DNA from: an uncultured Gammaproteobacteria bacterium
Lineage (GTDB): Bacteria; Patescibacteriota; Patescibacteriia; Magasanikbacterales; UBA922
Assembly: GCA_964522405.1 (NCBI GenBank)
Contig: CAZFTR010000008.1
Location: 1 to 49,802, forward strand
Reading direction: 5' to 3'
Length of the DNA: 49,802 bases
Shown: one piece after another, positions 1 to 49,802 of the stretch
How positions within the stretch are numbered: the stretch's first letter is position 1
How the letters are laid out: the number at the start of each line of letters is the position of its first letter
The notes under the pieces: generated by a model
The model's database searches: none
What the model saw: the letters and a program-made list of their open reading frames with translations, nothing else
What the model was told of the DNA's origin: nothing
Translations under genes and position numbers: made by a program

Positions 1-68
1 ATGATGCTCCAGATTATAATTTTATAAAATAAATTTTCAAATAATAAAAACAAATAATAAAAAATTTT

Positions 69-1553
69 ATGCCAGCAAAAAAAACAACTAAGACCAAAAA
101 GCCTGTTAAAAAACCTTCCAAAAAAGTAGCGCCAAAAAAAAATACCAAAAAAACAACTAAGACCAAAAAGCCTGTTAAAAAATCAGTTAAGAAAGCTCCA
201 GCTAAACCAGCTTCCAAAAAAGCTCCTTCAGAAACTAAGAAAAAACCTCTTTCTTTGTCACTTATTCGAGGTATGAAAGATGTTTTGCCTCAGCAAGATA
301 AATTTTGGATGTCTATTTATCGTAGTGCAGAAGATATTGCCCGCGCTTATGGTTTTAAATATATGGAAACTCCCATTGTTGAGCAGAGTTCTCTTTTTGT
401 AAAATCTATTGGAAAGGGGACTGATGTGGTTGATAAAGAAATGTATACTTTTGAAGACAAAGAAGGTTCAAAATCCTGCCTTCGTCCTGAATTTACTGCC
501 GGAGTTGCGAGAGCATATATTATGCATGGTTTACAGACCATTCCTCAGCCTGTAAAAGTTTGGAGTTGGGGACCGCTTTTTAGACATGATCGACCTCAAG
601 CTGGAAGATATAGAGAATTTCATCAGTTTAATTGTGAAATTTTGGGCGAGCATAGTCCTGTTGTTGATGCTGAATTGATTTCTATTGCTTATCATACTAT
701 TACTGATCTTGGTATTGATGTAACTGTAAAGATAAATAGTATTGGAACTCGAGAAGAGCGTGAACAATACATTGTTGAATTGGTTGGTTATCTTCGCAGC
801 AAGAGAAGTTATCTTTCTGAGCAATCCAAAAAACGAATAACCAAAAATCCTCTACGAGTTCTTGATTCAAAGGAGCCTGAGGATCAAGCTATTATAGAAG
901 AAGCACCCCAGATAATTGATTGGCTTTCTGCTCAATCAAAGAATTTTTTTATGAGTGTTCTCGAATATCTTGATGAATTGCAAATTCCTTATGTTTTGGC
1001 TCCAAATTTGGTTCGTGGATTAGATTATTATACTGATATTGTCTTTGAAATTGTTGAAGAAGGTGTAGAAGAAACTTCTCAGGGAAGCCTGGTTGGTGGC
1101 GGGCGATATGATGGATTGATTGAAAAATTGGGTGGACAACCAACTCCTGCTGCAGGTTTTGGTATGGGGGTTGAAAGAGTTATGAGTATTTTGCAAAAAA
1201 GAGCAAAAGAAAGAAGAAATAAACTAATAAGTTCAGGAGAAACTGAAGACAAAGAAGAGAAAGTCGGCGGAATATTTTTTGCTCAATTAGGAGAACAGGC
1301 CAATAGACGCGCACTTGCTCTTATTGAGATGCTCAGAAAAGAGGGTATTATCGTGCATCATAATCTAGCTAAATCTTCTCTCAAAGCTCAGATGGAGATA
1401 GCTAACAAATTTGGCGTTACCCATACCCTTATTTTAGGTCAAAAAGAAGTTCAAGATGAGTCTATTTTGCTTAGAGATATGGATTCAGGAAACCAAGAAG
1501 TTATTGATCAAAATAAACTAAAACAAACAGTTAAGAAATTACTAAATAAGTAA
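69..1553 (+). CDS. hisS: Histidine--tRNA ligase with ~60-aa Lys/Pro-rich N-terminal extension
   Basis: Class II motifs RGMKD, LRPEFTA, FRHDRPQAGRYREFHQ, LVRGLDYY, GGGRYDGL, GFGMGVER; C-terminal anticodon-binding domain. Confidence 0.97.
   Translation: MPAKKTTKTKKPVKKPSKKVAPKKNTKKTTKTKKPVKKSVKKAPAKPASKKAPSETKKKPLSLSLIRGMKDVLPQQDKFWMSIYRSAEDIARAYGFKYMETPIVEQSSLFVKSIGKGTDVVDKEMYTFEDKEGSKSCLRPEFTAGVARAYIMHGLQTIPQPVKVWSWGPLFRHDRPQAGRYREFHQFNCEILGEHSPVVDAELISIAYHTITDLGIDVTVKINSIGTREEREQYIVELVGYLRSKRSYLSEQSKKRITKNPLRVLDSKEPEDQAIIEEAPQIIDWLSAQSKNFFMSVLEYLDELQIPYVLAPNLVRGLDYYTDIVFEIVEEGVEETSQGSLVGGGRYDGLIEKLGGQPTPAAGFGMGVERVMSILQKRAKERRNKLISSGETEDKEEKVGGIFFAQLGEQANRRALALIEMLRKEGIIVHHNLAKSSLKAQMEIANKFGVTHTLILGQKEVQDESILLRDMDSGNQEVIDQNKLKQTVKKLLNK
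78..182 (+). repeat. Exact 36-bp direct repeat (78-113 and 147-182) encoding KKTTKTKKPVKK
   Basis: AAAAAAACAACTAAGACCAAAAAGCCTGTTAAAAAA occurs twice. Confidence 0.92.
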
Positions 1554-1587
1554 TTAACAATTTACTAGTAGAGGCTTAGTCAAAAAT

Positions 1588-1616
1588 TTGACTTTTAGCT
1601 AAAATTAGTTTATTAT
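1588..1616 (+). promoter_or_regulatory. Sigma70-type promoter upstream of rpsU
   Basis: TTGACT-17 bp-TATTAT. Confidence 0.6.
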
Positions 1617-1639
1617 TAAAGCACTAATTATTTTTAATA

Positions 1640-1658
1640 TCACTTCGTGAGGAGGTGA
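1640..1658 (+). promoter_or_regulatory. Extended SD (AGGAGGTGA, 1650-1658) of rpsU, partly paired in a 7-bp hairpin
   Basis: TCACTTC-GTGAG-GAGGTGA; SD correctly spaced from GTG at 1664. Confidence 0.7.
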
Positions 1659-1663
1659 ATTAC

Positions 1664-1903
1664 GTGTCAGAAATTAAACGCAAAAAAGGTGAATCTTTTG
1701 AAGGGTTCATGCGTAGAGTAAAAGATCAATGGAAGCGTTCAGGTACTATCTTGCAAGCCCGGAAGATTCAGTTTTTTTCCAGTAAGCCTAGTAAGAATAT
1801 GCAGCGCAGCCAAACTATTACCAAGGTTAAGAAAACCAACAAGATTAACTACTTGCGCAAGATTGGGAAATTACCTGAAAAAGACGAACGTTACGGCAGA
1901 TAA
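1664..1903 (+). CDS. rpsU: 30S ribosomal protein bS21
   Basis: EIKRKKGESFEGFMRR..SGTILQARKIQFF.KPS bS21 pattern; classical rpsU-yqeY order; start moved to GTG 1664 on SD spacing. Confidence 0.85.
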   Translation: MSEIKRKKGESFEGFMRRVKDQWKRSGTILQARKIQFFSSKPSKNMQRSQTITKVKKTNKINYLRKIGKLPEKDERYGR

Positions 1904-1914
1904 TCATATATTTT

Positions 1915-2367
1915 ATGTCGTTGCATGACAAATTGACTCAAGCACACACCGAAGCTAGAAAAACCAAAGATCAAGCAGCCTTGTCAATATTTCAAGTTCT
2001 GCTTTCTGCAGTTAAAAATGAGCAAATCAAAAAAGGTGCTGAAGCTGAACTTAGCGATTCTGAAGTAGAATCAGTACTTGCTAGGCAAGTAAAACAGTTG
2101 CGAGATGCCTTTGTTGATTTTGAATCAGCTGGCCGCGATGAGTTAGTCAAAAAAACCCAAAAAGAAATTGAATTGTTAGAGTCATATTTACCAGAGCAGA
2201 TCTCAGATCAAGAACTTGAAAAGATTCTCAAAAAACATATTGAAGAATCTGGAACAAGTGATGTTAGTGGTTTGGGTAAGCTTATGGGTTCTGTTATGCC
2301 TGAAGTGAAAGGCAAAGCTGATGGTCAGCGCGTACGTACTATTGCCAGCAAACTTTTGTCAAATTAG
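1915..2367 (+). CDS. yqeY: GatB/YqeY domain protein
   Basis: F..AGR.EL......E..LL..YLP.Q and GKLMG.VM..VKGKADG motifs. Confidence 0.93.
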   Translation: MSLHDKLTQAHTEARKTKDQAALSIFQVLLSAVKNEQIKKGAEAELSDSEVESVLARQVKQLRDAFVDFESAGRDELVKKTQKEIELLESYLPEQISDQELEKILKKHIEESGTSDVSGLGKLMGSVMPEVKGKADGQRVRTIASKLLSN

Positions 2368-2400
2368 GTTTGTATTAATTATTCATAATCCTCGGTTTCC

Positions 2401-4476
2401 ATGCTAGCCAGGATTCAGAACAATTATTTCTCCAGAAAAACTGTGAGCACAGCATTGTTTGTGATCGCAGTTTTTTTATTTTCTTTCATATTTATAGCTC
2501 CTGAGCTTGTCTCAGCCGCTGAAACTGATACTTTTGGTTTAGAGCAATTTGGTGAGCAGACTGCTCTTGGTGCTGGTGATATTCGAGTAATTGTGGCTCG
2601 AATTATCCGCGCTGCTCTTAGTCTACTCGGAATTATCGCAGTTGGTCTTATTATGTATGCAGGGTTTACCATAATGACTTCTGAGGGTAATGAGCAAAAG
2701 ATTGATCAAGGAAAGAAAATTCTTACTAATGCAGTTATTGGTCTCGCAATTATCATGTCATCGCTTGCTATTGTCCATTTTGTTTTAAAGGCTTTTGAAA
2801 ACCAAGGTGTTCCACCAGGGCAAGTTTCTGGAACTGAACCGGTCTTTGATAGTTTTATTGGAAGTGGTGGACTTGGAAGCATAATACGTGATCACTATCC
2901 ATTCCGTGATCAAACCGGAGTAAAGAGAAATGAAGCAATATCTGTGACTTTTGCCGAGCCAATTGATCCGGCAACAATAATAGATGATGTGCAACTTGAT
3001 GGTATTTTTGGTAATTGTGACACTGAAGCAGAGAATTATACTCCGGAAACTCATTGTGACAAGGTGAAACAAGATGCAGTAGAAATTCATGTAATGCTAG
3101 AAGGTCCGGATGATGAAAAGAATTTGGTTGAGGCTGCTGCCTATACCATGTTTGAAGATGGGGAAGAACAAAATGCCTATACTTTTGTATTTGATCCTTT
3201 TGAGTTTCTTGGAGAACCTGGCCAAGAAGTTTGGTATACAGTTATACTCAAAAAACAAATTGAAAAGAAAAATGAAGTTGGTGGTGAAAAAGTAAGTGCT
3301 TTTTTTGGTCAAAAATCTGATTTTTATTCATGGGATTTCCAAACAGATGGTGAGCTTGATCTTACTGCTCCTGAAGTTGTAAATACTCATCCGACTGATG
3401 GATCAGTAAGCGCTAGAAATACTTATATACAGATAAATTTTAGTGAAGCTATAAATCCAATTTCAATACAAGGGCTGGTCACAGCAGAAAAACAAGCAAA
3501 AAACTTACTCTTTAATACGCTTACTGATAGCGGAGAAGCAAAACCAACCGGTGAGTGGAGAATTTCAAATGGTTATAGAACGGTTGAATTTATTTCAGAT
3601 CAAGCTTGTGGACAAAATAGTTGTGGTGGAATTCTCTATTGTCTTCCTTTGACATGTCAAGGTGCTGATTGTTCTGATAATTATTCAGTGGCAATTCGTA
3701 CAGCTGCGCTAAAAGATAAGAATGCAGGCACATTTGAAAGTATTAAGTTTACTGGTGTGGTAGATATGGCCTTCAATGCACTTGATGGTTTTCCAAATGG
3801 TAGTCCTGAAGGAAAACCTCCTTCAGAGGCAGTTCCAGGCTCAACCAAAGAGCCGGCTGATGCAAAACCAGATAACTATGCTTGGAATTTCAAAATAGAA
3901 AATAAGATTGATAGAAGTTCTCCTTTTATAGAATCAACCGCACCGGCAATTGACAAGGGATTTGTAAAATCAAATGAACTTCTAACTATTGCTTTTAATC
4001 GACCAATGCTTTTCAGCTCATTATATAGTCCTGGAATTCACATAGAAGAATACCCAGATGATCCAGCAATTGATAACCTTTGGTATGTGCCTTTTATGGA
4101 TCTTTCTAAGAGTTCTACCAAGACTGTATTAGACATGGCTCATCGAGCTTTTGGGCCAAATGATGGTGATTACTATTATTTCCCTAGAATTTCTTCACAA
4201 ATTTTGGCTTTAAATGGAAATTGTTATTATCCTGGACGCGGACCTGGTGGTGATCAAGCTGGAGATAATCTTACTTGTGAATATCAAGAAGATGATGATG
4301 GTGTTATGGTTCCGGGTAGTGATGCAGGTTGTGTGAAAGTTTATACCAAGAGCGCTGACGGAAAATCTGACCCTGATCATGACACTGGCTGTGTTATTGG
4401 TAGTGATGCAGTTGAGAAGGCGCAGCCAGATATTGATACATGTCTTGTAGAAATTAAAAATCAAAGTCCGCTGTAA
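2401..4476 (+). CDS. Pilin-anchored (TrbC/VirB2-like N-terminus) surface protein with Ig-like (Big_5-type) domains
   Basis: Signal peptide, then IRVIVARIIRAALSLLGIIAV...MYAGF.IMTSEGNEQKIDQGKKILTNAVIGLAII; Big_5-like motifs (RNEAISVTFAEPID, APEVVNTHPTDG..RNTYIQINFSEAINP). Confidence 0.8.
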   Translation: MLARIQNNYFSRKTVSTALFVIAVFLFSFIFIAPELVSAAETDTFGLEQFGEQTALGAGDIRVIVARIIRAALSLLGIIAVGLIMYAGFTIMTSEGNEQKIDQGKKILTNAVIGLAIIMSSLAIVHFVLKAFENQGVPPGQVSGTEPVFDSFIGSGGLGSIIRDHYPFRDQTGVKRNEAISVTFAEPIDPATIIDDVQLDGIFGNCDTEAENYTPETHCDKVKQDAVEIHVMLEGPDDEKNLVEAAAYTMFEDGEEQNAYTFVFDPFEFLGEPGQEVWYTVILKKQIEKKNEVGGEKVSAFFGQKSDFYSWDFQTDGELDLTAPEVVNTHPTDGSVSARNTYIQINFSEAINPISIQGLVTAEKQAKNLLFNTLTDSGEAKPTGEWRISNGYRTVEFISDQACGQNSCGGILYCLPLTCQGADCSDNYSVAIRTAALKDKNAGTFESIKFTGVVDMAFNALDGFPNGSPEGKPPSEAVPGSTKEPADAKPDNYAWNFKIENKIDRSSPFIESTAPAIDKGFVKSNELLTIAFNRPMLFSSLYSPGIHIEEYPDDPAIDNLWYVPFMDLSKSSTKTVLDMAHRAFGPNDGDYYYFPRISSQILALNGNCYYPGRGPGGDQAGDNLTCEYQEDDDGVMVPGSDAGCVKVYTKSADGKSDPDHDTGCVIGSDAVEKAQPDIDTCLVEIKNQSPL

Positions 4477-4479
4477 TAT

Positions 4480-7400
4480 ATGAATAAATTTGGACTAAAA
4501 TTTAAAAAAACAATCTTGACTACACTTTTTTTGATGATTGTTAGTTTTTCGTTTATTGGTTTTGGTGCAGATGTGTTAGCTGCTGCGACTGACACTTTTG
4601 GATTGCAAGAGTTTGGAGATACGACTGAGCTTGCTGCTCAAGATATAAGAGTAACTATAGCTAGAATAATAAACGCAGCACTTGGTTTGTTGGGTGTTCT
4701 TGCTCTTGGTATTATTTTGTATGGCGGTTTTGTCTACATGACAGCAGGAGGACAGCAGGACAAAATAGACAAAGCAAAAAAGATTCTTATCAATGGAACC
4801 ATTGGTTTAATTATAATCATGTCTTCATGGGCCATAACCAAATTTGTTATAAATCAATTAGAAGCAGCAACCAAACCACCAACACCGCCACCGGTTTGTG
4901 ATGGTGACGGTATCAAGGATCCAAAGTGCCCACCAGATCCTAAGGATCCTACTTGGTGTATAGAAAATCTTTTTTTAGCTAAGAGTATTACTCCCAGTCA
5001 GGAACAAACCAACATGAATAATGCAGTAATTCGCGCTGTCTTCACTCAAGAGGTTGGAACTCCGGCAGAAGAAGTTCTCAAGATTACAACTGGAAGTGGC
5101 GAGGCAGAAGTTGACATAACAACTGATTTTATATTTGCTTTTACTGATGCAAATGATCAGAGGGTATTGGAAGCAAAATACAATATTGACGCTAACCTAT
5201 GTGCAGAAGAAAATAAAAAACCGGGTATTAATTGTCTACCTGTACTTCCTGAAGAATATCATGTAGAAGTGCAGAAAAATGTGGTTTCCAAAAATGGAGA
5301 AGCAATTGAGCTTGGCGATGTTTGTGACGGTTTTCAGTCGGTGACAAAAGTAGATTTTGAAATTAATCAACAAGTCAATGATTTTGTGGTTCCGATTATG
5401 TCTGCCATATCAATTATTGTAGACGGTAATCCAAGTACACAGCCAGGTGTCAAACTTATGGCTGGCGGAATTTATCCAATTCAGGTAACAGTAAATGATG
5501 AAAAAGGTGTTGGATATGTTCATATGAATATTGCCAAAGAAAATGGAACTGATAGTGTAACTATTTATGATGGGCCTTCAGAAGGAAATTCAGATCAGCC
5601 ATTTGAATTTAGCTATCATTTGGGTCTTGGATTGAATATTCCAGCACTGACAAAATATATTATTACAGTTACAGCATATGATATTGACCACAATCAGAGT
5701 ACTCAATCATCACATTTCTTTGTAAAGCCAGCATTTTGTGAGGATCCTGATCTTACCCCGGAACAGATCAAAAGTTGTGGTTCTATAGACACTTGTGATG
5801 ATGATAATCCTTGTTTTAAAGGTTTGAAATGTGTGGAAGGTCAATGTATAGCTTTCCCTGAAATTACTGGAATAGAACCGCAAGATGGAGCTCCAGGAAA
5901 TTGGGTTACAATTTATGGTCATAATTTTGGGAATACACCGGGAAAGATTTTATTTGCCAGTGATAATAATAACAATTCTATTTATGACGACAGTGAATGG
6001 TTAGAAGCTTCTGTTGTGCAGTGTGCTCTTGGTTCTGCCTCATGGCATCATAGTTATGCAGTAGTAGAAGTTCCAAATGTCGCCAATATGTCTAGCGCAG
6101 CTTTGTTCAGTGGTTTTGATCAGTCAGTCAGTTTGACTCCAAGTCCGGTTTACAAGGGTGAAGAAGCAGAAGCTCCTTTTACTGTAAGTTTTTGGGCAAA
6201 AATGGATTCTGAAGATGAAGAAGTACAGGTTTTAGCAAGTGGTGGAGTGGTTGAAGCTGGTGGTGGTTGGAGTTTTCATTTAAAACCCGGTCCTATTCTT
6301 AGTATGGAAGTATATGATACTGTAACTCATGCTTATAGGAGGGTTTATACAACCGTACCTCTAGGCCAGTATGTTCACATCGCCGGTGTTTATAGCCCGG
6401 ACAATTATGTGGCTTTATATGTAAATGGAAAAGAATTTTTTGAATCAAATACTAATCCTGGATCATTAAGCCAGGGAGGTGGAAATGCTGTTAATATTGG
6501 AAAAAGAAATATACCTGGACTTGATTCTTTTTATTTCAAAGGCTCGATTGATGAGTTTGCAATGTTTGACAGTGTGCTTAGTGCTGAACAGATAAAATCA
6601 CATTTTGAAGCTGGTTCATCTGAGCCTGGCGCTTACAAAAATTTAATTTTATCTCATAATCCAGCAGGATATTGGAGATTTTTTGATAATAAGATGCTTG
6701 CTCTAGCGCCGGCGCAAGATGCCTTTGATGTAGAGGTAGAAGGAGATGTTCAATTTTCTCAAATAGGATTATTTGGAATTGTCAGTGGTCTGGGTGAATC
6801 AAGCGCAGTTAAAATTGTCCGTTCAGATGATCCTGAACTTTTTGACACTAGCGTTGATGGATATGGAATAAAACCTGTCCCGGCAGATGATGCTGGCTCA
6901 AAAGGATATATGAGCAAAGACGAGTATTTGGCAAAATATGGCCAAGAAAATGGTGGTTTGTTTACCAAAAATGACATAAAACGACCTGGTCTTTGTGAGG
7001 TTAGAACTCCAAACGGTGCTCATGCTGCTCAGTCAGACGCCTTTATTATTGCAGACGGAAAAACCTTTGGACAAACAGCAAATACACTTGAAGCGCCATC
7101 CAATAGCTTTTTAAATTTTGCAGGTTTATCAGCCAAAATAAATTCATGGTTTGATAGTTTTATAGAAGCAAATGTTCCGGTAAATTTGGCAGCAGGAACA
7201 TTTCCTGTCTCAGTAGTTGCCAATGGACAGTTTAGTAATAGTGTTCCATTTTCAATCTTACCTGGAGATCTGGAAGAGTCTCTGCCTGTTATTACTTCTA
7301 TTGATCCTGAAGAAAATACACCAGGCAGTTATTCCACGGTTTTTGGTAATCATTTTGGAGCTTCAACAGGAATTGTATTTCTAAGTAAAAATCAGGGTGG

Positions 7401-10400
7401 AGATTGTCTTGCGCCAGGAGATTGTTATACTCTTGAACTTGCTGAATGTAAAAGCCCGTGGAGTAATACTCAAATTGTTATAAAAACTCCAGATATAGAT
7501 GTACAGGATTATTTCATGGTTGTCGAAAGAGGAGATAATGCTTTGCAATCAAATGGTTTAAATAAATTTGCAATTATTGAAGGAGAAATTAAACCAAGTA
7601 TATGTGAATTGGATCCAGAGAGTGGACCTTCGCCTCTTCCAACTGATCATGATGGTTTGACACTTACAGGTCATTCATTTTCAGTAGATCCCATAGTTTA
7701 CTTTTGGAGGAGTGGAGCAGATGAAGAAAATATTGATACTTGGCTTTCTTCAGAAATTAATCCAAAACCAAATGGTGATCCGGCTATTAGCAGTAAATCA
7801 GATACTCTCATAAAGACTCACATTCCTGTAGATGCTGATTTGGGAATCGCTATGAATAGTGGCCCTATAAAAGTAAAATCTTCTGTAACGCAAGAGTTAA
7901 GTAACTCAGTACAGTATGAAGTCTCTGATTGTCGAGATTCAGAAGAAGAATTTATCGGATTCCAATGTTGTACTGATGGTGCTGAAGCAGGTATGTGGAA
8001 AGATGATCAGTTTGTTTGTGAAGGTGAAACACGTGAAGCAGGGTATGTTTGGAGATTTTCTTCCGGTTTAATCCCGAATTTACCGCAGGTTGTAGAATAT
8101 TGTGATGCTGGCGCTTGGGGTAAGGATGGAGTTAAAACAGAATTTCCTTCTCCTGTGCCATCTTTGCTTTGGGATGAGGGAACAAATGCTTGTTTGAATG
8201 CTACAATTGCCATTAGATTTAGTATAGGAATGGATGCAGCTTCTATAAACAGCGATACTGTTCAGATTTATTCCTGTGGAGTAGAGGACACTCCTGATTG
8301 TTTGTACAATGCTGCGACTGCCATTCCTGCTGATAATTTAAGTATTGATCAGTTTGAAGATCAATCAGATACCTTATTGATACGTAAAGGGAATAATGGT
8401 TTTCTTGCTCCAAATACCTGGTACCGAGTTTTATTGAAAAAAGACATTCTCTCAATGAGCGTTGATCTTGGTGTTGGAAATTCTCAAAAACTCAATCTTG
8501 AGCCAACCAAAAAATTACCAGGAAATGATTCAGTTGCTTATTATTTTGATTTTAAAACTGGTGATGCAAGTCAATTTTGTACTTTGAAAAAAGCATGGGT
8601 TGATCCGGTAGAAAAAACAGTTGGAGTCCTGGGACATATTATGCATCCTTGGAATAAAACAAAACCTTTTTACTATCATGTTTATGGTCAAGCAAATCAA
8701 GTCTGTACAATTCTTGACGTGGATGGAATGGGTTGGGATTGGAGCACAGATCCTGTTACAAAAGCAGAGCACACCGACGCTCCAGATCTAAGCAAGGGAA
8801 TAACTGACAGTCGTGTGACTATTGAAGCACTGGAGCAGGCACATCCAGTACCGGTTGAAATAAAAACCAAAACATCTGAAAAATATGCCTGGTTTGATTT
8901 TCTCAAAAATGCCAGTGTAGAATCTCCTTTTGAAATTGCAGCCAATGCTGACATTCTAGAAATTGAAGGTTCAAAAGATAATAAAAATTATTCTCTTAAG
9001 CAGCCATTTACTCTTGAGTATAGTTATGTGTTACTGGGAGAAGTTGCCAATAATCCGAATTGGTCAATGTCAAGTGTGCAAAATGTGTATGGCTTTATAT
9101 ATACTGGTATTGATGCATCAGATGGGCTTTGTTTTGAGATGTATGCTGATCAGGGGCCAGTTTCTGTTTGTAGTGGGCAAGCGCCTGTAGTTGGTCAACA
9201 ATATCACTATGTTATAGTTTGGGATGGACAGAATTTAAGAATGTTAGATACAAATGGCGAATTGGCAAGTGTTGCCTTTGCTGGTTTTGCTCCTGATGAT
9301 GGGTTAGATGGTAACAATTTGATTTTAGGAAGTCATGATCCTGATGAAGCTAATCCTATTCATCATGTCATAGATAAATTTAGAGTCATGTATGGACAGC
9401 TTTTAACTGAGCAGGAAATTCAAGAAATGCTTGGAGGGGTTGGAGTTGAGATACAAGCAGAACCATCTGAATTGTTTATAAATCTACTTGATCCTGAAGT
9501 TTTAACTTTTGAACCAAATTGTACTGAATCATGTATAAATGCCAATATAGTGGTTACTTTCAATACAATAATGGCTAGCTCAACTTACAAAGATGGATTT
9601 ACTGTTTATAAATGTCTTGATGGTGCTCAATGTAACAATAACCAAGAGCAACAAGATCTTTATGAGGATTCAGAAGATGGAGATGATAAAACCATGAAAC
9701 TAACTCTAAAAGGTGGAAATCTAGACAAAAATACTTATTATAAGGTTGCTCTTGACGATAATATAAAAGCTTTGGAGCGAATAGATCCGCCGCTTGAAGG
9801 AAAATCTCTTCAGCCTGTTGAGTGGGTTTTCAAGACCAAGGATGATGCAACTCCATGTACAGTGAACAGACTTGAAATAAATCCTGATCCATTTACTACA
9901 AATTTAATCGGTAGTCAAACAAAATATATTGTTACTCCATTTAGTACTCCTAATAAGTGTAGTTCTGTTGGTCAAGCTCTTAACAAGTGGGATTATGAAT
10001 ACACCTGGGATACAGAACATCATCAAGTCGCAACTATAACTAATTTTAATACTGGATTTGGCTGGAAATCATTTTGTTCACCATTTTGTCTTCCAAAAGG
10101 AAGTGTAGTTCCAAGTGATTCAGATTCTGATCCTTACTTGTGTGGGAATGGTGTAGTTGAGCCGGGAGAAGATTGTGATATTGCTCTTGTGGCTGATGGA
10201 ACTTGTAAATTAAATTGTACTTATTCAGATGATAAGAAAATAAATTTAGGAATGTTGGGTTCAGGTCCAGTACCGCCAAAAACAGAATTGCAAGATCTTG
10301 ATCAAAATGCCGGACCTTATTGTGGAGATGGTATAGTGGAAGGGCCTATTGAAGCTTGTGATATTGGTTTGACTCCTGAAAAAGCTACTGAACAAGGAAA

Positions 10401-13400
10401 AGATTTAACCGAGTCATTGATCGGATGTACATCTACTTGTCTGCATGCAGGAACTTATCTTGAATCAAAATGGTGTGAAGATCCATTAAATATTGATTTT
10501 GTTGACAGTCCTGAATGTCAAAAGACAATAAGTGTTTGTGGAAATGGTGCTATAGAAAAGACAGAAGAGTGCGAGGTGGGTATTGGTGGCGCTACAGCAG
10601 AAACTTGCTCTACATCTTGTTTATGGCAAGATCTTTGCGAAACAGGATTGGAACAATGTGATCCTAATGATCCTCTTGACCTAAACCAACAAGGTTGTAA
10701 TGCAGATTGTACATTGGCAGGTTCTTCTGTCTTGTATAGCGCGCCTTCACTCTGTGGAGATGGAAAACTCGGAATTGGAGAGGCTCCAGCTTGTGAAAAT
10801 ATTCCATTGGTTTTCCCAGAAGGAAAAGCATTTGCCAGCAGTTCTCCTGTTCAGCTTGCAACTGCAGTTGGAGAGGGGGTAACTGATCCAGCTCTTAAGT
10901 TGCAGACCACCAAAGTAAAAGTTGAACTCTATACCAATCCTTTGATTAAGCAAGAAGCTGATTATACTCTTCAGTGTGGGTTTACAGAATTTGCAACTAT
11001 TCAGGATGGAGCTTATAACGATTGTCCGGGAAACGATAATGGGGATTGGGGAGTTGCTTCAAATTCTTGTTGTTTGGCAAGGCCACAGCGTCTAAGTGGT
11101 GATGTTTTTCATGAATATCCAAGAGATGGACAGGGATTTGGAAATGAAACAGTTTGTCTAAATTCATTGATTGAAGCACCTTTTGATAAGAAGATTGAAG
11201 ATCTAAGTCTTGATGGAAATATTGCGCTTGTAAGAGGAGAAACTGATCCAACATATCTCTGTTCAAGTGTTGAGGGTGGATATGATGTTACAGAAAAAAT
11301 CAATTCAATGCTAGGAATAATTACAGATCCGGCAGTGGAATTTGGTTTTTTTGAAAAAATTTGGAATAAAGTTAAAAATTTCTTTGTAAAATTATTTGGA
11401 GGAAATGTTTTTGCCACAACAGTACAAAATGCTCAGATTCAAAATATTAAGAAATGGTGTGCCGGAGAAATAAAATTAACTATTTCTGAAAGTACGATTG
11501 AGTCTGCCGTCTTAGATCCGGCTAATCCAGAAGAGAAAAAAGATATTAGTGCTGCCACTGCTAAAATTAATAAATTACTTGAGCCTGATTCAGTTTATGC
11601 AGTATTTTTAGAAGGAGGATTAGATGGAATAAAAAGTGTTGACGGTGTTGGTATAAAATCACCAGATCATGATATTAGAGATGATATTTGGTTGTTTAAG
11701 ACCGGAGACCAGAATAAGATTTGTAAAATTCAAGACATAGTTGTTCTTCCAGACAGTCAATTATACAATAAGCCAAATCATCAGGAAGTATTTTTTGTCA
11801 CAGCACTCAACAATTCAGAACAAAAAATTACTTCAATTCCTGGTGTTTATGAATGGAAATGGAAATGGTTACCAGACAACGCAGTTTTTGATATTCCAGA
11901 TATTGACAATAGTTCTAATATTATTACTTCCAAAGAATTGGAAGGTCATATAAATGGAATAGTTACGGCTGAAATATTGGATGATACTGATCCGGTGGGA
12001 AATCAAGCTGTTGGTACTACCTTTAGCAAGGCAATAGATCTAACTGCAAATTTCTGTGAAAATCCTTGGCCAGCATTTGTTGGAAACAGTTGGTCTCCAT
12101 GGCCAGATCCAACTGATCAGTTTAATTATTCATTTAGTTATTGTGCTGATGCTGGTAATTTTGGAGATAAAACAGATGATCTGCCGTTTTTACAAATTCC
12201 TCCGATTGATTTGGCAGGTGATATTGGTCATTGTGAGTATAACCAGAACGCATGTTTAGAAGATTCACAATGTGAAAATTTTGCAAAACTTGGTACTCAA
12301 GTTTATGAATATGGAGAATATAATAGTGGTTGCTATTTAACTCTTCCAGGGGAAGGTGAGGAGCCACATCTGGCTTTTAGCTCAGAAGGATTTAAAAATA
12401 TAAATATTGGTGGAGAAAATCTAACAATCAAGCAAGCATATGGTTGTGGCGCAGACATAGAATGTCAGGATCCTCATAGATACATGAATGATTCAGGTGA
12501 ATATAAATTTTTCATGACAGCAGTGGGGGCTCCAAATTTGACTGATGAAGAAATGATGGCAATGATTAATTCTGCAACTTGTCAGCCAATGGATAATATT
12601 GAGCCTCAACAATGTATTGGAGCAGATCCGCTGGTAACAGCAAATACTCTACTCAAAAAAGTTTTCTTTACTGATAATAATGAAGATGTAATTGGTATTC
12701 AAGTATTTGAAAACCCTGATTCAAAATCATTGCAAGAATGGTACAATGAACAGAATTTTGATCTTGCCGGTATGAGCCCGACTACAGTTGCAGGATACGA
12801 TGCTTTGACCAATGGATCTTCATATTATATTGATTTCTTAAATTACACAGAATCAGGTATTCAAAGTAAAATTGAGAGTTTTATATTTTTGATTAGTATC
12901 AATCCTGATTCTGAAGCTGAAACACAAAATGTATTTAAACAATTGGTTGATTCGTTGCAATTTAATATAAATTTAACTGAACATGGTAAATGTCTTGATC
13001 AAAATGCCGCTTCAGTTCGAATTGCTCCTGATCAAATTTCAGATATTGATTGTTCTACTGATTTTGATTGTAGAGGCTTAGATGGTGCTCCAAAAGCAGG
13101 AACCAATGGTGAATGTTCTGTTGCCAAGAGTAAATTTTTCAGAGATTTAGATCGTGTTCAAAATATTGGATTTGCCCAAAAACGTTTAAGTCAATATTTT
13201 GTAGATTCCGCGGGCCTTCCTTTGTTCAAGGGGGGTATGAAGGCAGGTACTTTTGTTCCGGGATATACAAATTCTAATTGGAATACTTCTTGGGGAATGC
13301 TTGGAGGAGAATTAAATCCAATAGGTTTACCACTTGATCCAATCAACAAATGGGTATCATGTGGAAAATGTACTGAATTAAATGATCAGGATCAGGCTCA

Positions 13401-16400
13401 ATATTGTGTTTCAGATGATCAGTGTGATGGTGATAACAATACTTGTAAACTTCTTGATCCACAAACTTGCTGGGATGAAGTTGATACTGAATTTATTTGT
13501 CCGGCATTTTCTCAAATTTATGAATATGAGTATGATTTGATGAATCAAGGTTATATTTTCCATGCTCCGCTTGAATTTTTCAATGAAAGTGATCAGATAA
13601 CTCAAGCATTTATTGACCCGGCTACTTTTACTAAAGAGCCATGGTGTGTGCAGGAAATTATAAATCCTTTTGATGATGTTTGTGGAAATGGTGTGGTTGG
13701 CGCTACAGAACAGTGTGATCCTCCGGGAAAAATAAGCTATGGAAATCAGACATCTATTGCTGAGCAAATTGGACAATGTGAAATTATAACTTCACAAGAG
13801 TGTATTAGTGGGCCGGCTGACTGTGGTTATGCATCTTTTGAGCCTGTAGGAAATACGTATTATCAGTCTTTTTCTAAAACTGTCTGCGGTCTTTTTGGTG
13901 ATTTTGGAGCACTAAACACTTATGCCCTTGATTTAGATAATTCAGAAACAGATAGTTCAATTTATGGATTAGTTTCCTGCAATTTTGGTCCTCATTGTTC
14001 AGATGCATCAAAATATCCTGAAGGGCCGATTCAATTTGGTTTAGGTGATGAAGCTGTAATTTTTAATACCAAAGAGGAATTGCAAGCATATTTAGATGAA
14101 AATCCACAGAATTGTTTGGTCTGGACATCTGGAGGGCAAGGTGCCATTGCCCAAGAATGTGTTGGTGGTGTTGTTGCAGGTTTTGAACAGTGCGCAGTCG
14201 GAGAAATAGCCACCCAAGCTTGTAATGATCAGTGTCAAATAGAATACGGACTATGTGAAGCAGCAGTAGCAGAGTGTGGAAATAGCATAGTAGAGCCGGG
14301 TGAAGCATGTGATGACGGATCACTCAATGGAACTTATGGAAATTGTGCTGGAGAAGGTAGTTTTGATCAAAATGGTGTGCCAATACCACCATGTCAGGGT
14401 CTTCATTCAGAATATTGTGGAAATGGAAAGCAAGACTGGAATGATATAAATCAAGATGGTGGTATAGATCCGGGTGAAGCACTTTATGAATTTTGTGATT
14501 GGTCAGCAGTTATAAATATCAATCCGGATCAGCCTAAATTTTATTCTGCACAAAAGGCACTATCTTGTTCTTGGAATTGTCAGGATTATGGACAGTATTG
14601 TGGAGATGGAATAGTACAAGATTTTTCAGGAGGAGAAGAATGTGATGATGGAAATTATGAAAATCTTGATGGCTGCAACCAAAATTGTAAATTGGAAAAT
14701 ATAGCCTGTAAAGCAAAAAATCCACTGTTTACTACAACCACACAACAAACTAATATTATTTTAACAGCAATTGATAGCAATCTTAATTATTCAGGAAATA
14801 TCAAAGAGTGTATTGTAGGTACTACAGGAGACCAGATTTGTGGAGCTTATGGATTGACTTGTGACAGTCTTAAAGAAATTAAATTATTAAGCCATGACCC
14901 AATTGCCTATTCTTTGGAAGGTCCAATTCTTACTCAAATAGGCGCAGATGTTTGTGAAATGGATTTGACTGGTTTTGGGCAGGCTCTGGTTCAAAAAGAA
15001 TTACTAGTTCAGTGTAATGGGGTTTATGAAGGTTCTCTAGTTGAGCCGGAATTACAAGTAGTGCCGGGTTGTGGAAATGGTCTTGTAGAGGAAGGATTGG
15101 GAGAGGCTTGTGATCTTGGTGATCAAAATGGTATTTCTTGTGATCCTGCTTATGGTGAATCATGTACCTATTGTTCAGTAGATTGTGGTGAGATTTTAAC
15201 CAAAGATTCAGGAGAATTTTGTGGAGATGGAGTGGTCAGCGGTCCGGAGATTTGTGAACAATTACCAGGCGGTTCTGTGCTTGACGCCACATCAGAAACT
15301 GTTAAAAATTATTGTGATGGTCAAGATTTAATTTGTCAGCAGGATTGTAATCCATATGATCAGAAATGGCCGCATGGAAAAGACAGTTTAAATTCTTGGG
15401 TGTGTACATCCTTCTTTGATCCTGGAATAAGAGTGAATGCTGTTTTTGCAAACGCTCCTACAGGTCCTGATAAATTATATGGATCAGTGTTAGGCGGTGA
15501 ATTTTCAGGTCAATATGTTAATTTTACTACTTTAAAAGCTTTTGAAGATTATGATGATCCACATAATGAAATTTGTAGTAAATTATTTACAGGAAACCAA
15601 AGCAGTGATTTAACTTATTTGGTAAATGAGTGTAATAGTCCTGATTCACCTTATTATGATTTTTGTGAAAATTTCAAAGACAAAATAACCAATACCAAAA
15701 CTTGTGAAGGCTGTGAGGTGGACTATGATTGGTGTATGTCCAGTAAACCTGCCCAAACTCTTACTTGCCCGGATATGGGAGAATACACTTGTTCTGATTC
15801 ATGTAATGCTATACAAAGCTCATGTGTGAGTTGTGGATTTTTCCTGGATCATCCGGATAGTTTTGTAACTATTGTAGACCCAATGCAAGATTATAGTATT
15901 ACCAGTAAGATGGCTCTAAAGCCTGTTGAATCATTTAAATTTGAATTTTTGGAAAATCAATTTGATGCTGAAGGTGGACTTTATGCAGTAGAAACAATTG
16001 CAAAGTTCAATACCAATGCTCAAGGACTTGAAGAGGTGCCAATGAGATATCATCTTGGGGTAGAAGATATTGGGCTTGAAACTGATATGCAATGTAATGG
16101 TCTATATTCAGTATTCTTCAATTCTGCAGAATTGGCTGGAAATCAGGGGATTAATTTTTCAGACACAGCTTGGTCAGCAGAAAAAGGTGATTTATTTGAA
16201 TATCCGGTAAACAATGAATTAAATCAGGTATATCATGAATATATTTACTCCAGACCGGTTCCACCGGATGTTTATCGAGTTATTATAAAATGGAATGATC
16301 AGCCATTGGAAAATGATACTAAATATATAGTGGCTAATTTATATAGCGATGAATTTCCTAATTCAGGAGAAGCTTCGATAAAAAGTTTTGTAGAGGCTGC

Positions 16401-16992
16401 GGAAAATCCAGGAGAAATCTGTAATAAAATCGAAAAAGGACTTTGGCCTGATAATTTTATTGGTGGTGAGTATTGGAATCCAAGAAGTACGGATACCGGA
16501 ACCTGTGGCTCAGGAAAAGGAATTTATATGCATCCAGTAAGACTAAGGCAGAATTATCCACAAGGTGAGCAACGTTATGATATGTCTATACAATCAGTTA
16601 CATTTGATACTAACCAGCTGGCAACAAATAAAACCGTAGCATTCTTTGTTAGCTCTCATGCCGGCAAACCGATTGCTCAGTATGCTGATTCAGATTCAAA
16701 TGTAGAAGTACTGATTTATGAATATCATGAAGGACAAGATTCATTACTCTCAGTTTATCAGCCGGTTCACCAGTTTAAATTAAAAGCAGCCCAAGAATCA
16801 AGTACAAATCCTGGTGCAAAATATTGGCATGTCTTTAATTTTGTTAATAAATCAGGAAAATTTGTAGTGGAAAATGTGCAAAAAAAGGATAATATTACTG
16901 GCGAGTTATTAGATAGTTATTGGAGTAACGGTTCAATAGAAACAAATTTCTGTGAAATAATTAACAACTTACCTAATGCAGAACCTTGCTAG
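4480..16992 (+). CDS. Giant (4170 aa) pilin-anchored Cys-rich surface protein: IPT/TIG, LamG-like, Big_5-like and CGNG..E..E.CD (Myxococcus Cys-rich/DUF4215-like) repeats
   Basis: Uninterrupted 12.5-kb ORF; VirB2-like pilin N-terminus; P.I..I.P..G.PG..VTIYG.NFG IPT motifs; FKGSIDEFAMFDSVLS LamG motif; many CG[N/D]G..E..E.CD repeats. Confidence 0.88.
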   Translation: MNKFGLKFKKTILTTLFLMIVSFSFIGFGADVLAAATDTFGLQEFGDTTELAAQDIRVTIARIINAALGLLGVLALGIILYGGFVYMTAGGQQDKIDKAKKILINGTIGLIIIMSSWAITKFVINQLEAATKPPTPPPVCDGDGIKDPKCPPDPKDPTWCIENLFLAKSITPSQEQTNMNNAVIRAVFTQEVGTPAEEVLKITTGSGEAEVDITTDFIFAFTDANDQRVLEAKYNIDANLCAEENKKPGINCLPVLPEEYHVEVQKNVVSKNGEAIELGDVCDGFQSVTKVDFEINQQVNDFVVPIMSAISIIVDGNPSTQPGVKLMAGGIYPIQVTVNDEKGVGYVHMNIAKENGTDSVTIYDGPSEGNSDQPFEFSYHLGLGLNIPALTKYIITVTAYDIDHNQSTQSSHFFVKPAFCEDPDLTPEQIKSCGSIDTCDDDNPCFKGLKCVEGQCIAFPEITGIEPQDGAPGNWVTIYGHNFGNTPGKILFASDNNNNSIYDDSEWLEASVVQCALGSASWHHSYAVVEVPNVANMSSAALFSGFDQSVSLTPSPVYKGEEAEAPFTVSFWAKMDSEDEEVQVLASGGVVEAGGGWSFHLKPGPILSMEVYDTVTHAYRRVYTTVPLGQYVHIAGVYSPDNYVALYVNGKEFFESNTNPGSLSQGGGNAVNIGKRNIPGLDSFYFKGSIDEFAMFDSVLSAEQIKSHFEAGSSEPGAYKNLILSHNPAGYWRFFDNKMLALAPAQDAFDVEVEGDVQFSQIGLFGIVSGLGESSAVKIVRSDDPELFDTSVDGYGIKPVPADDAGSKGYMSKDEYLAKYGQENGGLFTKNDIKRPGLCEVRTPNGAHAAQSDAFIIADGKTFGQTANTLEAPSNSFLNFAGLSAKINSWFDSFIEANVPVNLAAGTFPVSVVANGQFSNSVPFSILPGDLEESLPVITSIDPEENTPGSYSTVFGNHFGASTGIVFLSKNQGGDCLAPGDCYTLELAECKSPWSNTQIVIKTPDIDVQDYFMVVERGDNALQSNGLNKFAIIEGEIKPSICELDPESGPSPLPTDHDGLTLTGHSFSVDPIVYFWRSGADEENIDTWLSSEINPKPNGDPAISSKSDTLIKTHIPVDADLGIAMNSGPIKVKSSVTQELSNSVQYEVSDCRDSEEEFIGFQCCTDGAEAGMWKDDQFVCEGETREAGYVWRFSSGLIPNLPQVVEYCDAGAWGKDGVKTEFPSPVPSLLWDEGTNACLNATIAIRFSIGMDAASINSDTVQIYSCGVEDTPDCLYNAATAIPADNLSIDQFEDQSDTLLIRKGNNGFLAPNTWYRVLLKKDILSMSVDLGVGNSQKLNLEPTKKLPGNDSVAYYFDFKTGDASQFCTLKKAWVDPVEKTVGVLGHIMHPWNKTKPFYYHVYGQANQVCTILDVDGMGWDWSTDPVTKAEHTDAPDLSKGITDSRVTIEALEQAHPVPVEIKTKTSEKYAWFDFLKNASVESPFEIAANADILEIEGSKDNKNYSLKQPFTLEYSYVLLGEVANNPNWSMSSVQNVYGFIYTGIDASDGLCFEMYADQGPVSVCSGQAPVVGQQYHYVIVWDGQNLRMLDTNGELASVAFAGFAPDDGLDGNNLILGSHDPDEANPIHHVIDKFRVMYGQLLTEQEIQEMLGGVGVEIQAEPSELFINLLDPEVLTFEPNCTESCINANIVVTFNTIMASSTYKDGFTVYKCLDGAQCNNNQEQQDLYEDSEDGDDKTMKLTLKGGNLDKNTYYKVALDDNIKALERIDPPLEGKSLQPVEWVFKTKDDATPCTVNRLEINPDPFTTNLIGSQTKYIVTPFSTPNKCSSVGQALNKWDYEYTWDTEHHQVATITNFNTGFGWKSFCSPFCLPKGSVVPSDSDSDPYLCGNGVVEPGEDCDIALVADGTCKLNCTYSDDKKINLGMLGSGPVPPKTELQDLDQNAGPYCGDGIVEGPIEACDIGLTPEKATEQGKDLTESLIGCTSTCLHAGTYLESKWCEDPLNIDFVDSPECQKTISVCGNGAIEKTEECEVGIGGATAETCSTSCLWQDLCETGLEQCDPNDPLDLNQQGCNADCTLAGSSVLYSAPSLCGDGKLGIGEAPACENIPLVFPEGKAFASSSPVQLATAVGEGVTDPALKLQTTKVKVELYTNPLIKQEADYTLQCGFTEFATIQDGAYNDCPGNDNGDWGVASNSCCLARPQRLSGDVFHEYPRDGQGFGNETVCLNSLIEAPFDKKIEDLSLDGNIALVRGETDPTYLCSSVEGGYDVTEKINSMLGIITDPAVEFGFFEKIWNKVKNFFVKLFGGNVFATTVQNAQIQNIKKWCAGEIKLTISESTIESAVLDPANPEEKKDISAATAKINKLLEPDSVYAVFLEGGLDGIKSVDGVGIKSPDHDIRDDIWLFKTGDQNKICKIQDIVVLPDSQLYNKPNHQEVFFVTALNNSEQKITSIPGVYEWKWKWLPDNAVFDIPDIDNSSNIITSKELEGHINGIVTAEILDDTDPVGNQAVGTTFSKAIDLTANFCENPWPAFVGNSWSPWPDPTDQFNYSFSYCADAGNFGDKTDDLPFLQIPPIDLAGDIGHCEYNQNACLEDSQCENFAKLGTQVYEYGEYNSGCYLTLPGEGEEPHLAFSSEGFKNINIGGENLTIKQAYGCGADIECQDPHRYMNDSGEYKFFMTAVGAPNLTDEEMMAMINSATCQPMDNIEPQQCIGADPLVTANTLLKKVFFTDNNEDVIGIQVFENPDSKSLQEWYNEQNFDLAGMSPTTVAGYDALTNGSSYYIDFLNYTESGIQSKIESFIFLISINPDSEAETQNVFKQLVDSLQFNINLTEHGKCLDQNAASVRIAPDQISDIDCSTDFDCRGLDGAPKAGTNGECSVAKSKFFRDLDRVQNIGFAQKRLSQYFVDSAGLPLFKGGMKAGTFVPGYTNSNWNTSWGMLGGELNPIGLPLDPINKWVSCGKCTELNDQDQAQYCVSDDQCDGDNNTCKLLDPQTCWDEVDTEFICPAFSQIYEYEYDLMNQGYIFHAPLEFFNESDQITQAFIDPATFTKEPWCVQEIINPFDDVCGNGVVGATEQCDPPGKISYGNQTSIAEQIGQCEIITSQECISGPADCGYASFEPVGNTYYQSFSKTVCGLFGDFGALNTYALDLDNSETDSSIYGLVSCNFGPHCSDASKYPEGPIQFGLGDEAVIFNTKEELQAYLDENPQNCLVWTSGGQGAIAQECVGGVVAGFEQCAVGEIATQACNDQCQIEYGLCEAAVAECGNSIVEPGEACDDGSLNGTYGNCAGEGSFDQNGVPIPPCQGLHSEYCGNGKQDWNDINQDGGIDPGEALYEFCDWSAVININPDQPKFYSAQKALSCSWNCQDYGQYCGDGIVQDFSGGEECDDGNYENLDGCNQNCKLENIACKAKNPLFTTTTQQTNIILTAIDSNLNYSGNIKECIVGTTGDQICGAYGLTCDSLKEIKLLSHDPIAYSLEGPILTQIGADVCEMDLTGFGQALVQKELLVQCNGVYEGSLVEPELQVVPGCGNGLVEEGLGEACDLGDQNGISCDPAYGESCTYCSVDCGEILTKDSGEFCGDGVVSGPEICEQLPGGSVLDATSETVKNYCDGQDLICQQDCNPYDQKWPHGKDSLNSWVCTSFFDPGIRVNAVFANAPTGPDKLYGSVLGGEFSGQYVNFTTLKAFEDYDDPHNEICSKLFTGNQSSDLTYLVNECNSPDSPYYDFCENFKDKITNTKTCEGCEVDYDWCMSSKPAQTLTCPDMGEYTCSDSCNAIQSSCVSCGFFLDHPDSFVTIVDPMQDYSITSKMALKPVESFKFEFLENQFDAEGGLYAVETIAKFNTNAQGLEEVPMRYHLGVEDIGLETDMQCNGLYSVFFNSAELAGNQGINFSDTAWSAEKGDLFEYPVNNELNQVYHEYIYSRPVPPDVYRVIIKWNDQPLENDTKYIVANLYSDEFPNSGEASIKSFVEAAENPGEICNKIEKGLWPDNFIGGEYWNPRSTDTGTCGSGKGIYMHPVRLRQNYPQGEQRYDMSIQSVTFDTNQLATNKTVAFFVSSHAGKPIAQYADSDSNVEVLIYEYHEGQDSLLSVYQPVHQFKLKAAQESSTNPGAKYWHVFNFVNKSGKFVVENVQKKDNITGELLDSYWSNGSIETNFCEIINNLPNAEPC

Positions 16993-17052
16993 GTAGTTTA
17001 GAGCATTTTTATAGGTGTGGTATAATATAATTTAGGTATAAAATGGAAAACC

Positions 17053-18042
17053 ATGTTTAAAATTCCCAAAATAAACTTATTTATTTTGTTTCTGTTGATA
17101 GGGGTTGTTTTTTTAGTGGCAGAAGTGTCAGCAATAACTGTAGTAACAACTACGGTCGGCAACACAATTAGTTCAGGAAATAATATAATAGTTAATTCAG
17201 CTTCTGAAAATACCACGGAAGAGCGTAGATACGCAGATGTAAGAGGGGGGCAATATATGCCTGATGGTACAGGACAAGATAAGCTTTATCTAATAGATAT
17301 AGAACCTGAAGAACATACTTCATTACCTTCTGATTGGAGTTTGTTTTGGAGCGGGGTCGGAGAGAAGATTTCTCTTTTGATTACTCTTGATCCTCTCAAA
17401 GATGCTGAAAAACGAATTGAGTATGCTATGGAGCATATGCAATTGGCTCAGTTTGCTGCAGAAAATGGTGAGCAGGACAAAGCACTTGAATTGGTTAAAA
17501 GCGCAGGTCAGTTTATAGAGGATATTGATCAAAAAAAAGAAGATTGGAATAATGAAAAAATAACCATAACTCAGAAAAATATCTTACTTCACAATATCAA
17601 TGCCATGCTGCTTTTGACAAATGGTTATTCCAATTCAATCAGACGTCAATTTTCAACTCCAGAACAATCTCAATTATATAGAGAAATAACTCAACTTTTT
17701 GCTGAGCCAACACAAAATTTATTTAATATTTATTATCAAAATATCGCCTCAATTATGAGACAAGAATTTAATTTTGATTTTGTAGCAGATAGCGATAGAG
17801 ATGGGCTTTCTAATGCTGAGGAAAAACAATTGGGAACCAGTCACTTAGATTTTGATACTGATGGAGATGGTATTAGTGATAAAAAAGAAATAGAGAGATA
17901 TGGCACAGATCCAACAAGAGGAGATACTGATGGAGATGGATTTTGGGATGGGGTGGAAATTATAAATGGTTTCAATCCGCTTGGAACAGGGCAGCTTGGC
18001 GGTTTTGGAGTAACTCAACAATCAATAATAAATATACGTTAA
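17053..18042 (+). CDS. Secreted protein with helical (DUF5667-like) region and C-terminal bacterial TSP3-like Ca-binding repeats
   Basis: N-terminal signal peptide; DSDRDGLSNAEE..LGT...DFDTDGDGISD..E..YGTDP...DTDGDG. Confidence 0.75.
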   Translation: MFKIPKINLFILFLLIGVVFLVAEVSAITVVTTTVGNTISSGNNIIVNSASENTTEERRYADVRGGQYMPDGTGQDKLYLIDIEPEEHTSLPSDWSLFWSGVGEKISLLITLDPLKDAEKRIEYAMEHMQLAQFAAENGEQDKALELVKSAGQFIEDIDQKKEDWNNEKITITQKNILLHNINAMLLLTNGYSNSIRRQFSTPEQSQLYREITQLFAEPTQNLFNIYYQNIASIMRQEFNFDFVADSDRDGLSNAEEKQLGTSHLDFDTDGDGISDKKEIERYGTDPTRGDTDGDGFWDGVEIINGFNPLGTGQLGGFGVTQQSIINIR

Positions 18043-18052
18043 TAAATTTTCT

Positions 18053-19039
18053 ATGTTTGAAGATCAACAAAATGACCCAAAACAAGCTCCGGTTAATTTA
18101 CCAACTGGTGAGCCGGAAGACATTTTTGCTGGAACAGATGATGGGCCGGATTTACCAGAGCCTCCGGCTTTTGCTCCGTCCGGTACTCCTGTAGCTCCTC
18201 CACCAGCCCCTGCCGAGCCTTCAGCGCTTGGAGCAGGAGTCTTGCGTCCCAAAACAGCTGGTTCTGCTGCTATGCCGACTCCGGCGCCAGCACCTGCTAG
18301 ACCTGATCCGATAGCTTCTGAGCCTGGTTTGTCACCAATCCAACCTACTACTCCAGCTGCCCCCGCCACTCCGGGTATGGCACCTGTACCACCTGTAGCT
18401 CGAACTGCTCCGCCTGCTCAGGGACAATATCAATACCAGCCACCAACACCACCTAGAATGCCAACTGCGCCAGGTTCTATGGAGGGTCAGGCATCTGCTG
18501 ATCAATTGATAAAAAAGCCAGTGGGAAGTAGAAAATTAGTCTCTTTTATAATTGCCCTTGTGGTTATTACTATAATTGTTATTGGTGTAGCAACAGTTTA
18601 TTTTACTATTATTCGCAAGCCTGAAATTCCAACAAGTTTTGAGGGTCTGATAAAAACAACCACAGAAGAACCTGAGTTTGTTGAGCCTGAAGTAACGGAG
18701 CCTGAGGAAGTAGAACAGCCTGAGACAACCATTGTGGAAGAAAAAATACCAACTCCCGAAGAAATTGATGAGCAAATTCTTTTTGGAGAAAAAATAATTG
18801 ATACAGATAGTGATGGTTTGGATGATGTTCGTGAAAATAGTATTGGTACTGATCCTCTGAATTGGGATACTGATGGTGATGAATTAAGTGATGGTGATGA
18901 AGTGATAATTTGGAAAACAAATCCTCTCAATGTTGATACTGATGGTGATACTTATGAGGATGGGCTTGAAATAAAAAATGGTTATAGTCCTACAGGTCCG
19001 GGAAAATTATTTGAACCTCCGACTAGTACTCCTATTTAG
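18053..19039 (+). CDS. Single-pass membrane protein: Pro/Ala-rich N-terminus, TM helix, TSP3-like Ca-binding repeats
   Basis: TM LVSFIIALVVITIIVIGVATVYFTII; DTDSDGLDD..E...GTDP...DTDGDELSD..E. Confidence 0.8.
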   Translation: MFEDQQNDPKQAPVNLPTGEPEDIFAGTDDGPDLPEPPAFAPSGTPVAPPPAPAEPSALGAGVLRPKTAGSAAMPTPAPAPARPDPIASEPGLSPIQPTTPAAPATPGMAPVPPVARTAPPAQGQYQYQPPTPPRMPTAPGSMEGQASADQLIKKPVGSRKLVSFIIALVVITIIVIGVATVYFTIIRKPEIPTSFEGLIKTTTEEPEFVEPEVTEPEEVEQPETTIVEEKIPTPEEIDEQILFGEKIIDTDSDGLDDVRENSIGTDPLNWDTDGDELSDGDEVIIWKTNPLNVDTDGDTYEDGLEIKNGYSPTGPGKLFEPPTSTPI

Positions 19040-19153
19040 TCAATATTAAATTTTTTAGAGCCTGTATATAATCTTTACAGTAAAATATAAGAAAATGGCT
19101 CTTGAAAAAAAGTCATAAACAGGCTCTAAGCAACTGTTATCTTGTGGGATTTT

Positions 19154-20344
19154 ATGTTTTGGAGAAAAAAAAAGAAAATAAAAAAAATCAGTGCCAAGAA
19201 TTTGAAGGTGCGAACTATTCCAAACATTTTTTATGGAGGAAATGATCCTTTGATTTATCATACACCAAAATCTGTAACACCAACCAAGCAGCGTGGTATT
19301 TTGCAGAAAACAGCAAAAAAGGAAAAAAAGGAATTAAGAGGGATTGAATCTGGTCAGAGATTTTCTTTTCTTAAAAGTAGAAAAACTATTATTAGCTTGT
19401 TTGTAGTTTTTTTTGTTTTAGCTCTCAGCGCAATTTCTTGGTATTATATGAGAGATTATTTTGCAGCTCAGAGACTGGTTAAGCAAAGACAAGAAGGAAC
19501 AGTTCAGATTGAAGAGGTAGAAAAGATAGAACAACCAGAAATAGTAGAAGAGCCGGAAATTGAATTAGAGCCAGTGGGAGTTTTGGAAGTTGTCACCTCT
19601 ACAGTAACAACAACAGAGTTTGTAGAACCAATTACTACAACTGAACTTGAAACAATAGTTCAGCCTCCGATAATAGGAAAAAATGTGATTACTTTCCCTG
19701 TTATAAGTCTTCTTGATACACCTGATATTGATTCAGATCAATTGACTGATGCAGAAGAAGAAATATTTGATACTGATAGCGGTGGTTTTGATACGGATAA
19801 AGACGGATATTATGATGGGCAAGAGGTTTTAAACCTCTATAATCCAAAAGGTGTTGCTCCGATTAAGATAATTGATTCAGGATTTGTAAAAGAATATCTA
19901 AATTCCAGTAAATCATACAGGCTTTATCATCCTACAAGTTGGCAGGTCGGTTCTGTGGATATCCAAGGAGATCAGGTTTTATTTAGTAGTATAAAGGGAG
20001 ATTATGTAGAAGTCAGGGTTGTAGAGAAAAGATCAGATGAAAATTTCCAGCAATGGTTTGATCGAGTTGCTACAGCTCAGAAATATGGAGATCTTTTACA
20101 ATTTGTAAATAGGTTTGATGTTGAAGGTATGAAAAGAAGAGATGGTTTAGTGGCATATTTTGACCGGTTTGATTCAGTAGTGGTAATGGTTTATCATGTA
20201 AATACACCTGGACCAATTGCTTATAGAAATATAATGCAGTTAATGATGCAAAGTTTTAGGCACTCTGGATCCTCATCTATAATACCAGAGCAAGAAATTA
20301 TTCCAGAAACTGAAACCACAACTACAAATCCAGCAACCACTTGA
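19154..20344 (+). CDS. Single-pass membrane protein with TSP3-like repeats and PsbP-like C-terminal domain
   Basis: TM IISLFVVFFVLALSAISWYY; DIDSDQLTDAEE...DTDKDGYYD..E; Y.LYHPTSW motif; ATG 19154 preferred over TTG 19142. Confidence 0.75.
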   Translation: MFWRKKKKIKKISAKNLKVRTIPNIFYGGNDPLIYHTPKSVTPTKQRGILQKTAKKEKKELRGIESGQRFSFLKSRKTIISLFVVFFVLALSAISWYYMRDYFAAQRLVKQRQEGTVQIEEVEKIEQPEIVEEPEIELEPVGVLEVVTSTVTTTEFVEPITTTELETIVQPPIIGKNVITFPVISLLDTPDIDSDQLTDAEEEIFDTDSGGFDTDKDGYYDGQEVLNLYNPKGVAPIKIIDSGFVKEYLNSSKSYRLYHPTSWQVGSVDIQGDQVLFSSIKGDYVEVRVVEKRSDENFQQWFDRVATAQKYGDLLQFVNRFDVEGMKRRDGLVAYFDRFDSVVVMVYHVNTPGPIAYRNIMQLMMQSFRHSGSSSIIPEQEIIPETETTTTNPATT

Positions 20345-20350
20345 TAGTTT

Positions 20351-20779
20351 ATGGAATGCAATGTATATAAAACAGTAAAAAAGGCTGGGCTTAGTAAAAA
20401 AAGTATTCAAAACACTGTATTTTTTGTCCTTAAAAAAGAGAAACAGGACGGCTCTATAAGTGTTCATTTGGTTGGAGATGCCAAAATTAAAAATTTGAAT
20501 AAAATTTATAGGGGAAAAAACCAAACAACAGATGTTTTATCATTTGCAAGTCGAGACGGAAAAGATTTTTGTTTTGGTGATGATCTCGGTGATATTTTTA
20601 TTAGTGTTGCCCAAATAAGAAGGCAGGCAAAAGAAAATTCGGTTTCATTTAGGCAAGAACTAATTCGAATGTTAGTTCATGGAGTTTTGCATATATTAGG
20701 ATATGATCATCAAAAAGAAAAAGAAGCAAAAATTATGTTTGCAAAACAGGAGAAATATGTTTCAGATTTGCTTAAATAA
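20351..20779 (+). CDS. ybeY: rRNA maturation endoribonuclease YbeY
   Basis: LN..YRGK...TDVLSF, LGDIFIS, HGVLHILGYDH signature. Confidence 0.96.
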   Translation: MECNVYKTVKKAGLSKKSIQNTVFFVLKKEKQDGSISVHLVGDAKIKNLNKIYRGKNQTTDVLSFASRDGKDFCFGDDLGDIFISVAQIRRQAKENSVSFRQELIRMLVHGVLHILGYDHQKEKEAKIMFAKQEKYVSDLLK

Positions 20780-20806
20780 TTTTATATAATTTATTGGTTA
20801 TTATCT

Positions 20807-21172
20807 ATGAACAAGAAGCGACTAAGACAGAGTTTCAAAGATGCTTTTAGAGGTTTTGGTTTTGTTTACAAAAATGAACAAAATTTTAGAATACAAATAG
20901 TAATTGCGTTTACAGTTTTAGCTCTTGCCTTTGTTTTAGGTTTGCAAAATCATGAATTTATTATCTTATTGCTTTTAATAATTTTGGTTTTATTGCTAGA
21001 GTTACTGAACACTGCAGGTGAGAAGATTTTGGATCTCCTAAAGCCACGTTTACATATACATGTACAGTCAGTAAAAGACATAATGGCCTCAGCAGTACTT
21101 TTTTCTTCACTTGGAGCTGCTATAGTAGGATTAATGATATTTTATCCATATCTAATTGAGCTTATCAGATAA
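20807..21172 (+). CDS. dgkA: Diacylglycerol/undecaprenol kinase (DgkA family)
   Basis: SF..AF.G.....NEQNFR, ELLNTA.E..D, KD..A.AV; ybeY-dgkA synteny. Confidence 0.92.
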   Translation: MNKKRLRQSFKDAFRGFGFVYKNEQNFRIQIVIAFTVLALAFVLGLQNHEFIILLLLIILVLLLELLNTAGEKILDLLKPRLHIHVQSVKDIMASAVLFSSLGAAIVGLMIFYPYLIELIR

Positions 21173-21209
21173 GCATGCTACAATGTAGTCAGATAAATTT
21201 ACAGATATT

Positions 21210-22469
21210 ATGCCTCGCAAAAAAGATAGAACAGAGTACATTACTGGACTAGACATAGGTTCCACTACTGTTAGGGTTGCGGTTGGGCAATATGTAAGTA
21301 CTCAAAATAGCCCTGATCAGTTTCAGATAATAGCCGCGGTTGAAGTTCCTTCTGAAGGTATGCAAAAAGGCATGATTACCAGTATAGAAGATATAGTTTC
21401 TTCAATTTCAAGTGCTTTGGAGCAGGTTGAGAGACTTATTGGAATGCCAATTGAGCATGTTTGGGTGGGAATATCGGATTCCCATATTATTGCACAAGAG
21501 AGTCGGGGAGTGGTGGCAGTTGGAAAATCAGATGGCGAAATATCAGAAGATGATGTAGAAAGAGCAATAGAAGCAGCTCGAACAGTTGCCAGTCCTTTAA
21601 ATTATGAGGTTTTACATGTTTTGCCTAGAAGTTTTAGTGTTGATGGTCAGACCAATATCAAAGATCCAGTTGGTATGACTGGGATCAGGCTTGAAGTTGA
21701 TACCAAAATTATATATGGTTTGAGCTCTCATCTAAAAAACATAACCAAAGCAGTGTACCGTGCTGGTGTGGATATAGATGATTTTGTTTTGTCAGTGCTA
21801 GCAACAGGTGAAGCAGTTGTGGATGATCAACAAAAAGATCTTGGTGTGGCTGTGGTAAATATTGGTGGACCAACAACCAGTATGGCAGTTTATGAAGAGG
21901 GAGATGTTTTACATACAGCGGTTATCCCAATAGGTTCAGCACATATTACCAATGATTTGGCTCTAGGGCTCAAAACATCAATAGAAATAGCAGAAAATGT
22001 TAAATCAATGCATGGGGTTTGTGTTAGTAAGGGTATTAGCAAAAAAGACACAATTGATTTACAAAAGTTTGGAGCTCAAGCTTCAGAAGAAATTGCCATG
22101 CATTATGTAGCTGAAATTATTGAAGCTCGTGTTGGAGAAATACTGGAAAAAGTAGATGAAGAACTTATGAAAATTGACAGAAGTCAATTACTTCCAGCAG
22201 GAATAGTTTTTGTTGGTGGCGGTTCCAAAATAAGAGGTTTAGTTGAGCTTGCAAAACAAACCATTTCACTTCCAGCTAGTATAGGACATGTACATGGTAT
22301 TCAGGGGATTACAGACAAGATAACTGACAGCGCTTATATTCCGGTTATAGGTTTGGTCAAGTGGGGAGCGCAGATGGCACATAGTTCCTCAGGTAAGCGT
22401 TTATCATTTGCTATTGCCAACAAAATCCAAGACAAAGTAAATAAGATTTTCAAATCCTTGATTCCTTAG
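21210..22469 (+). CDS. ftsA: Cell division protein FtsA
   Basis: GLDIGSTTV, PVGMTGIRLEV, NIGGPTT, HITNDLA, GIVFVGGGS. Confidence 0.96.
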   Translation: MPRKKDRTEYITGLDIGSTTVRVAVGQYVSTQNSPDQFQIIAAVEVPSEGMQKGMITSIEDIVSSISSALEQVERLIGMPIEHVWVGISDSHIIAQESRGVVAVGKSDGEISEDDVERAIEAARTVASPLNYEVLHVLPRSFSVDGQTNIKDPVGMTGIRLEVDTKIIYGLSSHLKNITKAVYRAGVDIDDFVLSVLATGEAVVDDQQKDLGVAVVNIGGPTTSMAVYEEGDVLHTAVIPIGSAHITNDLALGLKTSIEIAENVKSMHGVCVSKGISKKDTIDLQKFGAQASEEIAMHYVAEIIEARVGEILEKVDEELMKIDRSQLLPAGIVFVGGGSKIRGLVELAKQTISLPASIGHVHGIQGITDKITDSAYIPVIGLVKWGAQMAHSSSGKRLSFAIANKIQDKVNKIFKSLIP

Positions 22470-22493
22470 AATTGATGCATTGCGATAAATTTT

Positions 22494-22522
22494 AATCCAC
22501 TTTTGTAAAATGTGGATTTTTT
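22494..22522 (+). terminator. Probable intrinsic terminator between ftsA and ftsZ
   Basis: AATCCAC-TTTTGTAAAAT-GTGGATT followed by T-run. Confidence 0.55.
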
Positions 22523-22651
22523 ATTTAAAATTTATTTAGGTGAACACAAAAAGTATTCAAAAGCCTTGCGTATATTTCCAAAAACAAATATAATTATATC
22601 ACTGATTACCGCACTTTTGCTAAGTGCCCTTAAATGATTAATTTTGAAAAT

Positions 22652-23890
22652 ATGCCACAAGTTAAACCGGATATTGAGACATTTGCCAAGATAAAAGTTA
22701 TCGGAGTTGGGGGTTCAGGAGGTTCAGCAGTCGATCGTATGGTCAAAAGTGGCATACGTGGAGTTGAGTTTGTAGTTATGAATACCGATGTACAAGCTTT
22801 GCATCATAATAGTGCTCAACATAAATTACACATAGGAAAAACAGTTACTCGCGGTCTTGGTGCTGGTATGAATCCTGAAGTTGGAAAACGCAGTGCAGAA
22901 GAAACACAGAACGAAATAAGAGAGATGTTAAAAGACACAGATATGGTTTTTATCACTTGTGGAATGGGTGGTGGAACCGGTTCTGGAGCAAGTCCGGTCA
23001 TTGCCGAGATTGCTCGCGATATGGGAGTTCTTACAGTTGCAGTTGTAACTAAACCTTTTACATTTGAAGGGCCTCAGAGAAAAAACATTGCTGACAGAGC
23101 ACACGAAGAATTATCACGACATGTTGATACAATTATCACAGTTCAAAACGACAGAATTTTACAAATCATTGATAAGAAAACTTCATTACTCGATGCTTTC
23201 AAAATTGTTGATGATGTTTTGCGACAGGGAGTTCAGGGAATTTCAGAGTTAATTACTGTGCCAGGACTTATAAATGTTGATTTTGCTGATGTTAAAACTA
23301 TTATGAGTGACACAGGCTCAGCTCTTATGGGAATTGGAATCGGGACAGGCGATGAGAGAGCAGTCGAGGCTGCAAAAGCCGCGGTTTCAAGTCCACTGCT
23401 TGAAGTTTCAATTGATGGAGCCCGAGGAATATTGTTTACAATTACAGGTGGTAAGAGTGTTGGTATGCAAGAAGTAGCCGAGGCTGCAAAAGTTATTACC
23501 AGTTCAGCAGATGATGATGCCAAAGTAATATTTGGAGCAGTTATAGACGAGTCAATGGGTGAAGATATTAGAATTACAGTTATTGCTACAGGTTTTGAAG
23601 ATCGTGATAGAGAAAGATCATTTGCAACAGATTCCAGTTCTGATTCAGATACAAGTTTCAGTACCAGAAGCAGTTCAGGATTCAGATCAAGTATTTTTTC
23701 CAAGCGAAAATCAGCAGAGTCTTCAGAAGAAACAAAAGAGCAAGAAGAAGTTACTCAGCCACAATTTATCAAAAAAACCATGACACCGGTAACAAATGTA
23801 AGCAAGTCAATTACTTCACAGGAGGATAAATCAAAAGATGAGGAAGATCTGGAGATACCGGCATTTATAAGAAAGAAAATGGGAGAATAG
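22652..23890 (+). CDS. ftsZ: Cell division GTPase FtsZ
   Basis: IKVIGVGGSG, GMGGGTGSG tubulin signature, INVDFADV, C-terminal LEIPAFIRK; start likely MPQVKP at 22652. Confidence 0.98.
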   Translation: MPQVKPDIETFAKIKVIGVGGSGGSAVDRMVKSGIRGVEFVVMNTDVQALHHNSAQHKLHIGKTVTRGLGAGMNPEVGKRSAEETQNEIREMLKDTDMVFITCGMGGGTGSGASPVIAEIARDMGVLTVAVVTKPFTFEGPQRKNIADRAHEELSRHVDTIITVQNDRILQIIDKKTSLLDAFKIVDDVLRQGVQGISELITVPGLINVDFADVKTIMSDTGSALMGIGIGTGDERAVEAAKAAVSSPLLEVSIDGARGILFTITGGKSVGMQEVAEAAKVITSSADDDAKVIFGAVIDESMGEDIRITVIATGFEDRDRERSFATDSSSDSDTSFSTRSSSGFRSSIFSKRKSAESSEETKEQEEVTQPQFIKKTMTPVTNVSKSITSQEDKSKDEEDLEIPAFIRKKMGE

Positions 23891-23902
23891 TAAATTAAGA
23901 AT

Positions 23903-23930
23903 AAAAATAGCCTGAAATCAGGCTATTTTT
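23903..23930. terminator. Intrinsic terminator after ftsZ
   Basis: AAAAATAGCCTGA-AA-TCAGGCTATTTTT perfect 13-bp inverted repeat. Confidence 0.85.
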
Positions 23931-24001
23931 AATTGAACATAAATATTGATACAATAACTATGCTCATGTTATACTATGAACATATTATTTATACATTAAA
24001 T

Positions 24002-24466
24002 ATGCATTGCCCGGTTTGTAGTTCAAAAGAAACCAAAGTTGTAGATTCACGTTTGGCACAAGACGCTATGGCAGTTAGGAGGCGGCGTGAGTGCGTAAAA
24101 TGTGGATACAGATTTTCAACAGTAGAAGAAATGGAGCTTCTGGATATAGTTGTAGTAAAAAATGATGGCAAGCGTGAGACTTTTCTTCGAGGTAAGCTGG
24201 AAAATGGAATTTTGAGGTCACTTGCCAAAAGACCCTATACTCAAGATAAGTTTGATAGATTGATTTATAGCATAGAAAGAGATATACAGAAAAAAAGAAA
24301 ACGCGAAATAACCAGTAAAGAGCTCGGAGAAATAGTAATGAAGCATCTTAAGAAATTTGATAAAATTGCCTATATACGATTTGCTTCAATTTATCGATCA
24401 TTTGAAGATGTCAGCGCTTTTGGAAGTGAGGTAAAAGCATTGGCTAAGAAAAAAAATAAAAAATAA
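24002..24466 (+). CDS. nrdR: Transcriptional repressor NrdR
   Basis: MHCPVC..ETKVVDSR, RRRRECVKCGYRFST zinc ribbon, ATP cone, AYIRFASIYRSF. Confidence 0.97.
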   Translation: MHCPVCSSKETKVVDSRLAQDAMAVRRRRECVKCGYRFSTVEEMELLDIVVVKNDGKRETFLRGKLENGILRSLAKRPYTQDKFDRLIYSIERDIQKKRKREITSKELGEIVMKHLKKFDKIAYIRFASIYRSFEDVSAFGSEVKALAKKKNKK

Positions 24467-24476
24467 TTAACCAAAT

Positions 24477-24923
24477 ATGATAAAAGAAAAAAAATCCAAA
24501 AAAACAGAAGAAAAGCTTCCTGAAATTAAAAAAGAAACAGAAAAACCTGAATTTGATCCAGAGACATTCAAAGAAGATTCAAATGCCGATTTGAAAAAAT
24601 TAATAGAAGATAATATAAAGTGGTCTCAGGTAATCTACACTCAGAATAAAAAAATCAAAAGAAGGCTTGGTATGATGGTTTTTGCCGGTTATCTAAGATT
24701 GTTTATAATTTTAGCACCAATTATTTTAGCAGTTATTTTCCTACCACCACTTATTCGAGATTTAACCCAAGAATATGGGTCTTTTTTCAATGATCTAACA
24801 GGAAATCAAATACCTTTTGAGCAAATTGGAAATATATTAGAGCAGTTTGGGTCAGGCTCAGACGTTTCAAAATACCTTACTCCTGAGCAGATGAAAGAGT
24901 TAGAATCAGGTCTTCAAAGATAG
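24477..24923 (+). CDS. Hypothetical single-TM membrane protein
   Basis: Operon position; hydrophobic LRLFIILAPIILAVIFLPP. Confidence 0.7.
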   Translation: MIKEKKSKKTEEKLPEIKKETEKPEFDPETFKEDSNADLKKLIEDNIKWSQVIYTQNKKIKRRLGMMVFAGYLRLFIILAPIILAVIFLPPLIRDLTQEYGSFFNDLTGNQIPFEQIGNILEQFGSGSDVSKYLTPEQMKELESGLQR

Positions 24924-24947
24924 TAAATAAATTTAATAACCAACAAT

Positions 24948-26387
24948 ATGAAGAAGCGCACAAAGATAGTTTGCACACTTGGACCAGCTACTGAAAAAAA
25001 GGAGACAATAGAAAGTTTAGTAAACGCAGGGATGAATGTGGCACGTTTGAATTTTTCTCATGGAACTTATGAGAATCATGAGGTGCTTATAAACAATGTA
25101 CGTGAAATTAGCAAGAAGTTAGATCATCCACTGGCAGTGCTCCAAGATTTACAGGGACCTAAAATTCGAGTTGGTGTACTCCCAGATGAAGGGATTGAAT
25201 TAAAAGAAGGAGAAACTGCGGTATTTGATACCAGTATCAAGGAATATTCAGGAGAGGAAATTCCAGTGGACTATGCAGAGCTTCATACCCATGTTCAGTC
25301 AGGTGAAAGACTACTGCTCAATGATGGAAGAACAGGAACAGAAGTTGAAAAAGTTGAAGGGACAAAAATTTTTGTAAAAGTTATGAATTCCGGAGTTATA
25401 ACTTCACATAAAGGAATAAATATCCCAGATTCACATTTGACAATTAGCGCTTTAACAGACAAGGACAAAAAAGACGCGCGATTTGGAGTTGAGCATGGTG
25501 TGGATTTTATTGCGCTTTCGTTTGTAACCAGTGCCAAGGATATTCTTGATCTTCGTTATTTGATCAAACAGTATGAAGACGAGATGAATATGGATCCAGA
25601 GCAGCCGATCAGAATAATAGCTAAGATTGAGCGTGGTGTAGCAGTAAAAAATATCAAAGAAATCATGGATGTGGTTGATGGGATTATGGTGGCTCGTGGA
25701 GATCTAGGAATAGAGATTCCAGCTTCAGATGTCCCACTTACTCAGAAAAAATTAATCGATTTAGCGCTTGACGCTGCAAAACCAGTCATAGTTGCCACTC
25801 AGATGTTAGATTCAATGCAAGACAATCCTCGTCCAACACGCGCAGAAGTTTCAGATGTGGCTAATGCTGTTATAGATCACACAGATGCAGTTATGCTTTC
25901 CAATGAAACAGCAACTGGGAAATATCCCATAGAAACAGTTCAAACCATGGCAGAAATTATAGAGAAAACTGAAAGCTCTGCATATGATGATCTGCATCTC
26001 CGAGAAAAATCTACCAAATCTCACAGTATTGATGATGTTATCAGTCAGATGTCCAGACTTGTGGCTGAACAAGTTGAGGCAAAATTAATATTAGCAGCTT
26101 CTATAAGTGGAGAGACTGCCAGATTAATTAGTCGTCATAGACCAGAACTTCCTATAGTAGTTGCCACAAATACAGATCGAGCCCGACATCAATTAAATCT
26201 TTCATGGGGGGTTCAACCCTTTATATTGCCTCAGTGTAGCAGTATCGAAGAATTGGTAGAGAGATCAGTGGTCTATCTCAAGAAAAATAAGTTTGTAAAG
26301 ATAGGGGATAAAGTAATAGTAGTGGCAGGTGAGCCTGTTGGGCAATCAGGTCATGTAAATGTGCTAGAAGTTCGAGAGGTGGACTAA
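24948..26387 (+). CDS. pyk: Pyruvate kinase
   Basis: RTKIVCTLGP, ARLNFSHG, DLQGPKIR, IIAKIE, GIMVARGDLG, ATQMLDSM, PTRAE. Confidence 0.98.
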   Translation: MKKRTKIVCTLGPATEKKETIESLVNAGMNVARLNFSHGTYENHEVLINNVREISKKLDHPLAVLQDLQGPKIRVGVLPDEGIELKEGETAVFDTSIKEYSGEEIPVDYAELHTHVQSGERLLLNDGRTGTEVEKVEGTKIFVKVMNSGVITSHKGINIPDSHLTISALTDKDKKDARFGVEHGVDFIALSFVTSAKDILDLRYLIKQYEDEMNMDPEQPIRIIAKIERGVAVKNIKEIMDVVDGIMVARGDLGIEIPASDVPLTQKKLIDLALDAAKPVIVATQMLDSMQDNPRPTRAEVSDVANAVIDHTDAVMLSNETATGKYPIETVQTMAEIIEKTESSAYDDLHLREKSTKSHSIDDVISQMSRLVAEQVEAKLILAASISGETARLISRHRPELPIVVATNTDRARHQLNLSWGVQPFILPQCSSIEELVERSVVYLKKNKFVKIGDKVIVVAGEPVGQSGHVNVLEVREVD

Positions 26388-26389
26388 TT

Positions 26390-26443
26390 TTGCCCAAGAA
26401 ATTTAACTATGATATAATAATCTAGCCCGCTTTGGGCTAGATT
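26390..26443 (+). promoter_or_regulatory. ppsA promoter plus 10-bp hairpin (also a possible pyk terminator)
   Basis: TTGCCC-17-TATAAT with extended TG; AATCTAGCCC-GCTTT-GGGCTAGATT. Confidence 0.55.
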
Positions 26444-26451
26444 TTAATACC

Positions 26452-29400
26452 ATGAAGAAAAGTTCTACACAAAAAGAGAATATTTTATGGTTCAAAGACA
26501 TCTCTATTGGAGATGTATCTTTGGTTGGAGGAAAAAATGCATCTCTTGGAGAGATGTATTCCAAATTGACCAAAAAAGGAATTGCAGTACCAAACGGTTT
26601 TGCTATGACTGCAAGTGCTTATTGGTCTTTTTTTGATGCGGCTGGACTGAAGAAAAAAATTAAAACAGAATTAAAAGGATTGGATATTACTGATATTCAA
26701 AATCTTAGAAAAAAAGCTACCAAAATACGAAAGATGATAATGTCAGCAAAACTTCCAGAAGATATCAAAAAAGATATACTTAGTTCTTATAAAAAATTAT
26801 CAAGTATTAAAAATGCACCTGTAGCAGTTCGCTCGAGTGCAACAGCAGAAGATTTGCCAGAAGCCAGCTTTGCCGGACAACAGGAGAGTTATCTAAGTGT
26901 TCGTGGAGACGCAGCCTTGCTTGAGTCAGTTCAGAAATGCATAGCCTCACTTTTTACAGAAAGAGCCTTGTCATACCGAGAAAAACGCGGCTACAATCAT
27001 TTAGAGATTGCCCTGTCAGTAACAGTTCAACAAATGGTTGGTTCAGACAACGCAGTTAGTGGGGTTTTGTTTACAGTAGACACAGAGTCAGGATTTGATG
27101 GTGTGGTGCTGGTAAATGCTTCATATGGATTAGGTGAATATGTTGTAAAAGGAAAAGTAATTCCAGATCAGTATTTTGTTTTCAAAGAAGGTCTAAGAAA
27201 AGGTAAAAAATCTGTAATTAGTAAAATTCTTGGCACCAAACATATTAAGTTGGTTTCAGGAAAAATCAGAGGAACCAAACAAGTAAAAGTTTCAAAAACT
27301 GCACAAAATAAGTTTTGTCTTACAGAAAAAGAAATACTGCAACTTGCAAATTGGGGCATGATTATAGAAGAGCACTACGGAAAAGCACAAGATATAGAGT
27401 GGGCCAAGGATGCCAAATCAGGAAAATTATATATAGTTCAATCACGTCCAGAAACAGTAAAAGCTCGAGAAAACGCAGCAGTTATAGAAACATATAAACT
27501 CAAGACCAAAGGAACACTACTAGCTTCCGGAGTCGCAGTAGGTCAGAAGATCGGTGCTGGAAATGTTCGTATTATAGATTCACCAAAACAAATGAAACTT
27601 TTCAAAAAAGGTGAAGTTTTGGTAACTAGAATTACAGATCCAGACTGGGAACCGATCATGCGTATAGCGTCAGCCATAGTTACAGAGCAGGGTGGAAAAA
27701 CATCACACGCAGCCATAGTTTCAAGAGAAATGGGGGTTCCCTGTGTGGTGGGTGTTCGAGAGGCTCGAGCAAAGCTCAAAACAACCAAATCAGTAACAGT
27801 TAGTTGCGCAGAAGGAGAAGAAGGAAGAATCTATAAAGGTGTTCTGCCTTTTGAGCTCAAAAAAACAAATATCAAGAATGTCCCAAAGACAAAAACCCAG
27901 ATAATGATGAATATTGGAGATCCGAACAATGCCTTTCCATTGTCATTTTTGCCAAACGATGGAGTTGGTCTAGCAAGAGAAGAGTTTATTTTTAGTAATT
28001 TTATCAGAATTCATCCATTGGCTTTGGTTCATTATACTAAATTGAAGGATAAAAAAGCCAAGAAAAAAATAGCTGATCTTACCAGAGGATACAAGAAAAA
28101 ACCGGATTATTGTGTGGATAAACTTGCCGAGGGAATTGGTCGTATAGCTACAGCATTTTACCCAAAGGAAGTGGTGGTTAGACTTAGTGATTTTAAAACC
28201 AATGAATATTCTTCACTGATTGGTGGAGCAGAATTTGAACCAAAGGAAGCCAATCCTATGCTTGGTTGGCGAGGAGCAAGTAGATATTATTCCAAGCAGT
28301 ATAAACCAGCTTTTAAGCTTGAGTGTGAAGCATTGAAAAAAGCAAGAGATGAGTGGGGACTAAGCAATATTACAGTCATGGTGCCATTTTGTAGAACACC
28401 GGAAGAAGGCGAAAAAGTTCTTAAAACCATGTCAGATTTTGGATTGAAAAAAGGCGAGAATAATCTTAGAGTTTATGTAATGTGTGAAATTCCCTCAAAT
28501 GTGGTCCTGGCAGATGAATATGCCCAGGTTTTTGATGGGTTTAGCATAGGAACCAATGATTTGACCCAATTGACTCTGGGGGTAGATCGAGACTCAGCAG
28601 AAATCAGTCATATTTATGATCATAATAGTAAAGCAGTAAAAGACTTGGTGGCCGGAGTTATCAAAACAGCACATAAATACGGCAAAAAAGTTGGAATATG
28701 TGGTCAGGCTCCAAGTGACAGTCCTGAGTTTGCAGAGTTTCTATTGCAGCAGGGAATAGATAGTATATCACTTAATCCAGATACTGTAGTTTCAGCCCGA
28801 AAACATATTGCCTATGTTGAGAAAACACTTGGAAAAACCGGAAAGAAAACCAATAAGAAATTTGTCAGTCTGGTAGCGGTGATTGGTGCGATGGGTCTGG
28901 CGCTTGTTGGTCTTGGTGGAGGTTGTGCAAATATTATCGATCCTGGATTTGACGCAGCACCACAGGATTATCAAACAATAACGCCGGCAGAGATTCGCGA
29001 CAAAGCAGTTCAAAAAGCAGTAAAAGAAAAAGATCAGGAATTTGAAGCCAGACATTCAAAACTCAAGATCAGAAGTTTTGCTTCTTTTGAAATGGAATAT
29101 CCAAGTATGTGGAGTGTGGAGCAGTGGAATGGCGGGGTTACCCTCTATTCAGAAGATGAAAGTGAATATTTAAGCATCTTTGATCAATTAGTTAATCATC
29201 CAGTTAAGGAAGGAGATAAGGAAGTTTATAAGGTTGGAGAGATCTTGGCAAAGAAGTATACTGCACAAAATACAAAAAAGCAGAGTGTTATGATAATTGA
29301 AATAGAATTGCAAGATGGAAATATTTTAGAAATAAATTCAAATAGTGAGAGATGGGAAGAAATAGTGTCAACTCTAGAAATTACAGGTTTAGCAGGTGAT

Positions 29401-29562
29401 CAGAAACCGGTATTGAATCACTGGGATGTTCGAGAAGGGAGAATATGTTCAAATATGCTGGTTTATGCTCGAGAAGACAAAGAAGTAGGTGAGTGTATCG
29501 TATATGAGTCACCATGTGAAATACCAGAGGGTTGGTATGTTTGTGATGCAGATGATTTGTAG
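26452..29562 (+). CDS. ppsA: Phosphoenolpyruvate synthase with ~230-aa C-terminal TM/extracytoplasmic extension
   Basis: VGGKNASLGEM, VAVRSSATAEDLP.ASFAGQQ, DIEWA, GGKTSHAAIVSRE (phospho-His), NPMLGWRGA, FSIGTNDLTQL, GICGQAPSD. Confidence 0.96.
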   Translation: MKKSSTQKENILWFKDISIGDVSLVGGKNASLGEMYSKLTKKGIAVPNGFAMTASAYWSFFDAAGLKKKIKTELKGLDITDIQNLRKKATKIRKMIMSAKLPEDIKKDILSSYKKLSSIKNAPVAVRSSATAEDLPEASFAGQQESYLSVRGDAALLESVQKCIASLFTERALSYREKRGYNHLEIALSVTVQQMVGSDNAVSGVLFTVDTESGFDGVVLVNASYGLGEYVVKGKVIPDQYFVFKEGLRKGKKSVISKILGTKHIKLVSGKIRGTKQVKVSKTAQNKFCLTEKEILQLANWGMIIEEHYGKAQDIEWAKDAKSGKLYIVQSRPETVKARENAAVIETYKLKTKGTLLASGVAVGQKIGAGNVRIIDSPKQMKLFKKGEVLVTRITDPDWEPIMRIASAIVTEQGGKTSHAAIVSREMGVPCVVGVREARAKLKTTKSVTVSCAEGEEGRIYKGVLPFELKKTNIKNVPKTKTQIMMNIGDPNNAFPLSFLPNDGVGLAREEFIFSNFIRIHPLALVHYTKLKDKKAKKKIADLTRGYKKKPDYCVDKLAEGIGRIATAFYPKEVVVRLSDFKTNEYSSLIGGAEFEPKEANPMLGWRGASRYYSKQYKPAFKLECEALKKARDEWGLSNITVMVPFCRTPEEGEKVLKTMSDFGLKKGENNLRVYVMCEIPSNVVLADEYAQVFDGFSIGTNDLTQLTLGVDRDSAEISHIYDHNSKAVKDLVAGVIKTAHKYGKKVGICGQAPSDSPEFAEFLLQQGIDSISLNPDTVVSARKHIAYVEKTLGKTGKKTNKKFVSLVAVIGAMGLALVGLGGGCANIIDPGFDAAPQDYQTITPAEIRDKAVQKAVKEKDQEFEARHSKLKIRSFASFEMEYPSMWSVEQWNGGVTLYSEDESEYLSIFDQLVNHPVKEGDKEVYKVGEILAKKYTAQNTKKQSVMIIEIELQDGNILEINSNSERWEEIVSTLEITGLAGDQKPVLNHWDVREGRICSNMLVYAREDKEVGECIVYESPCEIPEGWYVCDADDL

Positions 29563-29617
29563 ATAGCTTTGGGTAAAAAGAATTAAATTCGCCACAACAA
29601 GCGGATTTTTTTAATTA

Positions 29618-29646
29618 TTGACTTTTTTAATAAAATATGATAAATT
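29618..29646 (+). promoter_or_regulatory. Sigma70 promoter of GC-rich unit 1
   Basis: TTGACT-17-TAAATT with extended -10 TG; GC content rises right after the predicted start site. Confidence 0.7.
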
Positions 29647-29687
29647 TTTGATCAAACCGCGTCACACCCATGGGAGGGACAAGATCG

Positions 29688-29891
29688 ATGGGGAAGTTTG
29701 ATTACAGCAAGGCCAAGGTGGACGGCAAGTGCCCGTACTGCCACGGCAAGAATCGCCACACCAAGAACCAGCGCAACATGTGCCGGGACGGTACCTTCAA
29801 CCGTCCCAGCAAGAAGTCCGGCGGCGTCAAGGGAGCTGGTCAGCAGGACCACAAGAAGAAGCGCAAGAAGAAGACCTCGCGCGGCAAGTAG
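29688..29891 (+). CDS. GC-rich 67-aa basic protein with CxxC-x5-H-x7-C putative Zn site and KKKRKKK tail
   Basis: SD GGGAGGG at 29672-29678; 59/67 codons end in G/C; all 16 Lys codons are AAG; tandem TAG TAG stop. Confidence 0.75.
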   Translation: MGKFDYSKAKVDGKCPYCHGKNRHTKNQRNMCRDGTFNRPSKKSGGVKGAGQQDHKKKRKKKTSRGK

Positions 29892-29942
29892 TAGGCACTA
29901 CGCCGCAACTTCGAGCGCCGGGTGGGTGTGACAACAGGGAGA

Positions 29943-30010
29943 TCCTCGATCCGGTCGCAATGGCGCGGCCGGTTCGGGGAAGGAAAATACAGCTTATTGG
30001 GCTGTTTTTT
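29943..30010 (+). terminator. 3' GC hairpin plus intrinsic terminator of GC-rich unit 1
   Basis: TCCTCGAT-CCGGTCGC-AATGGC-GCGGCCGG-TTCGGGGA hairpin; ACAGCTT-ATT-GGGCTGT-TTTTT. Confidence 0.7.
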
Positions 30011-30017
30011 ATTTTTC

Positions 30018-30072
30018 TGTCATCCCGAGCGAAATGACCTAGTGAAACTAGGGAATGTAGCCGAGGGATCCC
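30018..30072. repeat. REP-like palindromic element (TGTCATCCCGAGCG...CGAGGGATCCC type) with inner hairpin
   Basis: Ends match the GTCATCCCGAGC..CGAGGGATC family of short intergenic repeats; inner CCTAGT-GAA-ACTAGG. Confidence 0.55.
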
Positions 30073-30110
30073 TGTCTACGCAGGTAGTTGTTTAAATTGA
30101 TCTTTCAGTC

Positions 30111-30139
30111 TTGACAAAAACCTCCAAATTTAGTATCAT
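30111..30139 (+). promoter_or_regulatory. Strong sigma70 promoter of small basic protein
   Basis: TTGACA-17-TATCAT. Confidence 0.7.
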
Positions 30140-30171
30140 ATTCACACTATATAAAAAATAATATTGAATAT

Positions 30172-30354
30172 ATGGGAATGAGAAAAAGAGTTCGCACTAA
30201 GTGGAAAGCTGACCGAAAAGAGCAGATCCGCAAGATTAGTGCGCAGCGCCTGAAAAAGGCCACCAAAGCAGCTGCAAAAGCAACAGCCAAACCAGCAGCT
30301 AAATCTACAGCTTCAAAAGCTGAAAAAAAGGAAGAGGTTAAGCAGGCTGCATAA
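30172..30354 (+). CDS. Small Lys/Arg/Ala-rich basic protein (60 aa), possibly nucleic-acid binding
   Basis: Own promoter; MGMRKRVRTKWKADRK..KKATKAAAKATAKPAAK; host-like codon use. Confidence 0.7.
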   Translation: MGMRKRVRTKWKADRKEQIRKISAQRLKKATKAAAKATAKPAAKSTASKAEKKEEVKQAA

Positions 30355-30427
30355 TATTGTGAGATATTTACGTTTGTGCTATAATGTTCAAGCATTTCAA
30401 CTGGCTGTTAAATACTAACAGCTTTAC

Positions 30428-30501
30428 GGACCGGTAGTTCAATTGGTTAGAGCACCGCCCTGTCACGGCGGAAGTTGCGAGTTCGAGTCTCGTCCGGTCC
30501 G
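30428..30501 (+). tRNA. tRNA-Asp(GTC), CCA not encoded
   Basis: Cloverleaf: GGACCGG/CCGGTCC acceptor, CCGCC-CTGTCAC-GGCGG anticodon arm, GCGAG-TTCGAGT-CTCGT T arm; upstream TG-C-TATAAT promoter. Confidence 0.97.
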
Positions 30502-30702
30502 CTTAATTAAAAAATTCGGCTTTAGCCGGATTTTTTAATTAAGTCTGGATCAGAGACGGGACTCGAACTGGGGGTGGTAGGGGGCGCAGCCCCCTACGTG
30601 CCGAGGAAAGTTCACGAAAACCCGAAGGTTTTCGTGGGAGGCCGAAGGCCGACGTGAGAGTCCTGGCCTTTGGCAAGGTTCTCGTCCGGTCCGCTTAATT
30701 AA
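30480..30702. repeat. tRNA-linked palindromic element: inverted copy of tRNA 3' half, three GC hairpins, then 23-bp direct copy of tRNA 3' end
   Basis: 30525-30569 is about the reverse complement of 30480-30520; TCTCGTCCGGTCCGCTTAATTAA at 30488-30510 and 30680-30702. Confidence 0.8.
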
Positions 30703-30797
30703 CTTGGTTAAATTAGCCAAGTTTTTTGTTGGGAAAATAGGGCGACATGACTCACCCAAACCTTCCGTGTTATACTATAGACAATTATTTTAATTTT

Positions 30798-31634
30798 ATG
30801 TCAACATCAGTTTTTTTACTTGTAATTGCAGCAACCATAACTCACGCTCTCTGGAATTTTGCAGCAAAAAAAGTCTCCGGGGATATAGCAGTGATATGGA
30901 TTGGTTTGATGATAGCTGTCATTGTTTTTTTTCCACTTCTACTCTTTCTACCTACTGAACAATTTCATTTTACAGAAGTCCTTCCTTATATTCTTGCATC
31001 TGGCATATTACATACATTTTATTTTCTTGCTTTATCCAAATCGTATAAGTACGGCGAAATCTCAACGGTATACCCACTTGCCAGAGGTCTGGGAATATCC
31101 GGTACCTTCTTAGGAGCATATATTTTATTACAAGAACAAACATCACTATTTGGCTTTATAGGAATATTACTAATTTGTTTTGGAGTATTCGCTATTGGAA
31201 AGGATAGTCTAAACAATAAAAAAGGGGTCAGGTTTGCATTCGTTGTCGGGGTGACTATTTCAGGGTATTCCATTATAAATAAAATAGCGGTTGGTATATC
31301 ACATCCCCTTTTCTATTTACTGAGTTATACATTTATTTATACGCTTTTTTTAGCTCCTTATGTTATCTTGAAAGAAAAAATGAAATTAAAGAAAGCATGG
31401 AAAAAATATAAAAAAGAATCCATTGTTATTGGTATTGGGGCTGTTGGCACATCGCTTATGATATTATTTTCCTTTCAGCTAGCAAATGTCAGTTATGTTG
31501 TAGCTTTAAGAGAATTTGCAGTTATATTTGGAGCTATCCTTGGCTTCATATTTCTAAAAGAACGCCTATCTCTGGGGAAAATCATTGCCATACTTCTGAT
31601 AATAGTAGGAGCTATTCTGCTTAAATTTGCATAA
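30798..31634 (+). CDS. EamA/DMT family transporter
   Basis: HA.WN..AK, Y..GE.S.VYPLARG, S...ALRE..VIFG.ILG..FLKE; about 10 TM segments. Confidence 0.92.
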   Translation: MSTSVFLLVIAATITHALWNFAAKKVSGDIAVIWIGLMIAVIVFFPLLLFLPTEQFHFTEVLPYILASGILHTFYFLALSKSYKYGEISTVYPLARGLGISGTFLGAYILLQEQTSLFGFIGILLICFGVFAIGKDSLNNKKGVRFAFVVGVTISGYSIINKIAVGISHPLFYLLSYTFIYTLFLAPYVILKEKMKLKKAWKKYKKESIVIGIGAVGTSLMILFSFQLANVSYVVALREFAVIFGAILGFIFLKERLSLGKIIAILLIIVGAILLKFA

Positions 31635-31719
31635 TTTCACGTTAAAAAAATTCGAATCACATTCTGTCGCTCCAACAGACCTGACTTCGCTTATTTTGGC
31701 GGAGTTTTTTATTGCAAAT

Positions 31720-31785
31720 AAAAAATACCCAATCTCCTATATGATTCTAAACACATCAGAGTCATATTTCGTTTGGGTATTTTTT
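31720..31785. terminator. Long hairpin/terminator between convergent EamA gene and GC-rich unit 2
   Basis: AAAAAATACCCAA...TTGGGTATTTTTT outer stem; ATATGATTCT/AGAGTCATAT inner stem. Confidence 0.65.
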
Positions 31786-31929
31786 TAATTCGGAACGCGG
31801 TGACCTTATGAATAGTCATCCCTGTAGGCTCGCTCTTTCGCGCCCTCACGTTCCTGTCTCACAACTATATCTCGACCAGTTGCCAGCCGCTTGGCGGTAC
31901 TTCTCGGGTATCCTCTTGATTAGAGGGAG

Positions 31930-32130
31930 CTACTCCTCCCAGCGCCCCGTCTTCTGCCGCCTCACCTGCCGGTCGAGGAAGTCCCCATACTGGGGGCTGT
32001 ATTTCGGCATCCCGTGGGGGTACTTGGGGTCCAGCTTGGTATAGGGGTCGCCACCGAGGTTGCGCGTGCTCCTCTCGGCATTCGTCCACTCAGGGGAGTA
32101 GGGGTCGTATTTTCGCCCACTAAAAGACAT
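31930..32130 (-). CDS. GC-rich 66-aa Pro/Tyr-rich hypothetical protein (MSFSGRKYDPYSPEW...)
   Basis: SD GGAGGT at 32140-32135; strongly G/C-ending codons; own promoter. Confidence 0.65.
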   Translation of the reverse strand: MSFSGRKYDPYSPEWTNAERSTRNLGGDPYTKLDPKYPHGMPKYSPQYGDFLDRQVRRQKTGRWEE

Positions 32131-32162
32131 CTTTACCTCCATAGGTATCCATTGACGCCCTT

Positions 32163-32191
32163 AGGATAACACTTTATTCCAGGGGTGTCAA
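32163..32191 (-). promoter_or_regulatory. Sigma70 promoter of GC-rich unit 2, within an inverted repeat (32150-32193)
   Basis: TTGACA-17-TATCCT with extended TG; CATTGACGCCC...GGGTGTCAATG. Confidence 0.7.
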
Positions 32192-32297
32192 TGCATGATC
32201 ACAAAGGATCTGAATTAAACTTTTTTGTTATTAATCTAAGATGTGTGAGTATATTTTACTAAAAAAAGTTCCCTCACCACCCATACTTAGCTCAGAA

Positions 32298-32318
32298 TTC
32301 GAGTCTCGTCCGGTCCGC
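32298..32318 (+). repeat. 21-bp copy of tRNA-Asp 3' end (att-like site)
   Basis: TTCGAGTCTCGTCCGGTCCGC identical to 30482-30502. Confidence 0.85.
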
Positions 32319-32393
32319 AAATGAGACTGCATTCATTTTACTTTTTACGCAAAGTCTTGTACACTTACAGTTGTAATTAATAAACCAACATAT

Positions 32394-32855
32394 ATGGGAA
32401 ACACACCTATGAGCCCTGAGCAATTACGCGCAATGGGTATAGACACTACAGGGGGTACTGAACATAATTCACCCAACTCACTATTTGCGACTTATCTTGA
32501 AGAATTCAAAGGGTTGAACGACACTCAAATACAAGAAGTGCTTACAAAAGCAAAAGGAGGTGAGCCAACACCACAGTCAATGTTAGCTGCAGCTGTAGAT
32601 TTAGGATATGTAAAAGACGCATCAGAATTTGACCTGAAACATTTCGATGCACTACACGAAAAATCAACAGATTATGGGACATATCTTGTGGAAACAGGAC
32701 TTTGCACACAAGAACAAATCGATGAAGTACTCGAAAGTTTGGGGGAAGAGGCAACACCAACTTCTATTGGACAAGCCCTTGTTGATGAAAAAATTCTCCG
32801 TCGAGATGTAAAAGATGTACTGCTTGCAGGATTTGCCGCTCAAAAAATTAACTAA
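32394..32855 (+). CDS. Small acidic protein with degenerate MshEN-like motifs
   Basis: YGTYLVETGLCTQEQIDEVL and IGQALVDEKILRRDV resemble (R)LGxxLxxxGxxxxxxLxxxL. Confidence 0.65.
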   Translation: MGNTPMSPEQLRAMGIDTTGGTEHNSPNSLFATYLEEFKGLNDTQIQEVLTKAKGGEPTPQSMLAAAVDLGYVKDASEFDLKHFDALHEKSTDYGTYLVETGLCTQEQIDEVLESLGEEATPTSIGQALVDEKILRRDVKDVLLAGFAAQKIN

Positions 32856-32923
32856 ATCCACCCTCATCTTGTTCAATTCCTGTAAGTGACAAAAAGTTCG
32901 AATCACTTTCCATTGTTCTTACA

Positions 32924-32951
32924 AAAAACCTCGCTGATTAGCGAGGTTTTT
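32924..32951. terminator. Bidirectional terminator between convergent genes
   Basis: AAAAACCTCGCT-GATT-AGCGAGGTTTTT. Confidence 0.85.
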
Positions 32952-32969
32952 AAAAATTTGATTTCCTTT

Positions 32970-33245
32970 TTACTTTCTAAGCACGCCACGCTCCTTTGGT
33001 GGTTCAAGAGTTTTCTCCGACTCTGGATTTTCATTTATTACTACCTTCCCATCAATAATTCTATACTCCGGCCATTTCTGCTCAAATTCCTCTCTGCTCA
33101 TATTGCCAAAGGCAACATCAGTTGCATCATTAGCTCTTTTAGTGTCATCTATCATTGTTTCGGTAAGCTCTGCCTTTCTCCCTCCTGTGAGAGGTCTTTG
33201 AGCGGGGTCTTCATATCTATCACTTGGTGATCTTTTTACAGCCAT
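32970..33245 (-). CDS. Hypothetical protein (91 aa)
   Basis: AT-rich leader, host-like codon use, ends at the terminator. Confidence 0.65.
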   Translation of the reverse strand: MAVKRSPSDRYEDPAQRPLTGGRKAELTETMIDDTKRANDATDVAFGNMSREEFEQKWPEYRIIDGKVVINENPESEKTLEPPKERGVLRK

Positions 33246-33454
33246 ATATGTATGTTAATTTATTTTATTATTTAGACGAACTATACATTATATTTATTTT
33301 TTTGTAAAATGCTTGTGGGTAAATATTAAACAAAATGAGATGTATAGTTAAAAATCTTTTTTTGAAATATTTTATTTAAAGCTAGTTCATAAATACCTCA
33401 TTTGATTCTATTACATTAAAAAAAGTTCAAATTATGTTCATATGATTCCCACAA

Positions 33455-33488
33455 ATTTAAAAACAACCTATTTGGGTTGTTTTTAAAT
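33455..33488. terminator. Perfect 14-bp inverted repeat (terminator-like)
   Basis: ATTTAAAAACAACC-TATTTG-GGTTGTTTTTAAAT. Confidence 0.65.
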
Positions 33489-33598
33489 CCTCAATTGTTT
33501 CCTAAATTTTAGAAAAAAATAGTCGGGTTGTCGGGCGCAGTTCTCCAATTCTACGCCCGATTTCCCTTGCTTGCCAAGCTCCTTTCTCGGCATTAGTG

Positions 33599-34156
33599 TC
33601 AGTCGGTCGGCTCCGTCGCCGCCCGGGCCGTGTTCTCCATCAACTCCAGCATGCGCCGAAGCATGAGCTCGATGCGCCGCGTGGCCTTGGAGGCTTCCAT
33701 GGTCTCCTCGTCCATGCCTACCTTGAGCAGATCAGCGGAGTCGTAGACCGCCGCCGCGACGTAGAGAAAGCCGTAGATCGGGAGGATCACCGGCAGGCTC
33801 AGGGGGGCACTGAAGGCAGCCAAAGTCACAAGGGCGTAGATCCCGGAGACGAAACTGGTGAACATGGTCTTGGTGATGACCATGGCGCCTGTCTTGTGTC
33901 TCTTCGGAAGTGCCGCGTTGGTGATGACGAACCAGGCCAGGCCCGCGATCTGGGCCGCGATGGCCACAGCGCCAACGATCAGTTGGGTGGTGTCACTGCC
34001 GTACTTGGCTGCGATCACCGATCCCGGAAGCACGATCAGGCTCTGGAGCAGAACCTGCGCGTGCTTCTTGGTGTTCTCGTCGAGGGCGATGATGTCATCT
34101 TCGGTCGCCTTGGAGTACAGCGAAGCGAAGATGAGCTTCTTGAGCAGTTTTTCCAT
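33599..34156 (-). CDS. GC-rich 185-aa multi-pass (~4 TM) membrane protein of unknown function
   Basis: SD AAGGAGGG at 34172-34165, 8 nt before ATG 34156; G/C-ending codons; hydrophobic segments and helical C-tail. Confidence 0.8.
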   Translation of the reverse strand: MEKLLKKLIFASLYSKATEDDIIALDENTKKHAQVLLQSLIVLPGSVIAAKYGSDTTQLIVGAVAIAAQIAGLAWFVITNAALPKRHKTGAMVITKTMFTSFVSGIYALVTLAAFSAPLSLPVILPIYGFLYVAAAVYDSADLLKVGMDEETMEASKATRRIELMLRRMLELMENTARAATEPTD

Positions 34157-34204
34157 TGAAATCGCCCTCCTTGAGCGAGATTCGGGGTTGATTAGTTGAA
34201 CTGA

Positions 34205-34257
34205 ATTCATAGATGTTTTCAACACTTGAGCTGCAAGTCCTAGAAACATCTATGAAT
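34205..34257 (-). promoter_or_regulatory. Long 5'UTR hairpin of GC-rich unit 3
   Basis: ATTCATAGATGTTT/AAACATCTATGAAT 14-bp perfect stem enclosing ACTTG-AGCTG-CAAGT. Confidence 0.65.
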
Positions 34258-34297
34258 CAAAAAAGCAAGGGATAGTGATTAAAGAGCAGAATGAAGA

Positions 34298-34326
34298 AAT
34301 CTATCATAAAAAAGTTATATTGTCAA
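34298..34326 (-). promoter_or_regulatory. Sigma70 promoter of GC-rich unit 3
   Basis: TTGACA-17-TAGATT with extended TG. Confidence 0.7.
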
Positions 34327-34376
34327 GATGATCAAATAATTAATTGCCTTTAATAAGCCTTTTTCCACTTTAAAAT

Positions 34377-34402
34377 AAAAAAGAGCCTTTCAGCTCTTTT
34401 TT
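34377..34402 (-). terminator. Intrinsic terminator after 99-aa gene
   Basis: AAAAAAGAGC-CTTTCA-GCTCTTTTTT. Confidence 0.75.
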
Positions 34403-34419
34403 AAATCTTTCTATACAAA

Positions 34420-34719
34420 CTAATTATATTTCTCATCATCCCAATTCTCAGAATCTGCCAGAAGTTCAGCAGCATAGGCCTTAGCTTCAGCCTCTTGATT
34501 TGCTTCAAAACTTCTGGTAGTTGGAACATAACTTAGATAATCAAAACCGTCATCTGCTGCTGGCTCACCATGAGCTGACACTTCATATTTGCCACCATCC
34601 AAATCAATTTTTACAAATACAGAACCTTCTGCTCCCCGGTCTTTCCAGGTTTGGGGCGCGTCTTTTTTTTCTGAAGTAGAAATTTCAATCCTTTGTCCTT
34701 CTCTTGTTGGGTCTGCCAT
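34420..34719 (-). CDS. Acidic hypothetical protein (99 aa)
   Basis: Promoter TTGACC-16-TATAAT (34777-34750), terminator and host-like codons. Confidence 0.7.
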   Translation of the reverse strand: MADPTREGQRIEISTSEKKDAPQTWKDRGAEGSVFVKIDLDGGKYEVSAHGEPAADDGFDYLSYVPTTRSFEANQEAEAKAYAAELLADSENWDDEKYN

Positions 34720-34783
34720 ATTTTTTATATTTAATAATTAACTATTCTAATTATACAATATAGCTGAAAAAGGTCAATTATAG

Positions 34784-35248
34784 TTATCTATAGCCAAGTT
34801 TGATCTTTAAATCCTTCAACCTAGCATAAAATCCAGCAGTGTGAATAGAATTTAAACCTAGCTTCTCATGATCATAGTGATGCATCCATTCATGGACCAG
34901 AGTATCAAAAAAAGTTTTCGAAGCTAGAATTTGACCTCTTACTGCAGTTCTATTATTTATATAAATATATTTGGATTGCGGACGATAATATCCATATTGC
35001 TTGAAAGCAACCCGGTTTTGGCGTTTGTTATGATATTGATTTTTGTCAGAAATTTTAAGTTTAACAATTCCAATTCTTGCTAAATCACCAAGCTCATCAA
35101 GAAGTTCGGTTCCAATAGATTGCCTGGATTCAAAACCAAGTTTTGAGCCAAGCAGAGTAGAGGATAGCTCAAGAGCCCTCTCAGAAATAGGAAATTTAAC
35201 TTTCATTATTCTGTTGCTCCTGTTGTAGTTTAATTTCTTAAAAAACAT
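34784..35248 (-). CDS. SprT-like/zincin HExxH metalloprotein
   Basis: TLVHEWMHHYD...HTAGFY motif; start could be 35248 or 35206. Confidence 0.75.
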   Translation of the reverse strand: MFFKKLNYNRSNRIMKVKFPISERALELSSTLLGSKLGFESRQSIGTELLDELGDLARIGIVKLKISDKNQYHNKRQNRVAFKQYGYYRPQSKYIYINNRTAVRGQILASKTFFDTLVHEWMHHYDHEKLGLNSIHTAGFYARLKDLKIKLGYR

Positions 35249-35287
35249 AGACCTCCATTATACCATCTTTTTTTTAATTAAGGCGAG

Positions 35288-35525
35288 CAATGCGATTGCC
35301 GAATTTCACTATGAGGACCTTTTTTTATTTTTCATGATTTGTATTAGTTGTATGTGAGTCTGTAGTATAAAGACAGATGAGACAATCCGCAGTCCCCTTG
35401 TTGCTGCTGAAAGCAGAGCAACAAGAGAGACGAGGACGGCGAAGCTGTTTTTATACTACAGACTCACCCTAGACTCTGATCATGAAAAATAAAAAAAGGT
35501 CCTCATAGTGTCCGGCAAAGCATTG
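35288..35525. repeat. ~240-bp nested palindrome
   Basis: 32-bp perfect IR 35307-35338/35479-35510; 23-bp IR 35354-35376/35445-35467 (one mismatch); inner CTTGTTGCT/AGCAACAAG. Confidence 0.9.
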
Positions 35526-35588
35526 GGAGCGAAGGAGGGGGCGCTCCCGCTTCAAACCAGACACTACGAAGACCTTTTGAATTTTTAA
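35491..35588 (-). ncRNA. Candidate ~100-nt hairpin sRNA with anti-SD loop (CCCCCUCCUU)
   Basis: Perfect promoter upstream; 22-bp basal stem with 3 G-U pairs valid only on the minus strand; GGGAGCG/CGCUCCC apical stem; ends in U7. Confidence 0.7.
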
Positions 35589-35594
35589 TATATA

Positions 35595-35623
35595 ATTATA
35601 GCAGATATTAAGGCTTTTGTCAA
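35595..35623 (-). promoter_or_regulatory. Consensus sigma70 promoter of candidate sRNA
   Basis: TTGACA-17-TATAAT with extended -10 TG. Confidence 0.85.
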
Positions 35624-35636
35624 GCCTCTAAATATC

Positions 35637-35981
35637 TTATTTAACAGCTTCAACAATTTTTTTGAATACCTTTGGTTGATTTTCAGCAATATCAGCTAGG
35701 ATTTTTCTATCCAAGTCAATATTTTTTTTCTTCAAACCACCAATAAATTTACTATAATTTGTACCAAGATCACGAACAGCAGCATTTATTTTCACTTGCC
35801 AAAGAGCTCTTCTGGTTCTTTTCTTAACTTTTCTATCTTTGTAGGCATGTGCTCCAGCTTTGGTATCGGCTGTTTTAGCGAGCTTGATAAGTTTTCTACG
35901 TCCACCTTCAAAACCTTTTACCCTCTTCATCAGAGATTTACGCTTTTTTAGGTGTTGGGTTCCTCTTTTTACTCTAGGCAT
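35637..35981 (-). CDS. rplT: 50S ribosomal protein bL20
   Basis: MPRVKRG...KGF.G, AY.DRKVKKR..R.LW..INAA, YSKFI, LDRKILAD. Confidence 0.97.
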   Translation of the reverse strand: MPRVKRGTQHLKKRKSLMKRVKGFEGGRRKLIKLAKTADTKAGAHAYKDRKVKKRTRRALWQVKINAAVRDLGTNYSKFIGGLKKKNIDLDRKILADIAENQPKVFKKIVEAVK

Positions 35982-35987
35982 ATTTTA

Positions 35988-36194
35988 TTAGTTATAAGGC
36001 AAAGCTTTCAAAATAGTCTTGTTCATGGTCTTTGACATTGTTTTGTCACTGCGTTTATTTCTCTTAGTTTTCCCACTTTCTCGTGCATTAAAATGATCCT
36101 GTCCACCAGTTCTTTTGATAATTTTTGTTCCTTTTTTGGATTTTTTGACTTTAAGTCTCTTAGCTGTTGCTTTGTGAGTCTTTAATTTCGGCAT
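35988..36194 (-). CDS. rpmI: 50S ribosomal protein bL35
   Basis: MPKLKTHKATAKR N-terminus; infC-rpmI-rplT order. Confidence 0.93.
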   Translation of the reverse strand: MPKLKTHKATAKRLKVKKSKKGTKIIKRTGGQDHFNARESGKTKRNKRSDKTMSKTMNKTILKALPYN

Positions 36195-36229
36195 ATTTTT
36201 GTCTAATTCACTAAATTTGAAGTGCTATG

Positions 36230-36258
36230 ATTATATAGTATAAGGGCTATTTCGTCAA
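36230..36258 (-). promoter_or_regulatory. Promoter for rpmI-rplT
   Basis: TTGACG-17-TATAAT. Confidence 0.75.
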
Positions 36259-36474
36259 GTGGTGGTTCTGTGTATACTTATAAGGGCTCAAAAGGTCTGA
36301 AAAGCCAAAAAAGCTTAAAAGGCTGTGAACGATAATTGATCAATGTGTCACGCGCCGTTCGATCCGAATTATCTGGATCATCCGTAAATCCGCATACCCC
36401 CGAGCCAGTATCATGAATGCATCAGCGAAACACAGTAGTCTTTAAGGATCTATCTGCAAATTCGAGCATTCTTA

Positions 36475-37023
36475 CTATTTCTTGGCTATAATAGCAGTTA
36501 TTTTTCTTCCTTGTCTGGTAATAGCCTGCTCAGTTCGCAGATCAATATCTTCTGCAATTTTATCAATAAATTTTTGAACAGTGTCGCCAGCAAGGTCTTT
36601 TTTGGCATTTTCTCTTCCTCTTAGGATAAGTTCAATTTTTACCTTGTCACCACGATTTAGAAATTTCTCAGCTTGAGATTTTTTAACTTCCATATCATGT
36701 TCACTTATTCTCATGGAAATTCTTACGCCTTTCATTGTGCTTACATGGGAATGAGCCTTTTGCTTACGAGCCTGTTTTTCTTTTTGGTATTTAAATTCAG
36801 AAAAATCAATGATTTTAGCAACAGGAGGATCAGATTTTGGATTGATTTCAACCAAATCAAGTTCTTTTTCAATGGCAAGCTCAAGAGCAGCTTCTTTGGT
36901 CATTTCCCCAAGTCTTGATCCGTCTTCATCAAGAACTATTAAGTTTTCAGCCTTAATAAACTCATTTTTATTATATTGAGGAATCAATTGTTTTTTTGGT
37001 CTTTTTTTTCTTGAAATTCGCAT
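36475..37023 (-). CDS. infC: Translation initiation factor IF-3
   Basis: N..I.A, LDLVEINP...PPVAKIID, I.EHD..K...A..FL..GDKVK...LRGRE. Confidence 0.96.
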   Translation of the reverse strand: MRISRKKRPKKQLIPQYNKNEFIKAENLIVLDEDGSRLGEMTKEAALELAIEKELDLVEINPKSDPPVAKIIDFSEFKYQKEKQARKQKAHSHVSTMKGVRISMRISEHDMEVKKSQAEKFLNRGDKVKIELILRGRENAKKDLAGDTVQKFIDKIAEDIDLRTEQAITRQGRKITAIIAKK

Positions 37024-37041
37024 ATTAGACGATAAAAATAA

Positions 37042-37441
37042 TGGTGGAGATGCTGGGAATTGAACCCAGGTCTAGACAGCCTACCTTCATATTCTACATG
37101 TTTAGCCGCTTTGGTATTTCACTCTAAGCTAAAAAAGCGACAAAATAACTTAGAGCTAATCCTGAATTGCTTTCAAATTAGACCCACAGGAGGAGATCTA
37201 ATCCTACACTTGATAGGTTGACACCGCGGGACCACTATCAAGTATCATGGGCGCGATGACTGTGGCAATTAAGCTACAGTAGCAGCAAGTGTTGGAACAC
37301 TGAAAGCGTTAGCTACAGCATTCTTAACTCGCTTGTATACGTTTGCACGTAAGAATTTGCTTGTTATGTTTACGAGGATCAAGCAACCTCGACATGCATA
37401 TGAGAGATAAGTAACTCTATCTATCGAGTCCTTTCACCCCC
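37042..37441 (-). ncRNA. ssrA: tmRNA; tag (A)ANVYKRVKNAVANAFSVPTLAATVA* at 37346-37269
   Basis: 5' GGGGGTGAAAGGACTCGA, 3' CTGGGTTCAATTCCCAGCATCTCCACCA, G3-U pair; adjacent to smpB. Confidence 0.95.
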
Positions 37442-37452
37442 ATTTGGCAAAA

Positions 37453-37899
37453 TTAATTCTCAAGCTTGGCTTTTCGTATTTCACGGTCTATTTCTCGTTT
37501 CTTGATAGCTTGACGTTTGTCATGCTTTTTCTTTCCGCGAGCTATGCCAATCTCAAGTTTTATATTGCGACCCTTAGTATACACTGAAATAGGTATGATT
37601 GTCAAGCCCTTTTCTTGAGATTTTCCTGTTAAATAAGCGATTTCTCTCTTACTCAGAAGCAACTTTCTTGTTCTTTTTGGGTCATAATCAGTTAAAATTC
37701 CGGCATATTTATAAGCTGAGATTTGAGCTTGCTTAAGAAATGCTTCATTTCCTTCTATAACAACAAAAGCTCCTGCTAAATTCATTTGATTATTTCTAAC
37801 AGCTTTTACTTCTTGTCCAGACAATACTAAGCCAGCCTCAATAGTCTCTAGGATTTCGTAGTCAAACCTTGCTCTTTTGTTTTTTGCATATGTAGTCAT
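37453..37899 (-). CDS. smpB: SsrA-binding protein
   Basis: NKRARFDYEI...EAGLVL.G.EVK, R.RKLLL.K.EI, RGKKKHDKR; start MTTYAK at 37899. Confidence 0.97.
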   Translation of the reverse strand: MTTYAKNKRARFDYEILETIEAGLVLSGQEVKAVRNNQMNLAGAFVVIEGNEAFLKQAQISAYKYAGILTDYDPKRTRKLLLSKREIAYLTGKSQEKGLTIIPISVYTKGRNIKLEIGIARGKKKHDKRQAIKKREIDREIRKAKLEN

Positions 37900-38007
37900 A
37901 TTAATTACAATTTTACACTCAATTTGGTATTTTGCCAAGTATAGCAAAATCATGTATAATTAACTTGAAAATTTTAAGAATAAATGACCTGTAAAAGGTC
38001 TGAATTT

Positions 38008-38454
38008 ATGTTCAAATTAAGAAAAAATAAAATTGAACCATCTTTTATAATTTTTGCATTTGTGACCTTTTCTTTAATTGCCCTAACAGCACTTATTTTT
38101 TTGTTTATATTTAATTCTAAATCACAACCAAAAGTAGATAGAGAAGATGTTTATCAAGTTTTGATTCAAGAAGATCAGGATGAGCAGAAAAAAGACCAGC
38201 AGATAAATGTTTCAAAAGAGTATCAAATCTATATGGCTGATCTTATGGCAAGTGTTAGTAATTTTGAAGCTGGTCAGCAGGAATTTACTGTTTGGCTTGA
38301 AAATGCTTTTTTAAGTGTCAGGGTTCCAATAGAAAAATTAGATATTCATCTGCAAGTGTTGCTAGAGCTAAAGCAAGAATTTAAAACTTCAGAATATCAA
38401 GACTTAAAAGAGAAGTCTGTAGAATTAATCAGTGGAATTTTAAATAACCAATAA
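38008..38454 (+). CDS. Hypothetical protein with N-terminal membrane anchor
   Basis: Hydrophobic N-terminal helix; first gene of the operon. Confidence 0.7.
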   Translation: MFKLRKNKIEPSFIIFAFVTFSLIALTALIFLFIFNSKSQPKVDREDVYQVLIQEDQDEQKKDQQINVSKEYQIYMADLMASVSNFEAGQQEFTVWLENAFLSVRVPIEKLDIHLQVLLELKQEFKTSEYQDLKEKSVELISGILNNQ

Positions 38455-38455
38455 A

Positions 38456-39217
38456 ATGAAAGACGTACTTACAAAGGGTTTGGGAATTTTATCTGGATTC
38501 GTAGCAAGTCTTTCTCTTTTGATTTTATATCTGGTACCAACCAGATTGTCATTTGTTCTGGTAATAGCAATTTGGTGGATGATTTTATTTGCTACCAATC
38601 GTGTTTTTAAATTTGGCTCAAAGAGTTTATTTCTGCACTTAAGCAGTTCAGTTGCTTCAATTGCACTTTTCAGTCTAATAGAGTGGGAACCTCTGCTTTG
38701 GTTTTTGATTATTGTATCAGGTTTTCTTTTTTTTATTTTGTGGGAATGGTCTGTGATGCTGGTGCGTAAAACTAGTGGAATTAAATATAAAACCTGGAGA
38801 AGAATTACCATGATGATTTGGGTTTTTAATATGTATTCTTTCTTTACAGTTATATTTGCTATTAGAATTTTTTTCCAAGGAACTCCAATGTGGCTCCTAA
38901 GTTTGGTCGGTGGAGTTTTTGCCGGTTTTGGGGCGGCCATGATTTGGGATCAGTATTTTGAGGGAAATATCAAGAGTTTTACGCTCTGGATTTTAATTTT
39001 GAGTATAATAACCATAGAGCTGATGTGGATTATGCAGCTTTTACCTCTTGGGTATTTGATTTTGGGGCTGTTGTTGACTTGGATATGGTATATATGTCAA
39101 TTATTTATAAGATTTAATTTAACTAAGCACGGGATTTTGTGGAAAAGCCAAAGGTGGTTTTTGTTGGTCAATGCTTTGCTATTTTCCGCAGTGCTTTATT
39201 TTGTAAAATGGATATGA
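38456..39217 (+). CDS. Multi-pass membrane protein of unknown function
   Basis: About 9-10 hydrophobic helices; translationally coupled to neighbours. Confidence 0.8.
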   Translation: MKDVLTKGLGILSGFVASLSLLILYLVPTRLSFVLVIAIWWMILFATNRVFKFGSKSLFLHLSSSVASIALFSLIEWEPLLWFLIIVSGFLFFILWEWSVMLVRKTSGIKYKTWRRITMMIWVFNMYSFFTVIFAIRIFFQGTPMWLLSLVGGVFAGFGAAMIWDQYFEGNIKSFTLWILILSIITIELMWIMQLLPLGYLILGLLLTWIWYICQLFIRFNLTKHGILWKSQRWFLLVNALLFSAVLYFVKWI

Positions 39218-40260
39218 AAAACGCGCCACATCTTCCTCCAAAATCTTGTTCAATAAAAGCCAAACATAATTGGCATGTTTTGAAATGGGCTATTTCTGTG
39301 ATTTCACTTGCTCTTATTGCTGGAGTGGCAGCATCTTTTATTGCTTTTAGTTGGTTATGGCCTCTTACAAGTACCGACGGTTATTATTTGGTAAACTATA
39401 GTCAAAAAGAGGATGAACAATTATTGCAAGATCCCATGCTGGTAAGACATGTTCGCCAGAGAACAGTTAGCTTGTATGATAGTTCAGAATTTAGCCAATC
39501 TGGCATATATCCAAAACAAGCAAAAATTGGCAATTCTATTTTGCTTAGCTCTGATGGATGGTCAGTGATGCCCAGTAAGTTATTATTACAAAAAAACACT
39601 AAAAACTTAGTCGGTATAGATGATCGAGGCGCGCAAAAAAAAGTAGAAGAAATTTTAAATGATAAAATCAATGGTTTTTCATATATCAAGTTTAGTGGTT
39701 CAGATTTTCGGGTAACTTCTTTTGCAAAATGGGATGAAATTAAATCTGGTTACAATGCTTGGGCAATAAACGGGGTTTGGAAATCAGTAAAACTGGATAA
39801 ATACCAAACCAAAGAAGTAGGTGACTATTCATTGATTGGTGCAGAAGATCTCTATAGCTTGGATAGTATTTCAGAAGATCAGAATTTAGTGATAAATAGC
39901 AAGGGTGATTTTCTTGGGTTTATAGAAGGTGGTTATTTAAAATTAGTTTGGAGTGTTGAAAAACAATTACCATTTATTTTAGAAAATGGCATTCTGCCCA
40001 AGAACACTTTTGATCTCAAAGGACATTTTATCGATGGTTGGGTTGATCAGGAAACAGAAGTCTGGAATAAGCAAACTGGATTTTATGTAGCTTCAGTAAC
40101 AGCTAAATCAGGATTTGAGAAAGGGGATATTATATTGCAATTAGATGGTACAGCTATTACAGAAGTAGATTTTATGAGGTTGGTAAGTTTATCTGCAGAT
40201 AGTTTTGAAGTTCAGATTTTGCGAGCTGGAGAGTTGATGGATTTAAAGATAAATAAATAA
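39214..40260 (+). CDS. Membrane-anchored degenerate trypsin-like (HtrA-type) protein with C-terminal PDZ domain
   Basis: G.SILLSSDGW, LVINSKGDFLG, G.EKGDIILQLDG...V.ILRAG; catalytic His and GNSGG not evident; ATGA overlap at 39214. Confidence 0.7.
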   Translation: MKNAPHLPPKSCSIKAKHNWHVLKWAISVISLALIAGVAASFIAFSWLWPLTSTDGYYLVNYSQKEDEQLLQDPMLVRHVRQRTVSLYDSSEFSQSGIYPKQAKIGNSILLSSDGWSVMPSKLLLQKNTKNLVGIDDRGAQKKVEEILNDKINGFSYIKFSGSDFRVTSFAKWDEIKSGYNAWAINGVWKSVKLDKYQTKEVGDYSLIGAEDLYSLDSISEDQNLVINSKGDFLGFIEGGYLKLVWSVEKQLPFILENGILPKNTFDLKGHFIDGWVDQETEVWNKQTGFYVASVTAKSGFEKGDIILQLDGTAITEVDFMRLVSLSADSFEVQILRAGELMDLKINK

Positions 40261-40332
40261 GTTTTATTATTGACATTAAGCAATTTAAATGATATTTTAA
40301 AACATTAGATTTTTCAAAAATAATCAAACCAT

Positions 40333-40929
40333 ATGTTTAATAATTTCAAAAAAGCTCAGAGGAAATGGAAAAAAATTATCAGTATATCAGTACTCTTTGC
40401 TTTTATCGGTTTTACTTTGTCATTTAGTTTTCCACTGCAATATAGGGCAGACGCTCAGGTTTTGATAATTTCTCAAACCAGACAAGGAGTTGATCCTTTT
40501 ACAGTGGCCAGATCAGCAGAGAGAATAGGACAAAATCTGGTTGAGGTTATGGGTACAGGTGATTTTTTTAATAAAGTAAAAATCAATTCAGGGCAGAAAG
40601 TTGATTGGAGTTTTCTCGACGGATTAACAGAGCGAGAAAAGAGAAAATTATGGAAAAAAACCGTTGCACCTTCAGTATCATATGGAACAGGTGTTTTGAA
40701 CATTAGTACTTATCATACAGATCCGGTACAAGCTGTTGCGCTTGCCAGCGCAGTCTCTGATGCGCTTATCAAAAAAGGTTGGGAATATGTTGGTGGAGAT
40801 GTAAACATAAAACTTGTAAATCATCCGGTTGCAACTCCTTGGCCGGTCAGACCAAATATTGCATTAAATACACTGCTTGGATTTATTTTGGGATTTTTTA
40901 TTTCATCAGTATCTATTTTAAGAAAATAA
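40333..40929 (+). CDS. Wzz/YveK-like polysaccharide chain-length regulator protein
   Basis: N-terminal TM then P..Y.A.A.VL; C-terminal PVRPN.ALN.LLG.ILG TM; promoter TTGACA-17-TATTTT at 40270-40298. Confidence 0.75.
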   Translation: MFNNFKKAQRKWKKIISISVLFAFIGFTLSFSFPLQYRADAQVLIISQTRQGVDPFTVARSAERIGQNLVEVMGTGDFFNKVKINSGQKVDWSFLDGLTEREKRKLWKKTVAPSVSYGTGVLNISTYHTDPVQAVALASAVSDALIKKGWEYVGGDVNIKLVNHPVATPWPVRPNIALNTLLGFILGFFISSVSILRK

Positions 40930-40932
40930 AAT

Positions 40933-41283
40933 ATGCCTGTGGCAAAACAAAATGAAAAAATTATTCATTATGTCTATGATCATATTTTTGCATTATTAGA
41001 TTTTTCAGATGTAGTAGAAGAAGAAATTGAGAAAACAGTTCAGGATTTATTTGATATTATTTTTACCAGATTTTCAGTTCGGGTTGAAAACCAAGCTGAA
41101 GAATTGGGGAAAACAAAGGAACTTGAAAAGCTTTTTAAATCAGAGGATCAAGAAAAAATGAAAGATTTCATCCATAAAAATATTCCTAATTTTCAGGAAA
41201 TTATCTTGGAAGAGATTGATATTGTGCGAGCTCATTTTCTGGAATTTTTGGGGCATGCAGAACCTCAGCCCCAGACAGTTTAA
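40933..41283 (+). CDS. Acidic helical hypothetical protein
   Basis: Operon spacing; FI..NIPNF.EII.EE motif. Confidence 0.75.
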   Translation: MPVAKQNEKIIHYVYDHIFALLDFSDVVEEEIEKTVQDLFDIIFTRFSVRVENQAEELGKTKELEKLFKSEDQEKMKDFIHKNIPNFQEIILEEIDIVRAHFLEFLGHAEPQPQTV

Positions 41284-41292
41284 AAAAATTCT

Positions 41293-41571
41293 ATGCCTGT
41301 AAAAAAGAAAACTTCAAAAACCAAAACTCCAACAAAAAAGCCATCTAAAAGAGCTGATATTTCTAAGTTGCCTGTAATAAAGCCACAAGGAAAAAAAACT
41401 AAACAAACTGATCCGGTTTATGAAGATCTGGTTAAGATTTACAAAGATTCAAAAAAAGAATTAGAAGAATTAGAAAAAGAGGCAGTTGAGCTTAGAAAAG
41501 AAATATTAAAGCTTAGTGATAAACAAAAAATAAAGAATATTTTAGAAGACATAACAGAAGATAAAATTTAA
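41293..41571 (+). CDS. Hypothetical protein, basic N-terminus plus coiled coil
   Basis: Operon spacing; MPVKKKTSKTKTPTKKP then heptad-like helix. Confidence 0.7.
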   Translation: MPVKKKTSKTKTPTKKPSKRADISKLPVIKPQGKKTKQTDPVYEDLVKIYKDSKKELEELEKEAVELRKEILKLSDKQKIKNILEDITEDKI

Positions 41572-41573
41572 TT

Positions 41574-44500
41574 ATGCCTACTTCAGGAGAACAATTACAA
41601 AGAGAGAAGTTTGAGGCTGCTAAAATGGAAGTGCAGAAGTTGCATAGGGCACTACAAGATAGCATAGATGATGCAGAAGCTTTTAGAGCTATTTTTTTGG
41701 ATTTAGTTGGTGAAGATCTAAATGAAAAATTTGGATTTTTTATGGTTGGTTTTGGTTCTAAACTCGAGTCCCATGTTAGGCGTTCTGAAACCCATCCACA
41801 AATTTTTAAATCTAAGCGTAATAGAGAGTTGATGCTCAGCGCTGTTAAAGCTTATGTGGGTTTAAGTTTTGAAGATGCCCAGAAAATGGCCTCTACAGCT
41901 GTGCCTGGAAAAGCTTTAGAAACTTCTGAATCGGAACCAGATGGTCCTGCTGGTGGAAAAACCACCAAGGAAAAAGAACCCAAAGATCCAGAACAAGAAA
42001 AAAAAGAACTATTGCAGAAAATAAAGGCAGAATGGAGTAGTGTTTCTTCAGATATTGGATTTGCTGTAACCATAGACCAAGAAAAAGAATGGACACTTGA
42101 AGATCTAAAGATGCTTGAGGGGCAAGCACAAATCATGTCAGATATATATAGTAGCGAGCTCGGCACTCTTGTAAAAGCAGAACCAAAAAACAAGCCAGTA
42201 ATTTATCTGCACAGAGCCAGTCACGAGGCGGGTGTTTATAATTTAACATCAGGAGGAAATATTGAATTTACAGTTTCAGAAGGTTGGCAAGATCGATTTA
42301 AGGAGATAGCCATGAAATATGCCAAATGGGCTAGAGAAATAAGGCGTAAAATTGAAGACGAATACAAAACTACTCATTTTGTTAAGTTGCATAGAGCAGA
42401 AGAGTGGACTGCTCAAGACTTGGGGAGTGTAGAAGACCAGACTGCCATGATTGAAAGACTTAGTAATCAAATTTTTGGTGGAACAACAGTAAAAAGAGCA
42501 TTACCTCTAAAAAAATCTAATGTAAAATTGCATATACATCCAAGTACCAGTACAGTGAGAACAGAAATTAAATCCAAAAATGTACACTTTTCATTGGCTG
42601 ATAGTAATTTAAATGAAACAGAATTAAGTGCAATTTTTAGAAAATACCGAGATGATGCGAGAGCAGAAGCCGGCATGGACCCATATACTGAAGAAGAAGA
42701 AAAAGTTGAACCTTTAGAAGAAAAACGTCGAAGAATAGAAACAAGTTACCGAGATAATTTCGGAGGAGTTACCATAAGAGACATTGAACAGTGGACAGAC
42801 GAAGATTTATCAAGAATTGATGGGCAGTCACCACATGCCAGATATGCTTATGATACTGTCAGGTCGAGCGTTGGTGTTTTTAGTAGTGCGCCCAAAGTAA
42901 AAATTGATCTTTTCCCTCCTTCTTCATCTGAAACAAGTGGTTTAATCAAAGAAGGAGATAAATATATAATAAAATTAGTAGTTAGTGGAGATGATTGGGT
43001 ACTTGGAGAATTGAATGTTTATTTGGAGCAATATAAAGATGCAGTTTCAGGAGGCACTGAAGCAAAAGTAGTGCCTAGTGCACCAAAAGCAGAAAAAGGA
43101 GATGTTGTTGATGTAGATAAATTGAAACCTGGGACTTATGAGTTGGTAGATGGGGCTGGTGAGACTAAGAAACTTTCTTCTTCAGAAAAAATAAGAGGAG
43201 CTATAGAAAAGTTGCAAGCAAAGTATCCAATTTTGGATTTTGCTTTTGCAGGCTCAGATGTTGCATGGGGAGGATTTGATTTTGAAAGATTTGAAAGCGA
43301 AAAAGTGGCACAACATATTTTAGAGGTTCTTGCTGTAAAAATGGATGCAGTTCCAGATTCTCATCAGATTGAAAAAGTATATATTTATCCTCCCCAAGTT
43401 TCCTTGCCAGCTGCGGCGATGATTTCAGCTGGTAAAACAATTACCATGAAAATGGGTGATGGTTGGGAGGGAAGGTTTGACGATTCTGTTGATGCTTACC
43501 TGGTGTCAATCATAGATGAGATTGCACCTTTAACTGAACAGGAAGTGGAAAGTCGAAAAGCAGCAATGGTAGCAGAATATCCAAAGTTGCGCTTCGGAGA
43601 TAGTCAGGTTGGTTTTGAGGAGTCTGAATTTAGAATGATAGCGAGGCCAGAAGTTGCAAGAGCATTGGCAAGAATTTTTGAAGAATTGGATGAATATGTT
43701 GAAGCTGTGGTTATAAGACCAACCGCAGAGTCAAATAAAGCACAAATATTGATGACAGGTAGCGGCAAGGCAAATGTTATGATCCCTTCAACAAAAAATT
43801 GGCAACAAGCAGCGCTTGAAATGTCAGCAAATTTAGCAGCGCTTACTGGTCATGAAAGTGTTAGAAGGAGAAGGGCTATGGTCGCTGCTTTTCCAATTGT
43901 AGATACTGGAGCTCCATCTGCAAGAGCTCGAGCTGATCAAGCACCTGAAGCCGCACCTATTTCACCTCCTACAGTAGCAGAAGACTTAACATCAACATTA
44001 GATGAAACGCCAGAGGCGCCAGCTACACCACCAATTTCACCTCCATCTGCTGAAGCCGCTCCAGAAGTAGAAAAGCCATTGACAGAAAAAGAAAGAGAGC
44101 AGATGATCATGGATATTTTTTGGCCTATATGCCCTCTTTTAAATGATAATCTTGAAACACTAACAGACAAACAATTTTCTGCTTTTGTTACCAAAGAAAA
44201 TGCTCAGAAAATGAAGGATATTTTTAGAGAAGTCCAAAAGAAAATGGGTGCCATATTCATATATGCAGACACAACTCATACAGTTAATTTTTTCCCAGAT
44301 ACATTTTTAGGGGAGTTTGATGTGCAATTACAGTTATCAACCTGGGAGGCAGATGCAAAAAGACTTGCTGAAGAGATAAAAGTGGCTGAGCTTCCGAAAG
44401 TTGTTAAGCCTGTTCGTGCGCCAGCTGCTAAACCTACATCATCTACTCCTCGTCCAGAGTCTGCATCTTGGCTTGACGCAGGTTTTCTTGGTTCATCAGT

Positions 44501-47500
44501 TGAAACAGGCGCAGCTTCTTCGGAAATGGCCCCATCAGACGCTCCTGATTCTTCTTCGGCTAGACCTGAAATAACCCCTGCAATAGAAGCAGAGAAAGAG
44601 CTAACCAACGAAGAGAGAGATGCTCTCTTGGATCAGATGACAACTTGGTATCCAAAAATTGGGTTTAATAGAGAGTTGGTACATGACAAAGATAGAAAAT
44701 ATTATATTTCTGATCAAGATTTGCAAAATGTGTTCACAGAAGAAAATGCTAAGAAAATAAAAGATGCAGTATCTCCAGTTGAAAATTTTGTAGATCGAAT
44801 TGCTATTGATTCAAGTGAAAGTTTGGTAAGTCCTATTGGAGATACGATCTATCTTAATGTTAAGACTTGGGAAGAGGATTTACCGGGATTAGTGGCAGAA
44901 GTAGCCGGGATTGCAGATGCTGAAGCTAAAGCTTCGGAAGCGCCTGTTCCGCCACCACCTCCAGAAGCTTCGTCTCTCCCATTACCTTCATTTGCTCCAC
45001 CTCCAGAAGCTCCACCATCTTCGGAGCTAGTTCCACCACCACCAGAAGCAGAAAAAGAATTAACTAAAGAACAAAGGAATGCTCTCTTAGATCAGATGGA
45101 GGTTTGGTATCCAAAAATTAATTTCAGTAGAAGTAATGTTAACAATAAACCAGATGAAGGTTATGTTTCTGACCAAGATTTAATAGCTTTTGCAACAGAA
45201 GAAAATGCTACGAAAATACAAAAATTAGTATCTGAAGTAGAAGACCATTTGAGAGAGATTAAATTTGATTCACGTGATAGTGGATTGGATTCCTCGGGTA
45301 GTGTTTTATTTCTCAATATAAAAACTTGGGAAGAGGATTTGCCAAGATTGGTTGCACAGGTAGCCGGGACTGCAGAGGCTGAAGCTAGAGCTTCGGAAGC
45401 GCCTGTTCCGCCACCACCTCCAGAAGCTCCATCTGCTCCAGAAGCTAAATCCGTCGAAGAAGTTCGTGATCCTTTATTCGAAGAAGCAGTAACAATTGTC
45501 AGAGAAAATAAAAATCCAAGCATTTCATATCTGCAAAGAAGATTAAAGATTGGTTATCAACGTTCAGCAAGAATCATAGAACAAATGGAAAAAGCCGGGA
45601 TTATATCTAGACCCGACGATAAAGGTAGACGACAGATTTTTGATGAGGGAGAAAAAGCAAAAGTTGATCTGGCAGTATCTGAAAAAAAACCTGAAAAATT
45701 ATTTGATATAAGCACAGTTTATGACAAGCTTAGTTTTAGGCCTGCTCATCTTAATAGAGATATACACAATAGGACAACCTTAGAGGATCCTGTTGAAGAG
45801 GATGTTAGAAAAGATTTTGCCACAAAGGAAAATGCCCAAAAAATAAAAGAAGCTTTTGCAGAAGTAGATGAATATATCGGTTATATTCTTATTGTGAATA
45901 GCACGGAAGGTACAAGTTTTAAGACTAAGCAAAGAGAGGCAGATAAATGGAATGTTTTTCTTAATATCAATTCTTGGCAAGAGGATTTATCAAGTTTAGT
46001 AGAAAAAATAAAAGAAGAAATAGCAAAGATTGCAACAGTTTCACCTCCGGTCGCCGAAGCGCCTGCCCCACCAGAGGCTCCATCAGCTCCTGATCCAGAT
46101 ACGCAATTAGAAGAAACGGATTTTGGCTCTCTTCTTGAGGATTCATATCATGACTTGACACCTCCACCAGAAGAATCAAGTCCTGACATTGATTTGGATT
46201 TTGATTTGGTGGATAGTCTTTCTGTTGATGAAACACCACCACCTTCACTTAGACCAGAAGCGCCCCCTTCTCCAAGTCGATTACCAACACCAGAAGCTGA
46301 GCCGTCTGAAGATAGTTTAACCACAGAACAACGTTACTTATTAATGGGTCAACTTCAGGTTTGGTACCCTAAAATTTCTTTTTATGGTAGAGAGGCAAAT
46401 ACACCTGGTGACGCTAATTACATAACCGATCAAGAACTTACAGCTTTTGCCACAGAAGAAAATGCTAGAAAATTGCAAGAAATTTTTGCAGAATCAGAAG
46501 ATTCTATTTTGAAAATTTTTATTATTTCCAGTCAAATTACTAGTGATAGCTCAGTCTTTTTTGGACAAGCTCATATATATTTAAATATAGATACTTGGGA
46601 AGCAGATGCTCGTGCAATTGCAGCAGATATTGAAGCTGAGGTTGGTTCGATGCATGTCTTAAATCCTTTGGATATTCCTCCGGAAAGAGTTGAATTTGAA
46701 GGTGAGCTTACAAAAAGGCAGAGAGAGGATCTAAAAGTACGTATGGTCGGTTGGAATAATAAAGTTAGATTTGAGACTGCAATGAGAGGTGATGCGGATA
46801 TATCTGATCTTGAGTTAGTAAATTTATGTACAGAAGAAAATGCAGAGAGATTAAATAGAATATTTAGTGGTATCATTGATAGAATAGATTTTATTCAATT
46901 TGATACTGGCAGATTTACTTATTTTGGAGGAACAAGTTCAAGGAATAACAAGGTCTATTTAGTGGCTGATGAAAATTGGTTTGAAAGAGCACAAGAACTT
47001 GCAGCGCAGATTAGAAGAAAGGCTGGCTTTCTTCAAATACCTACGGGTGAAACTGGGCATGACAGAAATAAAAGAGAAAAACGTGAATCCTATTTTAACA
47101 AAATGGAGGTAGGTACTGCCAGTGTAGAAATGATTCAAAAAGCAAATTTTTGGACAGATGAAGCTCTTGAGACTTTCTGCACAGATCAGAACTTAACAGC
47201 GATAACTGATTTTGAAGCTGCAAGAGTAGGCGATGATCGCATGGCAGATTTATTGGAAGGAATTAGTGTCATTGCTCCAGATGATGATTGGGCAGATGAG
47301 TCAAGACTTGATGTTAATTTTGATGAGCATCGTCCATATAAAATAATTCTCAAAGCAGGAGATGATATCTCAGCAAAGCTTACAGAATATCAAAGTCATA
47401 TAGCGCGTTTAGAAACAGAAGAGGTTCAGCCAAGGATGGAGAGGGTTAGAAGAATTTTTGAAATGCATGATACTGATTCTAATATTAGTTTTTTTGACAC

Positions 47501-49802
47501 CAATTCACGTGGTTGGGCATTTTCTCAAATTGAGCAATTTCAGCAAGCTCTCAGATCAGGAGAAGTTGAGTCCATTATTCAAGAAGTTTTAGGAGATGAT
47601 AGAAGGCTTTTTGAAGGTCAAATGTCAGTTTTTCCTACTGGTCAGATTGCTGATGCTTCTATCTATGACGGTGGGTATATGTCAATTTCTTTTTCTCTTG
47701 GTAGCGAAGAAGGTTGGCAAGACAATCTTAGATCTTCACTTCAAGAATTAAAAGATCAGTTAAATAGTGATAGAAATAGAGTAGGTGTAAAAGCAGCTCG
47801 TAGAAAATTAGCCAGAACAATGAGGCAGGAAGCAAAAGCAGATGCTAAAAAAACTACAGCCAAATTTCCAGAGGAAATTGGTAGAGGTGGTGAAGTGGTA
47901 GAAGTAGATCAAACAAGCAAAGAGATGAAAGCATACCGAGAGTCACAAAAAGCCTACGCAGCTGTCATTGAACAGATTAATAGTCTTAGATTTGGTGGTG
48001 TGCGTCTTAGAAGAGAGAGAAAAGAATTACAAGAATTATTAGATTTGGTTGGAGAGACTAGATATGCCATGTCAGCTCATCTTCTGGCTCCAAGACTTCT
48101 TGAATTTGATCGAAAGGTTGAAGAAATTATTGCCAGGCTCGAAGGAGTTTCAAGAGAAGATATATATGGAGTAGGTCCACAGGCGCTTAGAAAGAAGACA
48201 GTTCGTGGACGAATGGGTCAGGTTTTGGCTGCTGAAAGAGTTCCAAAAACCACAAAGCAGATTAGAGAGGAAGCAGCCCAGCGCACAACACTTGAGCCAA
48301 AACCAACTATTGGCCAAACAATGGCAGAAGCAGCAAAGGCAGCTGCAGCTGCCACAGCAGCTGCCACAGAAAGAGGATTAGAAAGAGCAGGCGATGCAGC
48401 GGCTGATAAATTCGAAAGAGATTTGAGAGAGACTAAGAGAAGACAAAAAAGAAGAAAACAAGAGTGGCCTGAAAAAGCTAGAGATGCCAAAGAGTGGACT
48501 GGAGAGAAGGCTGTGGCAAGCTGGAAAGGTCTTACATCATTTTTATCCAGAGAAAAGAAAAAAGCAGAGGAAGAATCTGGAGATAGTGGGGCAGAAGTTC
48601 CTACTCCGGTAGAGTCTACAGAAGAGTCCACTTCATTTGCAGACAGATTAGCCAGGCTTCGTGCTAGAATGCAAGAACGCGGTCCTGTTGTACTTCCTCC
48701 TGCTGGTGAGGGGGAGGATGAAGAAAGAGCAGCTGCAATACGCGCCAGACTTCAAGCATTAAGAGGGAGAACTGAACAGCGTGATCCTTTTGCTGTAGCA
48801 CTTGAAGATGGCTATGAAGAAGCAGAAGGAGATCAAGCAGAGGAAGAAGATGATGTTGATGAAAGAGCAGCCATACGCGCCAGACTGGAAGCCTTAAGAA
48901 GAAGATCTGCAGAAACTGGGCCGGAGGAAATGGATGATGCGGGAGTTGAACCGGAAGAAGTGGTTGATGCAGAAGATGAAGACGCTCCTCAAGAAAGAGG
49001 TGGGCTTTTTGGTGATATTGCCAAGTCTTATAGACGAGCCACAGCTAGAGAAGAGGTTGAAATAAGCGATTCTCCTTTGCCGACAGAGCCGGACGAGTCA
49101 GAAAGTAAGAAAAAAGGACCATCGACAGAAAAAGAAAGAAAAGATAGAAGAAATATGGTGATTGCAGGAACTGCCGGATTAACAGCGCTTGCAGGCGGTG
49201 TAATTACTTATCTAGTACTAAAGTCTAGAGCGCGAGAAAAAGAAAAAAGAGAAGCCCAAAGAAGATTGGAAGAACAAATTAGAAGACAGCAAGAAGAAAA
49301 AGAAAAAAGAGAAGCAGAGAGAGAAAGGGATTTGAGAGCTGTGTGGGATACTAGAGAGAAAGCAATTGCTCAAATTATGGTTGCCCACGGTGAAGCAGTG
49401 ATTGAAAAAGGTGATCAGTTTGCCATATCAGATGCAAAAGCACTGATGCACAAAATAAAGCAGGCTGCCATTCGAGATGCTATGTACTATGCATGGGAAC
49501 CTATACATTTAGTTAATTATTTAAATAATTTAATTGATAATAAATCACTTCCGCCACCTTCTTGGTTAAATGACCTAAATATAAACGAAATAGTATATTT
49601 TAATGATATGGATAATTTTACGGAATTTGTTGTGACTAAGCATGGGGCAAATTCAGTAAAAGTTAATCATCAGGGAAAGGTACATTTCTTTTATCATCAG
49701 AATCATGAATTTAATCCCACACTGGAAGGTGGTATAGTAGGAAGGCTGATAGCGGAAAAAGGTCAGGAACCTAGAGAATTTAAGCCTGTTTTTGTTAGGA
49801 TT
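41574..49802 (+). CDS. Giant repeat protein (>=2743 aa, truncated by window end) with embedded FtsK-gamma domain and one TM helix
   Basis: ATG 41574 (MPTSGEQLQREK..), 2 nt after the previous stop; frame open at every segment I translated and at the window end (..EFKPVFVRI); absent from the ORF track, consistent with no stop. Confidence 0.9.
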   Translation, partial: MPTSGEQLQREKFEAAKMEVQKLHRALQDSIDDAEAFRAIFLDLVGEDLNEKFGFFMVGFGSKLESHVRRSETHPQIFKSKRNRELMLSAVKAYVGLSFEDAQKMASTAVPGKALETSESEPDGPAGGKTTKEKEPKDPEQEKKELLQKIKAEWSSVSSDIGFAVTIDQEKEWTLEDLKMLEGQAQIMSDIYSSELGTLVKAEPKNKPVIYLHRASHEAGVYNLTSGGNIEFTVSEGWQDRFKEIAMKYAKWAREIRRKIEDEYKTTHFVKLHRAEEWTAQDLGSVEDQTAMIERLSNQIFGGTTVKRALPLKKSNVKLHIHPSTSTVRTEIKSKNVHFSLADSNLNETELSAIFRKYRDDARAEAGMDPYTEEEEKVEPLEEKRRRIETSYRDNFGGVTIRDIEQWTDEDLSRIDGQSPHARYAYDTVRSSVGVFSSAPKVKIDLFPPSSSETSGLIKEGDKYIIKLVVSGDDWVLGELNVYLEQYKDAVSGGTEAKVVPSAPKAEKGDVVDVDKLKPGTYELVDGAGETKKLSSSEKIRGAIEKLQAKYPILDFAFAGSDVAWGGFDFERFESEKVAQHILEVLAVKMDAVPDSHQIEKVYIYPPQVSLPAAAMISAGKTITMKMGDGWEGRFDDSVDAYLVSIIDEIAPLTEQEVESRKAAMVAEYPKLRFGDSQVGFEESEFRMIARPEVARALARIFEELDEYVEAVVIRPTAESNKAQILMTGSGKANVMIPSTKNWQQAALEMSANLAALTGHESVRRRRAMVAAFPIVDTGAPSARARADQAPEAAPISPPTVAEDLTSTLDETPEAPATPPISPPSAEAAPEVEKPLTEKEREQMIMDIFWPICPLLNDNLETLTDKQFSAFVTKENAQKMKDIFREVQKKMGAIFIYADTTHTVNFFPDTFLGEFDVQLQLSTWEADAKRLAEEIKVAELPKVVKPVRAPAAKPTSSTPRPESASWLDAGFLGSSVETGAASSEMAPSDAPDSSSARPEITPAIEAEKELTNEERDALLDQMTTWYPKIGFNRELVHDKDRKYYISDQDLQNVFTEENAKKIKDAVSPVENFVDRIAIDSSESLVSPIGDTIYLNVKTWEEDLPGLVAEVAGIADAEAKASEAPVPPPPPEASSLPLPSFAPPPEAPPSSELVPPPPEAEKELTKEQRNALLDQMEVWYPKINFSRSNVNNKPDEGYVSDQDLIAFATEENATKIQKLVSEVEDHLREIKFDSRDSGLDSSGSVLFLNIKTWEEDLPRLVAQVAGTAEAEARASEAPVPPPPPEAPSAPEAKSVEEVRDPLFEEAVTIVRENKNPSISYLQRRLKIGYQRSARIIEQMEKAGIISRPDDKGRRQIFDEGEKAKVDLAVSEKKPEKLFDISTVYDKLSFRPAHLNRDIHNRTTLEDPVEEDVRKDFATKENAQKIKEAFAEVDEYIGYILIVNSTEGTSFKTKQREADKWNVFLNINSWQEDLSSLVEKIKEEIAKIATVSPPVAEAPAPPEAPSAPDPDTQLEETDFGSLLEDSYHDLTPPPEESSPDIDLDFDLVDSLSVDETPPPSLRPEAPPSPSRLPTPEAEPSEDSLTTEQRYLLMGQLQVWYPKISFYGREANTPGDANYITDQELTAFATEENARKLQEIFAESEDSILKIFIISSQITSDSSVFFGQAHIYLNIDTWEADARAIAADIEAEVGSMHVLNPLDIPPERVEFEGELTKRQREDLKVRMVGWNNKVRFETAMRGDADISDLELVNLCTEENAERLNRIFSGIIDRIDFIQFDTGRFTYFGGTSSRNNKVYLVADENWFERAQELAAQIRRKAGFLQIPTGETGHDRNKREKRESYFNKMEVGTASVEMIQKANFWTDEALETFCTDQNLTAITDFEAARVGDDRMADLLEGISVIAPDDDWADESRLDVNFDEHRPYKIILKAGDDISAKLTEYQSHIARLETEEVQPRMERVRRIFEMHDTDSNISFFDTNSRGWAFSQIEQFQQALRSGEVESIIQEVLGDDRRLFEGQMSVFPTGQIADASIYDGGYMSISFSLGSEEGWQDNLRSSLQELKDQLNSDRNRVGVKAARRKLARTMRQEAKADAKKTTAKFPEEIGRGGEVVEVDQTSKEMKAYRESQKAYAAVIEQINSLRFGGVRLRRERKELQELLDLVGETRYAMSAHLLAPRLLEFDRKVEEIIARLEGVSREDIYGVGPQALRKKTVRGRMGQVLAAERVPKTTKQIREEAAQRTTLEPKPTIGQTMAEAAKAAAAATAAATERGLERAGDAAADKFERDLRETKRRQKRRKQEWPEKARDAKEWTGEKAVASWKGLTSFLSREKKKAEEESGDSGAEVPTPVESTEESTSFADRLARLRARMQERGPVVLPPAGEGEDEERAAAIRARLQALRGRTEQRDPFAVALEDGYEEAEGDQAEEEDDVDERAAIRARLEALRRRSAETGPEEMDDAGVEPEEVVDAEDEDAPQERGGLFGDIAKSYRRATAREEVEISDSPLPTEPDESESKKKGPSTEKERKDRRNMVIAGTAGLTALAGGVITYLVLKSRAREKEKREAQRRLEEQIRRQQEEKEKREAERERDLRAVWDTREKAIAQIMVAHGEAVIEKGDQFAISDAKALMHKIKQAAIRDAMYYAWEPIHLVNYLNNLIDNKSLPPPSWLNDLNINEIVYFNDMDNFTEFVVTKHGANSVKVNHQGKVHFFYHQNHEFNPTLEGGIVGRLIAEKGQEPREFKPVFVRI
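45468..45641 (+). other. FtsK gamma (winged-helix, KOPS-reading) domain within the giant ORF, aa ~1299-1356
   Basis: DPLFEEAVTIVRENKNPSISYLQRRLKIGYQRSARIIEQMEKAGIISRPDDKGRRQIF. Confidence 0.88.

Follow-up and report, generated by a model that had tools for sequence, protein, structure and literature searches.

GC-rich, Shine-Dalgarno-led gene units in an AT-rich Magasanikbacteria-like genome, probably acquired horizontally, and a conserved nearby RNA with an anti-Shine-Dalgarno loop

Introduction

Why does an AT-rich genome carry small genes that are sharply GC-rich and led by strong Shine-Dalgarno (SD) sequences, and how are they related to a nearby RNA that displays an anti-SD loop? The genome (1.22 Mb, 36.7% GC) belongs to a Magasanikbacteria-like, AT-rich marine bacterium of the candidate phyla radiation (CPR). 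Its assembly, of metagenome type, comprises 34 contigs, one of which is the window, the whole stretch of 49,802 nucleotides analysed here. A preliminary description of the window had offered three readings of such units: mRNAs made by the CPR cell for translation by a host, toxin-like mRNAs kept silent by folding and an anti-SD RNA, or, as the null model, plain horizontal transfer. The observation behind it proved real and genome-wide, and its interpretation was partly supported.

Results

Three GC-rich islets in one contig

GC content rose to 59.5-60.5% at 29.7-30.0 kb (unit 1), 58.5-62.5% at 31.8-32.1 kb (unit 2) and 57-65% at 33.5-34.1 kb (unit 3), compared with 22-43% in the windows flanking the three islets. 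All three reading frames are open, with GC3 of 0.83-0.85 (calculated on the longest ORF for units 1 and 2, and from the SD-led start for unit 3) versus 0.24 in native genes. These values, with SDs read directly from the sequence, confirm the units as GC-rich, SD-led genes with G/C-ending codons. Ribosomal protein genes adjoining the units are AT-rich.

Unit 1 occupies 29618-30017 of the forward strand. A promoter at 29618-29646 (TTGACT-17-TAAATT, 9 of 12 matches) is followed from the predicted transcription start by a 5'UTR at 29653-29687 that contains the SD GGGAGGG (29672-29678); this short leader is not structured (fold z +0.5). The ORF (29688-29891, GC3 0.85) encodes a small basic protein of 67 aa with a CPYC...C..G motif, and the 3'UTR (29892-30017) is GC-rich and structured (z -2.9), with a terminator hairpin at 29989-30005 and a T run. 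A perfect 10-bp pairing joins 29661-29670 with 29923-29932, 32 nt past the stop. The protein had no match in Pfam, PHROG or NCBIfam and no word-sharing candidate in a large protein set. Homologues with 41-42% identity were found in 2 of 106 family genomes (G047 and G065, from two other genera). Both lie in GC-rich islets, each behind a TTGACA promoter of its own, and both keep the peptide motif CPYC...QR..C..G.F together with an SD and ATG.

Unit 2 (31716-32191, reverse strand) has a promoter at 32163-32191 (TTGACA-17-TATCCT), the SD GGAGGT at 32140-32135 and an ORF of 66 aa at 31930-32130 (GC3 0.83). No word-sharing candidate was present among 5.8 billion proteins and no homologue in 106 family genomes; the ORF is an orphan, and codon periodicity and the SD are what suggest that it is coding. 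Its short 5'UTR is not structured (z +0.6). The GC-rich 3'UTR (31716-31929; z -2.1, computed for 31780-31929) ends in a hairpin (13-nt arms, 40-nt loop) and a T run. There is no perfect 10-bp end pairing, the best being 5 nt.

Unit 3 (33505-34326, reverse strand) starts with a promoter at 34298-34326 (TTGACA-17-TAGATT). The 5'UTR from the predicted start (34157-34291) is AT-rich and forms a long hairpin (z -2.5), and the SD is AAGGAGGG at 34172-34165. The ORF (33599-34156, GC3 0.85) encodes a multi-pass membrane protein of 185 aa from a small conserved family (51 representatives at E<=1e-3) with the motifs N..KH, G.AWF.ITFGAIP and YD..D.LK.GLDE. The GC-rich, structured 3'UTR (33505-33598, z -4.2) gives way to a T run, which lies about 15 nt beyond a GC hairpin, and a perfect 10-bp pairing joins 34272-34263 with 33572-33563, 27 nt past the stop.

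All three promoters are of the TTGAC(A/T)-17-extended -10 type that had been described, with TG before the -10 element in 3 of 3. Two other claims held in part: a terminator hairpin passed a simple scan in unit 1 and failed it in units 2 and 3, and structure extends to all three 3'UTRs and the 5'UTR of unit 3 but not to the 5'UTRs of units 1 and 2.

As had been stated, the ORFs of the interval matched no family of integrases or transposases (Pfam, PHROG, NCBIfam). PF00589 matches in the genome were confined to contigs C1 and C10, and a PF00589 search gave no integron integrase near the units. The lack of a mobility gene in the interval counts against acquisition.

The metagenomic origin of the assembly raises the question of whether GC-rich pieces of another organism had been stitched into an AT-rich contig. 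Contigs of four runs (X3, X4, X6, X7) from two other studies bridge the junctions with zero differences, covering both unit 1 junctions (29519-30034), unit 2 and the DNA on either side of it (30831-32323) and both ends of unit 3 (33359-33686 and 34008-34500), and dozens of sites on other contigs show the same islet anatomy. Because independent contigs bridge the junctions, the islets are not a chimera; to the extent that contigs can tell, that explanation is refuted, and we consider it next to impossible.

A genome-wide class of GC-rich, SD-led genes

The prediction that the genome would hold further such units was fully borne out. Genome-wide, 159 windows reached at least 55% GC, and 101 ORFs had GC3 of at least 0.62, 77 of them at least 0.70. 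The class of about 77 accessory genes makes up roughly 6% of the DNA, with a median length of 136 aa. Ordinary metabolic genes (pyrE, pyrF, aspartokinase) belong to it, as does ParB, and an all-against-all comparison yielded only three pairs of similar GC-rich proteins, one an adjacent tandem. An SD core preceded the start of 58 of 76 GC-rich ORFs (76%; internal control 9%) versus 59 of 927 native ORFs (6%; internal control 4%). A TTGACA-type promoter motif lay upstream of 33 of 75 GC-rich units versus 62 of 914 native ORFs, and in 16 of the 33 promoter-bearing units the GC content stepped up 0-22 nt past the -10 element. The GC-rich 3'UTRs (median 89 nt) had a mean fold z of -2.26, with 40 of 72 below -2.

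Pooled GC1/GC2/GC3 was 0.60/0.44/0.83 for the GC-rich ORFs versus 0.48/0.35/0.24 for native genes. In the highest-GC3 classes K/(K+R) was 0.43-0.54, lysine being retained with AAG codons. This composition is odd for plain transfer in that GC3 runs ahead of GC1; from the known regression lines, ameliorating high-GC genes are expected to show the opposite pattern. A sharp GC rise at the predicted transcription start, which random insertion does not predict, likewise counts against acquisition.

Exact 5'/3' complements of at least 10 nt occurred in 9 of 75 units, compared with 3.2% of 600 mismatched 5'/3' pairs, while duplex energies did not differ between matched and mismatched pairs (mean z -0.08, p 0.52). 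The end pairing that had been described is thus exact in units 1 and 3, 27-32 nt after the stop, but it is not a general feature of the class.

Insertion sites and relatives of the units

A tRNA-Asp (GTC) gene lies between units 1 and 2 (30428-30502, forward strand), in reversed orientation relative to its copies in syntenic relatives. A GC-rich non-coding remnant at 30545-30702, which had no Rfam family, contains an inverted T-arm-like copy of the tRNA-Asp 3' end (30555-30569) and ends in a tRNA-Asp 3'-end repeat at 30671-30694, followed by TTAATTAA. A third copy of this 3' end (32295-32318, forward strand; 96% identity to the 24-nt reference copy) forms an att-like remnant adjoining unit 2. 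The preliminary description had not mentioned these repeats. Across the genome, 12 of 77 GC-rich units have a tRNA gene no more than 1 kb away, versus 5.5 expected (P about 0.01). Relatives have the order PPDK, tRNA-Asp, (p154), rplT over about 1.7-3.5 kb versus 6.1 kb here, and the three units are extra DNA relative to these syntenic relatives.

Homologues are patchy: unit 3 has them in 4 of 24 genomes of the family and in 1 of 400 from the phylum, and pyrF in 7 of 100 genomes (best identities 51-54%). No synteny of unit homologues was found. Unit 3 groups with copies from contigs of 55% and 47% GC (49-52% identity) and not with copies in other genomes of its own family or phylum (only 21-27%). 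Its kin on the 55% GC contig has GC3 of 0.84, an SD and a promoter of the same type; no relatives of unit 3 were found on viral contigs. Neither a close donor nor a flank match was found for the units. Close homologues with matching flanks, which the preliminary description had named as the mark of recent transfer, were likewise not seen, and since the best identities for unit 3 were 58% (family representatives) and 52% (GC-richer contig copies), any transfer would be neither recent nor traceable.

Homologous units in other AT-rich genera are GC-rich at only 38-44% identity (unit 1 in G047 and G065, pyrF in G084 and G103), so the GC-rich state must either be long-lasting or have been gained again and again, which counts against plain transfer. 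Units 1 and 3 belong to small families, whose members came only from organisms of this type or from unnamed contigs.

A conserved RNA displaying the anti-SD core

On the reverse strand, a promoter at 35595-35623 (TTGACA-17-TATAAT, 12 of 12 matches, TG), visible also in most aligned relatives, precedes an RNA (model R1, 35484-35588) that folds into a single long hairpin (-54.8 kcal/mol) followed by a U run. Its apical 10-nt loop is CCCCCUCCUU (35541-35532). Among 34 pairs 16 are compensatory, and the CCUCCUU of the loop, identical to the anti-SD core of 16S rRNA, is invariant in 10 genera. The RNA lies directly downstream of infC-rpmI-rplT with synteny kept, and matches were obtained in 97 of 107 family genomes. 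The sRNA candidate reported earlier is therefore real, a well-supported structured RNA that, from its distribution, is a core RNA of the order, separate from the units.

Seven-nucleotide complements of the loop occur at the SD position of 17 GC-rich and 7 native ORFs, and one native leader on contig C3 folds the loop's 10-mer onto its own SD. The canonical anti-SD GGATCACCTCCTTT is kept in the 16S rRNA of four relatives, so the cell's own ribosomes could read the unit SDs. One relative, G012, has the sRNA, and 100 kb of its genome showed no GC islet and no SD use, the 2 of 90 ORFs with an SD being equal to control. With 97 of 107 genomes carrying it, this islet-less one included, the sRNA is not a dedicated partner of the units, and damping of acquired genes cannot be its sole role. 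Of the earlier proposal of silencing by an anti-SD RNA, the RNA and its complementarity to SDs stand, but it is a core RNA and not unit-specific.

Beside it lies R2 (35349-35470, forward strand), a structured 122-nt repeat element with 11 copies in the genome. On either side of it stands one arm of a perfect inverted repeat of 32 nt (35307-35338 and 35479-35510).

Discussion

We consider it likely that the approximately 77 units were acquired horizontally by this AT-rich CPR bacterium from a GC-richer gene pool, probably other Patescibacteria-like lineages or their mobile elements. The null model of plain transfer fits best with patchy non-syntenic homologues, extra DNA, tRNA-end repeats and the kin of unit 3. 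Each unit would have come as a whole small transcription unit, or been trimmed to one by deletion, and would have settled in an intergenic hot spot, often beside a tRNA gene, retaining donor-type codon usage, SD and GC-rich 3' hairpins. Transcription would start from the sigma-70-type TTGACA/TAnnnT promoter. GC richness would seem confined to the transcript because the promoters are AT-rich dips, even in GC-rich relatives. Although native genes are SD-less, the unit mRNAs should be translatable by the cell's own ribosomes.

A different reading takes the units for the lineage's own accessory genes, their transcribed regions kept GC-rich in place by selection on the RNA (for stability or folding, where the cell's RNases prefer AU-rich RNA) or by transcript-linked mutation bias; SDs would then be required, a GC-rich folded leader being unable to initiate translation as AT-rich native leaders do. 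The GC step past the -10 element, the structured 3'UTRs, GC3 ahead of GC1 with lysine kept as AAG, the GC-rich distant homologues in other AT-rich genera and the restricted families of units 1 and 3 all agree with this. It is nevertheless unlikely: unit 3 groups with GC-richer contigs and not with the copies of its own family's genomes, the distribution is patchy and non-syntenic, and the units are extra relative to syntenic relatives, in an interval holding tRNA-end repeats. The AT-rich ribosomal protein genes beside the units indicate that strong expression is not by itself enough to make a gene GC-rich, and we know of no bacterial process that confines GC enrichment to a transcript. Units 1 and 2 might instead be structured non-coding RNAs or dead gene fragments: an islet of high GC in an AT-rich genome is a well-known hallmark of structured RNA, many frames stay open in GC-rich DNA, the 3' parts show significant structure and unit 2 lacks a homologue anywhere searched. 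The three-base periodicity of the SD-led frames (GC3 0.83-0.85 versus GC1/GC2 0.45-0.54), the conserved motif of unit 1 and the lack of any Rfam match up to E = 5 make this very improbable.

The proposal of toxin-like or otherwise harmful mRNAs, silenced by hok-like end pairing and the anti-SD sRNA, is improbable on several counts. Toxin mRNAs of the hok/sok type are kept inert by 5'-3' fold-back pairing, and the perfect pairings about 30 nt past the stop in units 1 and 3, the excess of exact complements, the loop complements at AAGGAGG-type SDs and the self-folding native leader recall such a design. However, the pairing is missing in unit 2 and by energy is not class-wide, the class holds pyrE, pyrF, aspartokinase and ParB, and the core sRNA also occurs where no islets were seen. 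The units encode no small hydrophobic toxin (the proteins of units 1 and 2, being hydrophilic, do not resemble type I toxins), and no antisense gene overlaps them. For mRNAs exported from the CPR cell and tuned for SD-dependent, high-GC translation in a host after RNA transfer, the one favourable point is the mismatch in codon and SD style between units and native genes. Host translation is unsupported: the 16S rRNA of four relatives keeps a canonical anti-SD, so the CPR cell's own ribosomes can use SDs, several units encode enzymes (pyrE/pyrF) of use to a reduced CPR cell, and acquisition from GC-richer lineages is a simpler account of the style. We regard this reading as highly improbable.

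Integron cassettes share with the units a single-gene, mobile-looking form, foreign composition and a structured 3' element, but the units, with promoters of their own, are scattered instead of arrayed and lack a shared attC-like 3' sequence. Acquisition itself has close parallels, as transfer between Patescibacteria is described as frequent, up to 13% of genome length (PMC12455944). The compositionally atypical acquired genes or islets described for Patescibacteria resemble ours in atypical GC and codons, patchy spread, tRNA-adjacent sites with tRNA-end repeats, and accessory or orphan content with gap-filling enzymes. Ours are mostly single small units and not multi-gene integrase islands, their GC richness stops at promoter and terminator, their donor is not traceable, and the acquired genes are SD-led in contrast to SD-less native genes.

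Firmicutes have sRNAs, RsaE/RoxS, whose C-rich loops are described as pairing with G-rich SD regions (PMC6158497, PMC5419742), and the actinobacterial 6C/B11 RNA is of the same kind (PMC12395582). Like these, the present sRNA carries a promoter and a terminator of its own and exposes, in a hairpin loop, an unpaired C-rich motif complementing SDs. It shows no relation to them by sequence or in Rfam, and it differs in being a single long hairpin, in a loop that copies the 16S anti-SD core instead of a C run, in its fixed place after infC-rpmI-rplT and in belonging to a lineage whose native genes are SD-less. For Bacteroidetes, translation without SDs is described together with an anti-SD that is retained but sequestered (PMC7797042), a likeness to the SD-less native genes found here and the canonical 16S anti-SD of relatives; unlike the situation described there, a subset of genes has strong SDs and a putatively trans-acting RNA copies the anti-SD.

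The sRNA most likely pairs with SD-like G-rich sequences, and as these lie, in this genome, mostly on acquired genes it could damp their translation. The carrier of both the SD-led GC-rich genes and an sRNA with an anti-SD loop is a bacterium whose native genes do not use SDs.

Anatomy of the GC-rich units

The three single-gene units lying between the PPDK and rplT genes had GC contents of 57-65%, as against 22-43% in their flanks within the window and 36.7% in the genome. Unit 1 (ORF 29688-29891, + strand) carried the Shine-Dalgarno (SD) sequence GGGAGGG and a promoter at 29618-29646; unit 2 (ORF 31930-32130, - strand) carried GGAGGT and a promoter at 32191-32163; and unit 3 (ORF 33599-34156, - strand) carried AAGGAGGG and a promoter at 34326-34298. 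The promoter scan placed a TTGAC(A/T)-17-TAnnnT motif with an upstream TG before each unit. Folding of the 3'UTRs was compared with shuffled sequences and gave z values of -2.9, -2.1 and -4.2 for units 1, 2 and 3, and the long 5'UTR of unit 3 also folded better than its shuffles (z = -2.5). In units 1 and 2 the short 5'UTRs folded no better than shuffles, so that the preliminary description of highly structured UTRs stands for all 3'UTRs and for the unit 3 leader, and fails for the leaders of units 1 and 2. The perfect 10-bp pairing between 5'UTR and 3'UTR that it reported for two units was found as placed, in units 1 and 3, and is absent from unit 2. Among the ORFs of the interval, Pfam, PHROGs and NCBIfam searches found no integrase or transposase, as had been stated from reading alone, and Rfam matched nothing in the units, the GC-rich fragment beside the tRNA, the sRNA or the R2 repeat described below.

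The source genome (G000) comprises 1,218,384 bases in 34 contigs with 36.7% GC, and the window is the whole of its contig C8. A PEP-synthase-like gene (26452-29562) shared 61-66% identity with genes from MAGs that carry the label Candidatus Magasanikbacteria or Parcubacteria, and the CPR assignment therefore holds. The runs containing the stretch came from four studies and were seawater or marine metagenomes. In four runs belonging to two other studies, contigs showed zero differences to the window, with cover of the stretch incomplete and some bins empty in two of these runs (X6 and X7). The contigs span both junctions of unit 1 (29519-30034), the whole of unit 2 together with flanking DNA (30831-32323) and each end of unit 3. 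Because independent contigs cross the unit junctions without differences, an assembly artefact was rejected.

A genome-wide class

GC-rich DNA of this kind recurs throughout G000, where 159 windows of 150 nt reached at least 55% GC, representing 6.3% of the genome. The 1,262 greedily called ORFs had their bulk at a GC3 of 0.2-0.3. At a GC of at least 0.5 and a GC3 of at least 0.62, 101 ORFs were obtained, a few of which overlap rRNA on contigs C20, C21 and C24; at a GC3 of at least 0.70 there were 77, and their median length was 136 aa. Pooled composition was sharply divided between GC-rich and native ORFs (GC3 0.83 versus 0.24), and so was translation initiation: an SD core at a start within the first 30 codons was found in 58 of 76 GC-rich ORFs (internal control, 9%) and in 59 of 927 native ORFs (internal control, 4%). 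A strict promoter motif lay within 250 nt upstream of 33 of 75 GC-rich and 62 of 914 native ORFs, and in 16 of the 33 promoter-bearing units the GC content stepped up 0-22 nt past the -10 element. The flanks of 54 units with a GC3 of at least 0.75 showed a recurrent layout, in which an AT-rich CTTGACAAAA-type promoter is followed by a GC-rich leader with GGAGG, the GC-rich ORF, a 3'UTR rich in GC and often in C and, finally, an AT-rich hairpin with a T run. For the GC-rich 3'UTRs, the median length was 89 nt and the folding z averaged -2.26, falling below -2 in 40 of 72. The anatomy seen in the window is thus real and unusually clean, and the expectation that further units of this type would be present elsewhere was borne out by some 77 GC-rich ORFs of shared anatomy.

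End pairing did not extend to the class. Exact 5'/3' complements of at least 10 nt occurred in 9 of 75 units as compared with 3.2% of 600 mismatched pairs, a mild enrichment, and some of these complements were AT-rich, terminator-like words. Duplex energies were alike in matched and mismatched 5'/3' pairs across the genome-wide units, and UTR end pairing was rejected as a class-wide feature on that ground. A type I toxin-antitoxin system of the hok/sok kind was likewise rejected: the unit 1 and unit 2 peptides are hydrophilic, and end pairing is confined to two of the three units without a class-wide energy signal. The promoter and terminator scan showed no antisense promoter/terminator pair at the units.

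Proteins encoded by the units

The GC-rich proteins are diverse, and an all-against-all comparison gave only four similar pairs, one of which was a duplicated rRNA-overlapping ORF on C20 and C21. Among the 20 largest GC-rich ORFs were two cysteine-rich Dicty_CTDC repeat proteins, one CAP/Dickkopf-like protein, one aspartokinase with ACT domains, two GCS2-like ligases, one ParB and an adjacent pyrE-pyrF pair; eight had no Pfam match. The large cysteine-rich CTDC-repeat genes are the most GC-rich of all (GC3 0.89-0.94), and the CAP/Dickkopf-like gene has a GC3 of 0.68 (C2:13440-16538, C2:3054-5393 and C1:75364-76629 for the three genes). Dictyostelium-type CTDC and CAP/Dickkopf-like domains are known chiefly from eukaryotes.

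In the window, unit 1 encodes a basic protein of 67 aa with the motif CPYC...QR..C..G.F, unit 2 a hydrophilic orphan, and unit 3 a multi-pass membrane protein whose family is small (of 1.84 billion representatives, 51 reached E ≤ 1e-3). Neither the three unit proteins nor the neighbouring products p153, p91, p99 and p154 had a significant match in Pfam, PHROGs or NCBIfam, and an ESM Atlas search through a homologue (P0121) returned scores of at most 0.80, which is noise level. Elsewhere in the genome, genes for TrmB-like regulators (C17:5903-6274, C3:55625-55993 and C18:5825-6544) resemble those of a GC-rich contig (L131), and such genes adjoin the GC-rich units C17:5382-5720 and C3:54669-55423.

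Distribution and insertion site

Homologues of the units are sparse among relatives. Unit 1 was found in 2 of 106 family genomes and unit 2 in none of 106; unit 3 was found in 4 of 24 family genomes and, besides G000, in 1 of 400 phylum genomes; and pyrF was found in 7 of 100 family genomes. No neighbours common to the unit homologues were found across relatives. The frequency of islets also varies by genus, with five GC-rich windows in 45 kb of the relative G002, one of them 2.6 kb at 65% GC, and none within 100 kb of the relative G012.

In syntenic relatives PPDK, tRNA-Asp, sometimes p154, and rplT-rpmI-infC lie within about 1.7-3.5 kb, as compared with 6.1 kb in G000, where the interval additionally holds units 1-3, an EamA gene and three AT-rich orphans. 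The tRNA-Asp gene (30428-30502) is inverted relative to these relatives, and its 3' end is repeated at 30671-30694 and 32295-32318, with an inverted copy at 30555-30569, repeats that the preliminary description had missed. The extra genes and the tRNA-end repeats together mark the PPDK-rplT interval as a probable recombination hot spot. No recombinase was found in the interval, and only two tyrosine recombinase matches were found in the genome, on C1 and C10. Genome-wide, 12 of the 77 units lay within 1 kb of a tRNA gene versus 5.5 expected (P ~0.01).

Two further sites were observed. A GC-rich, non-coding piece of 150 nt (30545-30702), with an inverted T-arm-like copy inside, is bordered on both sides by copies of the tRNA-Asp 3' end with TTAATTAA; an integrated element has probably left it behind as a stump. 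The unit 1 homologue in G047 (locus L157) adjoins a gene that in G000 (C6:53379-53985) is next to another GC-rich unit (C6:54171-54581) and a tRNA-Glu gene; in the region compared (C6:53379-55016), the cassettes at this hot spot appear to differ from genus to genus.

Origin of the units

Horizontal transfer, which the preliminary description had taken as the null model, accounts for most of the unit anatomy. The clearest case is unit 3. A 45-kb metagenome contig of 55% GC holds a copy with 52% identity to it, which has a GC3 of 0.84, an SD and a TTGACA-17-TATAAT promoter within an AT-rich dip; another copy, on a contig of 47% GC, is 49% identical. Identity to the five copies from other genomes of the family and phylum was only 21-27%, and those copies had a GC3 of 0.29-0.58. 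Since identity is higher to the copies on GC-richer contigs, unit 3 belongs to a subfamily living in GC-richer genomes; and because promoters are AT-rich dips in such genomes, GC richness would look confined to the transcript once a unit sits in AT-rich DNA. The idea that the mRNAs are tuned for translation by a host found no support.

Three observations do not fit plain transfer. No close donor was found in the genome, metagenome and viral scans, the best identity being 58%; for pyrF the scan of genome contigs gave no relative and the large protein search at most 54% identity. The GC-rich genes combine a GC1 of 0.60 and still common lysine with a GC3 of 0.83, which exceeds the value that regression lines predict from that GC1. 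Finally, homologues in AT-rich genera may themselves be GC-rich: those of unit 1 in G047 and G065 are also GC-rich, SD-led islets at ~40% identity, as are those of pyrF in G084 and G103 (~40% identity), with AT-rich pyrF homologues in G063 and G090. Selection for GC-rich transcripts instead of transfer is a live rival. A phage origin found no support in a single scan of viral contigs with the unit 3 alignment, which gave no relative. The simplest reconciliation would be an old and diverse GC-rich accessory pool that has been sampled again and again.

SD use in the lineage

The 16S rRNA of four relatives ends in GGATCACCTCCTTT, so that the family has retained the anti-SD. Over 100 kb of G012 an SD core was present at 2 of 90 starts (2.2%), equal to the internal control, and in G002 at 10 of 64 ORFs, five of which had a GC of at least 0.54. 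From these counts, non-use of the SD is a lineage trait, and SD-led genes are exceptions arriving with GC-rich DNA. In G000 itself the 16S gene is broken across contig ends (C20:235-1100 and C21:8-1211); it matched in pieces (model positions 9-873, 875-902 and 934-1228) that hint at insertions, and its 3' end is unassembled.

A conserved RNA with an anti-SD loop

The sRNA candidate on the - strand has a promoter at 35623-35595 that matches the motif at 12 of 12 positions, followed by a hairpin of ~100 nt (35588-35484, -54.8 kcal/mol) with an apical loop of 10 nt, CCCCCUCCUU, and a U run. Most of the aligned relatives likewise show a promoter and a U run for this predicted transcript. BLAST found the sRNA in 35 of 100 family genomes, and the covariance model had hits in 97 of 107, from 53 of 56 genera, mostly as a single copy and at times in tandem. 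An alignment of 10 genera contained 34 base pairs, 16 of them with compensatory changes, around an invariant 10-nt loop. The sRNA, with CCUCCUU kept, was also present in each of two genomes from a second family of the order, and a weak class-level match has different stems and the same CCUCCUU loop. At 7 of 9 loci the gene directly follows infC-rpmI-rplT. Rfam gave no match to 35484-35588 at the gathering score or up to E = 5, RsaE and 6C included.

The loop is identical to the anti-SD core, with 7-mer complements at the SD position of 17 GC-rich and 7 native ORFs, from which we infer that the sRNA may pair with SD-like sequences. A hairpin in the genome provides a parallel in cis: at C3:53659-53700 (locus L149, 1460-1500, - strand), CCCCCTCCTT-ttc-AAGGAGGGGG lies just 5' of a Pyr_redox_2 oxidoreductase gene, and in this native leader the 10-mer of the sRNA loop pairs with the SD of that gene. 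The preliminary description had coupled an anti-SD RNA to the units. Its candidate proved to be a solid new structured RNA, and a dedicated role for the units fell away: G012 and G063 have the sRNA, and so do G002, G084 and G103, a link to GC islets was rejected accordingly, and as a core RNA present also where islets and SD use were not seen it is not a device dedicated to the units.

A further reading, which we hold to be improbable, is that the sRNA would act as a translational gatekeeper: by competing with ribosomes for the SDs that SD-led foreign genes bring in (~6% of the genome), it would hold acquired genes at a low or conditional level. Such an activity, argued here from loop complementarity, would be the translation-level counterpart of xenogeneic silencing. 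A bolder variant of this improbable reading would treat the units, GC-rich, SD-led and hairpin-ended, as the exchange format of an accessory gene pool common to these bacteria. Mimicry of the 16S tail, offered to a tail-binding protein, is another possibility. Identity with SRP RNA was rejected: RF00169 matched in 0 of 6 genomes, G000 had no hit for PF02978, PF00448 or TIGR00959, and the loop has 10 nt, where that of SRP RNA is a GNRA tetraloop. As a separate observation, SRP parts were not detected in the genomes searched: PF00448 stayed below the cut-off in all 31 (G000 and 30 relatives of the order), with the same searches positive in 12-14 of 14 control genomes. If true, absence of the SRP in the order would be remarkable.

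The repeat element R2

Beside the sRNA lies one of 11 copies of a structured 122-nt repeat, R2. The copies are at 35349-35470 (+ strand) in the window and at C11:4667-4788, C5:24373-24494, C1:41219-41340, C5:64728-64849, C9:7788-7909, C1:66879-67000, C1:15477-15598, C2:53034-53155, C5:19044-19163 and C2:121186-121334. R2 was found in none of 40 relatives, and Rfam gave no match. Its conserved core consists of AUGAGACAAUCCGCAG, an inner hairpin and CGAGGACGGCGAAG; the outer stem differs in sequence in every copy with its pairing kept (41 pairs, 21 of them changed on both sides). R2 could be a small mobile element landing in hairpins, or a ribozyme-like RNA. Perfect 32-nt inverted repeats (35307-35338 and 35479-35510) stand on either side of the window copy, and because one arm is the 3' half of the sRNA with its terminator, R2 is enclosed by the sRNA end and its inverted duplicate.

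Discussion

We rate the finding as one that joins two known kinds. With horizontally acquired genomic islets the units share a composition and codon use unlike those of the host genome, a patchy distribution in relatives and absence from the syntenic site. With SD-targeting, C-rich-loop sRNAs the sRNA shares its own predicted promoter and terminator, a conserved structure and an unpaired C-rich motif. Integron cassettes differ from the units, being promoterless ORFs with attC arrayed by intI, whereas the units have their own promoters and are dispersed. Within the literature library searched, there was no description of GC-rich, SD-led units in Patescibacteria, of an anti-SD-loop sRNA in CPR bacteria, or of loss of the SRP in CPR bacteria.

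Should the units be ordinary old transfers and the sRNA have another role, the finding would shrink to a tidy account of compositional islets. If the main reading holds, G000 would be a natural example, and an unusually clean one, of a cell with two classes of gene that differ in composition, codon use and translation initiation: ~77 SD-led, GC-rich and mostly single-gene units versus more than 900 SD-less, AT-rich ORFs. It would then become testable how foreign genes are expressed in a reduced symbiont, how long foreign composition persists, and whether the SD is a mark of acquired genes. The sRNA is a new, well-supported structured RNA, nearly universal in the family, whose only invariant single-stranded feature is an anti-SD sequence. 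To our knowledge nobody has yet been able to grow these bacteria alone, and the sRNA is an entry point to translation control in them.

What the first reader, a model, noticed from the sequence alone, without database searches (positions are those of the whole stretch)
33520..34326. GC unit 3: membrane-protein mRNA with the same end-pairing design and a hairpin-presented SD
Seen on the minus strand: 5'UTR UCCCUUGCUU (34272-34263) is exactly complementary to AAGCAAGGGA (33572-33563), 26 nt past the stop. A UCGGGCGUAG/CUGCGCCCGA hairpin follows, the same order as in unit 1 although the sequences are unrelated. The leader also has a 14-bp hairpin, and the SD sits in UCGCUC-AAGGA-GGGCGA with AAGGA in the loop. 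That loop fits both a CsrA/RsmA-type site and a kissing target for the sRNA loop (8-nt complement AAGGAGGG/CCCUCCUU). Inference: a tightly repressed membrane-active effector or toxin.
Basis: partly seen in the sequence, partly recalled or inferred. Interest (0 to 1): 0.75.

Follow-up and report, generated by a model that had tools for sequence, protein, structure and literature searches.

The report
GC-rich membrane gene, mRNA ends pair
A small, unusually GC-rich gene for an unknown membrane protein in an ultra-small marine bacterium is built so that the start and the end of its messenger RNA can base-pair, a layout seen more often than chance in this genome's GC-rich genes, but nothing marks it as a repressed toxin.

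Summary
The sequence features are real. Window 33513-34326 (-) is a self-contained unit: sigma-70-like promoter, ~135-nt leader with a strong hairpin, AAGGAGG, a 185-aa ORF (34156-33599), a GC hairpin and U7.

An exact 10-nt complement links the leader (34272-34263) to the 3' UTR (33572-33563), 2 nt before the terminal hairpin. This is the geometry of the proven B. subtilis hbs 5'/3'-UTR interaction.

Among 105 GC-rich ORF units of this 1.2-Mb, 37%-GC genome, 10 have a flank complement at least this strong. Controls predict 2.2-2.5 (P about 1e-4 to 1e-3). The arm sequences differ between units, which favours RNA pairing over a recombination site.

Against: 0 of 8 orthologous loci keep such pairing. 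A relative's 307-kb contig shows 0 of 29. AT-rich native genes also show a weaker excess. No RNA data exist.

The "hairpin-presented SD" is no better than chance (23 of 200 shuffles). CsrA is absent. The sRNA-loop match is generic anti-SD (rank 34 of 1196).

The protein is a four-helix membrane protein of an unnamed CPR family (142 clusters). In relatives the gene lies by dnaA-dnaN. Nothing indicates a toxin.

The scan reported end-pairing GC-rich cassettes before, in other CPR genomes.

The parts
34376..34403 (.). Bidirectional terminator-like hairpin that ends the upstream 99-aa ORF (34420-34719, -). It marks unit 3 as a separate transcription unit.
   Evidence: I5, 11-bp perfect arms; terminator-like site
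34298..34326 (-). Sigma-70-like promoter TTGACA-17-TAGATT with a TG before the -10 box (10 of 12 matches). Predicted start near 34291.
   Evidence: consensus match only, no RNA data
34263..34272 (-). 5' arm of the end pairing (UCCCUUGCUU). It starts 25 nt after the -10 box and is unpaired in the local leader fold.
   Evidence: (I10)
34205..34257 (-). Leader hairpin of about 22 bp in three coaxial stems, A+U-rich.
   Evidence: I1; -24.5 kcal/mol, z -5.8, 0 of 200 shuffles
34162..34178 (-). Small hairpin with AAGGA in the loop. The SD AAGGAGG lies at 34172-34166. The hairpin is not distinguishable from chance.
   Evidence: z -1.25, 23 of 200 shuffles; pair probability 0.0 in the full transcript
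33599..34156 (-). CDS of 185 aa plus stop (ATG at 34156). GC 0.61, GC3 0.85. Four-helix membrane protein of an unnamed CPR family (P0001).
33563..33572 (-). 3' arm of the end pairing (AAGCAAGGGA). It lies 26 nt after the stop and 2 nt before the terminal hairpin.
   Evidence: I10; 9 of 10 pairs at p >= 0.88 in the 779-nt fold
33525..33566 (-). GC-rich 3' hairpin: a 10-bp stem at 33560-33531 plus an outer GGG/CCC.
   Evidence: I12; (-21.3 kcal/mol, z -5.4)
33513..33519 (-). U7 run, 5 nt after the extended stem. Probable end of the transcript. The scan did not call it a canonical terminator.
   Evidence: (not listed)
33455..33488 (.). Second, canonical bidirectional terminator hairpin (14-bp perfect arms). 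Back-up end of the unit.
   Evidence: I3
35491..35623 (-). Neighbouring candidate small RNA: a perfect TTGACA-17-TATAAT promoter (35623-35595) and a 98-nt hairpin with a C-rich anti-SD-like loop. Its link to unit 3 is not specific.

Best explanation
**What it is.** Unit 3 is an ordinary-looking, independently transcribed single-gene unit. It encodes a conserved four-helix inner-membrane protein of unknown function from a family restricted, as far as seen, to CPR bacteria. It is one of about 100 sharply bounded GC-rich units in a 37%-GC genome.

**How it most likely works.** The mRNA is built so that a 10-nt stretch near its 5' end pairs with a 10-nt stretch just upstream of its terminator hairpin, closing the message into a loop. 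By analogy with B. subtilis hbs, this closure most likely limits access of RNase Y and the 5' exonuclease RNase J to the leader and so sets the mRNA's lifetime.

**Shown here**
- The gene, its family and its membrane topology class.
- The complement, the two strong hairpins, and the excess of such complements among GC-rich units.
- Presence of RNases Y, J and III, and absence of RNase E/G and CsrA.

**Inferred**
- The transcript ends.
- That the pairing forms in the cell.
- That its effect is stabilisation rather than repression.
For: **The unit and its pairing**
- Promoter, leader, SD, ORF and hairpins.
- Duplex energy is -15.4 kcal/mol.
- In a fold of the whole predicted 779-nt transcript, 9 of the 10 pairs have probability 0.88-1.0 and the helix is in the MFE.
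- The same holds for 6 of 6 other end-complementary units folded.

**Excess among GC-rich units (105 tested)**

| Score | Observed | Permuted partners | Same-locus reverse / complement controls |
|---|---|---|---|
| >=25 | 10 | 2.2 expected | 3 and 2 |
| >=26 | 6 | 1.2 expected | 2 and 0 |

- Sources. Poisson P is 1e-4 to 1e-3.
- With 100-nt flanks outside the longest ORF, 10 of 105 units score >=24 against 1.5% of permuted pairs.
- In this window 2 of 4 GC-rich ORF units score >=25 (P = 0.0025).

**Geometry and arm sequences**
- The arms have a different sequence in each unit.
- 3' arms start 5-61 nt after the stop in 13 of 13 units scoring >=24.
- In the 6 of 13 units with a promoter-like site within 120 nt, the 5' arm starts 5-59 nt after the -10 box.
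- Longer examples: about 26 bp at C7:9168-9860 and 16 bp at C4:29476-30009.

**Other support**
- In a paralogous pair the leader is 97.6% identical while the CDS is 79.4%.
- The genome has RNase Y, RNase J and RNase III and lacks RNase E/G.
- Protein: 6 homologs at 51-58% identity; 142 clusters at 50% identity with E <= 0.001; 13 invariant columns in 14 sequences; AF2 model pLDDT 89.8, all helical.
Against: - **No conservation.** In 8 orthologous loci (L003, L004, L005, L009-L013), no helix of 8 bp or more links a true 5' UTR with the 3' UTR. The only strong hits, in L005, are the upstream and downstream terminators. L003 has only three 8-bp helices with G-U pairs.
- **No replication.** In a relative's 307-kb contig, 0 of 29 GC-rich ORF units reach score 24, with 0.35 expected by chance. 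P = 0.055 if the rate were as in this genome.
- **Not specific to GC-rich units.** 118 AT-rich single-gene-like ORFs show a weaker excess: 5 observed against 1.5 expected at >=25, mostly A+T-rich matches. Part of the signal may be a locus effect.
- **This unit is at the threshold.** Unit 3 scores 25 exactly. About 2 of the 10 units at that level are expected by chance.
- **No comparative test for the best cases.** The three strongest end-paired units have no homolog in 106 other family genomes.
- **No RNA evidence.** Start and end of the transcript rest on consensus matches. Global folds of 779 nt are unreliable.
- **The effect is inferred.** Stabilisation rests on analogy only.
Confidence: 0.5

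Rival explanations
1. Chance complement. Unit 3 is simply a GC-rich accessory membrane-protein gene with a structured leader and a terminator. The 10-nt match has no function.
For: - The per-unit chance of a match this strong is 2-3%, and about 2 of the 10 observed are expected by chance.
- It is not kept in 0 of 8 orthologous loci.
- 0 of 29 units show it in a relative.
- AT-rich genes show some excess too.
Against: - There is a 4-fold excess over three kinds of control.
- 2 of 4 units in this window carry such a match.
- The arms sit in the unpaired 5' segment and directly before the terminal hairpin, the hbs geometry.
- The helix is predicted at p >= 0.88 in the full-length fold.
Confidence: 0.3
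2. The end pairing is real but acts negatively, as in S. aureus icaR. The closed mRNA is a poor template or an RNase III substrate, which keeps the protein low.
For: - RNase III is present.
- In two other units the 3' arm is complementary to the SD itself (C2:111306-111713 and C12:27601-28434).
- The icaR precedent: abstract of PMC3868564 read.
Against: - In unit 3 the 5' arm lies about 90 nt upstream of the SD, so it cannot mask it.
- A 10-bp helix is short for RNase III.
- Promoter and SD are near consensus.
Confidence: 0.1
3. One reading: a tightly repressed membrane toxin or effector whose SD loop is held by CsrA/RsmA or by kissing with the 35588-35491 small RNA.
For: - It is a small hydrophobic protein.
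- The 8-nt complement to the RNA loop exists, and unit 3 is in the top 3% of predicted partners.
- There is a weak sub-threshold Pfam hit to SpoIISA_toxin (E = 0.11, 12.7 bits against a cut-off of 27).
Against: - No CsrA gene was found.
- The SD hairpin is not above chance.
- 33 of 1196 start regions pair with the loop at least as well, and the 8-mer occurs 22 times.
- The family is conserved, with 142 clusters, and lies beside dnaA-dnaN and a TrmB-like regulator in relatives.
- No defence or toxin family was matched at E <= 0.01 by P0001, and no family by more than 3 of 14 members.
- No adjacent partner gene is seen.
Confidence: 0.05
4. A DNA-level feature. The inverted repeats are ends of a mobile cassette, or sites of an invertible (phase-variable) segment that flips the ORF away from its promoter.
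For: - The unit lies in a variable interval next to tRNA-Asp with three att-like repeats.
- Both flanking ORFs are orphans.
- The gene is at another place than in relatives.
- Inverted repeats bracket the ORF but not the promoter.
Against: - The arms differ in sequence in every unit, which one site-specific recombinase could not serve.
- The 5' arm lies in A+T-rich leader, about 75 nt outside the GC-rich block, so the arms do not mark the compositional boundary.
- Contigs of independent studies show only the window's orientation, with 0 differences. Contigs drop rare variants, so this is weak.
- No recombinase gene is seen nearby.
Confidence: 0.05

Closest known systems
B. subtilis hbs mRNA 5'/3'-UTR long-range interaction (Braun, Durand, Condon 2017, PMC5737220; abstract and section 16 read)
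   Same: - A fully complementary stretch links the 5' UTR to the 3' UTR of the same monocistronic mRNA.
- The 3' arm lies directly upstream of the terminator hairpin, and the 5' arm lies next to a leader hairpin.
- The SD is strong.
- The organism has RNase Y and RNase J and lacks RNase E/G.
   Different: - The pairing is 10 nt (-15.4 kcal/mol) rather than 14 nt (-19 kcal/mol).
- The 5' arm is upstream, not downstream, of the leader hairpin.
- There is no experimental proof and no conservation in orthologs.
- The layout recurs in unrelated GC-rich genes of one genome instead of being a single case.
S. aureus icaR 3'-UTR/SD pairing (Ruiz de los Mozos et al. 2013, PMC3868564; abstract read)
   Same: [quoted passage not shown]
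   Different: In unit 3 the pairing does not touch the SD. The icaR 3' UTR is long (over 100 nt), whereas here the 3' arm is 26 nt after the stop.
Compositionally atypical acquired genes, or phage-'moron'-like promoter-ORF-terminator units (kind recalled; named also in earlier scan notes e1-1198326 and e1-1023867)
   Same: A sharply bounded GC-rich block (0.61 against 0.36) with its own promoter and terminator, set among orphan genes near a tRNA gene.
   Different: The family is native to CPR bacteria. It is also GC3-rich in 4 AT-rich relatives (L004, L005, L009, L010) and above background even in the GC-rich genome L003, while 3 copies (L011-L013) are AT-like. In L005 and L010 the GC3-rich copy sits at a site near dnaA-dnaN that is syntenic with the AT-like copy in L013. 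A simple recent import that will ameliorate does not predict this.

Membership tests
hbs-type 5'/3'-UTR long-range interaction | Contiguous Watson-Crick complement between the 5' UTR and 3' UTR of one mRNA | tested here: met
   10 of 10 nt, -15.4 kcal/mol. The UTR limits are predicted only.
hbs-type 5'/3'-UTR long-range interaction | 3' arm immediately upstream of the terminator hairpin, and 5' arm beside a leader hairpin | tested here: met
   The 3' arm ends 2 nt before the hairpin 33560-33531. The 5' arm ends 5 nt before the leader hairpin.
hbs-type 5'/3'-UTR long-range interaction | RNase Y / RNase J decay machinery in the organism | tested here: met
   RNase_Y_N at 107 bits, RNase_J_C at 109 bits, and no RNase E/G match.
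hbs-type 5'/3'-UTR long-range interaction | Pairing forms in vivo and alters cleavage or half-life (compensatory mutants) | not testable with these tools
   No RNA run holds the stretch. Only in-silico pair probabilities of 0.88-1.0 are available.
hbs-type 5'/3'-UTR long-range interaction | Pairing maintained in orthologs (covariation) | tested here: not met
   0 of 8 orthologous loci have a UTR-to-UTR helix of 8 bp or more with at most 2 G-U pairs, apart from weak ones in L003. Those UTRs are unalignable, so this lowers but does not exclude a lineage-specific function.
icaR-type 3'-UTR anti-SD repression | 3' UTR motif complementary to the SD region | tested here: not met
   The 5' arm at 34272-34263 lies about 90 nt upstream of the SD at 34172-34166.
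CsrA/RsmA-regulated leader | CsrA-family protein encoded by the organism | tested here: not met
   PF02599 gives 0 matches in G000 (completeness 100). The control genomes E. coli, B. subtilis and T. maritima ring.
CsrA/RsmA-regulated leader | GGA motif presented in a hairpin loop overlapping the SD | tested here: inconclusive
   The hairpin exists locally but is not better than chance: 23 of 200 shuffles, z -1.25.
Membrane toxin of a toxin-antitoxin pair, or defence effector | Match to a known toxin or defence family, or an adjacent cognate partner | tested here: inconclusive
   Pfam SpoIISA_toxin at E = 0.11 is below cut-off, and PADLOC JukA is at E = 0.027. No overlapping or adjacent small partner ORF is visible. 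Foldseek found no PDB match at E <= 0.001, and the best VIA Z of 7.7 is generic for helical bundles.
Intrinsic (Rho-independent) terminator | GC-rich hairpin followed directly by a U run | tested here: inconclusive
   The hairpin is strong (z -5.4), but U7 starts 12 nt after the 10-bp stem, or 5 nt after the extended stem. The scan did not list it. A canonical terminator follows at 33488-33455 (I3).
Invertible DNA segment / mobile cassette with terminal inverted repeats | Shared repeat sequence recognised by a recombinase, and both orientations present in populations | tested here: inconclusive
   The arms differ in every unit. Only one orientation is seen in contigs from 4 runs, but contigs hide rare forms. 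Inverted junctions were not searched.

The most novel reading that the evidence does not exclude
The GC-rich units of this and related CPR genomes are a class of 'armoured' messages. In this reading, a near-consensus promoter, 5'/3' end pairing, a G+C-rich coding body poor in the A+U-rich single-stranded sites preferred by RNase Y, and a strong terminal hairpin together give very long-lived mRNAs. Selection for that RNA property, not recent import, would then keep these genes GC-rich in AT-rich genomes. The C-rich-loop small RNA next door would act as a shared anti-SD brake on the G-rich SDs of this class.
Probability: 0.12. Interest if true: 0.8.

Novelty: new variant of a known kind. Interest (0 to 1): 0.45.

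Why it matters
**Known cases are few.** Pairing between the two ends of a bacterial mRNA is known from a handful of single genes, such as hbs and icaR.

**What would be new.** Here the same layout recurs, with unrelated sequences, in about ten unrelated GC-rich genes of one tiny genome. Earlier notes of this scan report it in other CPR genomes. If real, it is a general expression design of ultra-small bacteria. It could also help explain the puzzle of genes that stay GC-rich in AT-rich genomes.

**Not found in print.** Two full-text searches found no paper on this:
- 'Candidate Phyla Radiation' + UTR + 'long-range interaction' gave 0 papers.
- Patescibacteria / GC-rich / horizontally acquired / codon usage (at least 3 of the 4 terms) gave 44 papers; none of the 8 listed holds the word Patescibacteria or concerns this.

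**For unit 3 alone** the value is modest. It is one more example, plus a conserved but unnamed membrane-protein family whose usual place beside dnaA-dnaN invites study.

Tried and rejected
- **RNA evidence.** No RNA holder is listed for 33400-34450.
- **Strain variation for covariation.** Contigs from 4 runs of 2 further studies are identical to the window, with 0 differences. They only show that both GC/AT junctions are bridged independently: X5 record 5 and X3 record 3 across the 5' side, X6 record 8 across the 3' side.
- **RNAduplex on long flanks**. Energies were dominated by long gapped duplexes (observed median -21.9 against control -20.8, Mann-Whitney P = 0.13). I replaced this measure with contiguous matches.
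- **Plain match length without base weighting**. 13.3% observed against 13.2% control at 10 nt or more, because A/T runs swamp the count.
- **Orthologs of the three strongest end-paired units.** None were found in 106 other family genomes.
- **Empty-site comparison.** Both flanking ORFs are orphans. The TrmB-like neighbour of relatives has no close ortholog in G000 (best 27% identity).
- **Metagenome scan.** It returned only L003's own contig again and one locus with 29 nt upstream.
- **Function of the protein.**
  - No Pfam or PADLOC family above threshold.
  - Ten longer family members (376-473 aa) have no Pfam domain.
  - Foldseek gave nothing at E <= 0.001.
  - VIA-wide best Z was 7.7, in the range its own note calls common for helical bundles.
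  - ESM Atlas best score was 0.78, below its lead threshold.
- **Rfam.** Nothing was found in 33300-35700 except one chance-level row at E = 0.76.
- **Inverted-orientation junctions.** I did not search for them. That needs a junction sequence not present in the window, plus raw reads.
- **Integron cassette.** Rejected: the unit has its own promoter, there is no array, and there is no shared attC-like site.
Full report
**Setting.** The window is the whole 49,802-nt contig C8 of a 1.218-Mb, 34-contig genome with 36.7% G+C, scored 100% complete. It belongs to the same family as the record titled Candidatus Magasanikbacteria bacterium GW2011_GWA2_56_11, which is L003 = G045. Its DNA occurs in seawater metagenomes of three studies. 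The genome holds 108 non-overlapping ORF units with GC >= 0.55 and GC3 >= 0.62; a few of them are false ORFs over rRNA. Earlier notes of this scan already described these GC-rich cassettes in other pieces of this genome.

**The observation.**
- On the minus strand there is a promoter-like TTGACA-17-TAGATT with an upstream TG at 34326-34298. It lies after the terminator hairpin of the preceding ORF at 34403-34376.
- The 10-mer at 34272-34263 is the exact complement of 33572-33563 (I10). The latter starts 26 nt after the stop.
- The leader hairpin 34257-34205 folds at -24.5 kcal/mol, and the 3' hairpin 33566-33525 at -21.3 kcal/mol. Both are far better than shuffles: z -5.8 and -5.4, with 0 of 200 shuffles as good in each case.
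- The small SD hairpin at 34178-34162 is not better than shuffles (z -1.25, 23 of 200). It has pair probability 0.0 when the whole predicted transcript is folded.

**Is the end complement more than chance?** I scored the best contiguous Watson-Crick match (A-T = 2, G-C = 3). The 5' window ran from -150 to at most +100 around the longest-ORF start. The 3' window ran from the stop to +100. This was done for 105 GC-rich units.

| Score | Observed | Expected, permuted partners | Same-locus controls |
|---|---|---|---|
| >=24 | 13 | 4.2 | reverse 6, complement 4 |
| >=25 | 10 | 2.2 | reverse 3, complement 2, direct repeats 5 |
| >=26 | 6 | 1.2 | reverse 2, complement 0 |
| >=30 | 2 | 0 | reverse 0, complement 0 |

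- Unit 3 scores 25.
- Poisson tails are 1e-4 to 2e-3. The value is 1.1e-3 at >=25 when a paralogous pair is counted once.
- With 100-nt flanks outside the ORF, 10 of 105 units score >=24 against 1.5% of permuted pairs.
- Unweighted length showed nothing, because A/T runs dominate: 13.3% against 13.2% at 10 nt or more.
- RNAduplex on long flanks was uninformative.

So roughly seven or eight units carry a non-chance complement, and a given unit at score 25 has about a three-in-four chance of being one of them.

**Geometry.**
- The arms have a different sequence in each unit.
- All 13 3' arms start 5-61 nt after the stop.
- In the 6 of 13 units with a promoter-like site within 120 nt, the 5' arm starts 5-59 nt after the -10 box; for unit 3 the distance is 25 nt.
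- Longer duplexes exist. C7:9168-9860 has about 26 bp with one bulge, directly before the SD of a lipoprotein gene. C4:29476-30009 has 16 bp starting at the predicted 5' end.
- In two units the 5' arm is the SD itself.
- Unit 1 of this window has the same order as unit 3. Two of the window's four GC-rich ORF units score >=25 (P = 0.0025).
- In full-length folds the arms pair with probability 0.88-1.0 for 9 of 10 pairs in unit 3. The core pairs are near 1.0 in 6 of 6 other units folded, though some outer pairs are lower, down to 0.34.
- Unrelated sequences in a shared geometry argue for an RNA structure rather than a recombinase site.
- A paralogous pair of units keeps its leader at 97.6% identity while the coding part has drifted to 79.4%.

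**Evidence against.**
- None of eight orthologous loci keeps a UTR-to-UTR helix of 8 bp or more. The strong hits in L005 are its flanking terminators, and L003 has only three weak 8-bp helices.
- A relative's 307-kb contig gave 0 of 29 units at >=24. The power is low: P = 0.055 if the rate were the same.
- 118 AT-rich, single-gene-like ORFs also show an excess, with 5 observed against 1.5 expected at >=25. The matches are mostly A+T-rich. Part of the signal may therefore be a local-sequence effect.
- The strongest units are orphans in 106 other family genomes, so covariation cannot be tested.
- No RNA run holds the stretch.
- The DNA contigs of other studies are identical to the window.

**The protein.**
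- The ORF from ATG 34156 encodes 185 aa. Homologs support this start rather than the upstream ATG at 34249.
- Six proteins share 51-58% identity.
- A profile of 14 sequences finds 142 clusters at E <= 0.001, including forms of about 380-470 aa with an extra C-terminal part that matches no Pfam family.
- Thirteen columns are invariant. By my reading of the hydrophobic segments and the basic loops, they lie on the cytoplasmic face. This is an inference.
- The AlphaFold model is confident (pLDDT 89.8) and all-helical. It has no specific match among solved structures.
- No Pfam, PADLOC or Atlas lead reaches significance.
- In relatives the gene lies in the order dnaA, dnaN, a TrmB-like regulator on the other strand, this gene, and later a penicillin-binding protein.
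- In the window's genome the single copy sits elsewhere, among orphan ORFs.

| Copy | Gene GC3 | GC of rest of locus |
|---|---|---|
| Window's own copy | 0.85 | 0.36 |
| L003 (GC-rich genome) | 0.84 | 0.55 |
| L004, L005, L009, L010 | 0.58-0.75 | 0.36-0.41 |
| L011, L012, L013 | 0.29-0.43 | 0.39-0.41 |

(All values.) This fits the earlier notes on persistently GC-rich genes better than it fits a one-off recent import.

**The proposed regulators.**
- CsrA is absent.
- The neighbouring RNA at 35588-35491 has a perfect promoter and a -54.5 kcal/mol hairpin whose 10-nt loop is C-rich.
- Its complement to the SD is largely the SD/anti-SD consensus. AAGGAGG occurs 92 times and AAGGAGGG 22 times in the genome, 4 of these in SD position.
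- Unit 3 ranks 34th of 1196 crude ORF starts for pairing with the loop.
- Many of the better partners are other GC-rich units. This is a lead for that RNA, not evidence of a specific link to unit 3.

**Mechanism.**
- The genome has RNase Y, RNase J and RNase III but no RNase E/G. This is the B. subtilis type of decay machinery.
- In B. subtilis hbs, a 14-nt 5'/3'-UTR pairing placed just upstream of the terminator restrains RNase Y cleavage in the leader. This was shown by compensatory mutations (PMC5737220, abstract and section 16).
- Unit 3 has the same layout with 10 nt. I therefore take closure of the message, limiting decay from the 5' side, as the most likely role (confidence about 0.5 that the pairing is functional; less for this particular effect).
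- An icaR-like negative role (PMC3868564, abstract) is less likely for unit 3, because the SD is not covered.

**Verdict.** The finding is real and part of a recurrent design, but ordinary in gene content. The toxin and CsrA reading is not supported. The scan has reported the same design in other CPR genomes (e1-1359129, e1-1286266, e1-1166254, e1-1137265, e1-4919756). I did not check those notes.

Noticed in passing
window 30488-30502, 30680-30694, 32304-32318 (+): There are three direct copies of the last 15 nt of tRNA-Asp, and 0 of 100 shuffles give 3. The third copy extends to about 21 nt. They look like att scars of integrations at the tRNA. The 1.6-kb segment between copies 2 and 3 holds an EamA-like ORF and GC unit 2. 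No integrase is seen nearby.
   Followed up: partly
window 31651-31673 (+): A fragment resembling the T-arm and acceptor 3' end of another tRNA sits in the same variable interval.
   Followed up: no
window ~35348-35455; also C5:64743-64849, C2:53053-53138, C11:4686-4761 and others: A palindromic element of about 80-107 nt has 11 further partial copies in the genome at 78-92% identity. It looks like a MITE/REP-type repeat.
   Followed up: no
window 35491-35623 (-): A perfect TTGACA-17-TATAAT promoter drives a 98-nt hairpin RNA (-54.5 kcal/mol, z -9.2) with a C-rich anti-SD-like loop, directly after rplT. There is no Rfam match. Many of its best predicted partners are SDs of GC-rich units.
   Followed up: partly
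G000 C1:159484-160011 and C1:160447-160962 (-): Two neighbouring paralogous lipoprotein-like GC-rich units. The leader is 97.6% identical over 170 nt, the CDS 79.4%, and the 3' 130 nt 86.9%. The non-coding flanks are kept better than the protein.
   Followed up: partly
G000 C7:9168-9860 (-) and C4:29476-30009 (+): These are the strongest end pairings in the genome: about 26 bp with one bulge, and 16 bp. Both genes have no homolog in 106 other genomes of the family.
   Followed up: partly
L005 ~2890-2930 and ~3590-3620: In the ortholog's locus, the upstream and downstream junctions repeat the same 'terminator stem + T run + TTGACA' module in direct orientation. It looks as if promoter-ORF-terminator units are stacked head to tail there.
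   Followed up: no
L005 (= G106:C2): The public record is titled 'uncultured Gammaproteobacteria bacterium'. However, the same contig (same length, same position of the match) belongs to a genome that the genome search places in the window's own CPR family. This is probably a mislabelled MAG.
   Followed up: no
window 33504-33531 and 33453-33480: A 28-nt direct repeat at 75% identity. The tail after unit 3's GC hairpin resembles the first half of the next, canonical terminator 51 nt downstream (D1).
   Followed up: no
window 4480-16992 (+) and 41574-49802 (+): Two giant ORFs, one of 4170 aa and one of more than 2743 aa that is open at the contig end.
   Followed up: no
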